NCBI GenBank assembly: GCA_958295535.1
Contig: OY282356.1
Location: 1,945,614 to 2,009,613 of the forward strand
Source of the DNA: Gemmatimonadota bacterium
GTDB lineage: Bacteria; Gemmatimonadota; Gemmatimonadetes; Palauibacterales; Palauibacteraceae
Direction: 5' to 3'
Length of the DNA stretch: 64,000 nt
Below are positions 1 to 64,000 of this stretch, one piece after another; within the stretch, counting starts at the first letter, position 1, and every line of letters starts with the position of its first letter. A model generated the notes under the pieces. It was not told the origin of the DNA, ran no database searches, and saw nothing but the letters and a program-made list of their open reading frames with translations. The position numbers and the translations under genes are program-made.

Positions 1-2252
1 CGGTCGGACATGGCTATGTGAAAGAAGTCGAGGGTGACGCTGAACGGGCCCCGCTCGAACACCGTCCCCAGGCCGATATTGACGGAGCGCTCCGGCTCCA
101 GAGGCACTCCTCCCCGCAGCTTGGCTACCGCGGATGTGGACGGAATCGTGCCGTTATTGACCAAGTCCATGAGCTCCCGGTCGTACTCCGTGGAAATGTT
201 GAAGGCGTTCTGCTGTCCTGGCGTCGGCGCTCTGAGGCCGGTGCTCAGGCTGCCCCGGACCGCCAACGTTCCGGAGATGCCGTAGCGCGCGGCAAACTTC
301 CCGTTCAGGGTCGCGCCGAAGTCCGGGTAGTTCTCGAAACGCAGCGCGCCGCCCGCCATCCAGCGGCCGTTCTCGGGGTCCCCCATCTCGGCATCGGCAT
401 AGGCGGCGTAGTTGGAGCGGTGCCAACCGCCGGCCGCGATGGGGCTGAAGCCCGGAAAGCCGTTCGACCCCGCGCTGAAACCCTGCGCGGCGTAGGGTCC
501 GATCCGCCACGAAGTCTCCTCGCCCAAGCCGATCTTGTAGTACTCGTCCCGCCACTCGGCGCCGCCCGCGACATTCAACATGTCGCTGACGGCGTAGCTC
601 ATGTCCAGATTCAAGTTGACTTCGCGCTGGAGATTCAGGCCCGGATCGAACCTGGTCGGCGTGTCGAGCCCCAGCGAAGCATTGACGGTGTTGTAGATGT
701 AGTAGTCCACCCGGTTGAGGCCGACGGTGGCGCTGGCATCCCAGACGAAGCCGCCGCTGGTTTCTCCCGTGAATCCGGCGACCGCCGCGGCATCGGTGGC
801 GTCGCCGCCGAACTGCGGGGTGAAGCCGGCCGGGAACCTCTCCTGGAAGGTGAAACAGTTGGGATCCGCGAAGACCCGTGCCAGGGCATCTTGGTCCGGC
901 AGCCCGTCGACGACTCGCACTACGGGACAGCCCGCCGATCCGTCGACGACCCCGTCCTGGGCGTCGAGAGCATCTCCGATCAGGAGCGTCTGGCCGCCAT
1001 CGGCGCTGAACACCGCTGCCCGCGTGTTGGGATTGCGGAAGTAGAAGCCGCCCTCCACCGTCTCGCGGTTGTAGTTGGCGGTCGCGTAGAGCCGCGCGCT
1101 GCCGCCCAGGGCGTAGCCGAAGTTCCCCCAGAGCTTCAAGTCGCCGTCGACGGAGGGAGCGCCCCAGATCTGGACGGGGTCCGGCACCATCGTATTCCCC
1201 GCTGCCACCAGAATCTTGGCGTCGTTCCGCTGCACGCTTCGGCTGGAGGCGGCGGAGGCGCCGTACTCGGCGCTGAGATTCGCGAAGCCGGCGGCCCCCA
1301 GGGGCAGCCCGACATTGCCCGAGAAGGTGTAGCCGTCGCCGCCACCATCGGCGAAACGCCCTCCCCTCGCCTCGAAGGAGCCGCCGGAGCGGGCGTTCTT
1401 GAGCCGGAAGTTGATGACGCCCGCGATCGCATCGGAGCCGTACTGGGCCGAGGCCCCGTCCCGCAGAACCTCGACTTGGCGCAGCGCAATAGCCGGAATC
1501 GATGATATGTCCGCGCCCTGGGCGCCGTCCGACACGCCGTTGCCGATCCAGGTGATCACGGAGCCGCGGTGGCGACGCTTCCCGTTGATGAGCACCAGCG
1601 TGTGGTCGGGAGCGAGCCCGCGCATATTCGCCGGACGCACTATCCGGGCCGCATCGCCCGTGGCCTGCGGGTTGACATTGTAGGAAGGGATCACGGTGCG
1701 CAGGAGGTCGTTGAGATCGGTGTCGCCCTGATCGAGGAAGTCCGCCACCGGGATGGCGTCGATCGGCACCATCGACTCGGTGACCGTTCGCGACTGGCCG
1801 CGGCTCCCCACGGCGACCAAGCCCTCCAGCCGGATGCCCGTTCTAGAGACGAGAATGTCGAGCCGGGTGGTCTCGCCGCCGGCGATCGCGACTTCCCTGT
1901 ACTCCGCTTCGTATCCGATGAGCGTGACTTCCACCCGGTGGGTTCCCGCCGGGATGCCGTCTATCTCGTACGCGCCGCCGGGGCCGCTTGCGGCCACCAA
2001 GTCGGCGCCCTCGACCTCAAGACGGGCGTTGGCCACGCCCGCCCCGCTCGTCGCGTCGCGGACGACTCCTTCCAGCCGGCCGCCCTGGGCCTGAAGCGCT
2101 GGCGCTGCTGCGGCCGGTGCGATCGCTGCTGCGGCCAGCGGAGTGGCTGCGGCCAGCGGAGTCGCAACCGCCGGGGCCAACAGGGCGGTCAACCCGGCTA
2201 ACGCCGCCAAGCGCCCGACGCCCCGCGCAAGGAGGTTGGCGGCAAGGCGCAC
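1..2252 (-). CDS. TonB-dependent outer-membrane receptor with N-terminal carboxypeptidase-regulatory-like domain (partial; C-terminus runs off window start)
   Basis: The minus-strand frame is open from 2252 to 1; it is not in the ORF track because it runs off the edge. A GTG at 2252 opens a signal-like N-terminus (VRLAANLLARGVGRLAALAGLTALLAPAVA). Next comes a CarbopepD_reg-type segment (GRLEGVVRDATSGAGVANARLEVEG...GGAYEIDGIPAGTHRVEVTLIGYEAEYREVAIAGGETTRL). A TonB plug motif (PDHTLVLINGKRRHRGS) and barrel-like segments (ANYNRETVEGGFYFRNPNT; NIGLGTVFERGPFSVTLDFFHI) follow. The plus-strand ORFs 18..1505 and 1569..2201 are antisense artefacts of this gene. Confidence 0.8.
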   Translation of the reverse strand, partial: MRLAANLLARGVGRLAALAGLTALLAPAVATPLAAATPLAAAAIAPAAAAPALQAQGGRLEGVVRDATSGAGVANARLEVEGADLVAASGPGGAYEIDGIPAGTHRVEVTLIGYEAEYREVAIAGGETTRLDILVSRTGIRLEGLVAVGSRGQSRTVTESMVPIDAIPVADFLDQGDTDLNDLLRTVIPSYNVNPQATGDAARIVRPANMRGLAPDHTLVLINGKRRHRGSVITWIGNGVSDGAQGADISSIPAIALRQVEVLRDGASAQYGSDAIAGVINFRLKNARSGGSFEARGGRFADGGGDGYTFSGNVGLPLGAAGFANLSAEYGASAASSRSVQRNDAKILVAAGNTMVPDPVQIWGAPSVDGDLKLWGNFGYALGGSARLYATANYNRETVEGGFYFRNPNTRAAVFSADGGQTLLIGDALDAQDGVVDGSAGCPVVRVVDGLPDQDALARVFADPNCFTFQERFPAGFTPQFGGDATDAAAVAGFTGETSGGFVWDASATVGLNRVDYYIYNTVNASLGLDTPTRFDPGLNLQREVNLNLDMSYAVSDMLNVAGGAEWRDEYYKIGLGEETSWRIGPYAAQGFSAGSNGFPGFSPIAAGGWHRSNYAAYADAEMGDPENGRWMAGGALRFENYPDFGATLNGKFAARYGISGTLAVRGSLSTGLRAPTPGQQNAFNISTEYDRELMDLVNNGTIPSTSAVAKLRGGVPLEPERSVNIGLGTVFERGPFSVTLDFFHIAMSD

Positions 2253-2568
2253 AAAACCTATCGGTGATTCAGCGACACTTCGCAATTGCCTAACATTCCT
2301 TCCTGGACTACACCGACGGCTATCGCCATCCGTCCGGCGGCGAACCGGGCGCTGCGGCGGCGTCAAAGGCTGGCCGCTGACATGCAGGTGGCCCAATCAC
2401 CGGCCCCGGTCGGCCCCACGCCGCAGGTCACCCTCCCGCGCCAGGATCGAGGGGCCGCGCCCCGGACGGCCAGTGCGGCCAGCGGCAGGTTGAATCGGCT
2501 CGAACTTGCGTTGGCGGGACTGCGGGAAGCCATTATTGCCTTGGAGGTCGCGCACCTGGCCCCTCGTC

Positions 2569-4992
2569 CTACTCGTCGTCCTGCTCATCGATCCCGGCCT
2601 CGCCTTCCCACACCCGGCCGGCGCCCCGCACATACTGCCCGGTTCTGATTCGGCCGACAGCGTAAGCCGGAAGCCCGCGTACTGCAAGGCACTTTCCGCC
2701 AGCCCTGACGCCGTGAGTCTCGAACGCGAAATCGAGGTTCTGGAAACCGTGCCGCCTGCTCCAGTGGGGAAGGTCGCTCTCGCGGACCGGCACCACATGC
2801 AGGAAGAAGATCTTGTCGATATCGTCCGAGTCGCATGGCTCCTTCACGTAGATCAGCTCGTCGCCTCTATAATGCTCGTCGCCTCTGTAATAGACATCGA
2901 ACACCGAGCGAATCACCGGATCGCTCGTCTCCTCGATGCGCCGGGTGCGTCCCCCCTCGCGCTCGCTCTCCCAGACCGGGTTCAACTCGCTATCGTAGAT
3001 GTGCCACGACGACATGTGAGCGCCGGCATCCAGCTCCCGATACGGTCGCCCGTTCTGGAAGAGTTCAGCCACGCCGTGGGCAAATGCCATAAGCGGGTAG
3101 CCTTCGGTGAGTCTGGAACGTTTATCGGTACGCAGGACCGTATAGTATGTCCGCCCGGTTTCTTCAGGCGGGACCGTGTGCACCATGTACTCGCCACCGG
3201 AAACTCTGGGCAGAAAGTCGTGAAAATAGATAACTATATTAATCGCGCGTTCGTCACGGTCGGCGTTAATCACCCGGACATAGTGGCCGCGGTCTTGAAG
3301 GCGGGCGAGCTCGTCCAGGAGCTCCGCCTCCGTGTGACGGACGCTATGCTGGACAACGGTCTGGAGCAGGAAGTTGTAGTAGTTGCAGCACACGAAGAAC
3401 GCGACGAAGCCGACCACCGTCCATTTCGCCAGCGCGCCATGCCAAAGTCGCCCCCTTCTCCCGACGGCGAACTCCATTGCGAATTTGGCGGAGAACGCCA
3501 TCAGCGTGGTGAAGACGGGGACAAGGAAGTACCAGTAGCGCAGCGCATGTACCCAGGAAGTGCAAGCGATGAGATACAGGCTCGCGAACTGCCCCAGGAG
3601 GAACAGCACGAAAATGAGCTCGTCATCGAATTGGCGTCTGAGCGCTCTGGCAATGACGGACACTAGCAGCAGCACGGAGAGAATGGCGAAACCGGCGGCG
3701 ATGACAGGGGAAGTGTAAATCTGCAACAAACTTCCCGCAATCCATGCCGCATTGTACGCCAACAGCTCCGGGGTCAAGGGCTGCGTACCGTAACCGCCGA
3801 GTTCCCGGGCTGCGTTTACCCTGAACAGCGTGTGAAAGAAGACCAGGGCTAGCGGCAGGCCGCCCACCGCTTTCCACCGACTCGCTCCTTTCAAGGCGTG
3901 GACGATCCTCGTGAACGGACCGTCCTGCCTGCCGCTCCGGGGGCATTGCCGGCGCATCGCCCCTATCAGGAGCATGGCATAGTAGCTGACCAGCAGCCAG
4001 AGCGCGGCGGCAACGTTAACCTCCTTGGACCAGACAAGGCCGAAGAATCCCAGATAGAACAGGAGGCACGTCGGCAGCGTCGAGCGAAGCTCCCGCCGTC
4101 CGCCCCCATGCACGAGCATGCGCGCCATCATCCAGGTGCAAAGGCCGAGGAAGAAAACGGTATTGACTTCCTGGGGATACAATCGCGCGGCCGGCTGGTT
4201 GGGGAAGAATATCCAGCAGTACGCCAGCACGGACAGCGGCAGCAGACGGACGAGCCGCGATGTCGTGCCATGTTCCGCCTGCTCGTCTCGGGCGAAGCGG
4301 AGGAAGGCGGCCGCGAAGGCGAATACGGCGCCAAAGTGCACCAGCCACCGCATTAGGTGATAAAGCCAGGGAGTCGGCCCGAAGACTTCCCGAGCAAGCG
4401 AGTTGTAGAAGAGCCAGAAGGGCCGGTATCTCGAGCTGTCCTGACGACTATCAGCCCACGGACAGGTCGCTCTTATCGGGCCAATGGCGGGCGTCCGGAC
4501 CGCGTAACTGCCGCCGTCCTTCTCGTAGTGCGTGTAGGCGCGCAGGAACCTGCCCCGGTCGTGACCGGTCAAGGTGTACTTCGAGTCCGGAGCGCCCTCG
4601 ACTTCTGTCCAGGCGGCATCGTCGGGCGCGTCGGCATCGTCGGACTTGGCGCTGGCCCGCTGCCAACGCCAAGTCCGCGCCGGGGCGTCATCGACATCGT
4701 GGAGCCGGTCGTCGACCAAGTAGGCGACGATGGCTGCTTGCTCGTCCCCGGCTTCCCTGATGCCGGCCATGCCGAACCCAGGCGGCGACGCATCCGGTAC
4801 GACAGCGAAGGGACGGTCGAACGCGCAAGGCGCATCCCAGTCGACATTCCAGTCGCCGTAGTCGTCCACCAGGGCGAAGGGCGTGGTCAGAGAGTAGTAG
4901 AGCGCCGGCAGAAACAACACGACGGGGATCAACAGGAACAGGACTTTCGAGAGCGGGCCCCGGAGCGGGCCGCGCAAGGTCGGTTCACGCAT
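2569..4992 (-). CDS. Large polytopic membrane protein (807 aa) carrying both shared modules of this locus (WxW module plus conserved C-terminal domain); glycosyltransferase/polymerase-like, function unknown
   Basis: One N-terminal TM helix (VLFLLIPVVLFLPALYY) precedes a periplasmic segment with the W-x-W-Q-R-G module (ARTWRWQRASAKSDD...AAWTEVEGAPDSKYTLTGHDRGRFLRAYTHYEKDGG). About ten hydrophobic helices follow. The soluble C-terminal region ends in the shared CTD (SVFDVYY..LIYVKEPCDSDDIDKIFFLHVVPVRESDLPHWSRRHGFQNLDFAFETHG..KCLAVRGLPAYAVGRIRTGQY). Confidence 0.6.
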   Translation of the reverse strand: MREPTLRGPLRGPLSKVLFLLIPVVLFLPALYYSLTTPFALVDDYGDWNVDWDAPCAFDRPFAVVPDASPPGFGMAGIREAGDEQAAIVAYLVDDRLHDVDDAPARTWRWQRASAKSDDADAPDDAAWTEVEGAPDSKYTLTGHDRGRFLRAYTHYEKDGGSYAVRTPAIGPIRATCPWADSRQDSSRYRPFWLFYNSLAREVFGPTPWLYHLMRWLVHFGAVFAFAAAFLRFARDEQAEHGTTSRLVRLLPLSVLAYCWIFFPNQPAARLYPQEVNTVFFLGLCTWMMARMLVHGGGRRELRSTLPTCLLFYLGFFGLVWSKEVNVAAALWLLVSYYAMLLIGAMRRQCPRSGRQDGPFTRIVHALKGASRWKAVGGLPLALVFFHTLFRVNAARELGGYGTQPLTPELLAYNAAWIAGSLLQIYTSPVIAAGFAILSVLLLVSVIARALRRQFDDELIFVLFLLGQFASLYLIACTSWVHALRYWYFLVPVFTTLMAFSAKFAMEFAVGRRGRLWHGALAKWTVVGFVAFFVCCNYYNFLLQTVVQHSVRHTEAELLDELARLQDRGHYVRVINADRDERAINIVIYFHDFLPRVSGGEYMVHTVPPEETGRTYYTVLRTDKRSRLTEGYPLMAFAHGVAELFQNGRPYRELDAGAHMSSWHIYDSELNPVWESEREGGRTRRIEETSDPVIRSVFDVYYRGDEHYRGDELIYVKEPCDSDDIDKIFFLHVVPVRESDLPHWSRRHGFQNLDFAFETHGVRAGGKCLAVRGLPAYAVGRIRTGQYVRGAGRVWEGEAGIDEQDDE

Positions 4993-5424
4993 CTATGGCT
5001 GTCCTCCCGAGCGGTGAGCGGGACGAGAAAACCGGCTCCGCACCTGCCGACGATCTCTGTCCGCCGGGGATGCCGCCGCCGCGTCGGGCGGCGGCTTCCC
5101 GGAGGCATCCATATATTGTACAATGGGCTGCGCCGTTAGCCCCCGCCGCAACGGCAGGCCATGGAATCCGGCAGGCCTGCCGCCCCGATGGCGTGGCGCG
5201 CCGACGGTGGCACCTGATCCGATCGCCGAGCGCCATCCGGGACAGGCACGATAAGCTATGACAAAACGCACTGCCAACGGCGCACCGCTCGGCTGGCCGA
5301 TCGATCTCCACCGGCGCCGGTTCCGCATCCGCCGGGCCGATGGCGAACCGGCGCCGCCCCGCCCGGTCTAGCGCATGGACCTGGAGCCGGACTCGGCGCT
5401 TGATCCTGGACCAAGTCCGCGCCC

Positions 5425-6789
5425 TTGAAGTCGCTCCTGGCAAAGCTGCTCCCGGCATCCGCAAAGCTGCTCCCGGCATCCGACCGCCGCGCGGCCCGGC
5501 AGACCCTTTGGCTGGGCGCGATAACGGCGGTTCAGGCGCTGGCCGGCATAGTTCAACTGACGTTCTCGGCCCGGATTCTTGGGCCCGAAGGCTTCGGGAT
5601 CCTGGCCATCGTCATTGCCGCAGCCTCGCTCGTCTTCGGAATCGCCACGATGCCGGGCGAAGAGATCATCACGACCTACGTAACGCGAAGCGTAGCCCGA
5701 GGAAAACCGGAGGAGGCGGGAAGAGTGTTGCGGCTCGCCATGGGATCCGCGTTGGGCATGAGGCTGCTCTGCTACGGACTGATTGCGGCTGGAACGCACA
5801 TAGCCGCCGGACTCCTCGGCCTCGTCGACAACGTCTACGTGCTGCCAATGCTCCTTTACAGCGTCACGGGCGTTTTTACGTCCGTCTCCGGGGAAAGCGT
5901 CGCGGTGCTGAGACTAGCCGACCGGTTGCAGCTAGGCTTCGCGGTCATGGTGGCGAGCGCGCTGTCCGGGGCGGTGGTGCTCGTGTGGGCCTGGTCCGCC
6001 GGCGGCGGACTTCTCATGGTCATCATGTCGTCCGTCGCCAAGACCGCCGTGCTTGGAGCGGGGATGGCACTGTCCGTGGCGCTGTCGGCCGGGCGGGCGG
6101 GCGTGCCGGGATTTCTGCGCTCCCTGTCCGTCAAGGTTCCGCGAGACATCCGCAGATTTCAAATTGCGTCCTTCGGCAGGTCCTCCGTAGAGGCGCTGCA
6201 TGTCCACGCCGACGCGCTGCTGCTAGCAGGATTGACCGGCACGGTCCAAGTCGGGCTGTACCGTGCGGCCCGTTACATCATAGACGCCACGAAGTTGCCA
6301 TTCCTCGCTCTTGCCCAGGCGCTGCAGGTCGAATACAGCAGGCATTGGTTCGGGGCCGGCGGCGCAGGCGTCAGGAATCTGTCGCGTCGCTTCACGGCGC
6401 TGGCGGTGGCAGCGGGCGCAGCGGGATACGGACTGCTTCTTGCATTCCACCAACCCATCATTCGCATCCTGCTGGGCCCGGACTTCGCGGAGGCGGCTAG
6501 CCCTCTGCTGTTCATGCTTCCCGGCGCATTCATCTTTACCGGCATCGCGGCGCTATATGTCGTGCCTACGGCGACAGGCCGGGCCACTCCGCACTTGGTA
6601 GCCATGTCGGCCGCCGTGGCGGCGCAGGCTATCGTCATCGTATTGCTGGCGCCGAGCCACGGCGCAAACGGAGCTGCGTGGGCCGCCACTGCCCATTCCC
6701 TGGTCTTTGCCGCGACCATGATTCCGTTCGTAGTCCCGACACTCCGCCAAACCCGCAAGATCTCTCCTGCCACCGAGACATGTCGCTAA
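5425..6789 (+). CDS. Wzx-like polysaccharide flippase (MOP/polysaccharide biosynthesis protein family), copy 1
   Basis: 454-aa ORF that is multi-TM throughout. Its N-terminal region (SDRRAARQTLWLGAITAVQALAGIVQLTFSARILGPEGFGILAIVIAAASL) is paralogous to 22324..23637 (SDRLVVRQTSWMGAITAVRLLGGLAQLTIAARILGPEGFGVLAVIIAVAAL). This is the typical Wzx/RfbX-type architecture. The start is uncertain: the first 19 codons contain a 21-bp perfect tandem repeat, so the true start may be near 5480. Confidence 0.65.
   Translation: MKSLLAKLLPASAKLLPASDRRAARQTLWLGAITAVQALAGIVQLTFSARILGPEGFGILAIVIAAASLVFGIATMPGEEIITTYVTRSVARGKPEEAGRVLRLAMGSALGMRLLCYGLIAAGTHIAAGLLGLVDNVYVLPMLLYSVTGVFTSVSGESVAVLRLADRLQLGFAVMVASALSGAVVLVWAWSAGGGLLMVIMSSVAKTAVLGAGMALSVALSAGRAGVPGFLRSLSVKVPRDIRRFQIASFGRSSVEALHVHADALLLAGLTGTVQVGLYRAARYIIDATKLPFLALAQALQVEYSRHWFGAGGAGVRNLSRRFTALAVAAGAAGYGLLLAFHQPIIRILLGPDFAEAASPLLFMLPGAFIFTGIAALYVVPTATGRATPHLVAMSAAVAAQAIVIVLLAPSHGANGAAWAATAHSLVFAATMIPFVVPTLRQTRKISPATETCR
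5440..5481 (+). repeat. Perfect 21-bp tandem duplication (gcaaagctgctcccggcatcc x2) at the 5' end / leader of the Wzx-like gene
   Basis: Two identical adjacent 21-mers at 5440-5460 and 5461-5481. In the listed ORF frame they encode AKLLPAS AKLLPAS. Confidence 0.9.
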
Positions 6790-8627
6790 CGACGACTTCG
6801 CCACGCGGCACCTTTGTCCAGTCGATCCGGGAACGACTCGGCAAGACTAGGCTGGCGCCGTGGATGCTGTGCTACATCCTCCTGGCCGAAATCGCCTTTC
6901 AGTTCCTGCTGAAGACTTGGTCGGAAGTCCTCGAAATCGTTCTATTCGTAGGAATCCTGGCGGCCTTTCTCGTATCGAAGCTGGCAGTCGAAGGTCCCAG
7001 GGGCTTGATGCGCATATTGGTCGGCACATGGACCCAACGGCTCGCCGCGCTGTTCGTGCTGGCGCTGATGTCGTCGTTCCTGTGGGGCGACCATTCGAGC
7101 CGCTCGATCTTTGCGTTGCTAAGGCTTCCCACCTACCTCGTGATAATCGCCATAGTGGCGGATGCCGTCCGGGAAGAGAAAAGAATTCCGTCCTTTTCCT
7201 GGATCATACTTGGCGGCATCGCTTTCATATTCATGCTGACATTGGCCGAATACTACTTCGGCAGCGACTTGTTAGGGCTGAAATGCGCGGACGTAGAGAG
7301 ATGCATGACGTGGAAGGAAGAAGGCTGGCATTGGAACGGGCTGCTCGCAACTCAACAGATGCCGGACCCTTTTTACGGCCGGGAAAATCTGCGCGCGACC
7401 GTAATGGCCCAGGCCTATGGAATCAGCAGATTGGCGCTGTTCGCCATACTGGCCTACGCTTTGGGCCTCGGCCTTATGGTAGCCTCTCGACGATGGGCCT
7501 CCAAGCTGATCGCCGGGAGCCTGCTGACCATAATTGTTTTTGGCGTCTTTGCGAGCGGATCCCGCTCGGCCACCCTGGCCATTCCCATCGTGTTCGCATC
7601 TTTCATCACGTTGAGCGCGGTTTCGCTGCCCCGAGCGATGGTTCCATTGACGGTTTCAAACATAGCGGTGCTAGCGGGCGCTTTTCTAATGTTGCTGGTT
7701 CTGCCCACTGGCACGACGGCATTCGACCGCATCCTCGGCAGGCATCTGGACAGGTTCGAATGGGACTTTGCGGACTACGCCCCCATTGATGCGCCGCCTG
7801 GAGTGAAGATCGTCGGGGCCGGAATCAGGAACGAGGACATAGCCATCATCGCTTACCTGATCGATGACCGGCACCACCGGGATGACGACGATCCGGTCCA
7901 GGATTGGCAGTGGGAGCGGGGCCAAGCCCGATCCGACGATGCCGCCGGACCCGACTCGGACGATGCCGCCGGACCCGGCGACGATACCGAGTCCGTCTAC
8001 TATGCAAGGCCCGACAACGATACCTGGACCGAAGTCGAGGGCGCCCTGGACCGTAGATACGCCTTGACCGGCCACGACATCGGCAAGTTCCTGCGCGGCT
8101 ACACGTTCTACGAAAAGAACGGCGACACCTACTTGGCCGTTACGCCCGCGATTGGCCCGATACGAGGACTGTCCGGGCTCCTTCGTCTGGATGAATGGAG
8201 ATTCAGGAATTGGAAGCTGGCCCTGGAGCTGTTCGCGGACAACCCGTTGGGAGGCAGCGGATACAGGACTTTCCAGCCGGAAGCGCGTGCGAGATTCCCG
8301 GACACCAAGACAATCGGCGTCCACAGCGGCTACCTGAAGATACTGTCAGAATCGGGATTGCTGGGAGCGCTCCCGTTACTGGCGGTCCTGGCGTGCGCTG
8401 TATGGATGATGTGGCGGTTCGCGCCGGGCGCGTCTGCCGAGGCGACCCTGTGGCGGAACGCCTTTCTGAGCGCGTTCGCCATGATGCTGGCGGTAGACCT
8501 GATCGACACTCATTCCAGCGACCGCTACTACTGGATCGTATTGTCCTTTGCCGCGGTTGCCGAGATCTGGACGCGTCAAGATAGAGTCCGGACCGCGGGA
8601 GAGACGGCGACGAGCTGCAAGCCATGA
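6780..8627 (+). CDS. O-antigen ligase/polymerase family (Wzy_C domain) membrane protein with a large periplasmic loop carrying the WxW module
   Basis: ATG at 6780 (MSLTTTSPRGTF), just past the upstream gene stop at 6789; the listed ORF start at 6678 is an in-frame overlap. Polytopic membrane protein with a GSRSA motif and the Wzy_C signature ...IGVHSGYLKILSESGLLGALP. Its periplasmic loop contains IAIIAYLIDDRHH...DWQWERGQARSDD...TWTEVEGALDRRYALTGHDIGKFLRGYTFYEKNGDTYLAVTPAIGPI, which is homologous to the N-terminal module of 2569..4992. A partial paralog lies at 63324..64000. Confidence 0.7.
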   Translation: MSLTTTSPRGTFVQSIRERLGKTRLAPWMLCYILLAEIAFQFLLKTWSEVLEIVLFVGILAAFLVSKLAVEGPRGLMRILVGTWTQRLAALFVLALMSSFLWGDHSSRSIFALLRLPTYLVIIAIVADAVREEKRIPSFSWIILGGIAFIFMLTLAEYYFGSDLLGLKCADVERCMTWKEEGWHWNGLLATQQMPDPFYGRENLRATVMAQAYGISRLALFAILAYALGLGLMVASRRWASKLIAGSLLTIIVFGVFASGSRSATLAIPIVFASFITLSAVSLPRAMVPLTVSNIAVLAGAFLMLLVLPTGTTAFDRILGRHLDRFEWDFADYAPIDAPPGVKIVGAGIRNEDIAIIAYLIDDRHHRDDDDPVQDWQWERGQARSDDAAGPDSDDAAGPGDDTESVYYARPDNDTWTEVEGALDRRYALTGHDIGKFLRGYTFYEKNGDTYLAVTPAIGPIRGLSGLLRLDEWRFRNWKLALELFADNPLGGSGYRTFQPEARARFPDTKTIGVHSGYLKILSESGLLGALPLLAVLACAVWMMWRFAPGASAEATLWRNAFLSAFAMMLAVDLIDTHSSDRYYWIVLSFAAVAEIWTRQDRVRTAGETATSCKP

Positions 8628-9781
8628 GAATCGTAGTGGACTTGCTCTTCGTCGTCCCGGGACGGAACCGGGGTACCGAGGTCTATGTAAATAGCCTTCT
8701 ACCCGAATTGCATGGCATTTCGGGCCACGACATCGTCTGCCTGACGAACAAGTCGAATCATTCTCGCTACGAAGACGAATTGGGCTTTCAATGCCGGCTG
8801 ACTCCGGTCGGCGGATCCAACCGGACGTTCCGCGTGTCGTACCAGCAACTCTTCTCGAGCTCCGCCGCCAAAGAGCTTGGGGGGGATGTGCTGTTCTGCC
8901 CCGGATATCTTTCCCCCGTTCGCCCGGCGCTTCCTACAGTCGTAGTCATGCCCGACATGAATTTCCGCGATATTCCGAAAACAGTCTCGGCGGGAAGGCG
9001 CCTGCTGTACAATATCGCGATTCCACGCGCCTTCCGCTCGGCATCCGCGGTCATAGCGATCTCCCTGTTCGGAAAGGAGCGCATCGAGAATGCGCTAGGC
9101 CATGACGGCCATAAAGTCGTCGTGGTCCACGCGGGACCATTGGCGAACCGGGGGACGCGGGGAGACGACTGGTCCGACGTCAAGCGGAAACACGGCGTTC
9201 GTGGCGAATGCTTTCTGTCGATCTCCAGTGGAGAGGCGCACAAGAACATCGATCGGCTGGTCCGAGGCTTCGTCGAGGCGAAGCGAAGGTCGCCGGGCGG
9301 AGAGCAGCTGGTCCTCGTCGGCCACGACCTGGACGACGGACTCCGCTCCTACCTCGACCGGGAGGGTTTTCGCGATGCCGTGGTCGCCACCGGCTACGTT
9401 CCCGAGACGGAGAAGATTGCGTTTCTGAGGAACAGCATCGCATATTTCTTCCCCTCGTTGTACGAGGGGTTCGGCTTGCCTGCGCTGGAGGCGCAGTCCT
9501 GCGGGTTGCCGCTGGCTGCGTCGAGGTGCGGAAGCCTGCCGGAGGTGTGCGGCGCAGGAGCCATGTATTTCGATGCCAAGTCCGTTGAAGGTATCGCCGA
9601 CACCTTCCTGGAGATTCGCGAGGATGAGGAATTGCGCGCACGCCTGATTCGGGCCGGATACGATAACGTCGCCCGGTTTTCCTGGAAGCGCGCGGCCGAG
9701 GAAACGCTGGCGGTCCTGGAGGGCGCCGTCGCCCGCGACCGAGGCAAGCTGCCTCCGCAGACTTGGGGAACGAATAGGTGA
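8624..9781 (+). CDS. Glycosyltransferase family 4 (GT-B, group 1)
   Basis: ATGA start/stop overlap with the upstream gene. C-terminal GT4 signature FPSLYEGFGLPALEAQSCGLPLAASRCGSLPEVCG (E-x7-E). Confidence 0.8.
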   Translation: MRIVVDLLFVVPGRNRGTEVYVNSLLPELHGISGHDIVCLTNKSNHSRYEDELGFQCRLTPVGGSNRTFRVSYQQLFSSSAAKELGGDVLFCPGYLSPVRPALPTVVVMPDMNFRDIPKTVSAGRRLLYNIAIPRAFRSASAVIAISLFGKERIENALGHDGHKVVVVHAGPLANRGTRGDDWSDVKRKHGVRGECFLSISSGEAHKNIDRLVRGFVEAKRRSPGGEQLVLVGHDLDDGLRSYLDREGFRDAVVATGYVPETEKIAFLRNSIAYFFPSLYEGFGLPALEAQSCGLPLAASRCGSLPEVCGAGAMYFDAKSVEGIADTFLEIREDEELRARLIRAGYDNVARFSWKRAAEETLAVLEGAVARDRGKLPPQTWGTNR

Positions 9782-10554
9782 CATTACGAATTTCCATCGT
9801 GGTCCCGGTGTTCAACGATGTCCGGGTGGCCGACGCTCTCGAGTCCATCGTCTCTCAGCAGCACGGGCACGAAATGGAAATCATCGTAGTGGACGCCGGA
9901 TCCACCCACGAGACTTTGGAAGTCCTCGATCGATTCCGGCACAAGATTTCGACATTCATCAGCGGGCCGGACGAAGGCATCTACGACGGCATGAACAAGG
10001 GCATCCGCCGCGCCACCGGCGAGGTGGTGGGGATTCTGAACGCCGACGACCGCTACAGCGACCCGCTGGTGCTCCGGGATGTAGCCGACACCTTTGGCGA
10101 AGACAGGCATGTCGATGCCTGTTACGGCGACCAGGTCTACGTCAGCAAAGCGGGACGGGTGGTCCGGTACTGGAAGGCCGGAGAGGGCCGGAAAGCCAAC
10201 TGGCACTTGGGCTGGATGCCGCCGCATCCGACATTCTTCGTGCGGCGGCGCGTTTACGAACGCTACGGCTTATTCGACCTTCGGTATCCCATCGCGGCAG
10301 ACTACGAACTGATGCTGCGCTTGATGCTCAAGAACAAAATTGACGTGAAGTATTTGGGCAGAGTGGTGGTGAACATGGCGCCGGGGGGCAACTCCACCAA
10401 GAACATCAAGAGAATCATCAAGGCCAACATGGAGGTCGGCCGGGCCTGCCGGAACCACGGTCTGTGGAGCAGGCTCATAGTTCCCGTGGTAAAACCCGCC
10501 AGGAAGATAGCCCAGTTCATGGGTCGGCCCAAGATAGTGACCGACCCTGAATAA
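9778..10554 (+). CDS. Glycosyltransferase family 2 (GT-A)
   Basis: GTGA overlap with the upstream GT4. N-terminal ISIVVPVFNDVRVADALESIVSQQ...EIIVVDAGS...DEGIYDGMNKGI matches the GT2 DxD/nucleotide-binding region. Confidence 0.75.
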   Translation: MTLRISIVVPVFNDVRVADALESIVSQQHGHEMEIIVVDAGSTHETLEVLDRFRHKISTFISGPDEGIYDGMNKGIRRATGEVVGILNADDRYSDPLVLRDVADTFGEDRHVDACYGDQVYVSKAGRVVRYWKAGEGRKANWHLGWMPPHPTFFVRRRVYERYGLFDLRYPIAADYELMLRLMLKNKIDVKYLGRVVVNMAPGGNSTKNIKRIIKANMEVGRACRNHGLWSRLIVPVVKPARKIAQFMGRPKIVTDPE

Positions 10555-10566
10555 CAGGGACTCCCG

Positions 10567-11526
10567 CTGAACATCGTTGTCGCCGGGGCCGGCGGCTTCA
10601 TCGGACACCACCTCGTCAAGCGGCTGAAAGCCGAGGGACACTGGGTCCGGGGCGTGGACCTCAAACTGCCCGAGTTCGAGGATAGCGACGCGGACGAATT
10701 CATGATTGCCGACTTGCGCGACTTCGAGAGCTGCGTGCAAGCCTCCGACGGCATGGACGACGTCTACCAGTTGGCCGCCGACATGGGCGGCATCGGCTAC
10801 ATTACCGCCAACCACGCCATCTTGACCCGCAACAACACCCTCATCAACAGCCACATGCTGGAAGCGGCGCGGGTTTCGCGGGCAAGACGATACCTCTACA
10901 CCAGCTCCGCCTGCGTCTATCCCAGCTTTCTGCAGACCGACGGGGACATCGCCCCCCTCCGGGAAGACGAGGCCATCCCCGCGGACCCGGAGAAGGGCTA
11001 CGGCTGGGAGAAGCTGTTCGCGGAACAGTTGACCGCCTACTACAACGAAGAATGCGGCTTGGACGCGCGCATCGTCCGCTTCCACAACATCTACGGCCCC
11101 CTGGGGACATACGACGGCGGAAAGGAGAAGGCCCCCGCGGCGATTTGCCGCAAGGTGGCCCTGGCCGAGGATGGAGCCGGGATCGAGGTGTGGGGCGACG
11201 GCGAACAGACCCGCAGCTTCTGCTACATCGACGATTGCATCGAAGGACTGCGGCGCATCATGGAGTCGGGCTACGCCAAGCCGGTAAACCTGGGCTCCGA
11301 GGAGTTGGTCACCATCAACCAGTTGGTGGATGCCGTATGCGCCGCCGCCGGAAAACGACTGCTCCGCAACCATGACCTGACCAAGCCCCAGGGAGTGCGG
11401 GGCCGCAACAGCGACAATACGGTCCTGAACGAAGTCATCGGCTGGCAGCCGGAAACGGCCATCGCGGACGGCATCGAGCGCACCTACCACTGGATAGCCG
11501 GCGAACTTGCCAAGCAGAACCTCTAG
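10567..11526 (+). CDS. gme: GDP-mannose 3,5-epimerase (NAD-dependent epimerase/dehydratase superfamily)
   Basis: Long colinear match to plant and bacterial GME, from my recollection of those sequences. LAADMGGIGYITANHAILTRNNTLINSHMLEAARVS..YTSSACVYP matches LAADMGGMGFIQSNHSVIMYNNTMISFNMIEAARING..YASSACIYP. RFHNIYGPLGTYDGGKEKAPAAICRK matches RFHNIYGPFGTWKGGREKAPAAFCRK. GVRGRNSDNTVLNEVIGW matches GVRGRNSDNNLIKEKLGW. The Rossmann motif VVAGAGGFIGHHL begins only 4 codons after the upstream stop (10552-10554), and there is no ATG/GTG/TTG in frame before it. I therefore call the start at CTG 10567; the ORF track starts at GTG 10654, inside the fold. Confidence 0.8.
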   Translation: MNIVVAGAGGFIGHHLVKRLKAEGHWVRGVDLKLPEFEDSDADEFMIADLRDFESCVQASDGMDDVYQLAADMGGIGYITANHAILTRNNTLINSHMLEAARVSRARRYLYTSSACVYPSFLQTDGDIAPLREDEAIPADPEKGYGWEKLFAEQLTAYYNEECGLDARIVRFHNIYGPLGTYDGGKEKAPAAICRKVALAEDGAGIEVWGDGEQTRSFCYIDDCIEGLRRIMESGYAKPVNLGSEELVTINQLVDAVCAAAGKRLLRNHDLTKPQGVRGRNSDNTVLNEVIGWQPETAIADGIERTYHWIAGELAKQNL

Positions 11527-12424
11527 GCGGCGACCCCGCGCAAAGAGTCGCCCCCCGCGCAAAGAGTTGAGAATACTGAAAAGGCTAGTCCGCGATATCC
11601 TCCCGGCGCGGGCGCACGGCGCGCTCCGCCGGGCGGTGCGCGCCGTGCAGCTCGACCGAGCGCCTCCGATGGCGGTGGACGTTGCCCCGCTTCCGATGGC
11701 GGCGGAGATTTCATTCTCGGACTTGCTCTGCGGCAACGGCGCGGGCGCCGGATGGGAAGAGGCGAAATCTTCGATAGATGAAGTCTTCGAATACGCGCCG
11801 TGGGCCCACGCCACCGATCCCGAGAGCTGCCGGGCGATCTACCACCTGATTCGCCGTCTTCAACCGCGCTCCGTTCTGGAAATCGGCACCAACCGCGGCG
11901 CATCCACCTTATACTGCGCCATGGCGATGCGGGAGTATCGGAAGGCAGACCGCCCTCCTCCCCGTCTCGTCACCGTGGACTTGTTCGACGTCAACGACCT
12001 TGCCGCCGCCGAGGCCAAACGATACCGAATCTCCACTCGGCCACGGGATATGCTGGCCCGGCTGGACTGTGCCGACATGGTCGAGTTTTCCATCGCCCGG
12101 TCCACGGACTATCTTGGTGGCTGCGAGGCGGAGTTCGATTTCATTTTCCTGGATTACAGCCCCGTCGCGGATGTCGCCTACCGGGACATCGCGCTGGCAA
12201 CAAGGGCTCTGCGCCCGGGCGGACAGCTGTTGGTTCATTCCTACTTTCCGGACACGAAACCGCTGGGAACGGCCGAGCGCGTCAACTCCGACTCCTTCTT
12301 CGCCGTGCGCCGTCTGCGCCGGGAAGGCGCTCGCTTGGTCGCGTTGCCCCTGGGCGCGCTGCCCTGGCGGCGGGAGCAGGGCGGGTCGAACCTTACCAGT
12401 CTGGCCCTCCTGGCGAGGGAATGA
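11507..12424 (+). CDS. Class I SAM-dependent methyltransferase
   Basis: SAM-binding motif I (RSVLEIGTNRGASTLYCAMAM), an acidic loop (LVTVDLFD) and a post-II region (FDFIFLDYSP). The start is ambiguous: 11507 overlaps the gme end by 20 nt, and an alternative start is MAVDV near 11669. The stop overlaps the next gene start (ATGA). Confidence 0.6.
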   Translation: MPSRTSRRRPRAKSRPPRKELRILKRLVRDILPARAHGALRRAVRAVQLDRAPPMAVDVAPLPMAAEISFSDLLCGNGAGAGWEEAKSSIDEVFEYAPWAHATDPESCRAIYHLIRRLQPRSVLEIGTNRGASTLYCAMAMREYRKADRPPPRLVTVDLFDVNDLAAAEAKRYRISTRPRDMLARLDCADMVEFSIARSTDYLGGCEAEFDFIFLDYSPVADVAYRDIALATRALRPGGQLLVHSYFPDTKPLGTAERVNSDSFFAVRRLRREGARLVALPLGALPWRREQGGSNLTSLALLARE

Positions 12425-14043
12425 GCAACGGCGCACCGCCCTCGGGAACGCATGACATGGCCTACTTGACACGGGAGACTACGGAAATGCGGCAGTCCGA
12501 AGCGTCTCCCGCTCCCCTCCGCAAGCGGATCATGATAGTCGATCCGCCTTTCAAGCGTCTCTACCACGACAATGCCTCGCTGGTGAAGTTCCCCCTGGCG
12601 CTTGGCTATCTCTCGGGGGCGGTCCTGAAGTGGACGGATTGGGAGGTCCAGGCCTACAACGCCGACTTCAATCCGCATAGAAAAGCCATCTCGATCGACA
12701 ACGTGACCCGCATCAAGGAAGGAATGGACCGCTACCTGCGGACGCTGGAAGACTCGTCGGCGCCCATATGGGCAGAAATACGTTCGGCGATCACGGAGTT
12801 CGATCCGGGCATCGTCGGCATAAGCTCCAAGACGCAGAACTTTCCGTCCGCGATGAGGGTTGCGCGAATCGCCAAGGAGCATAATCCCGGCACGCTGGTC
12901 GTCTTGGGCGGCCCCCACGCCACCTTGTCCACTACGAGCGCGTTGGATTGCCCTGATATCGATGTGGCGGTGCTGGGCGAAGGCGAGATGACGCTGGTCG
13001 AGCTGATCGACGTCTGGGAAAAAGGGGCATCGCTGGGCGATGTGGCGGGACTGGCCTACCGCCAGGACGGTCGCAAGGCGTTCACGCCGCCGCGCGCCAA
13101 CATTCCCGATCTCGACGAACTGCCTTACCCGGCGGAAGCCGCGCCGCAAGTTCTTCGGGACTACGAAAGCTATCCGGCCAATGCCTTCGGATACGTCTTT
13201 TCGGCTCGCGGCTGCCCTTACAGTTGCACCTTCTGCGAGTCCAAAGCCATCTGGACGCAAAGAACCCGCTGGCGCTCGCCGGAAAACGTGGTGGGGGAAC
13301 TCAAGCTATTGATGGCGCGGGGCGTCCGGTACGTCTACTTCGACGATGACACCTTCGGCATCCACCCCCGCTACATCAAGGAACTGTGCGGTCTGATCGA
13401 AACCGAGTGCCGCGGACTCAAATGGGGTTGCGAGATAACCGTGGGCGTCGTCAAGGAGCGATCGGTCGAATACATGAGCCGTTCCCGCTGCGTGCGAGTC
13501 AATATCGGCATCGAGTCGGGCAACAACCGGATACTGCGGGCCGTCAAGAAGGGGCACACCATCGAGAAGGCGTATCCCGCCGTGGATCTTTGCCGACGGA
13601 AGGGTATTGAAGTCGGCGCCTTCTTCATGATCGGTTTCCCGTGGGAAACGGAAGATACGTTCCGAGACACGCTGACGGCCATCAAGAAGATTAACGCCGA
13701 CAACATCATGCTGAGCATTTTCACCCCCTATCCCGGCTCCGAGCTGTTCCAGGTGTGCAAGGAGCTAGGGGTGGTGGACGACGACTTCGACATCACGATT
13801 TACAATCACCAGAGTCCGGAGAACTGTTTCACCGCCTTTATCCTCCCGGAGCGTTTCAAGGAGCTGGTCCGGGAGGCGGCCTCTGTCGTCGGACGCAAGA
13901 ACAGCCGCGGCCGGCGGCGGCGGGTAGCCCGGATGCTGCGCCAGCGCGACTTCTATCGCACGGGGCAGATGGCAAGGCAGTTCCTCCTCACCCGCTTGGC
14001 GTGGTACTTGAACGGGCTGAAGCTGGTCTTCTCTAGGCGCTAG
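12421..14043 (+). CDS. B12-binding domain-containing radical SAM protein (class B radical SAM, methyltransferase-like)
   Basis: ATG at 12421 (MSNGAPPSG...); the listed ORF 11800..14043 includes an out-of-frame upstream extension. The N-terminal B12-binding-like domain (IMIVDPPF...GIVGISSKTQNFPSAMRVARIAKEHNPGTLVVLGGPHATL) is followed by a radical SAM CxxxCxxC motif (SARGCPYSCTFCES) and a TIM-barrel region. Confidence 0.8.
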   Translation: MSNGAPPSGTHDMAYLTRETTEMRQSEASPAPLRKRIMIVDPPFKRLYHDNASLVKFPLALGYLSGAVLKWTDWEVQAYNADFNPHRKAISIDNVTRIKEGMDRYLRTLEDSSAPIWAEIRSAITEFDPGIVGISSKTQNFPSAMRVARIAKEHNPGTLVVLGGPHATLSTTSALDCPDIDVAVLGEGEMTLVELIDVWEKGASLGDVAGLAYRQDGRKAFTPPRANIPDLDELPYPAEAAPQVLRDYESYPANAFGYVFSARGCPYSCTFCESKAIWTQRTRWRSPENVVGELKLLMARGVRYVYFDDDTFGIHPRYIKELCGLIETECRGLKWGCEITVGVVKERSVEYMSRSRCVRVNIGIESGNNRILRAVKKGHTIEKAYPAVDLCRRKGIEVGAFFMIGFPWETEDTFRDTLTAIKKINADNIMLSIFTPYPGSELFQVCKELGVVDDDFDITIYNHQSPENCFTAFILPERFKELVREAASVVGRKNSRGRRRRVARMLRQRDFYRTGQMARQFLLTRLAWYLNGLKLVFSRR

Positions 14044-14050
14044 CCCCTGC

Positions 14051-14950
14051 ATGGACATCTTGCGTTTTCCGACCCGCTATGCGCCCCGGCTGGTCAAGAA
14101 AGCGTACCGGCGCCTCTTCGGCGACGAGAAGTGGTTCCTGGTCGTGAACGCCGGCCGGCCCGTGGCCGATTCGGGAATCGACGGACGGGCGCCCGCGGCG
14201 CAGTTCAAAGTGCATCACGCTCCGCCCGGTCGTTTCTGGGCCGACCCCTTTCCCATAGTCGTCGACGGCCAGGTTTGGGTGTTCTTCGAGGATTACTCTT
14301 TTGCGTCGAAGAAGGCCGCTATCGCCTGCGCCCCGGTATCCGCCGACGGCGACCTGGGCGAAGTTGCCACCGCGTTGAAATGTTCGTATCATCTCTCCTA
14401 CCCGTTCGTCTTCGAGCGCCGGGGCCGGCTCTATCTGATTCCCGACACCTGGGACGAGAACCGCATCGACCTGTGGTGCTGCCGCCGATTCCCCGGCGAT
14501 TGGACCCGAGAACGGACGCTGCTGGACGGAGTGAGCATGAGCGACCCGACCCTGCACCGGCAGGACGGGAAGCTGTGGCTGTTCGGCACAGTGAGCGAAG
14601 CGAGGGCGAGGGCCAATGCCGAACTGCACATTTACATGGCCGATGCCCTGGACGGGGCGTGGCGGCCCCACCCGGCGAATCCGGTGGTGTCCGACCGCAG
14701 GCGGGCCCGTCCGGCGGGTCGGCTGTTCTTGCGGGACGGCCACCTGATTCGTCCGGGGCAGGATTGCAGCGGAGGCTACGGACGGGCGGTTGTCCTCAAC
14801 CGGGTCGACGCGCTGGACGAGCGCGCCTATGCCGAAACCCCCATCGGGCGCATTGACGGCTCCGGACTGCCCGGCAACCGGGGCACGCACACGATCAACT
14901 GCGCGGGCGGCCTCGAATTCCTCGACGGACGAGTCCTGCACCGGCATTGA
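14051..14950 (+). CDS. Hypothetical protein (299 aa), possibly a beta-propeller / glycoside-hydrolase-like fold; function unknown
   Basis: ORF with good coding character (WADPFPIVVDGQVWVFFEDY; LHIYMADALDGAWRPHPANPVV). Its last ~150 nt are duplicated at 17798..17945 as part of the 3-kb tandem repeat. Confidence 0.5.
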   Translation: MDILRFPTRYAPRLVKKAYRRLFGDEKWFLVVNAGRPVADSGIDGRAPAAQFKVHHAPPGRFWADPFPIVVDGQVWVFFEDYSFASKKAAIACAPVSADGDLGEVATALKCSYHLSYPFVFERRGRLYLIPDTWDENRIDLWCCRRFPGDWTRERTLLDGVSMSDPTLHRQDGKLWLFGTVSEARARANAELHIYMADALDGAWRPHPANPVVSDRRRARPAGRLFLRDGHLIRPGQDCSGGYGRAVVLNRVDALDERAYAETPIGRIDGSGLPGNRGTHTINCAGGLEFLDGRVLHRH

Positions 14951-16449
14951 GCACATTGAGACCTGACCGAAAGACGGCATTCAAGTTCGTCTTCGCGACA
15001 TTGCTCGTAGCGGCGGCCTTTTCCGCTACATATACGTCATCCGCGGCGGCCTTTTCCGAGTCGGACCTGAGAATCATTCTAAAACTCGGCGGAACGGTTA
15101 ACGCCGTCCTTTTGCTCGGCGCGCTGTTCTTCCTGCGCTCTGGAGTCATAGCGAACGCTGTCCTGTCGCTGATTGTGCTGGCCAGCGTTGCGACGGCGTA
15201 CATCATCCATACCGATCTCTATCTGACCGGAAACAGGGCCGTCCTCATTGCGCTATGCGCCGGATCCGGCGCAGGGCTGTTCGTCGCCTTCCGTGTCATC
15301 GACGAGCAGCGCTGGGGAGGCATTGCGCTCTCGGCGGCGGCGGCGCTCGGGCTTGGGATCATTGCCAGCGGGCACCGGAGGCCGACGATGTCCCCCGCAC
15401 CCGCAACGGTGGATACGACGTACATTCGGGACATCTCCTTCCGGGAGACGCCAAACCTGTATTTCGTTTCCTTCGATGCCCTGGCCCCACGCGCATTGCT
15501 CAAGAAATACCTTGGCTTGGAAACCACAAAATTTCATGATCTGTTCGATAATTACTTTCGCCGCTTCCCCAATTTCTTCGCCAACTCCGTCCCCACTATT
15601 GCTTCTCTCAACACTGTCTTGGCGCTGGACGTGGATGCGTATACCGCACAACGAAAGGAGTTGAATGCAGGGGGAGACAACTCTGAGCCGTCCTTGTTCT
15701 CTGGTCAATATCCGTCGAATCTCCTTGCAATCCTCCATGGAAACGGCTACGAGACAACATCAATCTATGTGGACAACTTTTTCGGGGACGAAAAGGGTCA
15801 ATATATCAACAACTACATCACGATCCAGAACAACACCGTCTGTAATAGACTGGACGCCAGCATATCGGATTTTGCTTTCTGGGGACATTGCCGGATCGGA
15901 AGAGGTGAGATGGATATGGTCGCCGAGCGGATCACCAGGGTGAACGCCAACGACAAGCCTCAATTCGTGATAGCTTACCTGTCCGTACCGACACATACTG
16001 GTAGCTCGTTCCGGTATGATGATGCGGAACAGCTCGAGGCATTCAGACGTGCCTACATCAACAATAGCGAACGAGCAGCTCGCTACCTGGATTTAGTCGT
16101 CCGGCACCTGGAAGAAAATGACCCTGGCGCCATCTTGCTCGTGTTCGGCGACCACGGCCCGTTCCTGTCTCGGGGGCTGCAGTTCGCGGACGATCCGGAG
16201 TTCGTCTTCCAGGACAATTACGGCATTCTGGGCGGCGTCTATCCCCGTGACACGTGCGCTCGGTGGTTCGACGAAGCATCGTCCCAGGATTACATGACGA
16301 TTCTGGACGCCGTTCACGCTCTGCTTCGCTGCCTGTCCGGCGGTGAAAGCCCACTCATCAAGCCGCACAGATATACGCGACCCGAGTACGGGCCTATCCC
16401 CCGGCACGATAGAGCTTACTACAGGGACTTTCTCTATGATTCTCGATGA
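14947..16449 (+). CDS. Membrane-anchored alkaline-phosphatase-superfamily (sulfatase-fold) phosphotransferase-like protein, copy 1
   Basis: TTG start overlapping the upstream stop. Four to five N-terminal TM helices precede a soluble domain with sulfatase/LTA-synthase-like motifs (FVSFDALAPRAL; LLVFGDHGPFLSRG). There is no Cys/Ser-x-Pro-x-Arg formylglycine motif, so it is more likely a phospho-substituent transferase/hydrolase than a true sulfatase. Confidence 0.7.
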   Translation: MSTLRPDRKTAFKFVFATLLVAAAFSATYTSSAAAFSESDLRIILKLGGTVNAVLLLGALFFLRSGVIANAVLSLIVLASVATAYIIHTDLYLTGNRAVLIALCAGSGAGLFVAFRVIDEQRWGGIALSAAAALGLGIIASGHRRPTMSPAPATVDTTYIRDISFRETPNLYFVSFDALAPRALLKKYLGLETTKFHDLFDNYFRRFPNFFANSVPTIASLNTVLALDVDAYTAQRKELNAGGDNSEPSLFSGQYPSNLLAILHGNGYETTSIYVDNFFGDEKGQYINNYITIQNNTVCNRLDASISDFAFWGHCRIGRGEMDMVAERITRVNANDKPQFVIAYLSVPTHTGSSFRYDDAEQLEAFRRAYINNSERAARYLDLVVRHLEENDPGAILLVFGDHGPFLSRGLQFADDPEFVFQDNYGILGGVYPRDTCARWFDEASSQDYMTILDAVHALLRCLSGGESPLIKPHRYTRPEYGPIPRHDRAYYRDFLYDSR

Positions 16450-16470
16450 TATGGACCAACACGGCACGAT

Positions 16471-16720
16471 ATGGCGATCGCCGCCACCGCATTTTGTCTT
16501 TGTGCCGACTGCGGCTCTCGCCTATGTCGATCCCGGCTCCGCCGGCTTCCTCATCACCAGTGTGCTGGGCTTTCTGGCGGCCTGTGGCTACATCATTCGG
16601 GGGGGCAGGGGCCGCTTGAAGCGCCGAATTCTTCATTCGGACAGGAAAGCGGCGGGCAGAGGCGGCGATGGTTCCGATTCCACGGACGCGCGTCCCAAGG
16701 ATGGAAGTGCTCAGGGCTGA
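16471..16720 (+). pseudogene. Small single-TM membrane protein, copy 1 (frameshifted relative to copy 2 at 19498..19740)
   Basis: Copy 2 reads MIAATAFVFVPTAAHAYVDPGSAGLVITSVLGALAAGGYIIRGYLGRLKRRILHSDRK. Copy 1 has a 1-nt insertion in a T-run (gcattttgtc vs gcgtttgtc). The MAIAATAF start is therefore out of frame with the conserved TM/basic-tail part, which lies in the frame of ORF 16343..16720. Confidence 0.3.
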
Positions 16721-17797
16721 CGGCGGGTCGTTCAAGGACCCGGCCGGACAAGTGTACCGGGTCATGCGGGACACCGGAGAGGCGAGCATCGTTCGCGGGT
16801 TGAATCCATCCGCCGCCAGAATAGTGGAGAACCTGCTTGCCGAGCCCTTTTTCCAGGACTTGGTCGATAACGGTCAGGTCGTGGCGACGCAGCTGCTCCA
16901 CCCGGAACTCCCCCACGCTCGGCACGTGATGAAGGAGGGCTGGAGCGCCGCCGTGGAGCATGAGGTGGTGGACTTCGTGACTTGGCCCTACGAGTGGCCG
17001 TTCTCGATGCTCAAGGACGCGGCGCTGCTGCGCAATTGCGGATACTGGAGACCGGAGCCAGAAACGGCTGGCTGCTCAAGGACGCGACGTCGTTCAACGT
17101 GCAATGGATGGGCGTACGCCCGGTATTCATCGACATACCGTCGTTCATCCCTTGGGAAGAGGGCGAATACTGGCGGGGGTATCGTCAATTCTGCGCGACC
17201 TTCCTGACACCGTTGCTGCTGACGGCGCATCTGGGCATCCCGTTCCACCCGCTGCTCCGCTCGCGCCTCGACGGCATCCCGCCAGAGGAAGCTAGTCGGT
17301 ACTTTCGTGGGCTGAGGCGTTTCAAGCGCGGAGTCCTGTCGCATGTCTGGCTTCCCGCCAAGGCCGAGCGCAGCGGCCCCCGATCGACGCGCCCACATCG
17401 ACGACAGCCGAAGACGATGCTGTTCGCGCTGTGGGACAGCCTGCGGCGGCTCATCGGCGGGTTGTCCAGTGGGCGGGCCCGTTCCACTTGGTCGCAATAC
17501 GCCAGGAATCATTCCTACGACGCAGCCGACTTCGAACGGAAGAAGGACTTCGTGCTACGGCACACCGCGGTGCGCGACCCTGGGCTGACTTGGGACCTGG
17601 GCGCGAATACCGGCGCGTTCGCGCGTATCGCCGCCGAGCACTCGGGGGTGGTCGCTGCCGTGGACGCGGATCACGATGCCGTCGATGATCTTTATCGCGA
17701 AGTGCGACAGAACGGACCGGAGAATGTCATTCCGCTGGTGATGGATCTGGCGAACCTCTCGCCGGGACAGGATTGGGCGGGTCGCGAGCGTCCGGAA
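16668..17797 (+). pseudogene. Two-domain methyltransferase-like gene, copy 1: frameshifted and 3'-truncated by the tandem-duplication junction
   Basis: Relative to the intact copy (19727..21130), copy 1 has a 2-bp insertion (ctgctgcgcaattgcgg vs ctgctgcaattgcgg, ~17027). This splits it into ORFs 16668..17207 and 16982..17854. It ends at the duplication junction (~17797) without its C-terminal third. Confidence 0.6.
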
Positions 17798-17958
17798 CCG
17801 GGTCGACGCGCTGGACGAGCGCGCCTACGCCGAAACCCCCATCGGGCGCATTGACGGCTCGGGACTGCCCGGCAACCGGGGCACGCACACGATCAACTGC
17901 GCGGGCGGCCTCGAATTCCTCGACGGACGAGTCCTGCACCGACGACAATAAACCGGCT

Positions 17959-19473
17959 TTGAGCGCATTGAGACCTGACCGAAAGACCGCATTCAAGTTC
18001 GTCTTCGCGACATTGCTCGTAGCGGTGGCCTTTGCCGCTACATATACGTCATCCGCAGCGGCCTTTTCCGAGTCGGACCTGAGAAGCATTCTAATGCTCG
18101 GCGGGACGGTTAACACCGTCCTTTTGCTCGGCGCGCTGTTCTTCCTGCGCTCTGGAGTCATAGCGAACGCTGTCCTGTCGCTGATTGTGCTGGCCAGCGT
18201 TGCGACGGCGTACATCATCCAGACCGATCTCTATCTGACCGGAAACGGGGCCGTCCTCATTGCGCTATGCGCCGGATCCGGCGCAGGGCTGTTCGTCGCC
18301 TTCCGTGTCATCGACGAGCAGCGCTGGGGAGGCATTGCGCTCTCGGCGGCGGCGTTGCTCGGGCTTGGGATTATTGCCAGCGGGCACCGGAGGCCGACGA
18401 TGTCCCCCGCACCCGCAACCGTGGATACGACGTACATTCGGGACATCTCCTTCCGGGAGACGCCAAACCTGTATTTCGTTTCCTTCGATGCCCTGGTCCC
18501 ACGCGCATTGCTCAAGAAATACCTTGGCTTGGAAACCACAAGATTTCATGATCTGTTCGATAATTACTTTCGCCGTTTCCCCAATTTCTTCGCCAACTCC
18601 GTCCCCACTATTGCTTCTCTCAACACTGTCTTGGCGCTGGACGTGGATGCGTATACCGCACAACGAAAGGAGTTGAATGCAGGGGGAGACAACCCTGAAC
18701 CGTCCTTATTCTCTGGTCAAGACCCGTCGAATCTCCTTGCAATCCTCCACGGAAACGGCTACGAGACAACATCAATCTATATGGACAACTTTTTCGGAGA
18801 CGAAAAGGGTCAATATATCAACAACTACATCACGATCCAGAACAACACCGTCTGTAATAGACTGGACGCCAGCATACGGGATTTTGCTTTCTGGGGATAT
18901 TGCCGGTTCGGAAGAACTGCGTGGTTCACTGCAATGGATATGGTCGCCGAGCGGATCACCAGGGTGAACGCCAACGACAAGCCTCAATTCGTGATAGCTT
19001 ACCTGTATGCACCGGGACATACTGATAACTCATTCCGGTATTATGATGCGGAAGAGCTCGAGGTATTCAGACGCGCCTACGTCAACAATAGCGAACGAGC
19101 AGCTCGCTACCTAGCTTTAGTCGTCCGGCACCTGCAAGAAAATGACCCTGGCGCCATCTTGCTCGTGTTCGGCGACCACGGCCCGTACCTGTCTCGGGGG
19201 CTGCAATTCGAGGACGATCCGGATTTCGTCTTCCAGGACAAGTACGGCATTCTGGGCGGCGTCTATCCCCGGGATGTGTGCGTTAGGTGGTTCGACGAAG
19301 CATCGTCCCAGGATTACATGACGATTCTGGACGCCGTTCACGCTCTGCTTCGCTGCCTGTCCGGCGGTGAAAGCCCGCTCATCAAGCCGCACAGATATAC
19401 GCGACCCGAGTACGGGCCGATCCCCCGGCACTATAGAGCTTACTACAGGGACTTTCTCTATGATTCTCGATGA
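17959..19473 (+). CDS. Membrane-anchored alkaline-phosphatase-superfamily (sulfatase-fold) phosphotransferase-like protein, copy 2
   Basis: TTG 17959 is equivalent to the copy-1 start (LSALRPDRKTAFKF...). Full-length paralog (LLVFGDHGPYLSRG). The listed ORF 17773..19473 includes read-through of the duplicated upstream fragment. Confidence 0.7.
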   Translation: MSALRPDRKTAFKFVFATLLVAVAFAATYTSSAAAFSESDLRSILMLGGTVNTVLLLGALFFLRSGVIANAVLSLIVLASVATAYIIQTDLYLTGNGAVLIALCAGSGAGLFVAFRVIDEQRWGGIALSAAALLGLGIIASGHRRPTMSPAPATVDTTYIRDISFRETPNLYFVSFDALVPRALLKKYLGLETTRFHDLFDNYFRRFPNFFANSVPTIASLNTVLALDVDAYTAQRKELNAGGDNPEPSLFSGQDPSNLLAILHGNGYETTSIYMDNFFGDEKGQYINNYITIQNNTVCNRLDASIRDFAFWGYCRFGRTAWFTAMDMVAERITRVNANDKPQFVIAYLYAPGHTDNSFRYYDAEELEVFRRAYVNNSERAARYLALVVRHLQENDPGAILLVFGDHGPYLSRGLQFEDDPDFVFQDKYGILGGVYPRDVCVRWFDEASSQDYMTILDAVHALLRCLSGGESPLIKPHRYTRPEYGPIPRHYRAYYRDFLYDSR

Positions 19474-19497
19474 TATAGACCAACACGGCGCGACCAG

Positions 19498-19740
19498 TTG
19501 ATCGCCGCCACCGCGTTTGTCTTTGTGCCGACCGCGGCTCACGCCTACGTCGACCCCGGCTCCGCCGGCTTGGTCATCACCAGTGTGCTGGGCGCTCTGG
19601 CAGCCGGTGGCTATATCATCCGGGGGTACTTGGGCCGCTTGAAGCGCCGGATTCTCCATTCGGACAGGAAAGCGGTGGCAGGCGGCGACGGTTCCGATTC
19701 CACAGACGCGCGTCCCGACGACGGAAATGCTCAGGGCTGA
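19498..19740 (+). CDS. Small membrane protein (80 aa; one TM helix plus basic tail), copy 2
   Basis: MIAATAFVFVPTAAHAYVDPGSAGLVITSVLGALAAGGYIIRGYLGRLKRRILHSDRKAVAGGDGSDSTDARPDDGNAQG. It is conserved in both repeat copies, lies between the sulfatase-fold gene and the methyltransferase-like gene, and its end overlaps the next gene start. Confidence 0.4.
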   Translation: MIAATAFVFVPTAAHAYVDPGSAGLVITSVLGALAAGGYIIRGYLGRLKRRILHSDRKAVAGGDGSDSTDARPDDGNAQG

Positions 19741-21130
19741 CGGCGGGTCTTTCAAGGACCCGGCCGGACAAGTGTACCGGGTCATGCGGGACACCGGAGA
19801 GGCGAGCATCGTTCGCGGGTTGAATCCATCCGCCGCCGGAATAGTGGAGAACCTGCTTGCCGAGCCCTTTTTCCAGGACTTGGTCGATGATGGTCAGGTC
19901 GTGGCGACGCAGCTGCTCCACCCGGAACTCCCCAACGCTCGGCACGTGATGAAGGAGGGCTGGAGCGCCGCCGTGGAGCATGAGGTGGTGGACTTCGTGA
20001 CTTGGCCCTACGAGTGGCCGTTCTCGATGCTCAAGGACGCGGCGCTGCTGCAATTGCGGATACTGGAGACCGGAGCCAGAAACGGCTGGCTGCTCAAGGA
20101 CGCGACGTCGTTCAACGTGCAATGGATGGGCGTACGCCCGGTATTCATCGACATACCGTCGTTCATCCCTTGGGAAGAGGGCGAATACTGGCGGGGGTAT
20201 CGTCAATTCTGCGCGACCTTCCTGACACCGTTGCTGCTGACGGCGCATCTGGGCATCCCGTTCCACCCGCTGCTCCGCTCGCGCCTCGACGGCATCCCGC
20301 CAGAGGAAGCAAGTCGGTACTTTCGTGGGCTGAGGCGTTTCAAGCGCGGCGTCCTGTCGCATGTCTGGTTTCCCGCCAAGGCCGAGCGCAGCGGCCCCCG
20401 ATCGACGCGCCCACATCGACGACAGCCGAAGACGATGCTGTTCGCGCTGTGGGACAGCCTGCGGCGGCTCATCGGCGGGTTGTCCAGCGGGCGGGCCCGT
20501 TCCACTTGGTCGCAATACGCCAGGAATCATTCCTACGACGCAGCCGACTTCGAACGGAAGAAGGACTTCGTGCTACGGCACACCGCGGTGCGCGACCCTG
20601 GGCTGACTTGGGACCTGGGCGCGAATACCGGCGCGTTCGCGCGTATCGCCGCCGAGCACTCGGGAGTGGTCGCTGCCGTGGACGCGGATCACGATGCCGT
20701 CGATGAGCTTTATCGCGAGGTGCGGCAGAGCGGACCGGAGAATGTCATTCCGCTGGTGATGGATCTGGCGAACCTCTCGCCGGGACAGGGTTGGGCGGGT
20801 CGCGAGCGCCCGGCGTTCGATGCGCGGCGAAGCCCCGACATGGTGCTTTGCCTAGCTTTGGTTCATCACCTGAGGGTCGTGGCGAACATCCCGTTGCGGC
20901 TGTTCATTGGCTGGTTGCGAAGCTTGGACGCGACCTGCATCCTGGAGTTCGTCGGGCGGAACGACGAGATGTTCCAAACCCTCCTGGAGAACAAGCGGGA
21001 GCACTATGCGGACTACACCGCCGAGAACTTCGAATCGGAAGTTCGCAGATGCTTCTCCGTTCGCGACCGGTTGAAATTGAAAGGCGGCTTGCGGGAACTG
21101 TTCTTGCTGGAGCCTGCTAACGGTCGGTAG
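19727..21130 (+). CDS. Two-domain protein: N-terminal domain of unknown function + C-terminal class I SAM-dependent methyltransferase (intact copy)
   Basis: 467 aa. The C-terminal half carries SAM motif I (TWDLGANTGAFARIAAEHSGVVAAVDAD), the acidic residue (VMDLAN) and a post-motif (MVLCLALVHHL). The N-terminal ~240 aa (SFNVQWMGVRPVFIDIPSF...) are unassigned. Confidence 0.65.
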   Translation: MLRADGGSFKDPAGQVYRVMRDTGEASIVRGLNPSAAGIVENLLAEPFFQDLVDDGQVVATQLLHPELPNARHVMKEGWSAAVEHEVVDFVTWPYEWPFSMLKDAALLQLRILETGARNGWLLKDATSFNVQWMGVRPVFIDIPSFIPWEEGEYWRGYRQFCATFLTPLLLTAHLGIPFHPLLRSRLDGIPPEEASRYFRGLRRFKRGVLSHVWFPAKAERSGPRSTRPHRRQPKTMLFALWDSLRRLIGGLSSGRARSTWSQYARNHSYDAADFERKKDFVLRHTAVRDPGLTWDLGANTGAFARIAAEHSGVVAAVDADHDAVDELYREVRQSGPENVIPLVMDLANLSPGQGWAGRERPAFDARRSPDMVLCLALVHHLRVVANIPLRLFIGWLRSLDATCILEFVGRNDEMFQTLLENKREHYADYTAENFESEVRRCFSVRDRLKLKGGLRELFLLEPANGR

Positions 21131-21243
21131 CGTTCTGTGTTTGGAGTAGAAGCAGGAGAGCCCGGATTGCGAGCATTGTGGGGGTGCCGCGCCAGCGCAA
21201 TTCGCGCGGGGAGAATGCCAAGGTGTCAGATCCTCCCCGCACG

Positions 21244-22323
21244 ATGAAGGTTCTGCTCCTGGGACCGCTGCCCGCCAAGCCGGCATCCCTTGCAGAACCC
21301 ATTGGCGGGGCCAGGGTGACTTTCGCGGAAGCGGTCCGAGAGTTGAACCTGCGGGGCTTCGATCTCGACATCATCGACACGGCCAGACCCAGGCCCAATC
21401 TGCCCCTTTGGAAGATTTGGGGTTACGAACTTCTCACCTTCGGGCGGGTGATCCGGAAAGTCCTGTGGAGGGCCCGGCGCTCCGATGTGGTGTTCCTTCA
21501 CATGTCGGCCTATCCGGCGCTGTTGGCGGCGTCCGCCATCCGGACGCTGTGCCGGGCACTGCGCCGTCCTCTGGCGCTGCGGTTTTTCGGGGACAGCCTC
21601 TACTTCACCTACCAGCGTTACGGGCCGGTTCGCCGCTGGCTGATGGACCGGACGTGTCTCCGGGCCTCGCTGGTGTACGAGGAAAGGCGGACGCTCCGGG
21701 AGTTCGGCAGACGGGACAACTTCCGCTGGCTGGCCAACACCAGGGACATCGCCCCCGTGGAAACCGGGCGAGACCGGGATAGAGTCCGCAGGCTGCTGTT
21801 CATGGGCCAGCTCAGGAAGGAGAAGGGGCTGGCCGAAGCGCTGGAGGCCTGCCGCGCACTGCCCGATGACTGCCATCTCCGAGTGTTTGGCCCCCGCATG
21901 CCCAATACCGACTTCTCCCTGTTCGACGGCCACCCCAGGGCGAGCTACGGCGGGGCGCTGGAACCGGAGGAGGTACCTCGCATCCTCTCCCAACACGACC
22001 TGCTGCTGTTCCTCAGCTACATGAGAAGCGAGGGCACTCCAGGAGTCATCATAGAAGCCTTCCAGTGCGGCGTGCCGGTCGTAGCGACCTCGATAGGCGG
22101 AATCCCCGAGCAGGTGGAACACGAGAAGAGCGGGCTGCTGGTGGAGCCACGCTCCGTCCCCGAGTTGAAGTCGGCGATCGAGCGGCTGATCGGCGACCCG
22201 GCTCTGTACCGGCGGCTCTGCGCCGGGGCTAGGCAGCGCGGCGAGTTCTTCCGCGGCGGGCGCCACTTCGACCGGTTGGCCGAGGAACTGCGGGGCTTGG
22301 TCCGCATTTACCGGCGGCCGTAG
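21244..22323 (+). CDS. Glycosyltransferase family 4 (GT-B), paralog of 47091..48245
   Basis: ATG 21244 (MKVLLLGPLPAKP). C-terminal GT4 region LLLFLSYMRSEGTPGVIIEAFQCGVPVVATSIGGIPEQVEHEKSGLLV. The paralog on the minus strand at 47091..48245 is colinear (..NFRWLANTRDIAP.. vs ..NFKWFPNTREIEAP..). Confidence 0.8.
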   Translation: MKVLLLGPLPAKPASLAEPIGGARVTFAEAVRELNLRGFDLDIIDTARPRPNLPLWKIWGYELLTFGRVIRKVLWRARRSDVVFLHMSAYPALLAASAIRTLCRALRRPLALRFFGDSLYFTYQRYGPVRRWLMDRTCLRASLVYEERRTLREFGRRDNFRWLANTRDIAPVETGRDRDRVRRLLFMGQLRKEKGLAEALEACRALPDDCHLRVFGPRMPNTDFSLFDGHPRASYGGALEPEEVPRILSQHDLLLFLSYMRSEGTPGVIIEAFQCGVPVVATSIGGIPEQVEHEKSGLLVEPRSVPELKSAIERLIGDPALYRRLCAGARQRGEFFRGGRHFDRLAEELRGLVRIYRRP

Positions 22324-23637
22324 ATGTCGGACCGGCTCGTCGTGCGGCAGACCTCCTGGATGGGCGCCATCACGGCGGTCCGGCTATTGGGCGGACTGGC
22401 CCAGCTGACCATCGCCGCGCGGATACTCGGACCTGAAGGCTTCGGCGTCCTGGCCGTCATCATCGCGGTGGCGGCGCTCATCCACGGTCTTCTGGCCGCA
22501 CCCGGCGGCGAAGCCGTCACAACTTTCGTAACGCGAGCCCTGGCGGAGGAAAGGACGCAGGAAGCGTCCCGGATAGTGCGTTTCACGATGGCCGCGTCTC
22601 TGGGGCTGTCGGTCCTCGCCTACGCCTTTATTGCCATCCTCGTCCTCGCGTCAAGCAGCCTGCTGGGGATCGATAACGCCTACCGGGACATAGCGCTCAT
22701 GTACGGCGTCGTGGGCATCTTCCTGGCTACCCAGACGGAAAGCCTGGCGGTCCTGCGGCTGTCCGACCGGGTATCTCTGGGTTTGATAATCGCTCTGGCG
22801 GGCGTTCTGATCCGAGTCGCCCTGCTCGGAATAGCGTTGTTGCAGGGAGGCGGGCTGTCCGAGGTGGTCTTGGCCCATATTGCCGGCGTCGTAGTGGGCG
22901 GGGGCGGGATGCTGGCTGCAGCGGCAGTATCGGCGCCACGGGCGGGGATACCCGGTCTCCTGAGCTCGTTATCGCTCAGAGCGCCGCCTGAAGTGGTGCG
23001 CTTCCAGGCCGGAGCATTCGGGAGATCCGCCTTCTCTGCGCTGGCCTGCAACTTGGACACTCTCTTGGTGGCCCAGTTTACCGGCGCCGCGGGCGCAGGA
23101 CTGTACCGGGCGGCGAGGCAGATTGCCGACACCGGACACTATCCGTTTCAGCCATTGAAGGATGGCGTGCAACTTCAATACAGCAGACAGTGGTACTCGG
23201 GCCAGGGCGGGATGCTGCGCCGCACCTCGCTGCGGTTCGGCTTGGCGTCGTTCGCTGCGGCGGTAGCGCTGTTCGGGCTGCTTGCCGTCTTCCATCAACC
23301 CTTGGCCCGGTTCTTCCTGGGCGAGGAGTTCGCAGGCGTCGCCCCGCTTCTGCTGATCATGACTCTCGGCGCCTTCGCCATCAACAGCATTTCCGCGCTT
23401 GCCGTGCTGCCGGCGGCTATTGGACGAGTCTGGCCGTCGTTGGCGGCGGAAATCGGCAGTCTGACAATTTTCGTCGCGCTCATCGCATGGCTGGTTCCGC
23501 TGCACGGCGCGGCGGGCGCGGCCTGGGCAAATGCCGCTTACTACAGTGTCATCGCCTTGATTATGGTCCCCTTCATAATCTCGGCCCTGCGGCAAAGCCG
23601 TCGTTTACGGCAGAACGTCACCCCGCGTAGGCCTTAA
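22324..23637 (+). CDS. Wzx-like polysaccharide flippase (MOP family), copy 2
   Basis: ATG directly after the upstream TAG. 437 aa, polytopic. The N-terminus is paralogous to 5425..6789. Confidence 0.7.
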   Translation: MSDRLVVRQTSWMGAITAVRLLGGLAQLTIAARILGPEGFGVLAVIIAVAALIHGLLAAPGGEAVTTFVTRALAEERTQEASRIVRFTMAASLGLSVLAYAFIAILVLASSSLLGIDNAYRDIALMYGVVGIFLATQTESLAVLRLSDRVSLGLIIALAGVLIRVALLGIALLQGGGLSEVVLAHIAGVVVGGGGMLAAAAVSAPRAGIPGLLSSLSLRAPPEVVRFQAGAFGRSAFSALACNLDTLLVAQFTGAAGAGLYRAARQIADTGHYPFQPLKDGVQLQYSRQWYSGQGGMLRRTSLRFGLASFAAAVALFGLLAVFHQPLARFFLGEEFAGVAPLLLIMTLGAFAINSISALAVLPAAIGRVWPSLAAEIGSLTIFVALIAWLVPLHGAAGAAWANAAYYSVIALIMVPFIISALRQSRRLRQNVTPRRP

Positions 23638-23640
23638 GGA

Positions 23641-23670
23641 CGCGTACCTCGCGGAGGCGCTTTTCGGGAC
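23641..23670 (+). terminator. Weak candidate intrinsic terminator after the Wzx-like gene (convergent gene junction)
   Basis: tacCTCGCGGAGGcgcTTTTCggg: a short GC stem (CCTC/GAGG around GCG) followed by a T4 run. It sits in the 240-bp convergent intergenic region between 23637 (+) and 23877 (-). Confidence 0.25.
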
Positions 23671-23876
23671 TGGCAGGCGCACTACCGGTTCGCCGGATAC
23701 GAGCGCAGCGTAGGCGGATTGACGGGTGCCGTCCTGTCGAAAACTGGATTCACTCTAGATGGGTGGCGAGAAGCGACGCATTTGGGAGAGATGTCGTTAC
23801 AGGTCGGATGCTCCGGACGGAGCAGCCGGAGACTACAAAATAGGGCGAGCGCGATAGGCAACAATGCGGCAAACGT

Positions 23877-25847
23877 TCATGGGCGGAACTCCACCTTCCA
23901 TATGTTATCCAAACCGCCGTCTGCGAGGACATACTGGCCGGTTGAGAGGACGGAGATACCGTATTCCGGAAGAGGGATTTTCGCTAGGCATTTGTCGTCG
24001 AATATCGCGCCCCAATCGTTGAAGTAGAAGTCCAGGTCGTCGAAGGCGTACTGCTTGCGATCATCGGGAAGGTCGTTCACGTCGACCGGGTAAAGGTGCA
24101 GAAAGAACACGGCCTCCGTGTCGGCGGAGGTGCACGGATCCTTAGCGTAGATCAGCGCGTCCTCGCGAAGATACAGGTCAAAGTCGGAGCGGACCGCCGG
24201 TTCGCCGGACAAGAGCGAGTCAACGGCGGACTGTCGCGCACCGGCACTGTCATAGGCATCGTTCACTCTGTAGATGGCACCATCGGCAAGTTCCGCCACC
24301 GGCTCCAACGGGAGCGGCGACTCCATCTGCAAGAGGTCGCAATTTATTTGGGAGCGTTCGCCCGCGCCGACCCATACGACGTACTCTTCGGGTTCCCCGT
24401 ACCGCCGGGATTCCAGGATGGCCCGCTCGAACCAGCGCTGGCAATCGTAGATGTTCCGCAGGTTCCGCCGCGGCACCGGAACCCAGGTCACCCGCGTTCC
24501 CGTAATCCCCGCGTTCCACCGGAGTACGTTGGGGTCGTTGCTGTAGTACCGGTACTGGCCGGAGGCGGGGTTCGCACGGACATATTCCACCAGCTCGGAA
24601 TCCTCCCAGTACGCCGTGTTGAAACTCTGGCCGATGTACCCCGATTCCAGGGCTTCGGCGGTCAATTGCAGATTCCGCTGCACCGAGACGCCGATATGCC
24701 AAGCACCGCCGATAAGCGCGAGAGCAATCAGCGCCCGCCGGACCACGGACATCCTCCCCGACGCCCTGCTGCTCAGGAGTCCATCCAGCCAGAACGCCGC
24801 GACGAACAGCAGCGGGACGTAGACCGGCACGAGGTACCGGCTATCTATGCCTTGCTGGGCCGTGAACGGCACCACCACGGCCATGATCGCAAGGTACGAC
24901 AGCGCGAAGCCCCCGAAGACGGAAGACGCCCGGCCCGGGCGAGGGGTGATGAGGAGAAGCGCCGCCAGCAGCAGAACCATACCGGCAATCAGCCACGGCG
25001 AGTGCTGCAACTGCCAGTGGATCGGGGACGACGGGTCGGCCCACCCGTGGAACACCTCGACGATCTGGCCAAGCGAATCGAACAGGGACTGTCCCGACGC
25101 TAAGGACCTGTCCCCGGCGAGAGTTTCGGAGACCAGTAGGTTGCGCGCCAGCACAGCCGCGAGCGGGAGCGAGGAGATGGCGCCGAAGGCCAGGGCATGC
25201 TTCAACCGCTCTCGTACCGGAGTATTGCGGCGCAAAAAGAGCATAAGGACTGCGGAGAAGATGAGCGCGACCCCTACGTACCTCGTCGTCGCGGCCAGCG
25301 CGGCGAATGCGGCGGAAAGCGCGAGGCCCCGCACGCCGCTGCGTCGGTTCAGGAACGACTCCAGCAGCATCAGGGCGAGGAAGGTGAACAAGACGAAGAG
25401 GGGTTCGCTCAGCAGGGTCGAAGCGGAATGCGCGAGGGGGAGAGACGCCATCACCGCCACTGCTGCGCCGAGCGCGAGCAGCCGCGACTCGAGACGCCGG
25501 CTCAGCCAGAGACCCGACACCAGAATGAGCAGGCCGAAGGCGGCCGCGTTCAGGAACCGGCCTCCGTCCACCGGCTCGATGCCGAACAGGCTCAGGAACG
25601 CCATCGCCATGGGGAGGAAAGGCGCAAAGAGCACCACTTGCCCGCCGCCGGGACTCAGCAGACCCTCTCCGGCGGCCAAGCTCTCGGCTGCCGCCAAGTA
25701 GTTGAAGGCATCGTTGCCGAGCGCCGCGCCGTAGGTGGACGTACGGATGAGGATATGCGCCGTGCCCAGAGCCGCGACGAGCGCGATGAGCGCGGGAAGG
25801 AAACGGCGCCCCCCATCCCCATGCGCCCATTTGAAAGCGTCGTTCAC
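23877..25847 (-). CDS. ArnT/PMT_2-like GT-C membrane glycosyltransferase, paralog 1, with shared C-terminal domain
   Basis: An N-terminal TM helix is followed by the first-loop motif GNDAFNYLAAAESLAAGEGLL (ArnT-like D-x-x-x-Y...A..L..G.G), then ~10 TM helices and a periplasmic C-terminal region. It ends in the CTD VRSDFDLYLREDALIYAKDPCTSADTEAVFFLHLYPVDVNDLPDDRKQYAFDDLDFYFNDWGAIFDDKCLAKIPLPEYGISVLSTGQYVL. Confidence 0.75.
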   Translation of the reverse strand: MNDAFKWAHGDGGRRFLPALIALVAALGTAHILIRTSTYGAALGNDAFNYLAAAESLAAGEGLLSPGGGQVVLFAPFLPMAMAFLSLFGIEPVDGGRFLNAAAFGLLILVSGLWLSRRLESRLLALGAAVAVMASLPLAHSASTLLSEPLFVLFTFLALMLLESFLNRRSGVRGLALSAAFAALAATTRYVGVALIFSAVLMLFLRRNTPVRERLKHALAFGAISSLPLAAVLARNLLVSETLAGDRSLASGQSLFDSLGQIVEVFHGWADPSSPIHWQLQHSPWLIAGMVLLLAALLLITPRPGRASSVFGGFALSYLAIMAVVVPFTAQQGIDSRYLVPVYVPLLFVAAFWLDGLLSSRASGRMSVVRRALIALALIGGAWHIGVSVQRNLQLTAEALESGYIGQSFNTAYWEDSELVEYVRANPASGQYRYYSNDPNVLRWNAGITGTRVTWVPVPRRNLRNIYDCQRWFERAILESRRYGEPEEYVVWVGAGERSQINCDLLQMESPLPLEPVAELADGAIYRVNDAYDSAGARQSAVDSLLSGEPAVRSDFDLYLREDALIYAKDPCTSADTEAVFFLHLYPVDVNDLPDDRKQYAFDDLDFYFNDWGAIFDDKCLAKIPLPEYGISVLSTGQYVLADGGLDNIWKVEFRP

Positions 25848-25854
25848 CTCTTCA

Positions 25855-26106
25855 TCAGCGGCGGAGCTCCCCGTCCAGGAGGTGGTGGAAATCGCCTTCC
25901 CAGAGTTGTGCGGTGGAGCCGTCCTCGTTGACGAGGAACTGGCCGGTTCTGATTTCGGAGATACCGTATTCCGGGAGAGGGACTTGCGCTAGGCACTTGC
26001 CGGCTAATCTCTTGCCGTGCGTCTCGAAATTAAACAACATCACTGCTACGGTCAAGACGCTGGCCGTGGCAGGCAGAACGCGGATGCTGAAGGCCGAGAC
26101 ATCCAT
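25855..26106 (-). pseudogene. Remnant of a GT-C paralog: TM-helix fragment fused to the last ~50 residues of the shared C-terminal domain (internal deletion)
   Basis: MDVSAFSIRVLPATASVLTVAVMLF matches the early TM region of GT-C 52882..54855 (VDVSAFSIRVLPAAASVLTVAALLF). It is fused directly to FETHGKRLAGKCLAQVPLPEYGISEIRTGQFLVNEDGSTAQLWEGDF, which is the CTD tail. It lies immediately upstream of paralog 1 on the minus strand. Confidence 0.6.
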
Positions 26107-26202
26107 TTTCTGGACCGCCCACAGTGCCAGGGGAGGGGATACAATATGGGACTGGAGTTGCCGTAACGGGAGCGAAGGCCATTCCTCGAAGAAACCGCCC
26201 AG

Positions 26203-27946
26203 CTACCTGCCGCCCTCGACGCGCACTGTCACGATGTCGATGTCGTGATATTGCTGGTGGCGCACGGACCCGGCGAAATGTCTGAGCAGGCGTAGGGAGA
26301 GATCGCCTTCGTTCAGTTCAGCCCGCTCGCCGAGCAACATGATCCGGTCCTCTATGTTCTCCTCGCCGACCGCCGCCGCGAACTCCAGTTCGGCCGTGCC
26401 CCGATTGCCGTGCGCCCTCACGCGCAGACATCGCTTTTCGCCCCCCTCCCCCCTTTCGTCCTCTGGAGGAAGGAGGATCAGGAGAGTTTCCTCGCCGACC
26501 GCGCGTAGCCGTTGGGTAGACGCGTCGTTCCAGCCAAGGCGCGCGGCGAACGTGCGCAGAAACGCGTCGACCTTCGGCAGGGCGGCTACGTCCAATTCAT
26601 CTTTGAACCGCCTGGGGCGCGGGTCGGCCAGCCCCGCGAACAGGGTCAGCGCGATCGCCAAGAGTCCGCCGGTCGCCATGCCGTTGCCGAGCAGAATGCG
26701 CCAACCGTCCCCGAGGAGGTCCGTGAAGATCAGGTCGTTCTGGAAACCCAGCCCGATCCAGAACGCGAGCCCCGCCACCATGGACTTGCGGTAGTCGAGA
26801 CCGTCCTGAACTACGAGCTTCATTCCCTGCACGAACAACAGCGCCATCAGTACCGTCCAATAGGCGGCGACGACGGGACCCGGAATGGCGAGCAGGGTCG
26901 CCGTCGCCTTGGGCAGGAACGCCAGTCCAGCGAGCATAATCCCCGCCCACACCCCGACGCTGCGCGCGCCGACGCCGGTCAGCTCGACGAGCGGCGTGCT
27001 TGACGAACAGGTCGTGTTCGGCATCGTGCCGGCGATGCCGGCGAGCAGGTTGCCGAGGCCGTTAGCCTTGATCGCTCCCTGCACCGCGCGGAAATCCACC
27101 GCGCGCGATGTGCGCCACGAGACCCCCTGAATGGCGACGGCATCCCCGGCGATCCTGATGGATCCGATCAGCGCGACGAACGCGAACGTCGGCAGGAGCA
27201 GCCAGAAGCGGGCGTCGAACTGCAGATCGAACCCCGGCCAGGAGTAGGCGGGAAGGCCGATCCAGGGCGCTTCGATCACCGGGCCGACATCGTACAGCCC
27301 GAACATCGCGGCGACCGCGCAGCCGGCGGCGATACCGATGACGGGCGCCCACAATCGCCAAGCGCCCGAGGCCCAGAGCCCGAGAGCGGCGATCAGCATC
27401 AGGCTCGTGACGGCGCTGGTCGCGGCGCCGGCCAGCGAAACGCCGTCGTCTACTGCCGTCAGCATGTCGAACACCAGGGGCATGATTGTGACGACTAGCA
27501 GCATCATCACGGTGCCCAGGACGACCGGCGTAAAGATGCGTCGCAGCAGCGAGAGCCGCGCGGCCAGCACGAAATCGAGAGGAACCACCACGACGATTAG
27601 CGTCGACAGCAGAGCCGGCCCGCCCTCGACGAGCGCCGTGACGCAGATCGCGATGAACGCCCCGGAGGTGTCCGTGAGAAGCATGTGCCCGGAGCCGAAA
27701 CGACCCAACCGCATGGTCTGAAACACTGTCGCGGCTCCCCTGACGGCGAGCGCCGTGAAGACCATCCAGGCCAGATGAGTTTCGCTTCCGCCCGCTGCCC
27801 GAACCACGATGACCAGTGGCAACACGATTCCGGCAAAGACCAGGACAGCGGCTTGCAGACCCAGGCCCGCGGCGAAGGTGCGCGGAGGATGTTCATCGGG
27901 TTGGTAACGGACATCGCGCGCCGTATCGCGTGCCACTTCCATCATC
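26203..27946 (-). CDS. NCS2-like (xanthine/uracil permease family) transporter with C-terminal cytoplasmic extension
   Basis: Probable start MMEVARD (ATG 27946); the upstream in-frame stretch in the listed ORF is R/G-rich junk. It has the N-terminal NCS2-like signature AAGLGLQAAVLVFAGIVLPLVIV (cf. GLQH..FAG..PLIV), ~12 TM helices and a ~130-aa soluble C-terminal tail. Confidence 0.5.
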
Positions 27947-28209
27947 TCGATCCGGGGCCTTGGCCTGCTCTTTTCAAGTGCATCGCGCGCGACGCATCTT
28001 TTTTCTCCAGCAACTCGTTCTCGACCGCGTCCGCCAGAGAGACATAGCTTGTCTGGGCGTAACATATAGGGGAATTGTCGGCGCTAGGGCAAGCGTACCG
28101 CGCCCTGCGGGTTATATTATGCTTGGAGAGTTGTCATCGGCATTACATCGCTCGTCAAATGCGCGGGCGGCAACGAAAAAATGCGCGGACGGTAACGAAA
28201 AGCGAACGA

Positions 28210-28632
28210 ATGGAAACCCACGAACGTCTGACCGAGGACGAACAGGTCGAGGGTGGGTCCGACCGCAGCTTCGGCATCGTCTTCGCATCCGCGTTCGTAG
28301 TCATCGGCCTGTTCCCGCTGCTTCACGGCGGGCCGCTCCGCAGCTGGGCGTTCGGCGTCGCGGGAGCGTTCCTGGCGGTGGCGCTCGGCAGGCCGGCGCT
28401 GCTGGCGCCGCTGAATCGGGCGTGGTTCAAGTTCGGGCTGCTGCTGCAGCGCGTGGTCAACCCAATCGTCATGACCGTGATCTACTTTGCCGTGGTGACC
28501 CCGACCGGCCTCGTCATGCGCGCCCTGGGGAAGGATCCGCTCCGCCTGCGACACGACCGCGATGCGGAGAGCTACTGGATCCACCGCGATCCGCCCGGCC
28601 CGGAGCGCGAATCGATGAAAAACCAGTTCTGA
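28210..28632 (+). CDS. Small 3-4-TM membrane protein, possibly SxtJ-family
   Basis: Start METHERLTEDEQ. SFGIVFASAFVVIGLFPLLHGGPLRSWAFGVAGAFLAVALGRPALLAPLNRAWFKFGLLLQRVVNPIVMTVIYFAVVTPTGLVMRALGKDPL resembles small SxtJ-like membrane proteins seen in glycan/carbamoyl clusters. This is from memory and not verified. Confidence 0.3.
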   Translation: METHERLTEDEQVEGGSDRSFGIVFASAFVVIGLFPLLHGGPLRSWAFGVAGAFLAVALGRPALLAPLNRAWFKFGLLLQRVVNPIVMTVIYFAVVTPTGLVMRALGKDPLRLRHDRDAESYWIHRDPPGPERESMKNQF

Positions 28633-28652
28633 ACCGGGCGAGGAGACCTCCA

Positions 28653-29873
28653 ATGTCCTTTCTGCGCGAGTTGCGGGGGCCTCGTTCGGCGAATTTGCTC
28701 GCAGCCGTCGCCGCAGCTTTGCTGGCGACTACCGTAGGCTGCACTGAAGCGAGGGACCAGAGACCGAGCGCCGCCTTTGCCATCGCAAAGTGGTTTGACA
28801 ACCACGCCGCGGCCATCTCTATCACGGCCGACGATTGGCCGGACGCGAACCGCCCGGTTGACGACTTCGTGCTGGACATGGGGCTGGTCCTGGACTACGA
28901 GATGGTCACTCAGGCATATGCCGACCAAGCGCCCGATTGGGTCGAACACGACTTGACGGACCTCATCCCTCACATCGTCCCCGGCGTGTCGCTAGACAAG
29001 TTCGAAGACCGACGGATCGAGTACGACTTGGCGCTCGCGGCCCGGGGTTCGGGCTTCTTCGGGCACGGGCATTGGCACGTCGACCACGACGCGCTCTCCT
29101 ATGCCCAGGCCTACGATTCGTTTCGGCTGAACTTCGAGGTCATGCGGGAACTGGGGTTGAAACCGGTGGCGTACGCGTACCCTCGAAGCGCTGGACACGA
29201 AGAGGAAACCAGGAGGGCGCTGGCCGACGCCGGATTTCTCTCGGGCCGCTTGGCAGGGCCGGGAGGCCAGTCGCCGTATATCGTCCCGGATTCCGACACG
29301 ACGCCGGATGACTGGTTCTTCCTGCCCGCCCTGACGATGGAGAGCCACGACTTTCAGCAGTGCGACGGCTGCATCAACGACACCGAGGAACTGACACCTA
29401 TCCTGGACGCCGCCATCGAGAAGACGGCCTGGATCATCCCGGTGTACCATGCCATCGGAATGAGCACGGGCTGGGGACCCTACAGATGGGAGGACTTTCA
29501 GGAAGACATGCGGGCCATCGCCGCTCGCGACTTCTGGGTCGCCCCCATGAACGACATCGTTCTCTATCTGCGGGAAAGGGAGAAGGCCGTCGTCGAGATG
29601 AACGCGATGGAACAGGATGGGGCGACGAAGCAGATCAAGATCACTCTTTCCGACGGGTTGGACAACGAGCGGTTCGACCAGCCGTTGACGCTGATTTTCT
29701 CGCCGCCGGCGGATTGGGCCGGACTGCCGGTGCGCATCACGCAGAACGAGCGGACAGTGGACTGGATTTTCTTGGACGCGGATACCGCGCAGGTTTCGCT
29801 CCGGCCCAACGAGGAGCCGTACGTGCTAGAGGCGTGGCATCCGCCGCGCAGCATCGAGGGGCGGCAACCCTAG
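28653..29873 (+). CDS. Lipoprotein, polysaccharide deacetylase (CE4/NodB-like) family candidate
   Basis: RBS aggaga 7 nt upstream of ATG 28653. Signal peptide plus lipobox (LLAAVAAALLATTVGC). NodB-like motifs ISITADDWPD (TFDD-like), FFGHGHWHVDH (His-rich metal site) and AYAYPRSAGH. The listed ORF 27816..29873 includes a long out-of-frame upstream extension. Confidence 0.55.
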   Translation: MSFLRELRGPRSANLLAAVAAALLATTVGCTEARDQRPSAAFAIAKWFDNHAAAISITADDWPDANRPVDDFVLDMGLVLDYEMVTQAYADQAPDWVEHDLTDLIPHIVPGVSLDKFEDRRIEYDLALAARGSGFFGHGHWHVDHDALSYAQAYDSFRLNFEVMRELGLKPVAYAYPRSAGHEEETRRALADAGFLSGRLAGPGGQSPYIVPDSDTTPDDWFFLPALTMESHDFQQCDGCINDTEELTPILDAAIEKTAWIIPVYHAIGMSTGWGPYRWEDFQEDMRAIAARDFWVAPMNDIVLYLREREKAVVEMNAMEQDGATKQIKITLSDGLDNERFDQPLTLIFSPPADWAGLPVRITQNERTVDWIFLDADTAQVSLRPNEEPYVLEAWHPPRSIEGRQP

Positions 29874-30098
29874 CAATACACTCCGGCCGCGCGGCCCCTG
29901 CAATCCGCCTCCGCAACATGCTGCAAGGCCGGCTCCAGCTCCATCCTGCGCTGCCTCGGCGCCATCGTCGGCGTGTTGCGCATTGCCGAGTTCACCGTGA
30001 ACGGGGCTCCAGCTACATTCCGCGCTGCCTCGGCGCCATCACCCGCCTGCAAGCGTTCGCCGACCCCTTCGCGCAACGTCAGATGGACTGCGGATTCT

Positions 30099-30845
30099 TC
30101 ACAAGCGGTTCATCCGCTTGAACAGGCGCTCCGGGACAGCGCGCAAGACGAACATGATCGGACGCCAGATCCGGCGCACGTAGATCACATCGCGGCGGCG
30201 GCGAATTGCCGCCACGACCGCGGCGGCTACCTCTTCCGGGGTCGCGGTCAGCCGCTCCGGCAGGTCCATGCCGTCGGTCATGCGCGTACGCACGAAGCCC
30301 GGCTTGACCGTCACCACATGGGCGCCGGAGGCGGCCAGCCGGCCGCGCAGACCGGAGAGGAAAGCGGTGAACCCCGCCTTGGCCGAACCGTAGACGTAGT
30401 TCGCGGCCCGTCCCCGCTCGCCGGCAACCGAGCTGACGCCGACCAGGACGCCGCCGCCGCGACGCTCGAAGCGCTCTGCCAGCGCCCCCATCAGCAGCGC
30501 GGGGCCGACATAGTTGGTGCGCATCACGCGCTCGGCGGCGGCACAGTCCCGCCGACTTTCCGCCTGGTCGCCGAGCAGCCCGACGACGCACACAGCCACA
30601 TCGGGCAGCGGATCGAGCGTGTCTAGCAGCGAGACGCCACCATCTTCATCGAGCACATCGCACCGATGCGCGGTCACGGCGACCCCCGCGCGCACTCGGA
30701 TGTCGCGCACCTCTCTCTCCAGCCGCGCCCCGTCGCGGGCCGCGAGCTGCAATGCGCAGCCGTCTTCCGCCAGCGTGCGCGCGATGGCGCGGCCGATACC
30801 CGACGTGGCGCCGATCACCAGCGCTGTCTCGACTCTGCCGTTCAC
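30099..30845 (-). CDS. dprE2: DprE2-family short-chain dehydrogenase/reductase (polyprenyl-phospho-2-keto-pentofuranose reductase homolog)
   Basis: 248 aa. VIGATSGIGRAI (TGxxxGxG), SSVAGERGRAANYVYGSAKAG (catalytic S/Y/K), KPGFVRTRM and a C-terminal IMFVLRAVPERLFKRM. It is colinear with mycobacterial DprE2 (Rv3791: LLGGTSEIGLAI / [21 protein letters not shown] / RPGQVRTRM / YVMMVLRHIPRSIFRKL; from memory). 4-bp overlap with the upstream GT-C. Confidence 0.8.
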   Translation of the reverse strand: MNGRVETALVIGATSGIGRAIARTLAEDGCALQLAARDGARLEREVRDIRVRAGVAVTAHRCDVLDEDGGVSLLDTLDPLPDVAVCVVGLLGDQAESRRDCAAAERVMRTNYVGPALLMGALAERFERRGGGVLVGVSSVAGERGRAANYVYGSAKAGFTAFLSGLRGRLAASGAHVVTVKPGFVRTRMTDGMDLPERLTATPEEVAAAVVAAIRRRRDVIYVRRIWRPIMFVLRAVPERLFKRMNRL

Positions 30846-33133
30846 GGTACGGCTTTCCCGCCATCCGCCGACTCGACAACATCGAAGCTGCCCTCCCAGA
30901 TCTTCTGGCCCTCGCCGGTGAACTGGCCGGTGCGGATCGCGGTGATGCCGTAGTCGGGCAGATCCAGCCGGGCTACGCAGACTCGTCCGTCGACAAGGTG
31001 GTTCCTCAAATCAAAGTCGAGATTGTCGAAGCCGTACTGCTTGCGATGGCCGGGGAGGTCGTTCCTGTCAACCGGGTCCAGATGCACGAAGAACATTGGT
31101 TCGGCATCCTCCGGACTGCATGAGTCCTTGGCGTAGATGAGGCCGTCTTCAACAAGATACACATCCCAGTCGGAGCGGATGGTCGGCGGGCCGTCTCCGG
31201 CCAGTCTTGCCATGTAATCGCCCATCGGCACTGTTTCGATCCTGACCGTCTGGAGCGCATTGCGGGGCAGCACGAGCGCGGCCACGCACAAGCCCGTTTG
31301 CGTTCGCGTCCAGGCTTTGGCGACCGTTTCCTCTCCCGGACCAACCCCTGACAACACTATCAACTCGTTCGGCGCACAATTCCTGACGAACGCCTGCGTC
31401 AGCCGGCCGTCCACGATCAATCCGATGCTATCCGACTGGCGGTCGAAGTGGGGTTCAATCCTCTCCCAAGTCCTGGCGACGGTATTTTCATCTGCCGGAT
31501 TTTCATCTGTCGGCAGCCCGATGGGCCGTAGTTGGAGTTCCACTCCATTCAGGATGCTTGGCAGTCTCTCAAAGTGCTTGATTAAGGCCAAATGAGTTAT
31601 TCCGGCGCTATCCGCGTTTCCCGTGTGGAAGTAGTCATAAGAGTTGACCAAGCCATCCAGGTTCACCACTGGAAAGCGCGAGAAATACCCGATGGTGCCG
31701 CCCATGTCCCGCGCCCCGAACACGCCGTCCTCGGGATGCACGCGATTCATAATCTGCGTACCCCCATAAACGGCTTCAGTCCATTCATTGTTAGAAACGG
31801 CCTTGATCCATTTGTCGTCAGTTCTGGTTGAGACGCTGATCGCTTCAGCACGCCGAAATGGCTCGGTGAAATCGGCCTTGGCAAACAGGGATACCGCGGC
31901 GGCAATTGCAATGCCCACGCTCAGAATGTTTGCCGCCCAAGGCGACCTCGGTCCGATGAAACGGCGGATGAAGTAAATGGCGACGTAACCTCGCACGGGA
32001 ACGATCAGCGTCATCAGCAGGTACGCCGGGACAAAATACCAAGGCCAAGGCCCCAAGGAAGGGTGAATCGTGAGAACAGTCTGCGCGAATTTGGCCAGAT
32101 GGCCGGCTGCCAAACTGAACACGCCCACCAGAAATGCCAGCTGCAGCCAGTCCTCCCGACTCCGGGAGCGGCGGGCGAACCACCAAACGAGCAGGACATA
32201 GAAGCAGACCTCCAGCGCGACCAACAGCTCGTAGTCGAAGGCGGGAAGATGAAGGATGTCCCGGAAGTTCTGAACGAAGCTGTACCCGCCTTCCCGCTCC
32301 CACCGCTGCTGCGACCACATCTGCTTGGTTGCGCCGCTCACGGGCGTCACGCCCCCGAAGACGGTACCGTTATATGCGAAGTACACGAGGATGCCGACGA
32401 CCGCGCCCAGTAGTGGTGCGACGTGTTCATCGCGAGCACGGAATGGCCAACCCCTCTCGGGGGTGCCGAGGCCCTCTCCATCTCCCTCGACAGGGGGGAG
32501 TGACTCACGCCTCGACCACTCGACGAAGCACAGCGCCGCGGTCGCCGCCAGCGATATGGCGATGTACTCCAGGCGCACCCAGGGCAGGACAAAGGCGACC
32601 GCGGCCAGCGTCCACTTCCACCGCGCCGGGTTTCGTGCAAAGAGACAGACGGCCAGAATGAACAGGCCCAGCATGAACAGCGCCGCCGCCGCTTCCATTC
32701 CTGCAGTCATGAAGGTGATGTGGTAGAGCATCGGCAGCGCGGCGAACATCAGATACCACGGCATGCGCGCCAGCCGGGCGGCCGCGGCGACGAGCGCCAC
32801 GCCGCCGGCCACGAGCATGATCTCGAACGCCTTGATGGCGAACAGCGCGGCTTCCTTGTCGAATGCCCAGTAGAACGGCGTGATCAGAAACATCCAGATC
32901 GGATGATATCCGTTGGTGCGCGTTATGCCGCCGTCGAAGGTCGAGAACTTCCCCTCGGCCAGGTTGCTGGCGATCTGGAAGTAGTAAAAGGCGTCATCGT
33001 GCGTGTTGGAGATAAGGCTGATGAGATCGAAGCGGCCGAGCATGTACCAGGCGAACCCGGCCCCGTACGCCAGGATGCCCGCGACGAACAGGACGAACAG
33101 CGCGTTGCTCAGCCGGGAAGACGAGGTCCTCAC
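30842..33133 (-). CDS. ArnT/PMT_2-like GT-C membrane glycosyltransferase, paralog 2, with shared C-terminal domain
   Basis: First-loop motif THDDAFYYFQIASNLAEGKF, ~12 TM helices and a large periplasmic domain. CTD: TIRSDWDVYLVEDGLIYAKDSCSPEDAEPMFFVHLDPVDRNDLPGHRKQYGFDNLDFDLRNHLVDGRVCVARLDLPDYGITAIRTGQF. It lies between dprE1 and dprE2 homologs with 4-bp overlaps on both sides. Confidence 0.75.
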   Translation of the reverse strand: MRTSSSRLSNALFVLFVAGILAYGAGFAWYMLGRFDLISLISNTHDDAFYYFQIASNLAEGKFSTFDGGITRTNGYHPIWMFLITPFYWAFDKEAALFAIKAFEIMLVAGGVALVAAAARLARMPWYLMFAALPMLYHITFMTAGMEAAAALFMLGLFILAVCLFARNPARWKWTLAAVAFVLPWVRLEYIAISLAATAALCFVEWSRRESLPPVEGDGEGLGTPERGWPFRARDEHVAPLLGAVVGILVYFAYNGTVFGGVTPVSGATKQMWSQQRWEREGGYSFVQNFRDILHLPAFDYELLVALEVCFYVLLVWWFARRSRSREDWLQLAFLVGVFSLAAGHLAKFAQTVLTIHPSLGPWPWYFVPAYLLMTLIVPVRGYVAIYFIRRFIGPRSPWAANILSVGIAIAAAVSLFAKADFTEPFRRAEAISVSTRTDDKWIKAVSNNEWTEAVYGGTQIMNRVHPEDGVFGARDMGGTIGYFSRFPVVNLDGLVNSYDYFHTGNADSAGITHLALIKHFERLPSILNGVELQLRPIGLPTDENPADENTVARTWERIEPHFDRQSDSIGLIVDGRLTQAFVRNCAPNELIVLSGVGPGEETVAKAWTRTQTGLCVAALVLPRNALQTVRIETVPMGDYMARLAGDGPPTIRSDWDVYLVEDGLIYAKDSCSPEDAEPMFFVHLDPVDRNDLPGHRKQYGFDNLDFDLRNHLVDGRVCVARLDLPDYGITAIRTGQFTGEGQKIWEGSFDVVESADGGKAVP

Positions 33134-34422
33134 AGCGCAAGCCTCCGCGACAGCTCGGAGGCGAATCTGGACGGCGCCCCGGGCGTCTCGGCCCGGATCC
33201 CCTCGAAGGCGTCAAAACGGGGGTAGCCTTCCCGCACCCGTTCCGTCGCACAGTGGGCATCTTTGGCAAAATAGACGCGCCCCCCGTACCGGTGGGTGAT
33301 CTCGTCGAGCCCGTCGAGCAGCGCCGCAGTGCCGGCGCGCAGCGGAAAGTCGAGCGCCAGCGTGTAGCCCTCCATGGGGAACGACATCAACCCGTCCCCG
33401 GCGGGGCCGAACAGCTTGAGCACCCCCAGGAACGAGCTTTGTCCCGATGCGGCGGCGCGCTCCAGAAGGGCGGCGATCCCGGCCGCGCTTTCGTCTTTGG
33501 GCAGCACGCACTGGTACTGAACGAACCCTCGCCGCCCGTAGAGGCGGTTCCACGCCTCTATCCGATCCAGGGGAAAGAAGAAGCGGTCGAAATGGACCGG
33601 CCGCGCCCCGAACCGTGCGCGTGCCCGCCCGTGCCGGTAGCAGAGCTCGTTGAAGAGGCCGACCGAGATCCTGTTGAGCAGCGCGGACGGCGCATCGGCG
33701 GGAATCCGGCATTTGACGCCGGGGGCCGGACGCAAGGGATCGGACGCCAGGCGCGGCGGCAGTGCGCTGCGCTCCATGAACGCGCCGCGCGTCATCACCG
33801 AGCGGCCCAGTCCCGCGCCCCGCGCCAGACAGTCGATCCAGGCCACGCTGTAGGGCCAGTCGCGGGACTCCTCGAACAAGGCCATCGTCTCGTCAAGGTC
33901 GCGCGCGGCCAGGGTCTCCACTGTCACGAACGCGGTATCGACGGGCCTCAAGCGGAAACGCGCAGATAGGATCACCCCGGTGAGACCCATCCCCCCCAGG
34001 GTGGCGCGGAAGAGATCGGCGTTCTCCTTGCGGCTGCATTCCCGTATCGTGCCGTCCCCGCTCGCCAGCGTCAGCGATTCCACATGTGCGCCGAAGGTCC
34101 CGTCGCGATGATGGTTTTTCCCGTGCACGTCAGCCGCGATCATGCCGCCGACGGTGACGAACTTGGTCCCCGGCGCCACCGGCGGGAACCAGCCGCGCGG
34201 CACGAACGTCGCCAGGATGTCCGCGAGCAGCGCGCCGGCCTCGCAGTCGAGCAGGCCCGTCCCGGCGTCGAACGCCCGCATCCGGTCCATCGCGAGCATC
34301 GACAGCGTCAGTTCCGGGTTGAGCGCCGCGTCGCCGTAGGACCGCCCGTTGCCGCGAGCGATCAGCGTCTTGCCGCGATGAAGCAGACCGGGCAGGTCCC
34401 CGCGCTGGCGCAAGCGCTCCAA
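33130..34422 (-). CDS. dprE1: DprE1-family FAD-dependent oxidase (polyprenyl-phospho-pentofuranose 2'-oxidase homolog)
   Basis: 430 aa. IARGNGRSYGD, GTKFVTVGGMIAADVHGKNHHRDGTFGAHV, GFVQYQCVLP, FLGVLKLFGP and GGRVYFAKDAHCATERVREGYPR. They are colinear with Rv3790 DprE1 (ARGLGRSYGD / [30 protein letters not shown] / GFLQYQFVIP / FLNVFKLFGP / [23 protein letters not shown]; from memory). Confidence 0.85.
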   Translation of the reverse strand: MERLRQRGDLPGLLHRGKTLIARGNGRSYGDAALNPELTLSMLAMDRMRAFDAGTGLLDCEAGALLADILATFVPRGWFPPVAPGTKFVTVGGMIAADVHGKNHHRDGTFGAHVESLTLASGDGTIRECSRKENADLFRATLGGMGLTGVILSARFRLRPVDTAFVTVETLAARDLDETMALFEESRDWPYSVAWIDCLARGAGLGRSVMTRGAFMERSALPPRLASDPLRPAPGVKCRIPADAPSALLNRISVGLFNELCYRHGRARARFGARPVHFDRFFFPLDRIEAWNRLYGRRGFVQYQCVLPKDESAAGIAALLERAAASGQSSFLGVLKLFGPAGDGLMSFPMEGYTLALDFPLRAGTAALLDGLDEITHRYGGRVYFAKDAHCATERVREGYPRFDAFEGIRAETPGAPSRFASELSRRLAL

Positions 34423-34531
34423 CCGGCAATCGACGGATGGATACCGACCCCAGCCCGAGAGGATTATGCGGCCCGCTCCCGGAACGCGAAGCGCGGACCA
34501 AGAAACGCGGGCGCCGCCGTGCCCGCGCGCG

Positions 34532-36103
34532 TCACAGCGCGGCCGCGAACGCGGCCAGGACGCCGATGCCGGTCAGCCAGCTCGCCCGGTCGCGTAGCGC
34601 AAAGATCAGGGGGTCCTCGTTATCCGGCATCCGTTTGGAGGTCTCCCCTCCCCCACGACCGATGAGGAGCGCGATGCGCCCCAGCCAGTAGAGCAGCAGC
34701 GGACAGATCATCCACAGAAACTCGGGGCGGGCGTAGCGCTCCCCCGTCTCCGGACTCTGGATGTAAAGAGTCAGAATCACCACCGAAGCGACGCCGGTCG
34801 CCGCGCCCAGCGCCGCCATTACCTGGAAGTCTTCGGCAAGATAGGCGCGGCCGCCGGAGGCGGACCGGCCGGATCCGCGCAGTTCGCCTTGGCGCTTGGC
34901 GATGGCCAGCGCGAGGAACAGGAACAGGAAGAAGGCGATCAGCCAGGGCGACAGCGGGACCGACACTGCCGCCGCGCCGGCCAGCACACGGAACGCGTAG
35001 AGCATGGCGAGGATGACCACATCGATGAAGGTCTTCCGCTTCAGCGACAGCGAGTAGGCGCAGGTCATGGCCAGATACAGAAGGACCCAAAGCCCGGCCA
35101 CGGCGGACAGCCAGAAAGCCAGAGCGAGACCGCCCGCCGCCAGCGCGGCGCCAATGCCGATCATCGGCAGCAGAGGCGCCCTCCCCGCCGCCATCGGGCG
35201 GTGGCGCTTGGCGGGGTGCCCGCGGTCGTGCGGAAGATCGAGCAGGTCGTTCAGCAGGTAGCCGCCCGATGCCACAGCCGCCAGGGCCGCAAACACCCCG
35301 GCGGCCACTAGGTACGGCCCCGCGTCGGTCTCGTGCACCGCGGCGAGGGGCACGAACACGAGCAGGTTCTTCACCCACTGGTGCGGCCGCAACGCCCGGA
35401 ACCAGTCGAGCGGGCGACCGCCGAGCCCGGGCAGGAGCCGAGCCTCGCCGTCAAGCGCCCGCACCTTGCGCGCCAGCTCCGGCGGCAAGCCGACCCCGGC
35501 GGCGCGCCGCGCCCGCTTCCAGACCGCCAAGTCGCGGCGCCCGCTGCCAATGTAATCGAAGCCGCGGTCGCCAAAGCGGGCGGCCAGAGCAACTGCCCTG
35601 GCCTCGCCCACAAAGTTGGTGCGGTCGTCCGAGGCGAGACAGCCCGCCGCCCCCACCATCTCGGCGAGCGGCGAGACCGCCTGCGCATCGGAGGCGGAGA
35701 CCAGCCACACCGAGCGTCCCGCGGCCTGCGCGGCGGCAATCTCCTCCAGCACGGCCGGGTTCAACGCCAGCGTGCCGGCTGGCAACGGAACCGCCTCCGC
35801 GATCCTGCGCCTCAGTCCGGCACGTCCCCTCGCCATGGCGGCGGCCAGCCAGAACGGCAGGGCGAACAGGCTGAGCGGCGAGACCGAGAGCAGCCGGGCG
35901 ATCCCCTCGGCCAGCAGATCCCCGCCGACCAGCAAGCCGTCGACATCGACGACCAACGGCGGCTCGGCAGCGCCTCGCAGGTTGTCCGGCACAGCCTCGG
36001 CCCGGCTTCCGCGGATCAGTTTTCCGGCCCCGTCATCCAGCGCCGTCATAAGCCTTCGCCACGGGTGCGGACGGCGCGGTAATCGCTCTGATCGTGTTGC
36101 CAT
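34532..36103 (-). CDS. Fusion protein: N-terminal HAD-superfamily phosphatase domain + C-terminal UbiA-family polyprenyl-phosphate phosphoribosyltransferase (DPPR-synthase-like)
   Basis: 523 aa. The N-terminal ~200 aa carry HAD motif I VVDVDGLLVGG and later SVWLVSASD. The C-terminal ~300 aa are polytopic, with the UbiA Asp-rich motif LLNDLLDLPHDRGHPAKRHRPMAAGR (NDxxDxxxD). The start may be an internal Met (e.g. MTALDD) because the listed start overlaps the upstream GT-C by 71 nt. Confidence 0.75.
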   Translation of the reverse strand: MATRSERLPRRPHPWRRLMTALDDGAGKLIRGSRAEAVPDNLRGAAEPPLVVDVDGLLVGGDLLAEGIARLLSVSPLSLFALPFWLAAAMARGRAGLRRRIAEAVPLPAGTLALNPAVLEEIAAAQAAGRSVWLVSASDAQAVSPLAEMVGAAGCLASDDRTNFVGEARAVALAARFGDRGFDYIGSGRRDLAVWKRARRAAGVGLPPELARKVRALDGEARLLPGLGGRPLDWFRALRPHQWVKNLLVFVPLAAVHETDAGPYLVAAGVFAALAAVASGGYLLNDLLDLPHDRGHPAKRHRPMAAGRAPLLPMIGIGAALAAGGLALAFWLSAVAGLWVLLYLAMTCAYSLSLKRKTFIDVVILAMLYAFRVLAGAAAVSVPLSPWLIAFFLFLFLALAIAKRQGELRGSGRSASGGRAYLAEDFQVMAALGAATGVASVVILTLYIQSPETGERYARPEFLWMICPLLLYWLGRIALLIGRGGGETSKRMPDNEDPLIFALRDRASWLTGIGVLAAFAAAL

Positions 36104-37931
36104 CTTTGTCCGTACAGTACGCGTAGGCCCTCAGGCGATGGCCAACGTCCGCGGCAGCCGGGGTGTATTGATAGGAGGCCCAGCGGGGCGCGACTTTGGT
36201 CCAACCGGTCGCATCGCTGCCCCGTTCCCATTGCCATGGTTGGAATCTGGCAGACCCGCATTCAAGCCGGGCCGACAATCTGACGCCGAACGGCTCGCCT
36301 GCCACCGGAGCGACAGCGCTGATGAAATAGGCGGGAGCGGGATCGGCGTCGCTGCGAGTTACGCGATAGATCGAACCGTCGGACAACTCGGCCACCAGCT
36401 CCAGTCCCAGCAATTCCCTCAACACGCCGATAGTGGCCGGATACTGCATCGAATCCATCCAAGCGACATAGTCGCCGGGCACAGCCAGTTCTATCTGCCC
36501 TCTCATCGTATCCAGATCGAAGGGAAGATAGTGAAGGTCCGCATGATTCGCGCGGAGGTATATGAAAGATGACACATTGCTGAATATACGGTTCGCCAAT
36601 AGATGCTCTTCAACATACCGCATGACATCCGAGCGGGCCAATACCGGCACCATTCCCATGCCTCGTCCCTCGTTGTTCAATACGATTTCACGCACGTTCA
36701 GCGCCGCCTGTACAGCCAGCCACAGGGAAAGGGCTGTCGCCAGGGTAGCCACCAGCAGGTTCGCCGTTCTGCCCTCTCCCCCGACGATTCTGTTTGAATC
36801 GCCGGCAACCCGCCGGAGGGTTCTCAGGACCTTTCTGGCCGGATCGAGCCCAAGGAACTTGTCCAGCGCAAACACTGCCGCGAACAGGAGCGGGAGATAC
36901 ATAGGAGACAGGTAGCGGCCGCCGAGGGGCGTGAGATCGAAGCCCGCTTGCGCGGCCGTGAGAAAGACGAGGTACACCAGGGCAAAGCCGCCAAACAAGT
37001 GGAAGGGCTCCATCCGGCGCCGTTTCCCCTGCCAGGCACGAACGAACGCGTGGCCGACGGACACCGCCAGCGCCAACAGGGCTACTCCGACCAGCGCCGC
37101 GGCGGCCACCCTGACGCTCCCGGACGGCAAGTAGAGGAATACCCACTGGGCCAGATCGCTCAGGAATTTGTCCAGAATCTCCTGCACCGTATGCGGCGAC
37201 GGGCCGATGCGCCCGCTGAGTCTTCCGTGGAACAGGACGTTCCGCAACAGCCACAGCGCCACCGGCAGCGCGGCGATCGACAGGTACAGGCCGATGCGCT
37301 TCGCTTTATCCAACGGCACGACGCCGCGCTGGAAGATCAGCAGGGGTAAAGTGGCCATGATCAAGGTGACGCCGCTATAGCGGGTCAGAAAGGCCAAGGA
37401 AGCGAACGCCGCCGCCCAAATCAGGTCCGAACGCTTGCCGGTATCCAGAGCCGTGGAAGTCCGAACCAGAGAGAGCGTCACGAACAGGATAAAGGGAGTC
37501 TCGGAAACTGCGTGAGACGCCATCCTGGTCAAGGGGATTGCCAGCATGATGGCGACACAGGCCCAAAGGACCAGGACATGGTGTCGGACATGCCGCCGCA
37601 AGTATTGACCGGCGACGAATAGAGTCAGTCCGAAGGCGGCGGCATTCAACGGCCCGGCGACATCGTAGGGGACAAACACAAAGAGACCGGCAGCGGCGAG
37701 CAGCATCGGATACAGCGGCGGCCAGTGCAAATAGGGCCAGCCGTGAACTTGAACGAAGCCCTCTCCCGCCGACAGACTCTGGGCCGCGGACAGGTAAGCG
37801 GCCCAATCCGCGCTCAGTCCCACTCCGTAAGTGACTTGTCGCGCCAGGATGAGTACCGTGCCCAGCGCTGCAAGGGCGGCAAGGAGCAGGGTGAAACGAT
37901 CGGGCCGCCTGTCTGGCGCCCGTCTACTCAT
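36033..37931 (-). CDS. ArnT/PMT_2-like GT-C membrane glycosyltransferase, paralog 3 (C-terminal WxW module instead of the shared CTD)
   Basis: First-loop motif ADWAAYLSAAQSLSAGEGFV, ~11 TM helices and a periplasmic C-terminal region. It ends FQPWQWERGSDATGWTKVAPRWASYQYTPAAADVGHRLRAYAYCTDKDGNTIRAITAPSAPV, the WxW module shared with 38528..41164. Confidence 0.7.
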   Translation of the reverse strand: MSRRAPDRRPDRFTLLLAALAALGTVLILARQVTYGVGLSADWAAYLSAAQSLSAGEGFVQVHGWPYLHWPPLYPMLLAAAGLFVFVPYDVAGPLNAAAFGLTLFVAGQYLRRHVRHHVLVLWACVAIMLAIPLTRMASHAVSETPFILFVTLSLVRTSTALDTGKRSDLIWAAAFASLAFLTRYSGVTLIMATLPLLIFQRGVVPLDKAKRIGLYLSIAALPVALWLLRNVLFHGRLSGRIGPSPHTVQEILDKFLSDLAQWVFLYLPSGSVRVAAAALVGVALLALAVSVGHAFVRAWQGKRRRMEPFHLFGGFALVYLVFLTAAQAGFDLTPLGGRYLSPMYLPLLFAAVFALDKFLGLDPARKVLRTLRRVAGDSNRIVGGEGRTANLLVATLATALSLWLAVQAALNVREIVLNNEGRGMGMVPVLARSDVMRYVEEHLLANRIFSNVSSFIYLRANHADLHYLPFDLDTMRGQIELAVPGDYVAWMDSMQYPATIGVLRELLGLELVAELSDGSIYRVTRSDADPAPAYFISAVAPVAGEPFGVRLSARLECGSARFQPWQWERGSDATGWTKVAPRWASYQYTPAAADVGHRLRAYAYCTDKDGNTIRAITAPSAPVAKAYDGAG

Positions 37932-38443
37932 CGAAGCGGACCTCGCCTTCTCATGATGGCGATGCCGGACACCAACGCGCCGACAATCACGCCAGGGTAG
38001 TCGCCACTATCCTCATAGACAATTTTGTCGTCGAACGGACTGACAAGGAATGGCAGCGTCGCTCTGGCGATGCGGTAGAACTGATTCTCCAGGAAGTTCC
38101 CCCATTCAATCGCGGAGTTGTCCTCATGGAACCCTAAGCTATACGTCATGGACTTCACCGTAGGCAGTTCAGCCAGCGGGACCTCGCCGTCCAATGCCCG
38201 GTATTCGCTGCCGAGGTTGAAAGATAGCGCCGCCATGCCGAAAAGCAGGGTGACGACGCCCAGCTTCAGGTAGCGGCCGAACGGAGGCGCGGTGACGCAG
38301 CGCTTGATTCGACTTGCCAAACTCGGAGGAGCGAGCCGACGCACCCGGTTCAGCTCCCTCGCCATGCCCAAGACGATAAACGGCAGCAGCAGCGCATAGA
38401 CGTGCCATCCCAACAGCAACGCCGCGCACGCCTTGACGAGCAA
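37928..38443 (-). CDS. Hypothetical small membrane protein (171 aa)
   Basis: ORF translationally coupled to the downstream GT-C (4-bp overlap). N- and C-terminal hydrophobic helices (LLLGWHVYALLLPFIVLGM; GVIVGALVSGIAIM) flank a ~100-aa segment. No family recognised. Confidence 0.35.
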   Translation of the reverse strand: MLVKACAALLLGWHVYALLLPFIVLGMARELNRVRRLAPPSLASRIKRCVTAPPFGRYLKLGVVTLLFGMAALSFNLGSEYRALDGEVPLAELPTVKSMTYSLGFHEDNSAIEWGNFLENQFYRIARATLPFLVSPFDDKIVYEDSGDYPGVIVGALVSGIAIMRRRGPLR

Positions 38444-38527
38444 CTGCCGGAAGCGGCCCTCCTGGACAAATGCGTTGTAGTGGGGTCACGGCATGGAAAT
38501 CTCTTGTCGCGCCGGTGCAAGTCTTCA

Positions 38528-41164
38528 TCATCGGCGGAATTCCGCTTCCCAGATATTGCTTGAACCGTCGACAACGAGCACGTACTGGCCGGTTCTGATT
38601 TTGGAGATGTCGTATTCCGGGAGAGGGACGTTCGCCAGACATTCGCCATCGAATCTGTCGCCGTGCCGGTCGAAATGGAAATCCAGGTTGTCGAAGCCGT
38701 TCCGCTTGCGATCGTCGGGGAGGTCCTCCGGGTCGATGGGGATGACGTGTAGAAAAAACATCGCTTCGGTGTCGGCTGGGGCGCACGGTCGCTTAGAGTA
38801 GGTCAGCGTGTTTTCGCGGATATGTATGTCGAAAGTGGAACGGGCCGCAGGCTCGCCTGAAGCCGCCCCCGAAAAATGGCTGTCAAACCACCGCCGTTTC
38901 TCCTCGAACCAGTGCTCCATTTCCCAAAGGAGGTTCCCATCGCGGTCAACCTGTCCGGCCCGGATGCCGAAGAGGTCCTTCGTCGGGAGCTGGCGCTCGG
39001 CGACGCAGGCGCCGTCGTTCTTCCAGAAACTATGGTGCCATTCAAAATCCAGGGTAGCGCGTTCCGGCATTCCACTCTCGGAATCCAACGAATAGACGCT
39101 CAACGGGAACCGCGACCGGTTTTCGTCTTCCCGGATGCAGCTCCGGTTCCTATAGATCAGCCTGTTTCCGTGGAGGTACACATCGTACCCGGAACGAATG
39201 CCGCGGTCCGCTTCGGAAGCGCCCGCCGCTCCCCTTCCGTCTTCGCTTCCAAGCGGCACCAACACTTTCAGGATGTCCGGCTGTACGGGCTCGGACGGCC
39301 TGGTAGTCGCTCCTACTCGGTTGCCGAGCTGGTCTTCGTAGTACACCGAAGCGCGCAGGCGATGCCCGACATCGGCAACCGTGGGGGTGTACACGTGGTT
39401 GGGCCGTTGAACCGGGAGGCTCGCCCAGCCACCCGCATCGCCGCCTTTCTCCCACCGCCACGGGTTCCCTCGCCGCTCTCCGTGGGAGCGGTTGACATAG
39501 ACATAGAACGGCTCCCCCTCCACCGGAGCATCGGAACTGAGGAACATGGCTGGCCGGGACTCCAGCCGGGACTCCAGGGAGTCGCGTTGCAAGCGATACA
39601 GCTTGCCGTCCGCCAGCTCCGCCACCGGCTCCAGCAAGCGCTCCCGAGACAAGGCGCTTCGGAGATCCTCGTCCTGCTGCCGAGAGCATCTTCCCCGCGA
39701 GTCGACGAAATCGAGGACATATGCCTCTCCGCCGTCAAGCGCTTTTGACCATGCGAACGGTAGATGATCCGGTTCGCACGGCAAGCTGTAATGGCGGCGC
39801 AGATTGTCGGCGTACAAAGCCGTGACGGGTCGGACATTGCTCCAGATCGTGCCTGTCAGAGCCGCCTCCCGAATGTACGACACGCTCTCCGAACGCCTCC
39901 ACCGCGGGTCGGCATACATGTCGTGTCGCGCACCGGCATTCCAGAGCGGTATCTCGCGGTAATGCAGCGCAACCAGCCAGGCCGCCTGGAGGACAAGCGC
40001 CAACATACAGGATGGCACGAGAGCCCCCCGCTGGAACTCGACTCGCCGCCGGCGCGGAACGACTCCCCGCGGCGCCCGCCGGCGCACATGCCGGAGGGCG
40101 CCATCCATCAGCAACAGCGCCGCGAACAGGAGCGGAATGTACACCGGAGCGAGATATCTCCACTGCAATCCACTCCAGGTGTTTCCCGACATCATCGCGG
40201 CGACGAGCAGCGTCAGGTACGCGAGCGCAAAACCGCCGAACACGCGCAACGGCCTCCAGGCAACACCCGAAGCAGCGGAAGCACCCATTTTCCGATCCGA
40301 GCGGCGCCAGAACGCATGGCAGGCAGTCATCACGAGCGTCAACAGAACCGGGGCGGTCAACCCGACGAGCCACCAGTCCAAAACCGCGATTCGCAAGACG
40401 TCGGCCACGATGTAGGGAAAGGAGTAGAAAACCCCAGCTACTCTGGAACCGACCGGATATCCGACAAGCAGATAGTTCCGCAGCATCCACAGACCCGTCG
40501 GCGCCGCCGCTATCAGCACATAGACGGCGATACGCTTCATCTTCTCCCGTGGCGCAACCCGCGCCGCAAGCAGCAACGGGACCACCGCCAGGATCGCGGA
40601 AGCGCCCATGTAGCGGGTTAGCCAAGCCAACGCGCTGTACGCCGCCGCCCGGATCAGGGCTGCGCGGCCGCCGCCGCCCAGGTGGGCATCGATCTGCGTC
40701 AGCGAGAGCGTCACGAACAGAATGAATGCCGGCTCGCTCATGGCCTCGGACGCGATCTCGGCGAGCGGAAGGGCCAGCGCGATCGAGAGACAGCCCCACA
40801 GCCACAGGAACCGGGAGTGAAGATGGCCCCGCATCCACCAACCAGCGACCAGAACGGTCAGCCCGAAGATTACGGCGTTGAGCGGCCCGGCGATGGCGTG
40901 GGGGTCGAGCCCGAACAGCCCCCCGCTTGCGAGCATCGCCGGATACAGCGGCGGATAGGTCACCAAAGAGCGACCCAACAAATCGACAAAGCCATCACCC
41001 GCCAGGAGATTGCGGGCCACCGTGATGTAGTTGACGGCATCCCAACCTATGCGTGGTCCGTGGCCCGCCTGCCGCAGGAGCACCAGACCCGCGCCCAGCG
41101 CGGCGGCCGCGACGAGGTGGAGTTGCCCCGGTTTCGTGAACAGTTTAGTGACTTGGGTTTTCAT
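38528..41164 (-). CDS. ArnT/PMT_2-like GT-C membrane glycosyltransferase, paralog 4, with WxW module and two copies (one degenerate) of the shared C-terminal domain
   Basis: Probable start MKTQVTKLF (ATG 41164); the listed ORF extends to 41266. First-loop motif GWDAVNYITVARNLLAGDGFV, then TM helices. The periplasmic region contains NPWRWEKGGDAGGWASLPVQRPNHVYTPTVADVGHRLRASVYYEDQLGNRV. Next is a degenerate CTD (IRSGYDVYLHGNRLIYRNRSC...LDFEWHH...GACVAERQLP...IRAGQ). A canonical terminal CTD follows (ARSTFDIHIRENTLTYSKRPCAPADTEAMFFLHVIPIDPEDLPDDRKRNGFDNLDFHFDRHGDRFDGECLANVPLPEYDISKIRTGQYVL). Confidence 0.7.
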   Translation of the reverse strand: MKTQVTKLFTKPGQLHLVAAAALGAGLVLLRQAGHGPRIGWDAVNYITVARNLLAGDGFVDLLGRSLVTYPPLYPAMLASGGLFGLDPHAIAGPLNAVIFGLTVLVAGWWMRGHLHSRFLWLWGCLSIALALPLAEIASEAMSEPAFILFVTLSLTQIDAHLGGGGRAALIRAAAYSALAWLTRYMGASAILAVVPLLLAARVAPREKMKRIAVYVLIAAAPTGLWMLRNYLLVGYPVGSRVAGVFYSFPYIVADVLRIAVLDWWLVGLTAPVLLTLVMTACHAFWRRSDRKMGASAASGVAWRPLRVFGGFALAYLTLLVAAMMSGNTWSGLQWRYLAPVYIPLLFAALLLMDGALRHVRRRAPRGVVPRRRRVEFQRGALVPSCMLALVLQAAWLVALHYREIPLWNAGARHDMYADPRWRRSESVSYIREAALTGTIWSNVRPVTALYADNLRRHYSLPCEPDHLPFAWSKALDGGEAYVLDFVDSRGRCSRQQDEDLRSALSRERLLEPVAELADGKLYRLQRDSLESRLESRPAMFLSSDAPVEGEPFYVYVNRSHGERRGNPWRWEKGGDAGGWASLPVQRPNHVYTPTVADVGHRLRASVYYEDQLGNRVGATTRPSEPVQPDILKVLVPLGSEDGRGAAGASEADRGIRSGYDVYLHGNRLIYRNRSCIREDENRSRFPLSVYSLDSESGMPERATLDFEWHHSFWKNDGACVAERQLPTKDLFGIRAGQVDRDGNLLWEMEHWFEEKRRWFDSHFSGAASGEPAARSTFDIHIRENTLTYSKRPCAPADTEAMFFLHVIPIDPEDLPDDRKRNGFDNLDFHFDRHGDRFDGECLANVPLPEYDISKIRTGQYVLVVDGSSNIWEAEFRR

Positions 41165-41305
41165 GCGGCTTCGCGGAGGCGAAGGAGGTATATTGGCAGC
41201 CCTGATCGGAGTGGTGGAGGAGCGAGTCCGGGCGGCGTTGCCGAACGGCCATGTCGAGGAAATCAAGCACGAGTTCGGCGCACTGTCGTCTGCGGAGCGG
41301 CTCTA

Positions 41306-42160
41306 TCACGGCGACGGCAGGGTGCGCAAGTATATCCCCTCTCGCACCTGCCGGGACGAATTCTCGACTATCCGACAGCACGCGACAGCCGAAGCGTCCA
41401 GTACCCCCAATGATTCCTCGGAGAGGCGGGGCCTTTCTTGCTCGTCGCCCAGGGGAACGAAGAACGCCTTGTTGACCGCCTCGCTATCCTTGATTCGCTG
41501 CAATAGATGCCTGAAACCAAGCTGGCGCAGAGCAAAGCCGCACCAGTGCCCAAAGGCCGAGAGCCACAAGGACCTGGCGGCAACCGCCTGGTTCGCGGCT
41601 TGTCGCGGGACACGGTCGAACTTCGGCGCTCGGCAGAGGGAAGACAAGACATCCAGCACAGCGCCCGTATCCTTGACAAGAGCAGAAAAAGAGAGCGTCA
41701 GGACATCGACTTGGGGCCGGAACACTTCTGCCAAGCGTTCGGAGGTCAGTCTATCGCGTACAACCGCCGCCTCCAGCCGCCGCGCGCCGAAGAGAGCCGA
41801 TGGCTCTGCCCGGCTTCTGCGGAATTGCATCATCGAAGTTGCGCGGTCCCGGTGGTCTCTGAGAAGCGCCACCAGCAATATTCTGAACCCCTCCTCCCTC
41901 AAGGCTTCCACGCTGCGAGACAACGTGGTATCGGCATAGGCCAAGTTAGCCACGTCGCACAGGACTTGGCCCCTCCCCAGCCGATCCAGCCGTTTCCGCG
42001 CCCGTCTGAACGTTCTTGGAGAGCGGTAGTAGTACCGCTCCTTGATTTCGAGGAAGCAGAAGCTGGGATGGCCTTCCAAAATCCGGTACAGGAATTCGCT
42101 CCCCGACCGCCCAGGCCCCACTACAAGTAGATAATCGTACACGTCCGGACCGCCTTCCAA
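41306..42160 (-). CDS. Sulfotransferase family protein (PAPS-dependent)
   Basis: 284 aa. N-terminal 5'-PSB P-loop-like motif YLLVVGPGRSGSEFLYRIL and later RDHRDRATSMMQFRRS (3'-PB-like). A degraded paralog fragment lies at 58161..58633. Confidence 0.7.
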   Translation of the reverse strand: MEGGPDVYDYLLVVGPGRSGSEFLYRILEGHPSFCFLEIKERYYYRSPRTFRRARKRLDRLGRGQVLCDVANLAYADTTLSRSVEALREEGFRILLVALLRDHRDRATSMMQFRRSRAEPSALFGARRLEAAVVRDRLTSERLAEVFRPQVDVLTLSFSALVKDTGAVLDVLSSLCRAPKFDRVPRQAANQAVAARSLWLSAFGHWCGFALRQLGFRHLLQRIKDSEAVNKAFFVPLGDEQERPRLSEESLGVLDASAVACCRIVENSSRQVREGIYLRTLPSP

Positions 42161-42445
42161 GGCGCTGGTGGACTTGCAGCGTCACCAGATTGTCGTCTGA
42201 TAGCTTCCGCGGTATCGCTGGCTGCCCAGGATTTCGGCGCAGTTCAATAGTGACTGGATCAAGAAGACCAAAGATAGCGAGTATAATGCCAATCTACTAA
42301 TGTCCGCTTCGTCAACCGGCGCCAGGGATGTCGGATTGTCGTCAGTCCGGTGGAATCTGTCGTCGACCAGATAGACGGCGATGAGCGCCCCATGTACGCG
42401 CGCGCGTTCGGCGAGTCCGCGCCGGGCGCGGCACCCGGCCGCTGA

Positions 42446-42468
42446 TTGCCTCCGTGGCGGGAATGCCG
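42446..42468 (+). promoter_or_regulatory. Candidate sigma70-type promoter for the gmhA-hddA-gmhB operon (TTGCCT-17 bp-TAGAAT)
   Basis: ttgcctccgtggcgggaatgccgtagaat lies ~100 bp upstream of gmhA in the 400-bp divergent intergenic region 42161..42568. That region is locally AT-richer; a TATAAT hexamer also occurs at 42282-42287. Pattern match only. Confidence 0.25.
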
Positions 42469-42568
42469 TAGAATATTCGGTCCATGAGCGCAGCTCTCGC
42501 CTTCGCAGCGCTCGCCTTCGACGACGATCAATTCATCGAGCACCTGACGGACAGCGGCTTCACGGAGA

Positions 42569-43207
42569 TTGGATGTGTCGCGCGCGGAGCGCCTGCTTGA
42601 CCGGAAAGATAATTCCGTGAGCCACCCTGGAAAAGAAGCTCTATCCTGGCTGCGAAGCCTCGCCAAGCTGCTCGACGAATCGACGTGCCGATACCAGGGA
42701 GACCCCATATCGTTGGACCGTGGTCTGAATGCCCTGCTACAGATCTGGTCGAGACAGATCGTTCGCGACCGTTCAGTTTTCTGGATCGGCAACGGCGGCA
42801 GTGCGGCGCTGGTTTCTCACCTGTCTCAGGATTTGATCAACCAATGCGGCGTCAGATCTCAGACTTTCAACGATCCTTCGCTGATCACGTGCATGTCGAA
42901 CGACTATGGATACGAGCAGGTCTTCAAGCGTCCCCTGCGGGCCCTCGCCCGTGAACGCGATGTCCTGATGGCGGTATCGAGCTCCGGAATGTCGGCGAAC
43001 ATCGTGGATGCCGCTCGAACCGCTCTCGAGATCGGGATGGACTTGGTGACATTCTCGGCATTCTCGGCCGACAACCGCTTGCACAAGCTGCAATCCACAC
43101 TTTCCTTCCATACGCCGACCGATATCTACGGACACGCCGAACTAGCCCATGCAGCGTTGATTCACGCTGCTGTCGACATATGTTCTCGATGGGAAGAGGA
43201 AAGATGA
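42569..43207 (+). CDS. gmhA: D-sedoheptulose-7-phosphate isomerase (SIS domain)
   Basis: SIS-domain phosphoheptose isomerase motifs: SVFWIGNGGSAALVSHLSQDL, VLMAVSSSGMSANIVDAARTALEIGMDLVTFSAF. ATGA overlap with hddA. Confidence 0.85.
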   Translation: MDVSRAERLLDRKDNSVSHPGKEALSWLRSLAKLLDESTCRYQGDPISLDRGLNALLQIWSRQIVRDRSVFWIGNGGSAALVSHLSQDLINQCGVRSQTFNDPSLITCMSNDYGYEQVFKRPLRALARERDVLMAVSSSGMSANIVDAARTALEIGMDLVTFSAFSADNRLHKLQSTLSFHTPTDIYGHAELAHAALIHAAVDICSRWEEER

Positions 43208-44199
43208 TTATCACTCGCACCCCTTATAGAGTCAGCTTGATGGGGGGTGGAACGGATTTCCCGGCTTTTTTTCGCGAACGTGGCGGCTTGGTAATAAATG
43301 CTGCGCTCAACAAGTATTTCTATGTCAGCATGACTCGTCGTTTTGACGACAGCATATGCTTGTCCTACTCCAAGACGGAGACAGTTCGAACTTCGAAAGA
43401 CTTAGAGCATGACATAGTGCGTACGATCCTTGCGCGGTACGATCTTCATTCCAGATTGGAGATCGGAATGGTTGGCGAGATCCCCGGGGGCACCGGCTTG
43501 GGATCCAGCAGCGCCGTCACCGTTGGGTTGCTGCATGCGGTTCGAGTCTCCTTCGGCTTGGAGTGCGGCGCGGATACGCTGGCAAAAGAAGCGGTGATTA
43601 TCGAAACTGAACTGTTGAAAAAACCCATTGGATGGCAAGATCAATACGGTGTAGCTTTCCCCGCATTGAAGAAGATACTGTTCAATCGAGATGATAGCGT
43701 GCGAGTGGAGCCGATAGCGCTGGCGCCCGAGAACCGAACGGCCTTGGAAGCTCACTCCCTGCTCGTGCATACGGGCGGGACGAGAAAAGCGGAGACGGTG
43801 TTGTCGGGCCAGTCATCGAATATGGATGCCAATCAATCCGGGCTCGATGCTATCCGCGGTATTGCCCACGATATGATGACGGCCCTTCAAGGCAGTCCGC
43901 TCGACTTGCAGTTGATCGGATCGATGCTCAGCGAGAGCTGGATGATCAAGCGTACGCTTGCCGCCAACGTCGCCAATCCGGAAATCGATGAACTGTACCA
44001 ATCAGGGATCGCATCGGGAGCGTGGGGCGGGAAACTGCTTGGCGCCGGCGGTTGCGGTTTCATGCTCTTCCTGGTGCCGGCAGAACGGCAGGCGGCCATG
44101 CTCTCACGCATGGGAAACCCGCCGGCATTCCCGTTGGCGCTGGATTCGACCGGCTCGCGGCTCGTATATGAAAGCGGGAGCCGCCGGAGCGGTTTCTGA
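43204..44199 (+). CDS. hddA: D-glycero-D-manno-heptose 7-phosphate kinase (GHMP kinase family)
   Basis: ATG 43204 with GGAAGAGGAAAG upstream. GHMP motifs: PYRVSLMGGGTDFP, EIPGGTGLGSSSAVTVGLL, GAWGGKLLGAGGCGFMLF. It is positioned between gmhA and gmhB, as in GDP-heptose loci. Confidence 0.8.
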   Translation: MIITRTPYRVSLMGGGTDFPAFFRERGGLVINAALNKYFYVSMTRRFDDSICLSYSKTETVRTSKDLEHDIVRTILARYDLHSRLEIGMVGEIPGGTGLGSSSAVTVGLLHAVRVSFGLECGADTLAKEAVIIETELLKKPIGWQDQYGVAFPALKKILFNRDDSVRVEPIALAPENRTALEAHSLLVHTGGTRKAETVLSGQSSNMDANQSGLDAIRGIAHDMMTALQGSPLDLQLIGSMLSESWMIKRTLAANVANPEIDELYQSGIASGAWGGKLLGAGGCGFMLFLVPAERQAAMLSRMGNPPAFPLALDSTGSRLVYESGSRRSGF

Positions 44200-44210
44200 T
44201 ACAGGGCGAT

Positions 44211-44825
44211 ATGACGAGAGCGTTTCGGAAGTCGCGGTGCGCGGTGTTCCTGGACCGGGACGGTACAATTAACCAAGAGGTTCATCATCTTTGTCGACCG
44301 GAGCAACTGCAGTTGTTGCCGGGGGCGTCCGAGGGGCTTCGGAGCCTTCACGAAGCCGGTCACTTGCTGATCGTCGTGACCAATCAGTCTGTGGTCGGGC
44401 GCGGTTGGCTGAACAGAGATCGGCTTGACGAAATTCACCGGCGCCTGAGCGGCATGCTAAATGCCGAAGGAGTGAACATCACTGCCTGGTACGACTGCCC
44501 ACACCATCCGGATGACGGATGTTCGTGCCGCAAACCAGCCATCGGTCTGTTCGAGCGGGGACGTCGAGAGCTCGGGATCTCCCTGGCTCAAGCGTGGATG
44601 GTGGGGGACCGGCTAAGCGATCTGCAAGCCGGTCGCGCGGTTGGTGCACGAACCATTCTGGTCGCAACCGGATATGGGCGCCGGGAGTATCGGCTTCCGC
44701 AGCGTAAAGAGTACGCCGACTACTACGCCGAATCCCTCATAGAGGCCGCTCAAATAATCATGCGACCCGATATCTTGACCGCGGGTCAATGCAAAGGGGC
44801 AGCGGTCTCGGTCGAACCGCCCTGA
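44211..44825 (+). CDS. gmhB: D,D-heptose 1,7-bisphosphate phosphatase (HAD-IIIA)
   Basis: AVFLDRDGTIN (HAD motif I), VVTNQS, and the GmhB Zn-finger-like CPHHPDDGCSCRKP and MVGDRLSDLQAG. Its 3' end overlaps the convergent GT2 gene by 40 nt. Confidence 0.85.
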   Translation: MTRAFRKSRCAVFLDRDGTINQEVHHLCRPEQLQLLPGASEGLRSLHEAGHLLIVVTNQSVVGRGWLNRDRLDEIHRRLSGMLNAEGVNITAWYDCPHHPDDGCSCRKPAIGLFERGRRELGISLAQAWMVGDRLSDLQAGRAVGARTILVATGYGRREYRLPQRKEYADYYAESLIEAAQIIMRPDILTAGQCKGAAVSVEPP

Positions 44826-46861
44826 ACCGGGGTGAAGAAACCGAGTCCCCAGCTCAGGTGCATGGTTACGAGGGCCAGCGGGAGCACGAGCGCGGCGTAC
44901 GAGCGGCGGCGGATGCCGACCGCCAGAGAGCCGAGCAGCAGGACGAGGACATACGCGAGCGGCAGTATCGCTGCCACCCACACCGTGTTGGCCACGGCCA
45001 GGACCGGCGAGACGGACAATGCCAGCAGCAACAGCGGGCTGGCGACATGCCGGGGGAGCAGGGAGACCGGATGTCGTAGCGCCACTACCCGCTTCCACCG
45101 GCCGTAATCGAAATATTGCCGGGCGAGGTCCCGCAAGGTGCCGCGGGGCCGGTAGACGACCACGAGTTGGGGATCGAACCACACCGTTTCCCCGCGCGCC
45201 CGCAGCCGCCAGTTGAGTTCGTAGTCCTGATTTCGAAAGAAGGCGGCGTCGATGCCGCCCACGGCCTCCAGCGCATCGCGCCGGAACGCGCCCAGGAAGA
45301 CGGTGTCGGCGGGACCCTCGGGACCGCCCAGCCGGTAGCGGGCGCCGCCAGCCCCCAGAGGAGTGGTCATCGCCAACCCCACCGCTCGTCCGAAGAACGT
45401 GGTACCGACCGGCTGTTGCCGGCCGCCGACATTGGCCGCACCCGTTCTTTGCAGCGTGCTCACCGCGCGGCGCAGGTATCCGGCCGGCAACACCGTATGG
45501 GCGTCGCACCGCACGATGACCTCTCCGTCCGACACCCGCTGCGCCGCGCGCAATCCGAAGCCGGCGGTCCGTTCCGGATTGGGAACCAGCATCACCGCCG
45601 GATACAGCCGCCGGACCAGATCGGATGTGGCCGACGTGTCGGATCCGTCGGCGACGATCACCTCTACCGAACCCTCGTAGTCCTGAGACAACACCGAATC
45701 GATCGCCCCACCGATGGTCGCCTCGGCGTTCCGAGCCGGGATGAGAACCGACACCCGCGGCAAGGCGCCACCGCCGAGGCGCCGCCCCGGGCGCATCGTC
45801 AGCTCCCTCCTGATCCGCACTGGGGTAAAGAAACCGATTCCCCAACTCAGGTGCATGGTCGCGAGGGCCAGCGGGAGCAGGAGCGCGGCGTACGAACGGC
45901 GACGGATGCCGACCGCCAGAGAGCCGAGCGCCAGGGTGAGCACGTACGCGAGCGGCGCTGCCGCTGCCGCCCAGTAGACGCCGGCCACGGCCAAGACCGT
46001 CGAGGCGGCCAATCCCAACAGCAACAGCGGGCCGGCAAGATGCCGGGGCAGCAGGGATAATCGATGTCGTAGCGCCACTACCCGCTTCCATCGGCCATAA
46101 TTGAAATATTGCCAAGCGAGACCCCGCAAGGTGCTGCGGGGCCGGTAGTCGACCACGAGCTCGGGATCGAACCACACCGTTTCCCCGCGCGCCCGAAGCC
46201 GCCAGTTGAGTTCGTAGTCCTCGCCCCCCCCTAGGGTAGGGTCGACGCCGCCCACCGCCTCCAACGCATCGCGCCGGAACGCGCCCAGGAAGACGGTGTC
46301 GGCGGGCCCCCCGGGACCGCCCATCCGGTAGCGGGCGCCGCCAGCCCCCAGGGGAGTGGTCATCGCTATCGCCACCGCGCGCCCGAAGAACGTGACGCCG
46401 ACCGGCCGTTGCCGGCCGCCGACGTTGGCCGCCCCCGTCCTTTGCAACGTGCTCACCGCGCGACGCAGGTATCCGGCCGGCAACACCGTATGGGCGTCGC
46501 ACCGCACGATGACCTCTCCGTCCGCCGCCCGGTACGCCGCGTGGATTCCGTGCGTGATGACCTGCTCCAGATTGGGAACCAGCGTCACTGTCGGGTACAG
46601 CCGCCGAACCAAGTCGGATGTGGCCGACGTGTCGGATCCGTCGGCGACGATTACCTCTACCGAACCCTCGTAGTCCTGAGACAACACCGAGTCGATCGCC
46701 GCCCCGATGGTCGCCTCGGCGTTCCTAGCCGGGATGAGAACCGACACCGGCGGCAGTCGAGTCGCAACGGCCGGCTGCGGGACGACAATGGAATTCTCCT
46801 TCATGTCCCATGACTGCAATGGTGTCGAACCGGATGCCACCGGCAAGCGTTCAGTTTTCAC
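44786..46861 (-). CDS. Tandem GT2 glycosyltransferase fusion: two complete GT2 + C-terminal TM modules in one 691-aa ORF (module 1 45797..46861 lacks a stop; module 2 starts at ATG 45796 with its own RBS)
   Basis: Module 1 (MKTERLPVASGS...VSVLIPARNAEATIGAAIDSVLSQDYEGSVEVIVADGSD...DAH..., three TM helices, ...HLSWGIGFFTPV) runs without a stop through RIRRELT into module 2 (MRPGRRLGGGALPRVSVLIPARN...HLSWGLGFFTPVQGGSTETAAPLH*). atcAGGAGGGAgctgacgATG lies at the junction. The modules are ~90% identical. A third, frameshifted copy is at 48453..49557. Confidence 0.6.
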   Translation of the reverse strand: MKTERLPVASGSTPLQSWDMKENSIVVPQPAVATRLPPVSVLIPARNAEATIGAAIDSVLSQDYEGSVEVIVADGSDTSATSDLVRRLYPTVTLVPNLEQVITHGIHAAYRAADGEVIVRCDAHTVLPAGYLRRAVSTLQRTGAANVGGRQRPVGVTFFGRAVAIAMTTPLGAGGARYRMGGPGGPADTVFLGAFRRDALEAVGGVDPTLGGGEDYELNWRLRARGETVWFDPELVVDYRPRSTLRGLAWQYFNYGRWKRVVALRHRLSLLPRHLAGPLLLLGLAASTVLAVAGVYWAAAAAPLAYVLTLALGSLAVGIRRRSYAALLLPLALATMHLSWGIGFFTPVRIRRELTMRPGRRLGGGALPRVSVLIPARNAEATIGGAIDSVLSQDYEGSVEVIVADGSDTSATSDLVRRLYPAVMLVPNPERTAGFGLRAAQRVSDGEVIVRCDAHTVLPAGYLRRAVSTLQRTGAANVGGRQQPVGTTFFGRAVGLAMTTPLGAGGARYRLGGPEGPADTVFLGAFRRDALEAVGGIDAAFFRNQDYELNWRLRARGETVWFDPQLVVVYRPRGTLRDLARQYFDYGRWKRVVALRHPVSLLPRHVASPLLLLALSVSPVLAVANTVWVAAILPLAYVLVLLLGSLAVGIRRRSYAALVLPLALVTMHLSWGLGFFTPVQGGSTETAAPLH

Positions 46862-47090
46862 AAGACGCCACGGCCGGCGCGGTTCCCTTTGCCGCCGCCA
46901 AGCAGGACCCTGGAACCAACCGACCGCCGCTCGGTTCGAAGCGGTTCGCCGGAGACACGCACCATTTCAGAGCATGAGGACATTGCATGACTTGAAGAAT
47001 ATCTCACGCGCGTTCGAATATCAATCTATCGCGACAACCGCCCTGTCTCCTCCAGAATGGGATAAGCTGCTACATACGCCTATCTTCGAG
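46862..47090 (-). repeat. ~230-bp non-coding leader upstream of the GT2 genes, duplicated at 49558..49760
   Basis: 46862..47090 and 49558..49760 are about 95% identical and colinear with the downstream GT2 starts. The segment is locally AT-richer (gttgtcgcgatagattgatattcgaacgcgcgtgagatattcttcaagtcatgcaatgtcc on the minus strand) and contains short palindromes (TTCGAA, TCGCGA). Confidence 0.4.
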
Positions 47091-48245
47091 TCATGACCGC
47101 TTGGCCGCCCGCCCGCGCGGAGTCCGTTTCCGGCACAGGCCGCGCAGTTCGGCGGCGACGCGATCGTACCAATCGGCGCTCCGAAAGTGGTCCCCTCGCC
47201 GTCTTGCTCCCTCGCAGAGCCGCCTGTACAACCCAGGATCGTCCAGCAGCCGCTTGATCGCGGACTCGACCTCCGCTGCGGAACGGGGTTCCACCAGCAG
47301 CCCGCTCTTCTCGTGCTCGACCAGTTCGGACACGCCGCCCCACTTGGCGGCGACGACGGGCAGGCCGCACTGGAAGGCTTCGAGGATAGCCCCGGGGTAG
47401 CCCTCGCTCCTGTAGTAGCTGGGATACACCAGCAGGTCGTGTTCGCCGAGGACCCGTGGTATCTCCGCCGGGTCCAGGACGCCGCCGTAGGTCGCCCTGG
47501 GATGGCCCTCGAACAGAGAGAAATCCGTGTCGGACATGCCGGGGCCGAAGACGTTGAGATGACAACTCTCCGGCAGGCGGCGGCACGCCTCGAGGGCTTC
47601 GGCCAGCCCCTTGTCCATGACCAGACGAGCAACGAAAACCAGCTTTTCCACTCTGTCCCGCCCGGTCCGGGCGGGGGCCTCTATCTCCCTCGTGTTCGGG
47701 AACCACTTGAAGTTGTCCCTGTTGTCGAAGCTGCGGTGCAGGTACCGCGTCTCCACGTACACTACCGAAGAACGCATATAGGTCCGGTCGGCCAGCCAGC
47801 GCGCGAACGCGCCATATTCCAGATAATCCGCCATTATGTCGCCCCCCGGGATACGCAGAGCCAGGGGCCTGCGCACGATCTTGCAGACGGCCCACAGGAG
47901 CGATGCCGAGCAGAGCGCCGAAGAGGGCCCGATGATGAGGAACACGATGTCGGAGCGCCATATCTTCCTTGCGGCCCCCCAGGCTACTTTCAGAAACCTC
48001 GCCAAGCGATTGGCCCTGATTTTCCAGGCGGGCAGATTCGTCACGCCCCCCGACGTGTCGATGACGTCCACCTCGAAGCCACGCGCGCCCAATTCCCGCA
48101 CCTGCTCATCGGTCATCACCTTGTTGCCACCGACTACGTTGGTATCGGACGCCCCGGTCTTCTGTATCGGAGCGATGAGCAGGATGCTGGGCGCTCGGCT
48201 CTCGTTCCCGGTCAACGTGTTCCTCCTCTTGCTCGAGTTGAGCAC
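47091..48245 (-). CDS. Glycosyltransferase family 4 (GT-B), paralog of 21244..22323
   Basis: 384 aa. LLVYPSYYRSEGYPGAILEAFQCGLPVVAAKWGGVSELVEHEKSGLLV. It is colinear with 21244..22323 over its full length. Confidence 0.8.
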   Translation of the reverse strand: MLNSSKRRNTLTGNESRAPSILLIAPIQKTGASDTNVVGGNKVMTDEQVRELGARGFEVDVIDTSGGVTNLPAWKIRANRLARFLKVAWGAARKIWRSDIVFLIIGPSSALCSASLLWAVCKIVRRPLALRIPGGDIMADYLEYGAFARWLADRTYMRSSVVYVETRYLHRSFDNRDNFKWFPNTREIEAPARTGRDRVEKLVFVARLVMDKGLAEALEACRRLPESCHLNVFGPGMSDTDFSLFEGHPRATYGGVLDPAEIPRVLGEHDLLVYPSYYRSEGYPGAILEAFQCGLPVVAAKWGGVSELVEHEKSGLLVEPRSAAEVESAIKRLLDDPGLYRRLCEGARRRGDHFRSADWYDRVAAELRGLCRKRTPRGRAAKRS

Positions 48246-48359
48246 GGGCGGCAGCTCTCCCCCTGATCGCGCCGGGCAGCGCGGACCGGCCCGCGGCCCA
48301 CGGGAAGCTCGCGTCGCCGAGCCGCGACAGCCAGACCGCCGACAGACCTTTTAGGAGAA

Positions 48360-48482
48360 GTTGCGAGCGGGGATGTCGAGAGCTTGGGATCTCCCCGGCT
48401 CAAGCATGGATGGTGGGGGACCGGCTAGGCGACCCGATATCTTGACCGCGGGTCAATGCAAAGGGGCAGCGGTCTCGGTCGA
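48360..48482 (+). pseudogene. Remnant of the gmhB 3' end (duplicate of 44560..44830 with internal deletion), carried along with the GT2 duplication
   Basis: gtcgagagcttgggatctccccggctcaagcatggatggtgggggaccggctaggcgacccgatatcttgaccgcgggtcaatgcaaaggggcagcggtctcggtcgaaccgccctgaa matches gmhB 44565..44618 joined to 44760..44825. Confidence 0.6.
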
Positions 48483-49557
48483 ACCGCCCTGAACCGGGGT
48501 GAAGAAACCGATTCCCCAGCTACCGATTCCCCAGCTCAGGTGCATGGTCGCTAGGGCCAGCGGGAGCAGGAGCGCGGCGTACGAACGGCGACGGATGCCG
48601 ACCGCCAGAGAGCCGAGCGCCAGGGTGAGCACGTACGCTAGCGGCACTGCCGCTGCCGCCCAGGAGGCGCCGGCCACGGCCAAGACCGACGAAGCGGCCA
48701 ATCCCAGCAGCAACAGCGGGCTGCCGAGATGCCGGGGCAGCAGGGATAATCGATGTCGTAGCGCCACGACCCGCTTCCATCGGCCGTAATCGAAATATTG
48801 CCAAGCGAGACCCCGCAAAGTATTGCGGGGATGGTAGTCGACCACGAGCTCGGGATCGAACCACACCGTTTCCCCGTTCCCCGCGCGCCCGAAGCCGCCA
48901 GTTGAGTTCGTAGTCCTCGGCTCGCACAAGGGTAGGGTCGACGCCGGCCACCGCCTCCAACGCATCGCGCCGGAACGCGCCCAGGAAGACGGTGCGAGCA
49001 GGCCCCTCCGCGCCGCCCAGCCGGTAGCGGGCGCAGCCGGCCCCCAGGGGAGTGGTCATCGCCATCGCCACCGCGCGCCCGAAGAACGTGACGCCGACCG
49101 GCCGTTGCCGGCCGCCGACGTTCGCCGCCCCCGTCCTTTGCAACGTGCTCACCGCGCGGCGCACGTATCCGGCCGGCAACACCGTATGGGCGTCGCACCG
49201 CACGATGACCTCTCCGTCCGCCGCCCGGTACGCCGCGTGGATTCCGTGCGTGATGACCTGCTCCAGATTGGGAACCAGCGTCACTGTCGGGTACAGCCGC
49301 CGAACCAAGTCGGATGTGGCCGACGTGTCGGATCCGTCGGCGACGATTACCTCTACCGAACCCTCGTAGTCCTGAGACAACACCGAGTCGATCGCCGCCC
49401 CGATGGTCGCCTCGGCGTTCCGAGCCGGGATGAGAACCGACACCGGCGGCAGTCGAGTCGCAGCGGCCGGCTGCGGGACGACAATGGAATTCTCCTTCAT
49501 GTCCCATGACTGCAATGGTGTCGAACCGGACGCCACCGGCAAGCGTTCAGTTTTCAC
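48453..49557 (-). pseudogene. GT2 glycosyltransferase, third copy, frameshifted (split into ORFs 48520..49557 and 48453..48965)
   Basis: The N-terminal 228 aa are ~95% identical to module 1 of 44786..46861. The frame is lost after RLRARGE, and the conserved continuation (TVWFDPELVVDY...GFFTPVQGGSTETAAPLH*) appears in another frame. Small local duplications are present (WGIGSWGIG; ccgattccccagct x2). Confidence 0.65.
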
Positions 49558-49760
49558 AAGACGCCACGGCCGGCGCGGTTCCCTTTGCCGCCGCCAAGCA
49601 GGACCCTGGAACCAACCGACCGACGCTCGGTTCGAAGCGGTTCGCCGGAGACACGCACCATTTCAGAGCGGGAGGACATTGCATGACCTGAGAATATCTC
49701 ACGCGCGTTCGAATATCAATCTATCGTGCCACAACCGCCCTGTCTCCTCCAGAGGCAAGC
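49558..49760 (-). repeat. Second copy of the ~230-bp GT2 leader region
   Basis: See 46862..47090. Confidence 0.4.
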
Positions 49761-49765
49761 CGGAT

Positions 49766-50170
49766 CTACTCGACCAGGGGGATGAACCTGCGCCACGGAT
49801 GCCACTCCGTTTCCCACTCCGCGCGCAGCCGGAACTCGTGGGCGGCACCGCATACCTCCGGCCCCGGCGCATCCCAGCGCAGCTCGAGGATGGAGGGCCG
49901 GGACTGCGGCGACGATTTCGCTGTATGCCACGTCGCCGTCCGCCCCGCGCGTACGGAGGTGCACGGAGTATTTCCGTACGGGCAAGGTACGTGCGATCCA
50001 GTGGACGAGGCTCCGGTCCCCGCGCCCGTCCGCTCTTCGGCGCCGACGCGGAGATCCTCGATAGCGGAGGGGCCGCCACCGATGAGTCCCACGATCTGTC
50101 GGGCTTCCTCCGCGGTGACCGCCGTCCAGAGGCCGCGCCATACCGATTTGCTTGCGACTGACGCCCAAGC
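49766..50170 (-). pseudogene. Remnant of a PQQ-dehydrogenase/cytochrome-c paralog: signal-peptide region fused to the C-terminal tail
   Basis: ccataccgatttgcttgcgactg (also at 63240..63262, the 5' end of 61389..63284) is joined to a ~80%-identical copy of the last ~130 codons of that gene (GLIGGGPSAIEDLRVGAEERT...HEFRLRAEWETEWHPWRRFIPL vs GLIGADADAIDNLRVGAKERT...HEFRLRADGKREWGPWRRFIPL), with frame disruption. Confidence 0.55.
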
Positions 50171-50209
50171 GTAATCCCCCGCAGCGGTCTCGCTAGCTTT
50201 GTCTCTCCG

Positions 50210-51367
50210 CTATCTTGGGCGATGGTCACCCGCATTTTGCTGCCGCCGGTTCGTGGAGGTGGCCACCGGCTTCATCCCGTAGCAACTGCGGCAATAGTGC
50301 GGAATGTCGTTGTCGGCAATTCGTCGGCGCAGTTCCCTGTATTTGTCGTTGTTCCAAACATCGGCGAATGGCTCACTAAAAACGTTGCCCATTTTTACGA
50401 CGCTGGAATCGGCTATTTGACAGCAGGGGACGACGTCGCCGTTGGCGGCAATGTAGGAACTCTGCCAAGGCCAGGGACAGCGGTTCGCCCTGGAATACCT
50501 TTGACCATGCTCGACGCTGAGCGGCATCCCGATCTCGGCGGCGACTTCTCTCGACTTCCGGATAGTCCGGTCCACCCGGGCATCTTCCCTGGAAACGTCT
50601 ATCGACGCAATTGACTCCTCCATCTCCTCTTTTCCCCAGTCGGTCAGCAAGGTCGTTATAGTCAATTTGTCCACGCCGAGGCGTTTCGCCAGCCGCACCA
50701 AGTCCGGCAGTTCGTGGGCATTCCGGAGCGTAACGACCGACCGCAGTTCGATCCCGGGCCAGACGCTGCGGCCGCGGCGGCGGACTAGGTCGGCGACATT
50801 GTCGACCACCTTCTGAAAGTTGCCGTTGACCCGGATTGCCTCGAACGTCTCTGCCGTCGCGCCGTCCATGCTGATGATAATCGTCGTTCCCCGCAGGCAG
50901 CTAAGCTGCTTGGCGATATTCTCGGTATAAACCGAACCATTGGTTACGATGGAGATGGCCCTCCCCCCAATCTCTCCCTCTTCCAGCATCTCGATCAGAT
51001 GCCGGTTCAGCAGGGGTTCTCCCATTCCCTGGAGCTTGATCTGACGAAGCATCGGCAACTGACGGAGAATCGAAATGAACCGCTCGGTGGTCAACCGGGT
51101 CGTCTTCCGCGCCCAGTGCGTCACTTGGCAATGGTCGCAGGCAAAGTTGCACGTATCGATCGGCTCGACGTCAACGCTGGTGGGCAGGAAAGGAGTCCTT
51201 TTCAGCCCGAGAAGCTTGGCTGCCCGCCCGCCGACGGTGTGATAGAACTTTCGAGGACTACCCATTCCTGCCCGGCGCCATAGTCGAAAGAGACTTCGGA
51301 AACTATGATTCATTTCCAAGCGAACTCCACATAGCCTGATTTTTTGTCCCCGCCTACCGTCACGCAT
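50210..51367 (-). CDS. Radical SAM protein with C-terminal SPASM-like Cys-rich domain
   Basis: CxxxCxxC motif (IDTCNFACDHCQV), a radical SAM core (LQGMGEPLLN) and a C-terminal Cys cluster (CPWPWQSSYIAANGDVVPCCQ...YCRSCYG). The start is uncertain (MNHSF at 51313 or MGSPRKF at 51265). A 3' fragment copy lies at 58456..58700. Confidence 0.75.
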   Translation of the reverse strand: MRDGRRGQKIRLCGVRLEMNHSFRSLFRLWRRAGMGSPRKFYHTVGGRAAKLLGLKRTPFLPTSVDVEPIDTCNFACDHCQVTHWARKTTRLTTERFISILRQLPMLRQIKLQGMGEPLLNRHLIEMLEEGEIGGRAISIVTNGSVYTENIAKQLSCLRGTTIIISMDGATAETFEAIRVNGNFQKVVDNVADLVRRRGRSVWPGIELRSVVTLRNAHELPDLVRLAKRLGVDKLTITTLLTDWGKEEMEESIASIDVSREDARVDRTIRKSREVAAEIGMPLSVEHGQRYSRANRCPWPWQSSYIAANGDVVPCCQIADSSVVKMGNVFSEPFADVWNNDKYRELRRRIADNDIPHYCRSCYGMKPVATSTNRRQQNAGDHRPR

Positions 51368-51415
51368 CAGTCGGGCCTCTCCGCTTCTGAACGAGGAACG
51401 CCGCCGTGGCGCAGG

Positions 51416-51675
51416 CTAGGCCGATAACGAAATTGTAGGCCCCATGGTGAGCAGATGATTAAACGTCATGCCGTACATGGCCATCACGACAACCCATCCG
51501 ACGACTGAATCTCTGCCCAGTGGCTTCGGCACAGTCCAAAGCAACCGCATCAAGAATAACAGAGACAGCAAGCACAATGCCAATGGAATAATACCCGCTT
51601 CGCCAGCCAGTATCAGGTACACGTTGTGGACTCCAGTCGGTTCCCCCCGGTTTCCGATGGGGGCGCCAACGCCAC
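51416..51675 (-). pseudogene. Fragment of a Wzy_C (O-antigen ligase/polymerase) paralog C-terminus
   Basis: GAPIGNRGEPTGVHNVYLILAGEAGIIPLALCLLSLLFLMRLLWTVPKPLGRDSVVGWVVVMAMYGMTFNHLLTMG is ~85% identical to the C-terminus of 63324..64000. It is fused at ~51675 to the 3' end of the FAD-oxidoreductase pseudogene. Confidence 0.5.
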
Positions 51676-52892
51676 CGCGACGGTCCGAGCAACCTCCCGG
51701 CCCTGCCGGATCGCATAGTTCGTGCCCCGGTCTTCCAGATAGATCTGGGCCATGGTCGCCAGAAACAGGTTCGTCACAGGCATGCGCGTAGGGGGAATCA
51801 GCCGGCGGTAGCCGCGCTCCACGACGGGCTGCGCGTAGCGCGCGCGCCAGACGTGGGCAGCCAGTATCCGGTCGTCCGTCAGGTCGGGAAACATCCGCCG
51901 CAGGTGTTCGAGCGTGAACGCGACCGCTTCCTCGTCCGGCATCCCCCACAGCGCGTCGCTCTCGGGCAGATAGCGGGACAGATACACGATGTGCCGCCCG
52001 GCGTAGGTCGAGGCAGGCTCGAAGTTGGTGTGCTCGATGACTCCCACGAAGGGGAAGCCGGGGTCGTTGACGTTCAGCCAGTAGATGTCCGACAGGCTGC
52101 AGTCGAGCTCGAGCACGACGCACACATTGGCCAGATAGCGGATGCGCCGCAGGCCGTCCACGTAATCGCCCGGCGCGTACCCGCAAGCCCGTGACCGGAG
52201 CTCCGGTGCGGATTTCTCCACCTTGGTCTCGGATGGCCCGGGCCAGCGCGTCGGCGAGGGCTGCGAAGCCGCCGCGGTAATAGGCCAGCCGTTCCCTGCC
52301 GCCTCTGCCGCGGCTGCCGCCCCTGAGCTTGAGCTTGTTCCAGAACCACACCGCCGCCACCTCTTCCGCCAAGTCGCCGAACTTGCCCCGCAGGAGCGGC
52401 GCCCACACCACCCGGTAGACCCGCTCGCCACCCATGTCCCGCAGCCAGTCGGCCGCGGTGCGGTCTTCAAGGCCGCTCCACTCCTTCACCCGGCGCACGC
52501 GCAATGCCAGCAGCCCCAGCCGGATGCGGTCGAAGAACGGAAGGGGCGAGAAGCGCAGGAGGTCGAGGGGCGTCGAGAGCTTGAAGAAGTCGTGGGCGTA
52601 GTACGTGCTGGTCCGGGTAGGACGCAGCACCACCTCGGCCGACCGGCCCAACTCCGCGATGAGATTCATCACATGGACGTCGCTGGTGAACCAGTGGTGG
52701 TAGAACTTCTCGAGCCGCACCGGCGGCGGGAAAGCTGCCGGCGAGGCCGCCGACTTCGGCGTCCCGCTCCAGCACCGTGGCGCGTAGGCCGCGCCGGCCC
52801 AACTCGTAGGCCGCGGCTAGCCCGCAGAAGCCGCCGCCGATCACCGCGACATGGGGCCGGGCAGACGCCGGCCGTCGTGGGCTACTTGTCAA
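51676..52892 (-). pseudogene. FAD/NAD(P)-binding oxidoreductase (amine-oxidase/phytoene-desaturase-like fold), copy A; frameshifted by a 107-bp deletion and 3'-replaced
   Basis: Colinear with the intact copy 54852..56201 (HVAVIGGGFCGLAAAYELGRRG...). It lacks the 107-bp segment present at 55378..55484, which is bounded by a cgcgt direct repeat, and this causes a frameshift (ORFs 51613..52470, 51416..52720 etc.). Its 3' end is joined to the Wzy_C fragment. Confidence 0.6.
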
Positions 52893-54855
52893 AACGAATT
52901 TCCCCTTCCCAGAGGTGTGCGGTGGAGCCGTCCTCGCGGACGAGGAACTGGCCGGTGCGGACGCGGGCGATGGCGTAGTCGGGAAGCTCGCGCAGAGCGA
53001 CGCACCGCTCGGCTGACCGAAACCAACGGCCACCACGGTCGTTGACGCGGAAGTCGAGGTTGTCGAAGCCGTACTGCTTTCTGTGATCAGGAAGGTCGTT
53101 CTCGTCCGCCGGGACAACATGCAGGAAGAAGGTTTCCTGCGCGTCCTCTGCACCGCACGACTCCTTGACATAGATCAACATGTCCTCGGTGAGATGGACA
53201 TCGAAGGTGGAGCGGATTGACGGCTTACGAGTCAAGATTGCCTCCAAATCTCTCACCGCATCAGTAGCGTGACGGTTTATCAAGGCTGCCGCATCTTCAA
53301 TCAGATAGACGTCATGGGGTCCAAACACGACCTGCTCAACCGAAAGCCCGGACATATCCGGTAGCCAGGGACCGACAAACCAGATTCTTCCGTCCACGAT
53401 GCCGGACCAGTGGGCCAAATCAGCCATCTCGCGGAGACACGACTTGGAGGAGCGCCAGCACCAACCGGAGTTTCCATAGTGGTAATTGGCCGGTCTTTCT
53501 TCATTTCCTCGATAGAACCGCATGGCCGGGACCGCCCCCCAGTCTGCGTAGACCATGTCCTCTTCCCGCACCCGTTCTTTCAGTACGGCGAGAACGGATT
53601 CGATGTTTACGGCAAGAGCGGGATCGATGTTTTCACGTGTCTGGTACGGACTGTCCTGCCGCATGGCGCCCACCCCGGCAAGCACCATCGCGCCGGCCAT
53701 CGCAACGAGCAAGGCCGGCGTCGTCCACCCCCGGCGCGTGAGCGAGGACAAACGACCGGCGGTCCAATGAAACGCCAAGCCGACCGCCAGGAAGACAATC
53801 GGACCCAGATAGATGGTCTGGCGAATGCCCCCAAGCGGATATATTCGCAGCACGGCAGCACCGACCAGAACTGCAAGGGAAAGCGAAAATAAAACTGCGA
53901 TGGCACCGTCAATGGGGTTTCCTCGAAACTTTCCGAGGAGTGCTGTGGCGAGGAGGATCGCGAATGCGGCAAGCGCCGCTATCGCAACGACATCCGGCAA
54001 ATGATACGTCAATAGACTCCAGATCCCGTCAATCGAAAACTCGAAGACCTCGAGGATCGAGTGCGGGTAGAATTTTCCCTGATAGTAATACGGTCGCAGA
54101 TAGCCGGTCGGGGCGAAGTCCGGTGCACCCAACTGATAGCGCGCAGTCATCAAGTAGCTTGTGGCACCTCCCGCCAGAAAGCACGCCGCTGGCGCGAGCA
54201 GGGCGATGCGCTGCCTGAGCCAATGAGGAATCCGGCTCAGGTACGAGTTCCATTCCGATGCCCCTAAAGTCGGGGGGGGGGGCAGAACCACAGCGGCGCC
54301 AATGACGGCGACGCCGAACAGAACCAAGCCGTACTGGAGCAAGGGCGCGAGGAACAGCGCAACGCAGAGCAGGGCCTTCCGGCCGTGCCGCAGATACCAC
54401 AGCAGTCCCGCTATCATCAGCGTGGCCAGCAGCGCGTCGATGGAGTATTCGCGCGCATCCTGGGCGTGATATATCGCGGCAACCGAAAGAGTCGCCAGCA
54501 GCGCCGCCAGAAACGCGGCCCACCGGCTCGCTCCGGCGCGGGGAAGCAGAAAGAGCAGGGCCGCCACGGTCAGAACGCTGGCCGCCGCCGGCAGAACGCG
54601 GATGCTGAAGGCGGATACATCCACTTTCTGCACCGCCCACAGCGCCAGAGGGTACAGTATAGGCGAGGAGTTCCCGTAGCGGGTATTGGGGACTACTTCC
54701 GAGAGAGCGCCACTCGAATTATTGGCCGCTGCCGCTTCGTCATGCCGTAGAGACTTCTCCGGCAGGTCATGGAAGCGCAGCCCTGCCGCGGCGACAAGCA
54801 GGCAAACACAGGCCGCGTAGAACAGATGCGTTTTGCGGTCCCAGCTGAATGTCAT
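52882..54855 (-). CDS. ArnT/PMT_2-like GT-C membrane glycosyltransferase, paralog A, with shared C-terminal domain; contains a C11 homopolymer
   Basis: ATG 54855 (MTFSWDRKTHLFYAACVCLLVAAAGLRFHDL...); the listed 943-aa ORF adds an out-of-frame overlap with the upstream gene. First-loop motif LRHDEAAAANNS (ArnT-like DE), ~12 TM helices. CTD: SIRSTFDVHLTEDMLIYVKESCGAEDAQETFFLHVVPADENDLPDHRKQYGFDNLDFRVNDRGGRWFRSAERCVALRELPDYAIARVRTGQF. About 85-90% identical to paralog B. Confidence 0.75.
   Translation of the reverse strand: MTFSWDRKTHLFYAACVCLLVAAAGLRFHDLPEKSLRHDEAAAANNSSGALSEVVPNTRYGNSSPILYPLALWAVQKVDVSAFSIRVLPAAASVLTVAALLFLLPRAGASRWAAFLAALLATLSVAAIYHAQDAREYSIDALLATLMIAGLLWYLRHGRKALLCVALFLAPLLQYGLVLFGVAVIGAAVVLPPPPTLGASEWNSYLSRIPHWLRQRIALLAPAACFLAGGATSYLMTARYQLGAPDFAPTGYLRPYYYQGKFYPHSILEVFEFSIDGIWSLLTYHLPDVVAIAALAAFAILLATALLGKFRGNPIDGAIAVLFSLSLAVLVGAAVLRIYPLGGIRQTIYLGPIVFLAVGLAFHWTAGRLSSLTRRGWTTPALLVAMAGAMVLAGVGAMRQDSPYQTRENIDPALAVNIESVLAVLKERVREEDMVYADWGAVPAMRFYRGNEERPANYHYGNSGWCWRSSKSCLREMADLAHWSGIVDGRIWFVGPWLPDMSGLSVEQVVFGPHDVYLIEDAAALINRHATDAVRDLEAILTRKPSIRSTFDVHLTEDMLIYVKESCGAEDAQETFFLHVVPADENDLPDHRKQYGFDNLDFRVNDRGGRWFRSAERCVALRELPDYAIARVRTGQFLVREDGSTAHLWEGEIRFDK
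54272..54282 (-). repeat. Homopolymeric tract G11 (C11 on the coding strand) inside GT-C paralog A, encoding Pro-Pro-Pro-Pro
   Basis: cccctaaagtcGGGGGGGGGGGcagaacc on the plus strand; on the coding strand gtt ctg ccc ccc ccc ccg act tta gives VLPPPPTLG. Paralog B has no tract at the equivalent position (..LVAPRVSGQARW..). Confidence 0.9.
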
Positions 54856-56201
54856 CCTGCACCTTCCGACGCCGCCGCGACGGTCCGGGCAACCTCCCGG
54901 CCCTGCCGGATCGCATAGTTCGTGCCCCGGTCTTCCGGATAGATCTGGGCCATCGTCGCCAGAAACAGGTTCGTCACAGGCATGCGCGTAGGGGGGATCA
55001 GCAGCCGGTAGCCGCGCTCCACGACGGGCTGCGCGTAGCGCGCGCGCCAGACGTGGGCAGCCAGTATCCGGTCGTCCGTCAGGTCGGGAAACATCCGCCG
55101 CAGGTGTTCGAGCGTGAACGCGACCGCTTCCTCGTCCGGCATCCCCCACAGCGCGTCGCTCTCGGGCAGATAGCGGGACAGATACACGATGTGCCGCCCG
55201 GCGTAGGTCGAGGCAGGCTCGAAGTTGGTGTGCTCGATGACTCCCACGAAGGGGAAGCTTGGGTCGTTGACGTTCAGCCAGTAGATGTCCGACAGGCTGC
55301 GGTCGAGCTCGAGCACGACGCACACATTGGCCAGATAGCGGATGCGCCGCAGGCCGTCCACGTAATCGCCCGGCGCGTGAGGCGCCACGAGGTCGGCGAC
55401 GATGGGCAGCGCCGGCGTCGCGATCACGGCGTCGGCGGCCAGCGTCGCCTCCGGCGTGACCACGCCGGTCCCCCGCCCGTCGCGTACCCGCAAGCCCGTG
55501 ACCGGAGCTCCGGTGCGGATTTCTCCACCTTGGTCTCGGATGGCCAGGGCCAGCGCGTCGGCGAGGGCTGCGAAGCCGCCGCGGTAATAGGCCAGCCGTT
55601 CCCTGCCGCCTCTGCCGCGGCTGCCGCCCCTGAGCTTGAGCTTGTTCCAGAACCACACCGCCGCCACCTCTTCCGCCAAGTCGCCGAACTTGCCCCGCAG
55701 GAGCGGCGCCCACACCACCCGGTAGACCCGCTCGCCACCCATGTCCCGCAGCCAGTCGGCCGCGGTGCGGTCTTCAAGGCCGCTCCACTCCTTCACCCGG
55801 CGCACGCGCAATGCCAGCAGCCCCAGCCGGATGCGGTCGAAGAACGGAAGGGGCGAGAAGCGCAGGAGGTCGAGGGGCGTCGAGAGCTTGAAGAAGTCGT
55901 GGGCGTAGTACGTGCCGGTCCGGGTAGGACGCAGCACCACCTCGGCCGACCGGCCTAACTCCGCGATGAGATTCATCACATGAACATCGTTGGTGAACCA
56001 GTGGTGGTAGAACTTCTCGAGCCGCGCACCGCCGGCGGGAAAGCTGCCGGCGAGGCCGCCGACTTCGGCGTCCCGCTCCAGCACCGTGGCGCGTACGCCG
56101 CGCCGGCCCAACTCGTAGGCCGCGGCTAGCCCGCAGAAGCCGCCGCCGATCACCGCGACATGGGGCCGGGCAGACGCCGGCCGTCGTGGGCTACTTGTCA
56201 A
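54852..56201 (-). CDS. FAD/NAD(P)-binding oxidoreductase (amine-oxidase/phytoene-desaturase-like fold), intact copy B
   Basis: Rossmann dinucleotide motif RPHVAVIGGGFCGLAAAYELGRRGVRATVLERDAEVGGLAGSF, then ~400 aa (..YYRGGFAALADALA..; ..GVVTPEATLAADAVIATPALPIVADLV..). The start is ambiguous: TTG 56201 overlaps the upstream GT-C stop; GTG 56153 is the alternative. The upstream part of the listed 542-aa ORF is out-of-frame overlap with GT-C B. Confidence 0.7.
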   Translation of the reverse strand: MTSSPRRPASARPHVAVIGGGFCGLAAAYELGRRGVRATVLERDAEVGGLAGSFPAGGARLEKFYHHWFTNDVHVMNLIAELGRSAEVVLRPTRTGTYYAHDFFKLSTPLDLLRFSPLPFFDRIRLGLLALRVRRVKEWSGLEDRTAADWLRDMGGERVYRVVWAPLLRGKFGDLAEEVAAVWFWNKLKLRGGSRGRGGRERLAYYRGGFAALADALALAIRDQGGEIRTGAPVTGLRVRDGRGTGVVTPEATLAADAVIATPALPIVADLVAPHAPGDYVDGLRRIRYLANVCVVLELDRSLSDIYWLNVNDPSFPFVGVIEHTNFEPASTYAGRHIVYLSRYLPESDALWGMPDEEAVAFTLEHLRRMFPDLTDDRILAAHVWRARYAQPVVERGYRLLIPPTRMPVTNLFLATMAQIYPEDRGTNYAIRQGREVARTVAAASEGAG

Positions 56202-58173
56202 AACGAATTTCCCCTTCCCAGAGGTGTGCGGTGGAGCCGTCCTCGCGGACGAGGAACTGGCCGGTGCGGACGCGGGTGATGGGGTAATCGGGAAGCTTGC
56301 GCAGAGCGACGCACCGCTCGGCTGACCGAAACCAACGGCCACCACGGTCGTTGACGCGGAAGTCGAGGTTGTCGAAGCCGTACTGCTTTCTGTGATCAGG
56401 AAGGTCGTTCTCGTCCGCCGGGACAACATGCAGGAAGAAGGTTTCCTGCGCGTCCTCTGCACCGCACGACTCCTTGACATAGATCAACATGTCCTCGGTG
56501 AGATGGACATCGAAGGTGGAGCGGATTGACGGCTTACGAGTCAAGATTGCCTCCAAATCTCTCACCGCATCAGTAGCGTGACGGTTTATCAAGGCTGCCG
56601 TATCTTCAATCAGATAAACGTCATGGGGTCCAAACACGACCTGCTCAACCGAAAGCCCGGACATATCCGGTAGCCAGGGACCGACAAACCAGATTCTTCC
56701 GTTTGCGATGCCGAGCCAGTAGGCCAAGTCAGCCATCTCACGGAGACACGAATTGGAGGAGTTCCCGCACCAACCGGAGGTCCCATAGTGGTAATTGGCC
56801 GGTCTTTCTTCATTTCGTTGATAGAACTGCAAGATCGGGACTGCCCCCCAGCCTGCGTAGACCATGTCCTCTTTCCGCATCCGTTCTTTCAGTACGGCGA
56901 GAACGGATTTGATGTTGTTACGTATCTGGTACGGACTGTCCTGCCGAATGGCGCCCACCCCGGCAAGCACTGTCGCGCCGGCCATCGCAACGAGCAAGGC
57001 CGGCGTCGTCCACCCCCGGCGGGTGAGCGAGGACAAACGACCGGCGGTCCAATGAAACGCCAAGCCGACCGCCAGGAAGACAATCGGACCCAGATAGATG
57101 ACTTGGCGGGTGCCTCCAAGCGGATATATTCCCAGCACGGCGGCACCGACAGAAACCGCAAGGGAAAGCGAAAATAGAACTGCGATGGCGCCGTCATGGG
57201 GCTTTCCTCGAAACTTTCCGAGGAATGCTGCGACCAGGAGGATCGCGAATGCGGCAAGTGCCGCTATCGCAACGACATCCGGCAAATGATATGTCAATAG
57301 ACTCCAGATCCCGTCAATCGAAAACTCGAAGACCTCGAAGATCGAGTGCGGGTAGAATGTTCCCTGATAGTAATACTGTCGCAGATAGCCGGTCGGGGCG
57401 AAGTCCGGTTGACCCCACTGATGGCGTACAGTCACCAAGTAGCTGACGGTACTCCCCGCCAGGAAGAACCCACAGGGCGCGACCAAGTCCAGGCGTCGTT
57501 TCAACCAGCCACCGATCCGGCCAGGATAGGCACTCCACCTTGCCTGTCCGGAGACGCGTGGAGCGACGAGGGCGGCGCCAATGACGGCGGCGCCGAACAG
57601 GACCAAACCGTACTGGAGCAACGGCGCAAGGAACAGCGAAACGCAAAGCAGGGCCTTCCGGCCGTCCCGCAGATGTCGCAGCAGCCCCGCCATCATCAGC
57701 ACGGTAAGCAGTGCGTCGATAGAGTATTCCCGCACATCCTGGGCGTGCCAGATTGCTTCAACGGAAAGCGTGGCGAGCAGGGCCGCCAGAAACGCGGCGC
57801 CCCGAGCGACGCCGAGACGCGGCAGCAAGAAGAGCATCAAGGCGATGGTCAGAACGCTGGCCGTCGCCGGCACGATTCGAACGCTGAAGGGCGTGCTCTC
57901 GACTTTCTGGACCGCGTACAGGACCAGGGGGTACAGGATTGGAGAGGAGTTAGCGTAACGGGTACCGGGGATGACTTCCGAGAGCGCACCTCTCGAAATA
58001 TTGGCCGCTGCCGCTTCGTCATGCCGTAGAGACTTCTCCGAAAGGTCATGGAAGCGCAGCCCCGCCGCGGCGACAAGCAGGCAGACACAGGCGGCGTAGT
58101 ACAGACGCGTTTTGCGGTCGCGGCCGAAATCAGCGATGCGCCGGGTCATGGCGCGCATCCCTATCGCTCGCAT
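56191..58173 (-). CDS. ArnT/PMT_2-like GT-C membrane glycosyltransferase, paralog B, with shared C-terminal domain
   Basis: 660 aa. LRHDEAAAANISRGALSEV first-loop motif, ~12 TM helices, CTD identical in motif to paralog A (...FFLHVVPADENDLPDHRKQYGFDNLDFRVNDRGGRWFRSAERCVALRKLPDYPITRVRTGQF). Confidence 0.75.
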   Translation of the reverse strand: MRAIGMRAMTRRIADFGRDRKTRLYYAACVCLLVAAAGLRFHDLSEKSLRHDEAAAANISRGALSEVIPGTRYANSSPILYPLVLYAVQKVESTPFSVRIVPATASVLTIALMLFLLPRLGVARGAAFLAALLATLSVEAIWHAQDVREYSIDALLTVLMMAGLLRHLRDGRKALLCVSLFLAPLLQYGLVLFGAAVIGAALVAPRVSGQARWSAYPGRIGGWLKRRLDLVAPCGFFLAGSTVSYLVTVRHQWGQPDFAPTGYLRQYYYQGTFYPHSIFEVFEFSIDGIWSLLTYHLPDVVAIAALAAFAILLVAAFLGKFRGKPHDGAIAVLFSLSLAVSVGAAVLGIYPLGGTRQVIYLGPIVFLAVGLAFHWTAGRLSSLTRRGWTTPALLVAMAGATVLAGVGAIRQDSPYQIRNNIKSVLAVLKERMRKEDMVYAGWGAVPILQFYQRNEERPANYHYGTSGWCGNSSNSCLREMADLAYWLGIANGRIWFVGPWLPDMSGLSVEQVVFGPHDVYLIEDTAALINRHATDAVRDLEAILTRKPSIRSTFDVHLTEDMLIYVKESCGAEDAQETFFLHVVPADENDLPDHRKQYGFDNLDFRVNDRGGRWFRSAERCVALRKLPDYPITRVRTGQFLVREDGSTAHLWEGEIRFDK

Positions 58174-58633
58174 CGGGCCTCCCCCGCGGCGTCCGGCCGG
58201 ATCGCTCCGAAGACGGCGGCATTCAACGGCCCGGCGACACGCAAAACAGCCGAAGCGTCCAGTATCTTCAAGGATTGCTCAGAGACGCGGGGGCCCTTGT
58301 GCATTGTCGGCCAAGGGAACGAAGAACGCTTTGTTGGCCACCTTGTCCTCCTTGATTCGCTGTAACAGACGCCTGAAGCCAAGATGGCGCAGAGCAAAAG
58401 CCGCACCAGTGCCCAAAGGCCGAGAGCCACAAAGACCTGGCACCCACCGCCAAGTTCACGGCTCGTCGCGGCGTGCGGTCGAACTTCGGCGCTCCGCAGA
58501 GGGAAGGCAAGATTGCGGCCGCGGGTCCGTGGAGGCGGCTACCCGCTTCATCCCGTAGCAACCGCGGCAATAGTGCGGAATGTCGCCGCTGGCAATTCGC
58601 CGACGCAGCTCCCGGTATTTGTCGTTGTTCCAA
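58161..58633 (-). pseudogene. Degraded sulfotransferase paralog fragment
   Basis: LCGAPKFDRTPRRAVNLAVGARSLWLSAFGHWCGF and SEQSLKILDASAV match the C-terminal region of 41306..42160 (LCRAPKFDRVPRQAANQAVAARSLWLSAFGHWCGF; SEESLGVLDASAV). There is no N-terminal PAPS-binding part and the frame is broken. Confidence 0.5.
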
Positions 58634-58700
58634 ACATCGGCTTGTCCACCGAGGCGGATCAAGAGTTCGGATTTTCTGATAATCTCATCTATCTGCGGCG
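58456..58700 (-). pseudogene. 3' fragment of a radical-SAM/SPASM paralog
   Basis: ADVWNNDKYRELRRRIASGDIPHYCRGCYGMKRVAAST matches the C-terminus of 50210..51367 (ADVWNNDKYRELRRRIADNDIPHYCRSCYGMKPVATST). The nucleotide match begins ~58530. Confidence 0.5.
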
Positions 58701-58787
58701 AATGGTCTTCCTGGCGGTAGAGAAAAATATGTCTATCGCGGTCGCGACGGAAACGGACGATGCGTCGGGCTATGGCGCGCGCATCCC

Positions 58788-60138
58788 TTATCGCTCGCAT
58801 CGGGCCTCCACCTCGACTCCCGTCCAGATCGTTGTAGCTGCGCGGTTGTTTGGAGGTCTCCTCCGAATCAAGGGCCATGCGATGTACCGAGAACCCGTCA
58901 TCGCGCACCGTCCGACGCCGCCGCGACGGTCCGGGCAACCTCCCGGCCCTGCCGGATCGCATAGTTCGTGCCCCGGTCTTCCGGATAGATCTGGGCCATC
59001 GTCGCCAGAAACAGGTTCGTCACAGGCATGCGCGTAGCGGGGATCAGCAGGCGGTAGCCGCGCTCCACGACGGGTTGCGCGTAGCGCGTGCGCCAGACGT
59101 GGGCAGCCAGTATCCGGTCGTCCGTCAGGTCGGGAAACATCCGCCGCAGGTGTTCGAGCGTGAACGCGACCGCTTCCTCGTCCGGCATCCCCCACAGCGC
59201 GTCGCTCTCGGGCAGATAGCGGGACAGATACACGATGTGCCGCCCGGCGTAGATCGAGGCAGGCTCGAAGTTGGTGTGCTCGATGACTCCCACGAAGGGG
59301 AAGCTTGGGTCGTTGACGTTCAGCCAGTAGATGTCCGACAGGCTGCGGTCGAGCTCGAGCACGACGCACACATTGGCCAGATAGCGGATGCGCCGCAGGC
59401 CGTCCACGTAATCGCCCGTCGCGTACCCGCAAGCCCGTGACCGGAGCTCCGGTGCGGATTTCTCCACCTTGGTCTCGGATGGCCAGGGCCAGCGCGTCGG
59501 CGAGGGCTGCGAAGCCGCCGCGGTAATAGGCCAGCCGTTCCCTGCCGCCTCTGCCGCGGCTGCCGCCCCTGAGCTTGAGCTTGTTCCAGAACCACACCGC
59601 CGCCACCTCTTCCGCCAAGTCGCCGAACTTGCCCCGCAGGAGCGGCGCCCACACCACCCGGTAGACCCGCTCGCCACCCATGTCCCGCAGCCAGTCGGCC
59701 GTGATGCGGTCTTCGAGGCCGCTCCACTCCTTCACCCGGCGCACGCGCAATGCCAGCAGCCCCAGCCGGATGCGGTCGAAGAACGGAAGGGGCGAGAAGC
59801 GCAGGAGGTCGAGGGGCGTCGAGAGCTTGAAGAAGTCGTGGGCGTAGTACGTGCCGGTCCGGGTAGGACGCAGCACCACCTCGGCCGACCGGCCCAACTC
59901 CGCGATGAGATTCATCACATGAACATCGTTGGTGAACCAGTGGTGGTAGAACTTCTCGAGCCGCACCGGCGGCGGGAAAGCTGCCGGCGAGGCCGCCGAC
60001 TTCGGCGTCCCGCTCCAGCACCGTGGCGCGTACGCCGCGCCGGCCCAACTCGTAGGCCGCGGCTAGCCCGCAGAAGCCGCCGCCGATCACCGCGACATGG
60101 GGCCGGGCAGACGCCGGCCGTCGTGGGCTACTTGTCAA
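58788..60138 (-). pseudogene. FAD/NAD(P)-binding oxidoreductase, copy C; carries the same 107-bp frameshifting deletion as copy A
   Basis: Colinear with copy B. It is split over ORFs 58788..59966, 58898..59677 and 59320..60303. The deletion point (...atcgcccgtcgcgtacccgcaagcc...) is the same as in copy A. Confidence 0.6.
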
Positions 60139-61002
60139 AACGAATTTCCCCTTCCCAGAGGCGTGCGGCGGAGCCGTCCTCGCGGACGAGGTACTGGCCG
60201 GTTCTGATTTCGGAGATGCCGTATTCCGGGATAGGGACCGTTGCCAGGCACTTGTCATCGAATCTGTCGCCGTGCCGGTCGAAATAGAAGTCCAGGTTGT
60301 CAAAGCCGTTCCGCTTGCGATCGTCTGGCAGGTCTGCCACCTCGACGGGATACAGGTGCAGAAAGAACGCCGCCTCCGTGTCGGCGCGGGCGCACGGGTC
60401 CTTGGCGAAGATCAGACTTCCCTCGCCAAGATAGACGTCGAACACACTGCGAACCGCTGGCTCGCCGACAGTCGCCGACGACAAGTGGGCGTCTAGCCAC
60501 CGCCGTTTCTCCTTGAACCAGCGCTCCACTTCCCAAAGGAGATTCCAATCGCGGTCAACCTGTCCGGTTCGGTAGCCGCTTTCACATAGTTGCCGAACTG
60601 CCACCAACTCTAGCAAGGGGTCCCGAGACAAGGCGCTTCGGGGGTCGTCGGCCTGCTGCCGAGAGCACTCTAACCCCTGGTCACGGAAATGGAAATAGAG
60701 GACGTGCACCTCTCCGCCGCCAAGTGTGGTCGACCATGCGGACCGTAGATGATCCGGTTCGCATGGCAGGGCGTAATGGCGTCGCGGACTGTCGGCGTAC
60801 AATGCCATGACGGAGACGGCATTGCTCCGGATCGCGCCTGTCAGAGCCGCCTCCCGAATGTACTGGACGCTCTCCGAATTCCTCTACCGCGGGGTGGCAA
60901 ACGCATGTTGCGCACCGGCATTCCAGCGCGGCATCTCGCGGGCATTCAGCACAACCAGCCAAACCGCCTGCAGGGACAGCGCCAACATCAGGACGGCCGC
61001 GA
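60128..61002 (-). pseudogene. Deletion derivative of a GT-C paralog related to 38528..41164: mid-region fragments + intact shared C-terminal domain only
   Basis: ORF 60128..60808 contains HYALPCEPDHL...SRQQADDPRSALSRDPLLE and GQVDRDWNLLWEVERWFKEKRRW, which match internal segments of paralog 4. It ends with a full CTD (VRSVFDVYLGEGSLIFAKDPCARADTEAAFFLHLYPVEVADLPDDRKRNGFDNLDFYFDRHGDRFDDKCLATVPIPEYGISEIRTGQYLV...). No TM/GT-C core. 60700..61000 matches 39750..40050 in another frame. Confidence 0.6.
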
Positions 61003-61366
61003 GGGCCCTCGCCCGTGAACGCGATGTCCTGATGGCGGTGTCGAGCTCCGGAACGTCGGCGAACATCGTGGATGCCGCTCGAACCGCTCTCGAGATCGGG
61101 ATGGACTTGGTGACATTCTCGGCATTCTCGGCCGACAACCGCTTGCACAAGCTGCAATCCACACTTTCCTTCCATACGCCGACCGATATCTACGGACACG
61201 CCGAACTAGCCCATGCAGCGTTGATTCACGCCGCTGTCGACATATGTTCTCGATGGGAAGAGGAAAGATGACTATCACTCGCACCCCTTATAGCGGCATA
61301 TGCTTGTCCTACTCCAAGACGGAGACAGTTCGAACTTCGAAAGACTTGGAGCATGACATAGTGCGT
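61003..61366 (+). pseudogene. Duplicate fragment of the gmhA 3' end and hddA 5' end (with internal deletion)
   Basis: 61003..61270 is ~97% identical to 42943..43207 (ARERDVLMAVSSSGTSANIVDAARTALEIGMDLVTFSAF...SRWEEER*). It is followed by an hddA start (MTITRTPY) with ~120 bp deleted, and homology ends at ~61366. Confidence 0.65.
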
Positions 61367-61388
61367 GCGAACCGACTCCGGGGCACTG

Positions 61389-63284
61389 TCAGTCCCTATT
61401 GCTCGTCGCCCCTCCGTCATGCCTAGCCTGCGTCGACAGGGGAATGAACCTGCGCCAGGGACCCCACTCCCTTTTCCCGTCCGCCCGCAGCCGGAACTCG
61501 TGAGTGGCGCATGCCTCCGGCGCCGGCGCCTGCGCGTCCCAGCGCAGCACGAAGCCGCCGTCGCGGTCCGGGACCGCGGCGACGACCTCGCTGTATGCCG
61601 CTTTGCCGTTCGTGGTCCGCGTACGCAGTTGCGCGGCGTATTTCAATCCGTGCGTGATCCCTGCTATCCGATGGGCGAGGGTCCGGCCCCCGCGTCTGTC
61701 CGTCCGCTCTTTGGCGCCGACGCGGAGATTGTCGATGGCGTCGGCGTCAGCGCCGATGAGTCCCACGATCTGCCGGGCCTCCTCCGCGGTGAGCGCCGGG
61801 CCGGTCATAGTGGTTCCGGGAGCGAACCCCTGCGGGTCCACGAGGTAGCGCTCCATGTCACCGGGCGTCCAGGCCTGGTCCAGAGACCGCAGGGCGTCAG
61901 AGAACCCGGCGAAACCCTCCACTGCGCCCGCGCGCCTGCCGAGCGCGCCCACGAGATGGGGCCCGGCGCGATGGGTTTTCTCGCTCAGGGAGTGGCACTC
62001 GGCGCAGCGCAGAGCGAACAGACGCGAGGCGGCGCAGTTCAGCATGGCGGTGCGTTCCTCGTCGATGCGGCGCAACAGTTTGACCCGGCCCGAATCGATC
62101 AGGAGAGCCAGACGACCGTCCGGCAGGAAGGTCAGGTCGCGGATCGGCCCGCCGCCGACCAATATCCTCTCAACATACTGGATGACCCGGCCGCGGCGGC
62201 GCACCCGGAAGATCGAGTGGCCGCCGGGGATGCCTTCGAGGTAAGAGGTTCCGCTCAGCGAGGCGATCAGCAGATCGTCGTCCCACAAGGGAAATGCCCG
62301 GCGGTCGTTCACCGTCAGAGCGGAGACTCCCGGCGACGGCGCCCAGGCGAAAACGGGCCGCGTGAAGCCGTCGTGCCGACCCTCCATTCCATACTGCCGA
62401 GAGGTCGCGTCCCCATACGGAAGACCGTAGCTGACCTGCGGAAAGCCATAGTGCCGGCCGGGTTCGAGCAGGTTGAGTTCGTCGCCGCCGCGCGGCCCGT
62501 GTTCGGCGGCCCACAGGTCGCCCGCCGCGTCGCGCGCCAGCCCTTGCGGATTGCGATGCCCGCGCGTCAGCGTTTCGGCGGCGCCGGTCCCGATCTCGAT
62601 GCGGAGGAGTTTGCCCAGATCGAGTTCGTCATCCAGAAGTTCATCATCGCTCGCGTCGTGATGCCCCACCAAGACCAGGAGGTGGTCCGGGCCATCCATC
62701 AACATGCGTCCCCCGGCTTGAAGCCCGGCGAGGAGGAAGCAGGGCCGGGCATCGAAAACCGTCCTCCAGGCGTCTGACAACTCCACGTCCCGCTCGTCTC
62801 GAAGCAACGTCGTGGCTGACACCCGGAACAGGAAACACTCCCCGGTGAAGTAGTGGTGGGAGACGAACAGCTCGAAGCGACCGGGCGAATGCTCCTTCAG
62901 CAGAATGTCCGACACCCAGGCGCGGTGTAAGGGGATTTCGATTCCCGCCTCCCCGCCCATCGGAACCCGGCCGTCGAGATACCGAAACGCGCCGTCCGGG
63001 GTCATGAGGGCGAGTCGGCCTCGCGGCGTGGCGATGAGCAGGTCGTCGCCCAGAACCTCTATCGCGCCCCCAACTCCGGCGAACGGCTCAAGCGAGTAGG
63101 TCTCGGTCTCCAGCGCATATAGATGGGTCCGCAGGACCGCCTCTTCCGCCCCGGCTCCGACCCCCCTCCCCCCAAGCTGGTCGGAGCAAGCGGCTGTCGC
63201 GACCCAAAACGCGGTGACCGCCGCCGTCCATAAGCCGCGCCATACCGATTTGCTTGCGACTGGCGCCCAAGGGCATTCGTTCAT
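61389..63284 (-). CDS. PQQ-dependent soluble sugar (aldose) dehydrogenase-like beta-propeller fused to a C-terminal cytochrome c domain
   Basis: Signal peptide with Cys (GLWTAAVTAFWVATAAC). Soluble glucose/sorbosone dehydrogenase signatures: GHRNPQGLARDAAGDLWAAEHGPRGGDELNLLEPGRHYGFP. C-terminal heme-binding CAECH motif (NCAASRLFALRCAECHS) followed by a ~150-aa tail. Confidence 0.7.
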   Translation of the reverse strand: MNECPWAPVASKSVWRGLWTAAVTAFWVATAACSDQLGGRGVGAGAEEAVLRTHLYALETETYSLEPFAGVGGAIEVLGDDLLIATPRGRLALMTPDGAFRYLDGRVPMGGEAGIEIPLHRAWVSDILLKEHSPGRFELFVSHHYFTGECFLFRVSATTLLRDERDVELSDAWRTVFDARPCFLLAGLQAGGRMLMDGPDHLLVLVGHHDASDDELLDDELDLGKLLRIEIGTGAAETLTRGHRNPQGLARDAAGDLWAAEHGPRGGDELNLLEPGRHYGFPQVSYGLPYGDATSRQYGMEGRHDGFTRPVFAWAPSPGVSALTVNDRRAFPLWDDDLLIASLSGTSYLEGIPGGHSIFRVRRRGRVIQYVERILVGGGPIRDLTFLPDGRLALLIDSGRVKLLRRIDEERTAMLNCAASRLFALRCAECHSLSEKTHRAGPHLVGALGRRAGAVEGFAGFSDALRSLDQAWTPGDMERYLVDPQGFAPGTTMTGPALTAEEARQIVGLIGADADAIDNLRVGAKERTDRRGGRTLAHRIAGITHGLKYAAQLRTRTTNGKAAYSEVVAAVPDRDGGFVLRWDAQAPAPEACATHEFRLRADGKREWGPWRRFIPLSTQARHDGGATSNRD

Positions 63285-63323
63285 GATAGTCCGTATTAGT
63301 TAGCGCGCATGCCCCCGCCGCCG

Positions 63324-64000
63324 TCATGCCGCAGTTGGGTCGCTTTGCCTCTGAACGAGGAACGCCGCCGTGGCGCAGGCTAGGCCGATAAAGAAATTGT
63401 AGGCCCCCATGGTGAGTAGATGATTGAACATTAGGCCGTACAGGGCCATCACGACAACCCATCCCACGACCAAGTCTCTGCCCAAGGACTTCGGCACAGT
63501 CCAAAGCAACCGCGTCAAGAAGAACAGAGACAGCAAGTATAATGCCAGTGGAATAATGCCCGCTTCGCCAGACAGCATTAAGTAGACGTTGTGGACTCCA
63601 GTCGGTTTCCCCTGGTTTCCGATGGGAGCGCCCTCCATATAGTGGAGCTGATACAAGCCGTGACCTGCAATGGGCGATTCCAGGACCTTATTGAAACCCA
63701 TCTCCCACAATAGCATTCGTCTCGATAGCGCTCTCCCGCTACCGACGTTGGAATCGTCTTTGCCTCTGAAAGCCTCCACGGTATTGCCCGGCTCCTTCAG
63801 TAGCCGACCCAACACGCCGGCATCCGTCGCGGCAGCTGCGGATGCCGCCATGATCGGGCCTATGGCCTTCGTCTGAACCCGGTGCATCGTGCCATTCTTC
63901 TCGTAGGACACCCAGGCGCGCAAGAACTTGCCCTCGTCTTCGCCCGCCGGGACGTATTTGGGCGAGAGCGCGCCTTCGATGTCGGTCCAAGCGGCGTCGT
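63324..64000 (-). CDS. Wzy_C (O-antigen ligase/polymerase) family protein with WxW module, partial (N-terminal part beyond window end)
   Basis: The frame is open to position 64000. It reads ...DAAWTDIEGALSPKYVPAGEDEGKFLRAWVSYEKNGTMHRVQTKAIGPIMAA (the module shared with 6780..8627) then ...AGHGLYQLHYMEGAPIGNQGKPTGVHNVYLMLSGEAGIIPLALYLL (Wzy_C motif). Confidence 0.6.
   Translation of the reverse strand, partial: DAAWTDIEGALSPKYVPAGEDEGKFLRAWVSYEKNGTMHRVQTKAIGPIMAASAAAATDAGVLGRLLKEPGNTVEAFRGKDDSNVGSGRALSRRMLLWEMGFNKVLESPIAGHGLYQLHYMEGAPIGNQGKPTGVHNVYLMLSGEAGIIPLALYLLSLFFLTRLLWTVPKSLGRDLVVGWVVVMALYGLMFNHLLTMGAYNFFIGLACATAAFLVQRQSDPTAA

Follow-up and report, generated by a model that had tools for sequence, protein, structure and literature searches.

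A tandem GT-C/FAD oxidoreductase array with decayed oxidoreductase copies in a Gemmatimonadota bacterium

Three-component systems for periplasmic glycosylation include GtrA/GtrB/GtrC, ArnC/ArnEF/ArnT and CsbB/GtcA/YfhO (PMC11127046). The decaprenyl-phospho-arabinose pathway comprises a UbiA-type phosphoribosyltransferase, the FAD oxidase DprE1, the reductase DprE2 and GT-C enzymes of the Emb/Aft type (PMC11127046), and sets the precedent of a lipid-linked sugar donor being modified by a flavoenzyme for use by GT-C enzymes with C-terminal carbohydrate-binding modules. Gram-negative pentofuranose systems with a GT136 GT-C and a CBM have also been described (Kelly et al. 2024, PMC11127046).

The region studied here, part of a 64,000-nucleotide stretch of a Gemmatimonadota genome (assembly GCA_958295535.1, contig OY282356.1, positions 1,945,614 to 2,009,613; hereafter the window), lies in a cell-surface sugar locus and looks like the local duplication of part of an operon for lipid-linked, periplasmic glycosylation. 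Self-BLASTN and a repeat finder bear out the predicted presence of three tandem copies of an FAD oxidoreductase gene, which are about 98% identical to each other and lie on the minus strand (Table 1). The order of genes was predicted the wrong way round: as all genes are on the minus strand, the GT-C gene is transcribed first and the oxidoreductase gene second, with overlapping gene ends. Copies A and C align without gaps over 1291 nt (51666-52956 and 58912-60202, 97.9% identity), and copies B and C in two stretches, at 98.7% (55474-56265 / 59413-60202, one gap) and 98.3% (54851-55378 / 58897-59424). A further 2.7 kb of GT-C gene aligns at 90.7% between units A and B. The spacing between copies found by the repeat finder is off by exactly 107 bp (3307 vs 3200, and 3939 vs 4046). 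The end of copy C, previously placed at 58788, proved to be that of an out-of-frame ORF, the homologous end being the native stop codon. The whole window is rich in other segmental duplications and gene fragments.

Table 1. Features of the array and its immediate surroundings (positions within the window).
Feature	Position	Strand	Basis or remark
O-antigen-ligase (Wzy_C) gene fragment adjoining copy A	51345..51667	-	87% identical to 63310-63632
Oxidoreductase copy A, pseudogene	51666..52892	-	2-bp and 107-bp deletions; last 14 nt replaced
gtcA, intact 657-aa paralogue of gtcB	52882..54855	-	ORF, identity profile, invariant columns
Oxidoreductase copy B, intact, 449 aa	54852..56201	-	NCBIfam NF005560 and Pfam Amino_oxidase matches
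107-bp segment absent from A and C, with bounding repeats	55367..55485	-	residues ~241-277 encoded
Site in B of the second lesion shared by A and C	56016..56033	-	2-bp deletion and G>C in A and C
gtcB, intact 660-aa GT-C-fold glycosyltransferase	56191..58173	-	Foldseek, invariant residues
Spacer of gene fragments	58174..58897	-	self-BLASTN
Spacer fragment, sulfotransferase-like 3' fragment	58246-58512		self-BLASTN match to 41385-41649
Spacer fragment, radical-SAM/SPASM 3' fragment	58513-58641		self-BLASTN match to 50237-50365
Spacer fragment, copy of gtcB 5' end	58738-58831		self-BLASTN match to 58114-58204
Oxidoreductase copy C, pseudogene	58898..60138	-	native TGA 58898-58900; 2-bp and 107-bp deletions
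"GT-C C", remnant of an 883-aa-type GT-C paralogue	60131..60970	-	tblastn, in-frame stop

Synteny was surveyed at 71 oxidoreductase loci from many phyla. A PgfS/ArnC-like GT2 (polyprenyl-phosphate-sugar synthase) is encoded upstream in 77% of these loci and a flippase-like LPG_synthase_TM protein in 63%, while in 66% the adjoining genes include an ORF for a large polytopic membrane protein, e.g. of the DUF2298 or DUF2079 type. The claim that the oxidoreductase always precedes a GT-C therefore fails on two counts, since gene order is the reverse here and the most constant partners across phyla are the GT2 and the flippase-like protein. The GT-C family of the array accompanies the oxidoreductase only in the closest relatives, where the module consists of genes for a GT2, a flippase-like membrane protein, a GT-C with a C-terminal glycan-binding-like domain, and the FAD oxidoreductase, in this order. 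As in the three-component systems, these relatives thus have in one operon the genes for a flippase-like protein, a GT-C and a GT2 whose length and profile are those of a polyprenyl-phosphate-sugar synthase. Unlike those systems, the cassette features a conserved FAD oxidoreductase as a fourth member, a flippase candidate of the LPG_synthase_TM/MprF type rather than GtrA, SMR or MATE, and a GT-C family without a Pfam model. Moreover, only GT-C and oxidoreductase pairs were amplified in the window, in which tblastn gave no match to the PgfS-like GT2 or the flippase-like gene; the array thus stands apart from the remaining genes of the presumed pathway. Another intact oxidoreductase may be encoded elsewhere in the genome.

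Profile searches placed copy B in NCBIfam NF005560 (PRK07233; score 516.9 bits, cut-off 252, residues 14-444 of 449), a family whose sole name is "hypothetical protein", and in Pfam Amino_oxidase (137 bits). This agrees with the original prediction of an amine-oxidase/phytoene-desaturase-like enzyme; an identity as a UDP-galactopyranose-mutase-like enzyme was rejected, the profile matches being of the amine-oxidase and phytoene-desaturase/HpnE-like type. Homologues of about 447 aa number in the thousands, a literature search found no paper on the family, and the AF2 model of the protein was unusable (pLDDT 44.5). The best characterised relatives by profile are HpnE (105.8 bits over residues 15-415), CrtI/PDS and PPOX; the alignment to plant phytoene desaturase 5mog covers profile positions 10-412. 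The oxidoreductase shares with these enzymes the N-terminal GxGxxG dinucleotide fold and a full-length Amino_oxidase domain, but it scores far below each family cut-off (283 for HpnE, 238 for CrtI), belongs to NF005560, and occurs in a context of glycan biosynthesis rather than carotenoid, hopanoid or haem biosynthesis. The TTG start of copy B lies within the 3' end of gtcB (11-nt overlap), and the TGA of copy B shares bases with the ATG of gtcA (ATGA); such overlaps of GT-C and oxidoreductase genes suggest translational coupling.

Judged from gene context, the oxidoreductase probably serves as a fourth component in lipid-linked periplasmic glycosylation, and modification of the lipid-linked donor by this enzyme would fit the observed synteny. 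It may act on the product of the GT2, either on the polyprenyl-phosphate-linked sugar donor or on its isoprenoid tail, before sugar transfer by the GT-C. Compared to DprE1, the enzyme has the amine-oxidase/CrtI fold (PF01593) and not the VAO/FAD_binding_4 fold; in contrast to the DprE1/DprE2 pair, the enzyme has no partner reductase among its neighbours, and donor synthesis falls to a GT2 rather than a UbiA-type enzyme. A DprE1-like / DprE2-like / UbiA+HAD set is found in the same window, adjoining other GT-C paralogues with a C-terminal domain (CTD), and offers an analogy as a pathway in which a lipid-linked sugar is oxidised. A somewhat doubtful alternative is that the oxidoreductase acts on the isoprenoid carrier and not on the sugar, e.g. 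through saturation or desaturation of an isoprene unit in polyprenyl phosphate, which would reserve a pool of modified carrier for the pathway. The nearest characterised relatives (HpnE, the CrtI family, phytoene desaturase 5mog and protoporphyrinogen oxidase) all use long isoprenoid or hydrophobic substrates, and the tightest co-conservation of the oxidoreductase is with the polyprenyl-phosphate-sugar synthase; against this, the HpnE and CrtI scores are far under their cut-offs, and DprE1/DprE2, the only known case of redox chemistry on a lipid-linked donor, targets the sugar.

Both gtcA and gtcB encode enzymes of the GT-C fold. For the AF2 model of gtcB, the top 25 Foldseek matches in the PDB are all GT-C enzymes (PglB with E=1e-6, AftA, STT3, ArnT, ALG, PMT); Pfam PMT and NCBIfam Agl23 matches were sub-threshold only. 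A C-terminal beta-sandwich domain spans about residues 540-660, and residues D52-E53 after TM1 are invariant in 30 homologues. Identity of gtcA to gtcB is 70-83% in the 5' half and 96-100% in the 3' half, and as the start of gtcA arose at the junction of the tandem duplication, this gene lacks 13 N-terminal codons. Intact, maintained GT-C partners had been proposed for the array, which holds for gtcA and gtcB: both keep every family-invariant residue, with a dN/dS of 0.43 overall and of 0.24-0.32 in the diverged 5' half. It does not hold for unit C, whose partner derives from a different paralogue and survives only as a dead remnant. The proposed truncation of this gene stands, although its homology extends beyond ORF 60128-60808 (226 aa), which retains one complete CTD, and includes an in-frame stop in translation. 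"GT-C C" features no transmembrane or catalytic domain, has 80-81% nucleotide identity to the paralogue at 38528-41266 in the window, and is matched by the 883-aa protein of a relative at residues 397-519 and 736-883 only (tblastn).

As predicted, copies A and C are frameshifted and only copy B yields an uninterrupted product. In a three-way alignment the same 107 nt of B, encoding ...DGRGTGVVTPEATLAADAVIATPALPIVADLVAPHAP, are missing from A and C. The direct repeat reported to bound this segment is present, but instead of being limited to cgcgt it is an imperfect 12-mer, ACGCG[A/C]CGGGCG on the minus strand, with the left repeat of B at 55474-55485 (ACGCGACGGGCG) and the right repeat at 55367-55378 (ACGCGCCGGGCG). 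The original prediction missed a second lesion common to A and C, i.e. a 2-bp deletion (GGTGCGCGGC in B, GGTGCGGC in A and C; within 52709-52724 in A and 59955-59970 in C) with a neighbouring G>C change, at a site where the reading of B, GSFPAGGARLEKFYHHWF, is the family consensus. Together the two deletions remove 109 nt, so that the frame is never restored. Copy A also lacks its last 14 nt including the stop, at a junction with the Wzy_C fragment. The 107-bp difference is a deletion in A and C, as claimed, since 12/12 aligned homologues (72-90% identity) have both the 36-aa segment and the GGARLEKF reading, which rules out an insertion in B, and B matches NF005560 end to end. Nine residues of the segment are invariant in these homologues (G242, V259, T262, P263, L265, P266, L271, P274, H275). 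Family-invariant residues are also replaced elsewhere in both copies (G96S, R301C and P422L in A; A147T, T332I and A387T in C), so A and C are true pseudogenes. Outgroup-polarised derived changes, non-synonymous to synonymous, amount to 9:3 in A, 5:1 in C and 0:2 in B, showing that constraint on A and C is relaxed.

That A and C still give rise to working proteins, either shortened or made by programmed frameshifting, is barely conceivable. The GC-rich sequence does keep long frames open across the lesions (e.g. ORFs 59320-60303 and 58788-59966), but two separate frame changes of -2 and -107 nt would both need correction, the 36 conserved residues missing from both belong to the core of the FAD domain, and the replaced invariant residues would remain. 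An assembly artefact, with repeats or strain haplotypes mis-joined or collapsed to give the array or the shared deletion, is very unlikely, even though the repeats span 1.3-3.3 kb at 98% identity, the genome is probably metagenome-derived and the array junction had no match in JGI metagenomes. The copies differ in their flanks and in private substitutions, with 27 differences separating A from C; at the A/B junction, stop and start are cleanly fused as ATGA and the gtcA frame stays open; the 5' halves of gtcA and gtcB differ by 17-30%, far above strain-level variation; and duplicated segments are found throughout the window. Moreover, a comparable array of two units, the upstream one with a decayed oxidoreductase, is found in an independent genome (relative L002: 883-aa GT-C, 35-aa oxidoreductase stub, 805-aa GT-C, intact oxidoreductase). 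With regard to the origin of the shared deletion, the original choice between one broken ancestor and recurrence is not a strict alternative. Markers towards the 5' end (nt 170, the 2-bp and the 107-bp deletions) group A with C, and those towards the 3' end (nt 942, 943, 1199, 1248, 1334) group B with C; a Fisher calculation on unambiguous sites gave p of about 0.02-0.03, statistically weak with only about 10 informative sites. The copies thus appear to be mosaics, pointing to gene conversion, and the dS between gtcA and gtcB, below 0.1 in the 3' half against 0.5-1.2 in the 5' half, varies along the pair as well. In addition, the junction base is C in copy A and A in copy C; the two bases correspond to different repeats of B. 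The history has thus been blurred by gene conversion, and a single origin requires either later conversion or a coincident mutation at the junction, the chance of the latter being estimated at about 27/1291 x 1/3, roughly 0.7%. Two independent deletions by slippage between the 12-bp repeats, with crossover on opposite sides of the mismatch (before it in A, after it in C), would account for the right-repeat type ACGCGCCGGGCG in A (within 52164-52182) and the left-repeat type ACGCGACGGGCG in C (within 59410-59428), and for the affinity of C to B rather than A 3' of the deletion; the site may be predisposed, as orthologues also have a 9-bp repeat (CGCCGGGCG) at both positions. Such recurrence is nevertheless unlikely: A and C also have the 2-bp deletion and adjacent G>C in common, about 545 nt upstream, which would call for a further coincidence or for a short conversion tract of its own, and conversion from B ending inside the repeat explains the junction difference without a second deletion. 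We infer a single origin of the deletion and its later spread through duplication or conversion.

The following scenario would account for the array. A GT-C and oxidoreductase pair was duplicated head to tail, probably by illegitimate recombination, fusing the stop of copy B to a new gtcA start, with a third pair, carrying a different GT-C paralogue, upstream. As the oxidoreductase is predicted to be soluble and trans-acting, one copy (B) would be enough, rendering A and C redundant. A broken haplotype, with the G>C change, the 2-bp deletion and the 107-bp deletion produced by slippage or recombination between the 12-bp repeats, would then have arisen, and A and C both carry it today. Ongoing gene conversion would keep the three copies about 98% identical and mosaic, and selection would preserve copy B intact and both full-length GT-C genes open. 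Overall, a duplicated piece of a lipid-linked periplasmic glycosylation operon, with decay of redundant oxidoreductases and conversion between copies, is the best explanation and a likely one. Head-to-tail duplication at microhomology, gene loss through repeat-mediated deletion and frameshift, and mosaicism are all features shared with known cases of tandem duplication, pseudogenisation and concerted evolution; nothing in the mechanism is unusual, and only the occurrence of the same two lesions with a different deletion junction stands out. The array itself, and the decay of its copies after gene duplication, is ordinary, but the widespread GT-C/oxidoreductase cassette it contains is uncharacterised.

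The array is transcribed from the minus strand, and each GT-C gene precedes its oxidoreductase, so that the order given in the original prediction, with the oxidoreductase first, is reversed. In all three units the oxidoreductase starts at a TTG within the last GT-C codons, with an identical 11-nt overlap. The TGA of oxB, the intact oxidoreductase gene of unit B, overlaps the ATG of gtcA (ATGA). This is a head-to-tail duplication joint, and it cost gtcA 13 N-terminal codons relative to gtcB and the orthologues. The gtcA frame remains open for 286 codons farther upstream, in the wrong frame through oxB, and the resulting spurious 943-aa ORF in GC-rich DNA could be mis-annotated by an automatic gene caller. 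The GT-C sequence of unit C, previously taken for a truncated form of the same gene, is the remnant of a separate paralogue of an 883-aa type: its similarity to that type is limited to residues 397-519 and 736-883, an in-frame stop interrupts it, and the membrane domain is missing. Locus L002 of a related genome shows the same order of paralogue types, i.e. an 883-aa GT-C followed by an oxidoreductase stub of 35 residues, then an 805-aa GT-C and an intact oxidoreductase. The redundant upstream oxidoreductase has thus been lost more than once. A scan of positions 50000-61500 for promoters and terminators gave matches at chance level only, and Rfam and tRNA scans over the whole window detected no RNA genes.

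Features of the window discussed in the text (positions in the window)
Feature	Position	Strand	Remarks
Oxidoreductase A	51666-52892	minus	
gtcA (GT-C)	52882-54855	minus	full length
Oxidoreductase B (oxB)	54852-56201	minus	intact, 449 aa
gtcB (GT-C)	56191-58173	minus	full length
B-C spacer	58174-58897		composed of pieces of gtcB (5' part), a radical-SAM gene (3' part) and a sulfotransferase-like gene (3' part)
Oxidoreductase C	58898-60138	minus	
GT-C remnant of unit C	60131-60970	minus	883-aa type
Gene related to this remnant	38528-41266		
Spurious ORF in gtcA frame	52882-55713	minus	943 aa
DprE2-like SDR	30099-30845	minus	PRK07102, 330 bits
DprE1-like FAD oxidase	33130-34572	minus	431 bits, cut-off 500
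UbiA phosphoribosyltransferase + HAD phosphatase fusion	34532-36130	minus	PRK08238, 489 bits
GT-C + CTD paralogues interleaved with the DprE/UbiA genes	30842-33133, 36033-38006	minus	
CTD module	2599-2928, 23883-24224, 25888-26034, 30890-31186, 38537-38863, 38900-39199, 52885-53241, 56194-56550, 60131-60478		
Tandem 3-kb duplication	14792-17795, 17790-20813		95% identity; sulfatase-like gene + unknown gene
ORF with two GT2 domains	44786-46966		726 aa, fused head to tail
Single-domain GT2 copy	48520-49557		third copy; 95% nucleotide identity to part of the 726-aa ORF
Gene fragments	60807-61370, 49699-50235, 25885-26163		
Sequences matched by SIS-domain and GHMP-kinase pieces	42939-43229, 43352-43426		97-98.6% identity
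Glucose/sorbosone dehydrogenase gene	61389-63284		
B12-binding radical-SAM protein, then GINT1_N-matching protein	11800-14950	plus	747 aa (radical-SAM); 132.7 bits (GINT1_N)

Self-alignment, a repeat finder, a three-way alignment and translation all confirm that there are three oxidoreductase copies, of which only B is intact. Self-BLASTN of the 50-62 kb region aligns A (51666-52956) with C (58912-60202) without gaps at 97.9% identity over 1291 nt, and aligns B with C in two blocks (55474-56265 with 59413-60202, 98.7%; 54851-55378 with 58897-59424, 98.3%), which overlap by 12 nt in C and leave a gap of 95 nt in B. Start-to-start spacing changes by exactly 107 nt across the deletion point, and the same 107 nt of B are absent from both A and C. 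An uninterrupted 449-aa translation is obtained from B only; no continuous reading frame spans A or C. The 107-bp deletion had been recognised correctly, but a second lesion common to A and C had been overlooked, the loss of 2 bp (GGTGCGCGGC in B, GGTGCGGC in A and C) next to a G>C change that both copies also have in common. With 109 nt lost in all, the frame of A and C is shifted twice and never restored. In copy A, the final 14 nt including the stop codon are in addition lost where the copy meets part of an O-antigen-ligase-like gene. The 107-bp deletion is flanked by an imperfect 12-nt direct repeat, ACGCG[A/C]CGGGCG, whose copies lie exactly 107 nt apart, and orthologues carry a 9-nt form of it at both corresponding places.

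That the 107 bp might instead be an insertion in B, which would have overturned the original prediction, is ruled out by the homologues. A protein search with the oxidoreductase returns thousands of homologues of about 447 aa, and the 36 deleted residues are present in all 12 that were aligned (72-90% identity), with nine positions invariant among them (G242, V259, T262, P263, L265, P266, L271, P274 and H275). This, together with the full-length match of B to the NF005560 profile, places the deletion in A and C. Across the 2-bp site, B reads GSFPAGGARLEKFYHHWF, the family consensus. With four orthologous genes from related genomes as outgroups, derived nonsynonymous and synonymous changes number 9:3 on A, 5:1 on C and 0:2 on B. 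Replacements at positions invariant in the alignment with homologues are found in A (G96S, R301C, P422L) and in C (A147T, T332I, A387T). Both copies therefore qualify as pseudogenes, as predicted from the deletion, since they combine disabling lesions relative to intact homologues with relaxed constraint. As judged from these substitutions, the pattern is one of neutral decay in A and C and of constraint on B, which argues against sequencing error.

Several observations likewise argue against an assembly artefact. Each copy has private substitutions and its own flanks, the joint between A and B is a clean fusion with the ORF preserved, the 5' halves of gtcA and gtcB are strongly diverged, a comparable arrangement exists in the related genome of L002, and further segmental duplications and fragments of genes are numerous in the window. 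The deletion junction had no match among the JGI metagenome contigs scanned, and exact-sequence look-ups of oxB (with two alternative starts) and of gtcB gave no record. The array is a case of ordinary duplication and decay within a highly plastic surface-glycan island.

Whether A and C descend from one broken ancestor or suffered the same deletion twice, the two options originally considered, is a question blurred by exchange between the copies. A and C share three derived characters within the 5'-most 830 nt (nt 170 and the 2-bp and 107-bp deletions), whereas 3' of the deletion five sites join B and C with A as the outlier (nt 942, 943, 1199, 1248 and 1334), and one or two more sites join A and B; the unambiguous sites, which are very few, give p of about 0.02-0.03 in a Fisher calculation. 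The GT-C genes are mosaic as well: dS between gtcA and gtcB is 0.5-1.2 in the 5' half and below 0.1 in the 3' half, and the 5' half of gtcB is 93-96% identical to the orthologue of another genome but only 70-83% identical to gtcA. From both kinds of mosaicism we conclude that gene conversion has probably been active among the copies.

Against this background, the linked broken haplotype quite probably arose once and then spread. Independent deletion in A and C at the flanking repeat, an unlikely course of events in our estimation, would account for the junction base, which is the C of the right repeat in A and the A of the left repeat in C; if the deletion arose once, a coincident point change at exactly this site has, by our estimate, a probability of ∼27/1291 × 1/3, or ∼0.7%. 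However, a conversion tract from B ending within the repeat would produce the same difference in a haplotype of single origin.

The product of oxB belongs to NCBIfam NF005560 (PRK07233; 516.9 bits, cut-off 252), with residues 14-444 aligned to profile positions 2-431 of 435, and to Pfam PF01593 (Amino_oxidase; 137.2 bits, gathering threshold 19.8, residues 22-441). It also matches NAD_binding_8 (46 bits), and its N-terminus features a GxGxxG-type motif, VAVIGGGFCG. The nearest characterised relatives are HpnE, the CrtI family, the plant phytoene desaturase 5mog and protoporphyrinogen oxidases (PPOX), but B falls below the cut-offs for HpnE (TIGR03467; 105.8 bits over the full length, cut-off 283) and for the CrtI family (TIGR02734; 58.1 bits, cut-off 238). 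Two other identities were considered and rejected. Resemblance to UDP-galactopyranose mutase (Glf) is confined to the N-terminal dinucleotide fold, with PDB entry 1i8t aligning at profile positions 13-90 only (29 bits), and the Glf model is absent from all 11 Pfam matches of B and from the best 25 of its 70 NCBIfam matches. For DprE1, the Pfam search gave no match to PF01565 (FAD_binding_4, VAO-type). The HMM comparison of mutase-like and desaturase-like families proposed earlier is thus settled in favour of the latter, HpnE, CrtI and PPOX scoring best, and the profile scores place the oxidoreductase as desaturase/PPOX-like, yet outside every characterised family. An AF2 model built with 13 close homologues (pLDDT 44.5) was too poor for a fold search. 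A literature search on PRK07233 and the cassette components found no paper on the oxidoreductase family.

The GT-C proteins are also distant from named families. GtcA scores 17.7 bits against Pfam PMT (cut-off 22.7) and so falls outside PMT/PMT_2 (GT39-type); GtcB scores 28.5 bits against NCBIfam Agl23 (cut-off 126), likewise outside that family, and phmmer found no match to GtcB among PDB sequences. The AF2 model of GtcB is moderate as a whole (pLDDT 61.6), with a C-terminal third of good quality. With this model, each of the top 25 Foldseek matches in the PDB is a GT-C enzyme (lowest E 1e-6, TM-scores of about 0.4); among them are PglB, STT3, AftA, ArnT, ALG9/12, PMT, DPY19 and Emb. Residues D52-E53, just past the first helix, are invariant in 30 homologues. 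GtcB is thus predicted to have the GT-C fold, with a polytopic membrane domain and an acidic motif in the first periplasmic loop. In architecture, the only level compared, it resembles CAZy family GT136 (pentofuranosyl GT-C with CBM; Kelly et al. 2024), which likewise combines a GT-C domain with a C-terminal beta-sandwich.

The last ∼120 residues of the GT-C proteins form this beta-sandwich, with weak matches to FN3/Ig-like structures. The corresponding C-terminal domain (CTD) module, of ∼105 residues, is present in at least nine copies in the window, is recognised by the motifs RS.FDVYL, FFLH..P, DLP..R, GFDNLDF, RTGQ and LWEGE, and has no Pfam match. A library of 1.84 billion proteins contains 2,262 cluster representatives with the module, which is repeated in tandem as many as 10 times in one protein, and with Wzy_C (O-antigen-ligase-like), PMT-like GT-C and polysaccharide-deacetylase domains as fusion partners. 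This suggests that the module may be an undescribed periplasmic glycan-binding domain, a predicted role comparable to that of the CBM of the GT136 enzyme (PMC11127046).

Duplication and fragmentation are evident elsewhere in the island. The two copies of the tandem 3-kb duplication differ by indels of 14, 1 and 2 bp, so that in each gene pair one copy is probably disrupted, the same theme of duplication followed by decay as in the oxidoreductase array. The GT2 copies represent further local glycosyltransferase amplification. Scattered gene fragments include SIS-domain and GHMP-kinase pieces, small pieces of a GT-C gene (N-terminal and CTD) and a 178-aa ORF that duplicates the cytochrome c portion, at the C-terminal end, of the glucose/sorbosone dehydrogenase gene. 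The protein encoded next to the B12-binding radical-SAM protein matches GINT1_N, the N-terminal domain of eukaryotic glucosamine inositolphosphorylceramide transferase 1, which is unusual in a bacterial glycan locus.

In the closest relatives (86-92% identity, from MAGs of uncultured Gammaproteobacteria), the oxidoreductase gene is the last of an operon comprising GT2, LPG_synthase_TM protein, GT-C and oxidoreductase. In four such loci (L001, L003-L005) the GT2 and LPG_synthase_TM genes lie directly upstream, as in three-component periplasmic glycosylation systems. The GT2 aligns over its full length with PgfS (305 bits) and ArnC (164 bits), both below the cut-offs, which marks it as a probable polyprenyl-phosphate-sugar synthase, and the membrane protein matches the flippase-like model TIGR00374 and the flippase region of MprF. 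In a set of 71 loci, drawn from many phyla and chosen for sufficient sequence upstream, a same-strand GT2 gene is found upstream in 77% and a flippase-like gene in 63%, and in 66% the cassette borders on a polytopic membrane ORF of 400 aa or more. This large ORF is mostly located directly downstream of the oxidoreductase (e.g. DUF2079 in Enterovibrio, DUF2298 in Iodobacter), and such membrane partners in other taxa may be GT-C-like too, as Pfam clan membership suggests. When profiles of the GT-C family and of the partners from Enterovibrio, Iodobacter and Cyanothece were compared, no detectable homology emerged (probabilities of about 1% or less). Within the 64-kb window, tblastn found no PgfS-like GT2 and no flippase-like gene; the amplified pairs of GT-C and oxidoreductase are apparently separated from the remaining genes of the pathway. 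MAGs labelled Nitrospirales, Binatia, Acidobacteriota (Marinacidobacterium) and Alphaproteobacteria (L006, L009, L012, L014) have an oxidoreductase of 75-80% identity, and identity is only about 60% in other Gammaproteobacteria, Methyloprofundus and Halioglobus (L025, L042). This suggests that the gene may have been transferred recently among phyla sharing a habitat.

As the tightest link of the oxidoreductase is with the donor-making GT2, we infer that it would act on the lipid-linked donor, modifying the sugar or the isoprenoid tail before the periplasmic transferase uses it. The original prediction that the enzyme modifies the lipid-linked donor agrees with this in spirit and is plausible. 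A precedent for a donor-modifying flavoenzyme is offered by the DprE1/DprE2/UbiA set in the window: positions 30099-38006 (minus) hold a complete-looking putative pathway for a lipid-linked arabinofuranose donor, which resembles pentofuranose three-component systems (PMC11127046, where the logic of DprE1, DprE2 and UbiA is reviewed). We propose, tentatively and at somewhat less than even confidence, that a periplasmic glycosylation pathway requires the PRK07233-type flavoenzyme as its fourth component, which would remodel the sugar or isoprenoid tail of the polyprenyl-phosphate-linked donor, and that the array reflects transferase diversification around a single shared donor-modifying enzyme. 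The pathway, on the same tentative footing, would consist of GT2 synthase, MprF-like flippase, oxidoreductase and GT-C-like transferase, extend from cyanobacteria to Bacteroidota and have moved between phyla. If so, its logic of donor modification would be that of DprE1, although the two folds are unrelated.

The array itself is routine genome evolution; what is new here is an unstudied four-component cassette and two unannotated protein families, the GT-C and CTD beta-sandwich families, both of which are amplified in one uncultured group of bacteria. The four-gene cassette has a very wide distribution and no described function, and its flavoenzyme has thousands of close homologues whose sole name at NCBI is “hypothetical protein”. 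The cassette is also present in cultured Iodobacter, Tropicimonas, Enterovibrio, Novosphingobium and Cyanothece, in which its function is directly testable. The position of the oxidoreductase, with a lipid-linked sugar synthase on one side and a periplasmic transferase on the other, suggests a new mode of donor modification.

Follow-up and report, generated by a model that had tools for sequence, protein, structure and literature searches.

A run of 11 cytosines in the coding sequence of a GT-C glycosyltransferase is, judging from sequence comparisons, probably a hypermutable simple-sequence repeat that serves as a slipped-strand on/off switch within a large surface-polysaccharide island. The run and the gene that carries it lie within the 64-kb stretch of DNA that was analyzed (hereafter, the window), at the following positions.

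54272..54282, minus strand: C11 homopolymer, codons 192-195 (PPPP), the proposed slipped-strand switch, currently in frame.
52882..54855, minus strand: GT-C paralog A, 657 aa, ATG at 54855, with an N-terminal GT-C domain and a soluble C-terminal part.

As the initial annotation of this DNA had reported, positions 54272..54282 form an uninterrupted G11 on the plus strand and thus C11 on the coding strand of the ORF at 52882..54855. The codons at the tract are ctg CCC CCC CCC CCg act, and the translation V-L-P-P-P-P-T-L-G-A-S-E-W contains the expected PPPP in the open frame (VLPPPPTLG). This G11/C11 is the only homopolymer of at least 9 bases in the 64-kb window, where the next-longest are the C8 at 46224..46231 and then four 7-mers, including those at 8879, 16599, and 33991. 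When the window was shuffled 100 times with dinucleotide composition preserved, runs of at least 9 bases were expected at 0.05 per window (4 of the 100 shuffles contained one or more), and a first-order Markov estimate gave about 0.03-0.06. The G11 is unusual for a single window; genome-wide, a run of this kind would not be decisive by itself. An expectation of 0.05 in 64 kb is also not negligible when many windows are scanned. A general survey of homopolymeric tracts is available (PMC2831843). The C11 is an uninterrupted run within an ORF that exceeds both the ∼8-9 nt taken as the homopolymer threshold for ORFs or promoters and the expectation from composition, and Tandem Repeats Finder returned no other contingency-type repeat in the window.

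The product of gene A is supported as a PMT/ArnT-like GT-C membrane glycosyltransferase (CAZy GT39/GT83 neighbourhood) by a predicted structure, in line with its first assignment to this class. An AlphaFold2 model built from a 100-sequence alignment (pLDDT 91, pTM 0.89), which superseded an earlier one from 29 close sequences (pLDDT 49), has a multi-helix GT-C domain at about residues 1-410, followed by a soluble part that ends in a β-sandwich domain of ∼110 aa. All 19 of the PDB structures matched (E ≤ 1e-3, probability 1.00, TM-scores 0.35-0.55) are GT-C enzymes, among them EmbC, ALG12, ArnT, ALG9, STT3, AftA, DPY19, Pmt4, AftD, and AftB. Just past helix 1, in the first loop, D39-E40 forms an acidic motif that is invariant across the 100 aligned sequences (27-100% identity), and this loop would presumably face the periplasm. 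Sequence profiles gave fainter signals: PF02366 (PMT) scored 17.7 bits on A against a cut-off of 22.7, with no match on the paralog described below, and TIGR03663 matched A at E = 3.5e-5, far below its cut-off. Precomputed PF02366 matches are present on N-terminal fragments from the family of A, and its distant homologs (30-35% identical) carry PF13231 (PMT_2) under the name glycosyltransferase family 39. Querying PDB sequences with a profile of the family returned nothing useful. In the model, the tract falls in a lower-confidence loop (residues 191-210) that follows the helix at residues 175-190.

If the C11 is a switch, Cs would be gained or lost in the run through slipped-strand mispairing during replication. 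Translation of length variants of A bears out the truncation that had been predicted for a change of one base, with C10 giving 196 aa and C12 giving 275 aa in place of 657 aa, and C8, C11, and C14 in frame. Cells with 8, 11, or 14 Cs would therefore keep the 657-aa enzyme, and those with 10 or 12 would stop after 196 or 275 residues and lose two thirds of the membrane domain and the entire soluble domain. The population would then be a heritable, reversible mix of cells with and without the transferase, and hence with different surface glycans. We infer that the number of Cs at the window site changes appreciably often, that a lineage can switch in both directions, and that the resulting change of glycan helps the cells against phages or against recognition by the host.

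The following genes lie near A.

56191..58173, minus strand: GT-C paralog B, 660 aa, 83% identical to A, without a tract and with GCT CCA CGC GTC (APRV) at the site.
54852..56480, minus strand: FAD amine-oxidase-type gene between B and A, whose TGA overlaps the ATG of A (ATGA).
51416..52720, minus strand: second FAD amine oxidase copy, 96-97% identical, directly downstream of A.

Paralog B thus has ordinary sequence at the site, as first described; the accompanying description of the two paralogs as near-identical does not hold at 83% protein identity, and their last ∼500 nt are identical. Because the oxidase stop codon overlaps the start codon of A, A is probably co-transcribed and translationally coupled with this oxidase. 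An off-phase A would expose the oxidase gene at 51416..52720 to polar effects. For the oxidase at 54852..56480, the listed ORF start runs into the end of B; the true start probably lies further downstream. The pairing of a GT-C gene with an oxidase recurs in three of the homologous loci (L022-L024). The window holds solely glycan-island genes, a permease, and a dehydrogenase. The context for a putative use by A of a polyprenyl-phosphate-linked sugar donor at the outward face of the membrane is a UbiA and FAD_binding_4 (DprE1-like) pair, together with genes of the GT2 and GT4 families, Wzy_C, and a Wzx-like flippase. A remnant (pseudogene) of the GT-C family also lies in the window, at 25888..26171.

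The P0001 cluster of protein A has one member, its sole database copy is identical, and exact look-ups returned no further contig, so the case for length heterogeneity at the window C11 is made by homology. Scanning JGI metagenomes with protein A recovered no relative; with the alignment as query, the sole relatives recovered share 30-40% identity, come from other environments, and lack a run at this position. At the exact position of A's tract codons, homologs in metagenome-assembled genomes (MAGs) of several phyla, labeled Entotheonella, Dehalococcoidia, and others, carry poly-C runs of 13-24 nt. The comparison with related genomes that the initial annotation had proposed therefore yields runs of C13-C24 in both frame states.

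In-frame alleles (5): window C11, L002 C13, L023 C13, L041 C14, and L040 C17.
Out-of-frame alleles (9): L009 C18, L010 C21, L016 C18 (two copies), L021 C24, L042 C15, L043 C18, L044 C21, and L045 C19.

The window C11 is the shortest tract of this series. All tracts of at least 18 nt are out of frame, and 1 of the 10 of at least 15 nt is in frame (C17). Of the 14 runs of at least 11 nt in loci retrieved purely by homology, 8 fall at this one codon. The out-of-frame state was found in 5 of 9 tract-bearing copies and 3 of 32 tract-less ones (Fisher p = 0.007). The protein collection contains at least 27 short ORFs that end just past 4-10 prolines at the site, with out-of-frame tails, and both the length of the proline run and the frame of the tail vary inside single clusters of 90% protein identity. 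In the off alleles of L009, L010, L016, and L021, the downstream ORFs are open for 448-683 codons. The excess of off states among long tracts could reflect runaway expansion in dispensable copies or mis-sized homopolymers, and the window C11 may switch much more slowly than the C15-C24 tracts.

Closely related alleles show length polymorphism at the strain level. One pair of syntenic loci, 94% identical, has an on allele with a 650-aa ORF (L041, C14) and an off allele with a split ORF (L021, C24). A set of four syntenic loci from one assembly (L042-L045), 96-97% identical at the nucleotide level, has C15, C18, C21, and C19 tracts that span two different off phases. The downstream ORF of 460 codons is open in all four, and dN/dS is 0.30-0.58 downstream of the tract compared with 0.08-0.25 upstream. 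The higher value shows that constraint is relaxed downstream of the tract; the open ORF in four strains, with dN/dS in this range, shows that these off alleles have not decayed, and the presence of two off phases at one locus implies repeated length changes without ORF decay.

These data also bear on an alternative that we consider unlikely, namely that the site is a neutral mutational hot spot. By this account, a C-rich proline loop seeds slippage, the off copies are young pseudogenes, and the window C11 is an early, harmless stage with no role in switching. The relaxed downstream dN/dS would fit such a history, as would the out-of-frame state of 9 of the 10 tracts of at least 15 nt and the family history described below, in which expansions arose independently next to tract-less paralogs, up to five tandem paralogs occur at a locus, and genuine pseudogenes are found. 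It is harder to reconcile with a 460-codon downstream ORF that stays intact in four diverged strains at dN/dS <1, with the existence of one syntenic gene in both an on (C14) and an off (C24) state, or with both off phases at a single locus, which would need repeated length changes without decay. Long runs are also located immediately behind the initiation codons of further glycan genes and inside a DNA methyltransferase gene, which is the set of genes commonly seen among contingency loci. From these results, we conclude that comparison supports the proposal of a slipped-strand switch at this site, since homologous tracts vary in length and frame, including between syntenic loci 94-97% identical, with downstream ORFs kept.

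Tract-bearing copies are spread over the family tree, each adjoining a tract-less paralog, so a Pro-rich loop has repeatedly given rise to expanded poly-C runs. The sequence of the nearest loop alleles (L022-L024) is CTG CCT CCC CCG, and the third tandem paralog in L016 has ACC CCA CCG at the site between identical flanks; the run therefore seems to have grown in place. The family is 55-83% identical across phyla and highly paralogous, with up to five tandem copies per locus, and it contains true pseudogenes (L039, L019, L011 14512, and the window remnant at 25888..26171), so loss of a single copy is evidently tolerated. One of these, L039, has the N-terminal fragment closest to A (92%) and was set aside as uninformative about a switch: it is decayed, its CCTCCCCCG is interrupted, and it has a frameshift elsewhere than in the tract. 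We also rejected the idea that recombination joined a conserved N-terminal module to a variable remainder at the tract, as the step in identity (∼80% vs. ∼50%) is found in tract-less copies too.

Homopolymers are the main error class in long-read consensus sequences, and the assemblies compared here are, from their contig names (ptg...c/l), probably PacBio HiFi/hifiasm products. It is nevertheless very improbable that the tract is a sequencing or assembly artefact. The reading frame stays open through the window tract, the sequence flanking it on either side matches homologs, and runs at the same codon occur in independent assemblies, where they differ by 3-10 nt, far beyond errors of one base. 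We assign the same very low probability to a poly-proline linker under protein-level selection. Short PPP or PPPP loops are common in the GT-C family, as such a linker would predict, but the tracts are pure CCC even though proline codons in the window genes are 35% CCC and 48% CCG, and frame breaks are frequent.

Transcriptional slippage at long homopolymers is known to rescue frameshifted genes in insect endosymbionts. If RNA polymerase or the ribosome slipped on poly-C here, a fixed full-length fraction would be made at any tract length, and expression would be tuned rather than switched. All tracts of at least 18 nt and the four co-occurring strains are off, yet their downstream ORFs are open and constrained, as such recoding would permit. 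Programmed frameshift sites hold a fixed out-of-frame arrangement across strains; at this codon the phase is not fixed, with in-frame alleles and both off phases present, and an in-frame gene with an 11-nt C run requires no rescue. We therefore regard recoding as improbable and return to the slipped-strand switch.

Further long G/C runs were found at the 5' end of a DPM1/ArnC-like GT2 gene, and membrane proteins that have the C-terminal domain of A carry such runs either 5'-terminally or in loops. In L040, a G12 lies on the coding strand of an N6_N4 methyltransferase gene that adjoins a ResIII helicase gene; the single allele seen is in frame. This pattern of gene classes is typical of contingency loci. 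Within the window, the initial annotation had named one more tract as a possible switch.

46224..46231, minus strand: coding-strand G8 within LGGGED, immediately ahead of the ED motif in module 1 of the double GT2 gene at 44786..46861.

The C8 tract itself is present as described, but the homologous GT2 modules of the window and of L022 have no run at this site (LVRAED/FVRNQD), so its proposed switching role lacks comparative support. We treat it as a weaker, secondary candidate.

Poly-G and poly-C contingency genes for surface glycans are known from Campylobacter jejuni (LOS, capsule, and flagellin glycosylation), Neisseria (lgtA/lgtC/lgtD and pgl), and Helicobacter pylori (futA/futB). Like these genes, A has an uninterrupted G/C run inside a glycosyltransferase ORF at which a change of one base truncates the enzyme; alleles of close strains differ in length and phase, and several glycan genes of the same island, as well as a DNA methyltransferase gene, carry runs. 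The pathogen genes encode soluble GT-A or GT-B enzymes, whereas A is predicted to be an integral membrane GT-C transferase whose run, a third of the way along the gene, falls in a loop that separates membrane helices. The organisms also differ, being uncultivated, GC-rich, and of several phyla, in contrast to AT-rich pathogens, and the tracts reach 24 nt, with the same codon repeatedly expanded in a family that is apparently shared across phyla.

Two other systems share part of this arrangement. The gtrABC operons of Salmonella and Shigella phages confer phase-variable O-antigen modification through GtrC-type membrane transferases, and A may likewise be a membrane transferase that depends on a polyprenyl-phosphate sugar to modify a polysaccharide of the cell surface and is switched on and off stochastically. 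Switching of gtr is epigenetic (Dam/OxyR at the promoter) and involves no repeat in the coding sequence. In Mycobacterium tuberculosis, a 7C run in glpK undergoes reversible homopolymer frameshifting in a GC-rich bacterium. The parallel with A lies in a poly-C run in a GC-rich genome at which a one-base frameshift toggles the gene; glpK is a metabolic gene with a short run whose variation was shown within clonal populations, whereas the evidence here is comparative. The G12 of L040, outside the window in the same kind of genome, recalls phasevarions, in which mod methyltransferases are controlled by repeats.

The MAG labels of the homologs (Entotheonella, Dehalococcoidia, Latescibacteria, Nitrospirales, and Gammaproteobacteria) suggest that these bacteria are sponge symbionts, and the literature searched contained no report of repeat-mediated phase variation in such symbionts. 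Repeat-driven phase variation of surface glycans is textbook knowledge for a few cultured, mostly AT-rich pathogens; what is new here is the setting, not the mechanism. We tentatively propose, at somewhat short of even odds, that symbionts of several phyla share glycan genes (the GT-C family, β-sandwich membrane proteins, and DPM1-like GT2 enzymes) with recurrently evolved poly-C runs, found also in a restriction-modification methyltransferase gene, as a contingency system in mutualists of an early-branching animal. The shared runs appear to recur at the same GT-C codon and at the 5' ends of partner genes. If this proposal is correct, the set of active glycan genes would be the main difference among strains that share a host, with phages or host phagocytosis as the presumed selective pressure. 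The logic known from pathogens appears here in GC-rich uncultivated bacteria, and tract lengths differ between strains found together in one metagenome. If confirmed, the finding would define loci where read-level length counts measure switching directly, many genes of such organisms that are called "split" or "pseudogene" in long-read MAGs may be off-phase genes, and there would be a testable handle on how symbionts diversify their surfaces, be it to escape phages or to avoid being eaten by the host.

The run of 11 C that the initial annotation had reported within the currently open frame of GT-C paralog A was confirmed in the following context:

52882..54855 (-): GT-C paralog A, 657 aa, with its ATG at 54855 overlapping the TGA of the upstream ORF
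54272..54282: unbroken G11 on the + strand, the poly-C tract at codons 192-195 of A
56191..58173 (-): GT-C paralog B

On the coding strand the tract reads ctg CCC CCC CCC CCg act and encodes VLPPPPTLGASEW. It is the only homopolymer of at least 9 bases in the window, followed by a C8 at 46224..46231 and four 7-mers. Dinucleotide-preserving shuffles gave an expectation of 0.05 such runs per window, with at least one run in 4 of 100 shuffles. Changes of one base would truncate A (to 196 aa for C10 and 275 aa for C12), and C8, C11, and C14 are in frame. Paralog B has ordinary sequence at this position (GCT CCA CGC GTC), but its description as near-identical holds only for the final ~500 nt; B is 83% identical to A overall, and the two sequences diverge most in the tract loop. 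The 100% identity of these last ~500 nt, together with the differing middles, suggests recent gene conversion between A and B.

In Pfam, A matched PMT below threshold (17.7 bits, cut-off 22.7) and B had no match, and NCBIfam gave a weak Agl23/TIGR03663 match to A. Homologs from other environments (30-35% identical) match PF13231 (PMT_2) and carry the name glycosyltransferase family 39, the first-loop residues D39-E40 do not vary across a 100-sequence alignment, and a confident AlphaFold2 model from that alignment (pLDDT 91, pTM 0.89) had 19 significant PDB matches, all to GT-C enzymes (including EmbC, ALG12, ArnT, ALG9, STT3, AftA, DPY19, Pmt4, AftD, and AftB). The agreement of these last three results supports the assignment of A as a GT-C glycosyltransferase. 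In the model, the tract falls within a loop of lower confidence (residues 191-210) that follows helix 175-190.

The whole window forms a single large polysaccharide island, which contains further PMT_2-like GT-Cs, Wzy_C, a Wzx-like flippase, GT2 and GT4 genes, sulfatase-type enzymes, radical SAM enzymes, a UbiA and DprE1-like pair, and three copies of a GT-C-linked FAD amine oxidase. Its features include:

25888..26171 (-): remnant of a GT-C family gene with an internal deletion, A residues 58-102 (88-92% identical) being joined almost directly to residues 613-653
33130..37931 (-): UbiA prenyltransferase and FAD_binding_4 (DprE1-like) gene adjoining a PMT_2-type GT-C
51416..59966 (-): repeated GT-C + FAD amine oxidase module, with oxidase copies (51416-52720, 54852-56480, 58788-59966) 96-97% identical
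58510..58641: short fragment between GT-C B and an oxidase copy, 80% identical to residues 335-378 of a radical SAM/SPASM protein (50210..51367)
2569..4992, 23877..25847, 30842..33133, 38528..41266, and 60128..60808: ORFs ending in the C-terminal domain of A

The arrangement at 33130..37931 is reminiscent of the pathway that supplies decaprenyl-phospho-pentose donors to mycobacterial arabinosyltransferases, and the fragment at 58510..58641 is another remnant of segmental duplication. The ~110-aa C-terminal beta-sandwich domain that A shares with at least five other island ORFs (pattern FDV.L...Y.KEPC...FFLH..P.D..DLP..R...GFDNLDF) matched no model in Pfam or NCBIfam, and up to 10 copies occur in one library protein (P0124).

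The C8 proposed as a second switch candidate is real, being a coding-strand G8 immediately ahead of the ED motif in module 1 of the double GT2 gene (44786..46861, -), where G7 would cut the protein at 260 aa. Homologous GT2 modules in the window and in related locus L022 have no run at this position, leaving length as the sole support for this candidate. Another GT2 ORF (48520..49557, -), judged against the same module 1, contains a tandem duplication of 7 bp (coding-strand GGGGAAC) at ~48876..48889; its frame shifts after '...RLRARGE', so this ORF is probably inactivated or mis-assembled.

The family of A is large and multi-copy; at E <= 1e-30 it numbers 716 representatives. Chromosome-level MAGs with the labels Nitrospirales, Candidatus Entotheonella, Gammaproteobacteria, Latescibacteria, Dehalococcoidia, and Pseudomonadales (L001-L024) encode relatives 55-75% identical, and this taxonomic mix leads us to infer that the setting is the microbiome of a sponge or similar host. 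Individual family proteins combine A-like and B-like segments in mosaic fashion (e.g. P0002), and these mosaics and the identity across differently labelled MAGs point to probable horizontal transfer and recombination among co-resident bacteria.

A homopolymer census of the related loci found long poly-C runs that map exactly to the codon position of the window tract, between '...GAAVVL/LLT' and 'TL.APE.N.YLSRIRNWL'.

DNA-level alleles of the poly-C tract
In frame (on): window, C11; L002 and L023, C13; L041, C14; L040, C17
Out of frame (off): L042, C15; L009, L016 (two copies), and L043, C18; L045, C19; L010 and L044, C21; L021, C24

The related genomes thus carry C13-C24 at the same codon in both frame states, and the window C11 is the short, in-frame member of a C11-C24 series. 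In every out-of-frame case the shifted-frame downstream part is open for 448-683 codons. Expression of these genes via transcriptional or ribosomal slippage is an improbable reading. A protein collection search returned 99 short ORFs matching A residues 1-200, at least 27 of which stop just past 4-10 prolines at the site with tails out of frame; full-length family proteins with P5 and with P6 exist. Distantly related sequences from other environments lack any run at this position.

Length also varies among close strains. Members of single 90%-identity protein clusters differ in Pro-run length and tail frame. One metagenome assembly (ERZ19489113) holds at least three closed genomes of ~3.38 Mb whose GT-C loci are 96-97% identical, so closely related strains coexist and are directly comparable. 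Four syntenic loci from this assembly (L042-L045; order TPP enzyme, GT-C, tract GT-C, Fe-ADH), 96-97% identical and three of them on circular ~3.38-Mb contigs, carry C15, C18, C21, and C19, respectively; their anchor-to-anchor distances of 24, 27, 29, and 26 nt represent two different off phases and none on, and the downstream ORF is open for exactly 460 codons in all four. In a syntenic pair 94% identical, L041 has C14 in a 650-aa ORF and L021 has C24 in a split ORF. Contig names suggest that the assemblies are HiFi, so isolated +/-1 length calls in tracts of 18 nt and longer need caution. Differences of 3-10 nt among related loci cannot be produced by +/-1 consensus errors. That the tract is an artefact, or a selected poly-proline linker, is very improbable.

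The loop alleles closest to A (L022-L024) read CTG CCT CCC CCG, from which the window allele differs by T>C and one extra CCC. A third tandem paralog in L016 reads ACC CCA CCG between flanks identical to those of its two C18 neighbours. In a tree built on the 230 residues following the site, copies with the tract are dispersed, each beside a tract-less paralog, indicating that the run expanded repeatedly out of a Pro-rich loop. The runs are pure CCC although Pro codon use is 35% CCC and 48% CCG, which points to slippage, not proline selection. High N-terminal and lower C-terminal conservation is family-wide and unlinked to the tract.

A neutral hot spot with incipient pseudogenes is an unlikely account of these alleles; it draws support from the redundancy of paralogs, the true pseudogenes within the family, the over-representation of off states in long tracts, and the relaxed downstream dN/dS (0.30-0.58 versus 0.08-0.25 upstream in L042-L045). 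On the other side stand the maintained downstream ORFs.

Long G/C runs also occur in other genes of the related loci:

L002 8895..8906, C12: codons 3-6 of a DPM1/ArnC-like GT2
L018 2028..2043, C16; L020 16671..16683, C13; L015 15299..15322, C24: just past the start codon in a membrane-protein family that shares the C-terminal domain of A and carries a GEEISWGQRIFGF motif
L018 458..476, C19: loop of another protein with this domain
L007 15866..15878, C13: linker of a protein with this domain
L040 17783..17794, coding-strand G12: N6_N4 DNA methyltransferase beside a ResIII helicase, with the run covering the F.GxG AdoMet motif

Several of the six poly-C runs (12-24 nt) are out of frame. The methyltransferase, in frame in the sole allele seen, is a phasevarion candidate from a related MAG. 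When only loci retrieved through homology are counted, 8 of 14 runs of at least 11 fall at the single GT-C codon. A/T runs of 10 or more are absent from 664 kb.

Based on the long unbroken repeat, the length polymorphism among close strains, the presence of both frame states, the maintained downstream ORFs, and a gene repertoire (surface glycans, methyltransferase) characteristic of contingency loci, the GT-C site behaves as a putative slipped-strand contingency locus. The proposal of a slipped-strand switch is in this way supported for the site by sequence comparison, and the window C11 itself is likely, with some reservation, to be a functional stochastic switch.

Homopolymer switching is a well known mechanism in glycosyltransferases of Campylobacter, Neisseria, Haemophilus, and Helicobacter. 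A general survey is available (PMC2831843). In the literature on sponge symbionts, we found no report of repeat-driven phase variation of this kind. What is new here is that the enzymes belong to the GT-C class and the organisms are uncultivated, GC-rich, and drawn from several phyla, that expansion has recurred at a single codon in a family shared widely, and that length variants coexist within the same metagenome.

Follow-up and report, generated by a model that had tools for sequence, protein, structure and literature searches.

Antigenic-variation systems such as pilE/pilS from Neisseria, vlsE/vls from Borrelia and msp2 from Anaplasma hold many in-frame copies of the variable segment of one surface protein, which are bounded by conserved repeats and feed a single expression site. 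Tandem amplification followed by decay through unequal crossing-over and short-repeat slippage is, in turn, part of general bacterial genome dynamics. GT-C glycosyltransferases of the PMT/ArnT type carry a C-terminal soluble domain and are fed by polyprenyl-phosphate sugars, and the mycobacterial GT-C enzymes Emb/Aft are associated with DprE1/DprE2/UbiA. In the O-antigen clusters of Salmonella and Yersinia, remnants of genes are on record as marks of module replacement; they include the wzy remnants of Salmonella groups B1 and D1 and the tyv remnant of the Yersinia pseudotuberculosis Abe module (PMC3715488, PMC5399914).

The window, meaning the whole 64-kb stretch of DNA analysed, has a surface-polysaccharide setting, with two Wzx, Wzy_C, GT2/GT4, an epimerase, gmhA/hddA/HAD and PMT_2-like proteins. 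Pfam confirms the labels Radical_SAM/SPASM, SIS_2, GHMP kinase, GSDH (glucose/sorbosone dehydrogenase) and Wzy_C, and the sulfotransferase has a Pfam match below threshold. The proteins labelled GT-C combine a multi-pass membrane N-terminal domain, of low confidence in the AlphaFold model, with a soluble C-terminal beta-rich domain (CTD) that belongs to no Pfam family and resembles nothing more specific than generic beta-sandwiches. Between the gene GT-C B and the GSDH gene lie 3,215 nt (58174-61388) of which ~93% is recognisable relic, made of pieces from seven or more unrelated families of enzymes, most of them represented once. With a probability of about 80%, this region is a field of relics within a surface-polysaccharide locus shaped by recombination, holding the ordinary debris of duplication, deletion and gene swapping.

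Relics of the 3.2-kb region and of the rest of the window

The largest piece of the region is an FAD amine-oxidase (FADox) pseudogene, copy C (58897..60229, minus strand), which at 1.3 kb makes up 40% of it. A second pseudogene, copy A (51666..52860), and the intact reference, copy B (54852..56168; Amino_oxidase E 2e-39, PRK07233 E 4e-155), lie on the same strand, and the stop codon of copy B overlaps the start of the gene GT-C A (ATGA, 54852-54855). Copy C is 97.2% identical to copy A, with no gaps in the alignment, and 98.3-98.7% identical to copy B. It carries deletions of 107 nt and 2 nt, identical in copy A, and is therefore spread over three reading frames. In the intact copy B, imperfect 12-nt direct repeats, CGCCCG(G/T)CGCGT, flank the site of the 107-nt deletion on both sides. 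Over all scored sites, the private substitutions amount to 8 non-synonymous vs 3 synonymous in copy C and 13 vs 10 in copy A (~10 vs 6 after hand-trimming of its non-homologous 3' end); the intact copy B has 1 vs 2.

At its upstream end, copy C runs on into the last ~25 codons of a CTD of the type carried by GT-C A and B (A/B-type), which belongs to a GT-C remnant on the minus strand (60128-61008). This remnant corresponds to aa 414-546 and 753-911 of a 912-aa paralog, at ~65% aa identity. Its upstream part (60599..61008, aa 414-546; 80% nt identity to 39621-40026) is separated from the CTD-bearing end (60128..60578) by a deletion of 207 codons, an in-frame stop codon is found at 60884-60886, and the membrane domain (aa 1-413) is missing. 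The earlier note, which had described 60128..61002 as a deletion derivative with a perfect CTD, was right as to the deletion derivative but not as to the CTD, the body of which is of the 912/656 type while its tail is A/B-type (60128-60202 is 96% identical to 56191-56265). At ~5 nt of microhomology (GCCC), the remnant meets the 3' half of gmhA (SIS; SIS_2) and the 5' end of hddA (GHMP kinase), on the plus strand at 61003..61366, precisely the extent first proposed. The matches of this piece, both at 98.6% identity, are 42939-43229 for 61003-61293 and 43352-43422 for 61296-61366, which implies a 122-nt internal deletion; the piece is a recent copy.

On the other side of copy C, a GT-C B-type stub (58738..58831, minus strand) comprises the leader and ~20 initial codons. 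It duplicates 58114-58204, at ~80% identity and with 1-nt and 2-nt indels, and its homology to the leader in the related locus L002 reaches ~58858. It is followed by 96 nt (58642..58737) of 46% G+C, vs ~63% for the window, for which no match was found in the window, the 16 related loci or the protein database. The radical-SAM/SPASM 3' relic (58513..58641, minus strand) covers aa 335-378 of 385, with 80% aa identity to the product of the gene 50210..51367, and abuts a sulfotransferase relic (58231..58512, minus strand) at a clean deletion. The latter (58231/58246-58512) equals aa ~166-259 of the 284-aa product of 41306..42160 and is distributed over frames -3/-1/-2, hence two frameshifts. Both had been noticed from the sequence alone, although with extents that were too long (58456..58700 for the radical-SAM piece, and 58161..58633, which tracks spurious ORFs, for the sulfotransferase). 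At the nucleotide level they are nearer to the radical-SAM 3' end (92%) and the sulfotransferase (90%, 7600-7877) of the related locus L016 than to the in-window genes (88% to 50237-50365 and 84% to 41385-41649, respectively). Lastly, a 34-nt micro-fragment (58206..58239) is 97% identical to 37629-37662, within the PMT_2-like gene 36033..37931 (blastn-short, E 4e-11).

The window contains ~12 relics, 7-8 of them inside the 3.2 kb, where they are frameshifted, stopped or internally deleted, with short direct repeats or microhomology at the junctions. Elsewhere, the Wzy_C fragment placed at 51416..51675 was found as a 3' relic at 51345..51667 (minus strand, 87% nt to 63310-63632), the PQQ-dehydrogenase remnant placed at 49766..50170 as a GSDH 3' relic at 49770..50124 (minus strand, 77% nt to 61433-61798; 47% aa), and the fusion of a membrane helix to a CTD tail placed at 25855..26106 at 25855..26171 (minus strand), with a GT-C A-type helix and 25892-25947 93% identical to the CTD tail of GT-C A and B. 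All seven fragments listed by the earlier note are real, each matching an intact gene (self-BLAST E 1e-41 to 1e-144). Its claim that exactly the shared modules are kept in the fragments is true of only two of the ~12. The FADox copies C and A and the GT-C 5' stub had been missed, as had two relics on the plus strand: an HAD phosphatase 3' fragment (48365..48489) at the edge of a GT2 segmental duplication, and a frameshifted and truncated first copy (16707..17794) of the methyltransferase-like gene 19727..21130, inside a 3-kb tandem duplication (14792-20813).

Recombination and related loci

Recombination in the locus is strongly supported. The window holds ~2.4 tandem copies of a unit made of GT-C and FADox, arranged head to tail, ~3.3 kb long and 90-99% identical. 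GT-C B is itself mosaic (chi2 104, 0/1000 permutations): 5' of ~57396, 163 of 184 informative sites are like those of the related locus L001, and 3' of it, 80 of 117 are like those of the tandem neighbour GT-C A. One half of a unit is 95-99% identical to another genome and the other half resembles the neighbour, hence inter-lineage exchange atop local duplication. The CTD of the remnant also has a significant tract in common with the A/B GT-C genes, and its tail is chimeric. The proposal of unusually active intralocus recombination is well supported by the tandem units, the GT-C B mosaic and the remnant CTD tract.

The 16 related loci compared all come from independently assembled metagenome-assembled genomes (MAGs); no same-species genome was found, and the nearest relatives are ~81-92% identical in nucleotides. 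Intact counterparts of the relics occur among them. In L001, a full 912-type GT-C directly follows Wzy, and a 912-type deletion derivative is present as well; L002 has a GT-C followed by a full-length FADox; and in L016 the order is Wzy, radical SAM and a directly adjacent intact sulfotransferase. FADox stubs of 40, 49, 53 and 82 codons stand behind GT-C in L006, L001, L005 and L003, respectively. By a rough count, CTD or N-terminal orphans occur in 11 of the 16 loci, and N-terminal-only fragments are found in addition to CTD-bearing ones.

Origin of the relics

The relics would be non-functional leftovers of genes once resident in, or copied into, a large, minus-strand, operon-like locus, with no dedicated function, pared by serial deletion and by segmental duplications with ragged edges. 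Two processes would act on the locus. Homologous recombination between blocks common to paralogs (the CTD, the FADox gene and the 5' end of GT-C) would duplicate, delete and swap whole modules, and exchange tracts with other lineages, while illegitimate joining mediated by short repeats or microhomology would leave behind cut-off pieces of the sequences that happened to lie at the breakpoints. In the proposed history, three elements would once have been intact here: a GT-C of the 912 type downstream of Wzy (as in L001), a unit of B-type GT-C and FADox (as in L002) and an adjacent radical SAM-sulfotransferase pair (as in L016). One FADox copy would have lost 2 nt, and 107 nt between the 12-nt repeats, and this dead copy would then have been duplicated, which gave copies A and C, with recombination at one end taking place within a CTD tail. 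The 912-type gene probably lost its membrane domain at the junction with the fresh gmhA/hddA copy, its remnant later gaining the stop codon and the 207-codon deletion, and the radical SAM-sulfotransferase pair may have been pared to 129 and 282 nt.

That the tandem units and odd junctions come from strain variants or repeats wrongly concatenated during metagenome assembly is unlikely. Units 97-99% identical over more than 1 kb are classic misassembly terrain, FADox copies A and C have an identical deletion, and the relatives are all MAGs; moreover, the window proteins are absent from the public collection, so that there is no independent copy, and a search of JGI metagenomes did not recover the deletion junction. 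However, the divergence between relics and sources ranges from 77% to 98.6% identity, unlike concatenated strain haplotypes, each FADox copy has private substitutions, and the 12-nt repeats, the microhomology and the ATGA overlap at the A/B unit boundary are biological signatures. Comparable relics and tandem arrays are also present in independently assembled, chromosome-level MAGs and in a contig that, judging from its name, may come from a hifiasm-meta long-read assembly. Still less likely, and unsupported, is the idea of the earlier note that the fragments are silent donors for gene conversion into expressed paralogs; in this reading, truncated, promoterless copies would be a reservoir for varying the surface glycan, especially through GT-C and its CTD. 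It agrees with the location of truncated copies beside intact paralogs of the same orientation, the CTD frame kept in both CTD remnants, the tract common to the remnant and A/B tails, the GT-C B mosaic and the recurrence of short CTD ORFs in relatives. However, apart from the CTD-tail junction, no tract of at least 88% identity links a remnant to an intact paralog, and the CTD-tail tract itself runs on into the FADox duplication, which makes it a junction of that duplication and not an internal conversion tract; the donor for the mosaic in GT-C B is a full-length gene type of another lineage (L001), not a remnant. Most relics come from unrelated cytoplasmic enzymes (sulfotransferase, radical SAM, FADox, gmhA/hddA, GSDH, HAD, Wzy), mostly single and with frameshifts and a stop codon among them; the gmhA/hddA piece, so close to its source, could donate no diversity, and the radical-SAM and sulfotransferase pieces are nearer to the adjacent pair of another genome than to in-window paralogs. 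N-terminal-only fragments speak against it too, and neither conserved cassette-flanking repeats nor a recombinase was found in the window.

The least probable reading is that some pieces are functional small genes, above all the 226-aa ORF (60128..60808) that holds the CTD-bearing end of the remnant and could be a stand-alone beta-sandwich, possibly glycan-binding. This ORF is intact, starts with ATG and has a normal codon bias (GC3 0.73). As an autonomous repeat module, the CTD occurs in 2,269 protein clusters, some of the proteins consisting of CTD repeats alone, and short CTD ORFs keep a length of 203 aa on at least five contigs. Against this, its start codon is a methionine within a longer homologous frame, which carries a stop 75 nt further upstream; many short CTD ORFs of the relatives likewise begin at internal methionines. 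No promoter-like site was found for the 226-aa ORF and, by eye, it has neither an obvious signal peptide nor an obvious membrane helix; the CTD of full proteins, by contrast, follows a multi-pass membrane domain. The closest short homologues of the ORF also have arbitrary internal starts, or ends in a shifted frame, as in P0139. The relic-field reading is preferred, in which the relics testify that modules for glycan synthesis are turned over at a high rate, presumably driven by diversifying pressure at the cell surface.

Comparison with described systems

The GT-C-like proteins resemble the PMT/ArnT and Emb/Aft enzymes in their membrane N-terminal domain, two invariant acidic residues (D52, E53) following the first helix and the soluble beta-rich C-terminal domain, and genes for UbiA, FAD_binding_4 and SDR lie near them in the window, as in the mycobacterial case. 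Unlike those enzymes, this family is linked by sub-threshold sequence matches only (PMT_2, PMT, Agl23, LA_3751), and no PDB relative was found by sequence. With silent-cassette systems, the locus has in common truncated, apparently promoterless copies near intact paralogs, mosaic family members and conserved blocks that could guide recombination; it differs in its at least seven unrelated enzymes, most occurring once and several frameshifted, and in that no remnant-derived tract was seen in intact genes. The head-to-tail units and the deletion between direct repeats recall tandem amplification and decay, and the HAD, gmhA/hddA and methyltransferase fragments arise because duplication edges ignore gene boundaries, but the units are non-uniform, one half being like another genome and the other like the neighbour.

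The O-antigen remnants differ from the present relics in several respects: the density here is much higher (~12 in 64 kb), a dead gene copy was itself duplicated, the window has no IS or H-repeat element, nor any recombinase, to account for the high rearrangement rate, tandem arrays of a multi-copy GT-C-like family form the backbone of the locus, and relatives with matching modules are titled as different phyla. In both cases, truncated and non-functional pieces of glycan-synthesis genes stand at junctions between blocks of different ancestry, are produced by module replacement or deletion, with serial deletions that differ between lineages, and have intact versions at the same place in related clusters.

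Gene content of the locus and its relics

The stretch at 58150-61400 reads, from its sequence, as a feature of an ordinary kind, a field of pseudogenes and relics in a hypervariable glycan locus, which is unusually dense and richer than first described. Self-comparison, six-frame homology searches and Pfam/NCBIfam scans present the whole window as a single large surface-polysaccharide locus. It encodes two Wzx flippases and Wzy_C proteins, GT2 and GT4 transferases, an epimerase, radical SAM (rSAM) enzymes of the B12 and SPASM types, sulfatase-like proteins, a trio of UbiA, FAD_binding_4 and SDR proteins, a gmhA/hddA/HAD heptose cassette, and six full-length multi-pass membrane proteins with a common C-terminal domain (CTD) of ~105 aa. 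The relic field lies within this biosynthesis cluster, with Pfam matches to Wzx, Wzy_C, GT2, GT4, epimerase, SIS/GHMP/HAD and PMT_2 across the window. From ~44 kb to the window end the genes are mostly on the minus strand, and at 51.7-60.2 kb a ~3.3-kb unit, consisting of a GT-C-like gene and then a FAD amine-oxidase gene (FADox), is present in ~2.4 tandem copies. The stop codon of the intact FADox copy B (54852-56168) overlaps the start codon of the paralog GT-C A in an ATGA at 54852-54855, and the tandem array therefore reads as an operon. Within the window there is no Rfam family and no tRNA (ARAGORN), and scans for promoters and terminators remained at or below shuffle expectation.

Self-comparison and homology searches confirm as real all four fragments that the earlier note had listed in this stretch, as well as the three it had listed elsewhere in the window. 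The coordinates it gave for two of them, from a sulfotransferase and an rSAM gene, were nevertheless too long, since they tracked spurious ORFs. The sulfotransferase relic runs from 58231/58246 to 58512, is 84% identical in nucleotides to 41385-41649, and is split across three frames, with two frameshifts. The rSAM relic (58513-58641) corresponds to residues 335-378 of 385. Aligned to its paralog of 912 aa, the GT-C remnant (60128-61008) has lost the membrane domain (residues 1-413) and 207 internal codons, and carries an in-frame stop at 60884-60886. Its CTD is still open, and the 226-aa CTD ORF (60128..60808) starts at an internal Met of a longer homologous frame broken by a stop. The gmhA/hddA piece spans exactly 61003-61366, with 98.6% identity to its source and an internal deletion of 122 nt.

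The largest component, FADox pseudogene copy C (58897-60229), had been overlooked. A 107-nt and a 2-nt deletion spread it over three frames, and both are also present in its likewise overlooked twin, copy A (51666-52860). Copies A and C lack the segment GTGVVTPEATLAADAVIATPALPIVADLVAPHAPG, and their N-terminal FAD-binding motif is out of frame after the 2-nt deletion. Over all scored sites, the ratio of non-synonymous to synonymous private substitutions is 13:10 in A, 8:3 in C and 1:2 in the intact B, a pattern that would match relaxed constraint in the pseudogenes, these small numbers indicating a direction only. Further overlooked pieces are a duplicated GT-C leader with a stub of the first 20 codons (58738-58831), a HAD 3' fragment (48365-48489), and a frameshifted and truncated methyltransferase-like copy (16707-17794).

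Taken together, relics explain ~93% of the 3,215 nt that separate the start of GT-C B from the stop of the glucose/sorbosone dehydrogenase (GSDH) gene. Every piece corresponds to part of an intact homologous gene, of whose length it retains 11-45%; the FADox copies, nearly complete in length but with deletions, are the exception. Frameshifts, a stop and deletions disrupt the frames, or constraint is relaxed, across the relics, the exception being the open frame of the remnant's CTD part. A segment of 96 nt at 58642-58737, with 46% G+C against ~63% for the window, has no match in the window, the 16 related loci from other genomes or the protein database. Upstream of GT-C B, the 34 nt at 58206-58239 are 97% identical to 37629-37662 inside a PMT_2-like gene, and may represent a shared motif or a micro-fragment. 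Annotation is affected too, since gene-calling software will predict a number of spurious ORFs in the relic region, such as 58161..58430, 58268..58633, 58456..58962, 51416..52720 and 52882..55713, the last of which is a run-on of 943 aa.

Other parts of the window are duplicated too. A 3-kb tandem duplication with 95% identity (14792-20813) covers a sulfatase-like and a methyltransferase-like gene, the first copy of the latter having a frameshift near 17021-17033 and a truncation at codon 362. At 44762-49753 a GT2 segment is found in three copies with 85-95% identity, two of which are fused in frame into a double-GT2 protein of 691 aa, kept as a 690-aa gene in the related locus L016; the edge of this duplication left the HAD 3' fragment. 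Two GT4 paralogs on opposite strands (21628-22299 and 47136-47808) form a 670-nt inverted repeat with 71-73% identity, 25 kb apart, which is a potential inversion substrate.

Junctions and intact counterparts

The junctions were examined as assembled sequence. In the intact copy B, where the FADox deletion site is found at 55367-55485, the 107 nt missing from A and C are bounded by imperfect 12-nt direct repeats, CGCCCG(G/T)CGCGT, as would be expected of a classic slippage or short-homology deletion. The junction of A (52167-52178) carries the left variant (G) of the repeat, and that of C (59413-59424) the right variant (T). Either a single deletion with a subsequent change, or two slippages that occurred independently at this repeat, could account for what A and C share. 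The deletion junction had 0 exact matches among JGI metagenome contigs. The opposite polarity, an insertion in B, was rejected because only B gives an uninterrupted Amino_oxidase/PRK07233 match and the form in the related locus L002 has the same full length.

The remaining junctions are of several kinds. The GT-C remnant is joined to the gmhA piece through ~5 nt of microhomology, and the rSAM and sulfotransferase relics meet at a clean deletion. FADox copy C runs on into the last ~25 codons of a CTD of the A/B type before the sequence switches to that of the 912-aa type, and one end of the duplication is therefore a homologous exchange inside the CTD. This CTD-tail tract of the remnant, 96% identical to GT-C B over 75 nt, was confirmed by a GENECONV-like run test. 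Transposon activity in the window was also considered and rejected, as no transposase was present among the scanned ORFs and self-comparison revealed only inverted repeats derived from paralogs; a search for transposases and integrases in the window likewise found none. In L016, an rve-family transposase gene adjoins gmhA/hddA (12829-13656 of that locus).

Related loci hold intact counterparts at corresponding positions. The order in L016 is an intact Wzy gene, an rSAM gene with an internal deletion of its own and, immediately after it, an intact sulfotransferase gene. The rSAM and sulfotransferase relics are 92% and 90% identical to these L016 genes and further from the copies in the window, so that the adjoining fragments would represent one contiguous gene pair with ~614 nt deleted. 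L001 has a full-length GT-C gene of the 912-aa type after Wzy; in the window, GSDH and the gmhA/hddA fragment come between Wzy and the decayed remnant of that type, which is placed farther downstream. In L002, a GT-C gene is followed by a full-length FADox, and FADox stubs of 40, 49, 53 and 82 codons follow GT-C genes in L006, L001, L005 and L003, respectively.

Debris of this kind is common among the relatives. A rough count of domains puts orphan CTDs or orphan N-terminal pieces in 11 of the 16 related loci, and protein searches with the remnant return mostly short ORFs, with arbitrary internal starts in genes of the 912-aa type or with the first membrane helix fused to the CTD. Its recurrence in independently assembled genomes marks debris as a general property of these loci and argues against a one-off assembly error in the window. 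Among the relatives, the cluster of protein P0137 is a 203-aa ORF in which the first membrane helix is joined directly to the CTD; its length is constant on at least 5 contigs, its amino-acid differences concentrate in the CTD, and it may be a relic that spread recently or a mini-protein with a function.

Recombination and the donor-cassette reading

The claim of unusually active recombination within the locus is borne out. Identity between the tandem genes GT-C A and B is 96-100% in the CTD and FADox and falls to 55-90% over most of the membrane domain. The 5' half of GT-C B (gene 56191-58173) is 95-99% identical in nucleotides to L001, whereas other genes shared with L001 reach ~81-86%, which suggests a recent exchange between lineages. 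In a maximum-chi-square test, 163 of 184 sites are L001-like 5' of ~57396 and 80 of 117 are neighbour-like 3' of it (chi2 104, 0/1000 permutations), and further triplets are significant as well. According to sliding identity profiles and the breakpoint test, the relics lie at boundaries between blocks that differ in similarity or ancestry. An absence of mosaic tracts had been named in the earlier note as what would speak against it; such tracts were detected, and the claim therefore stands.

The same note had proposed that the fragments serve as silent donor cassettes for gene conversion into the expressed paralogs, a reading that fares poorly against the defining features of such systems. The window has two CTD remnants and one 5' stub, no two alike, in place of many silent copies of one variable segment, and the relics derive from at least 7 unrelated enzyme families, most of them present once. 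Only the CTD segments remain in frame, the sulfotransferase and FADox pieces being frameshifted and the remnant having a stop. A repeat search and self-BLAST gave only paralog homologies and the one duplicated GT-C leader, with no conserved repeats bounding cassettes, and the window holds no recombinase gene. Across the window and the 16 loci, no tract of at least 88% identity joins any remnant to an intact gene besides the CTD tail; that tract runs on into the FADox duplication and marks its junction. The only very similar fragment, 98.6% identical to its source, has no diversity to offer, and the partner or donor demonstrable for the GT-C B mosaic belongs to a full-length gene type of another lineage. 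That the CTD remnants act as a reservoir is a remote possibility, for which these comparisons give no positive evidence. We consider it quite improbable that the GT-C/CTD genes, their FAD-oxidoreductase partners and the truncated copies would together form a recombination-driven glycan-diversification system of co-resident symbionts from several phyla, with the CTD and 5' blocks acting as recombination handles and the truncated copies as a usable reservoir for rebuilding transferase variants. The relic field is mainly a record of fast module turnover through tandem duplication, short-repeat deletion and exchange with other lineages, and permits a partial reconstruction of earlier gene orders.

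The GT-C-like family and known gene remnants

The wider context, namely the CTD module and the GT-C-like family, is of more interest than the debris. The family has hundreds of homologues on multi-megabase contigs and no Pfam or NCBIfam family at trusted thresholds; no exact database match was found for GT-C B, the 226-aa remnant ORF or protein P0004, and a search of the sponge-symbiont literature found nothing specific to the family. The label GT-C is plausible, if unproven, because of a multi-pass N-terminal domain (~10-11 long helices predicted over residues 20-412), an acidic motif in the first extracytoplasmic loop (D52 invariant and E53 nearly invariant in 40 homologues), matches to PMT, PMT_2 and Agl23 below threshold, and a neighbouring trio of UbiA, DprE1-like and DprE2-like genes. 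All family-profile matches are under curated cut-offs: PMT_2 with E 3e-4 and 3e-5 for the paralogs, PMT with E 3e-3, Agl23 with E 7e-7 and LA_3751 with E 2e-9. Searches of PDB sequences with GT-C B and its 40-sequence profile gave no meaningful match. In the AlphaFold2 model of GT-C B only residues 420-660 are well predicted, the membrane domain having pLDDT <50, and the best GT-C structural match is DPY19 (TM-score 0.24, E 0.07). Foldseek against PDB returned only weak beta-sandwich matches (FlaF soluble domain and FN3, E ~4e-3). The SDR (30099..30845), FAD_binding_4 (33130..34422) and UbiA (34532..36103) genes sit among GT-C-like genes at 30099-36103, and as a set resemble the DprE2/DprE1/UbiA route to polyprenyl-phosphate sugar donors.

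The CTD is confidently predicted to be a beta-sandwich (pLDDT 75-90). In the window it is found at 2572-2907, 23880-24215, 30845-31180, 38531-38866, 52885-53220, 56194-56529 and 60131-60466, each of ~105 aa. A profile search retrieved 2,269 protein clusters (50% identity), often with 2-10 tandem copies, such as the 10 copies in P0202, a protein of 1,851 aa; the domain has no Pfam or NCBIfam family.

In a genome scan, GT-C-like copies (54-80% aa identity) turned up in MAG chromosomes whose titles name five phyla or classes (Gammaproteobacteria, Latescibacteria, Candidatus Entotheonella, Pseudomonadales and Dehalococcoidia), mostly as islands with no flanking homology (L001-L015). Such a mix of taxa is presumably typical of sponge microbiomes. 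A block at 23877-33133 of the window is shared with 13504-21028 of L009, from a MAG titled Dehalococcoidia, and includes a xanthine/uracil-type permease (86% nt) and two GT-C types (79% nt). Exchange of the CTD module and the multi-copy family seems to take place between MAGs whose titles name different phyla, with mosaic tracts of up to 99% identity; if true, cell-surface glycan genes would form a common and rapidly changing gene pool in this community.

Gene remnants in O-antigen and capsule clusters are the nearest known parallel, and the window is a dense example of them. In Salmonella, wzy remnants differ between groups owing to different serial deletions, and a tyv remnant in Yersinia marks the replacement of a module (PMC3715488, PMC5399914). 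To these cases, the window adds the duplication of an already dead gene, tandem arrays of paralogs, and mosaicism between lineages.
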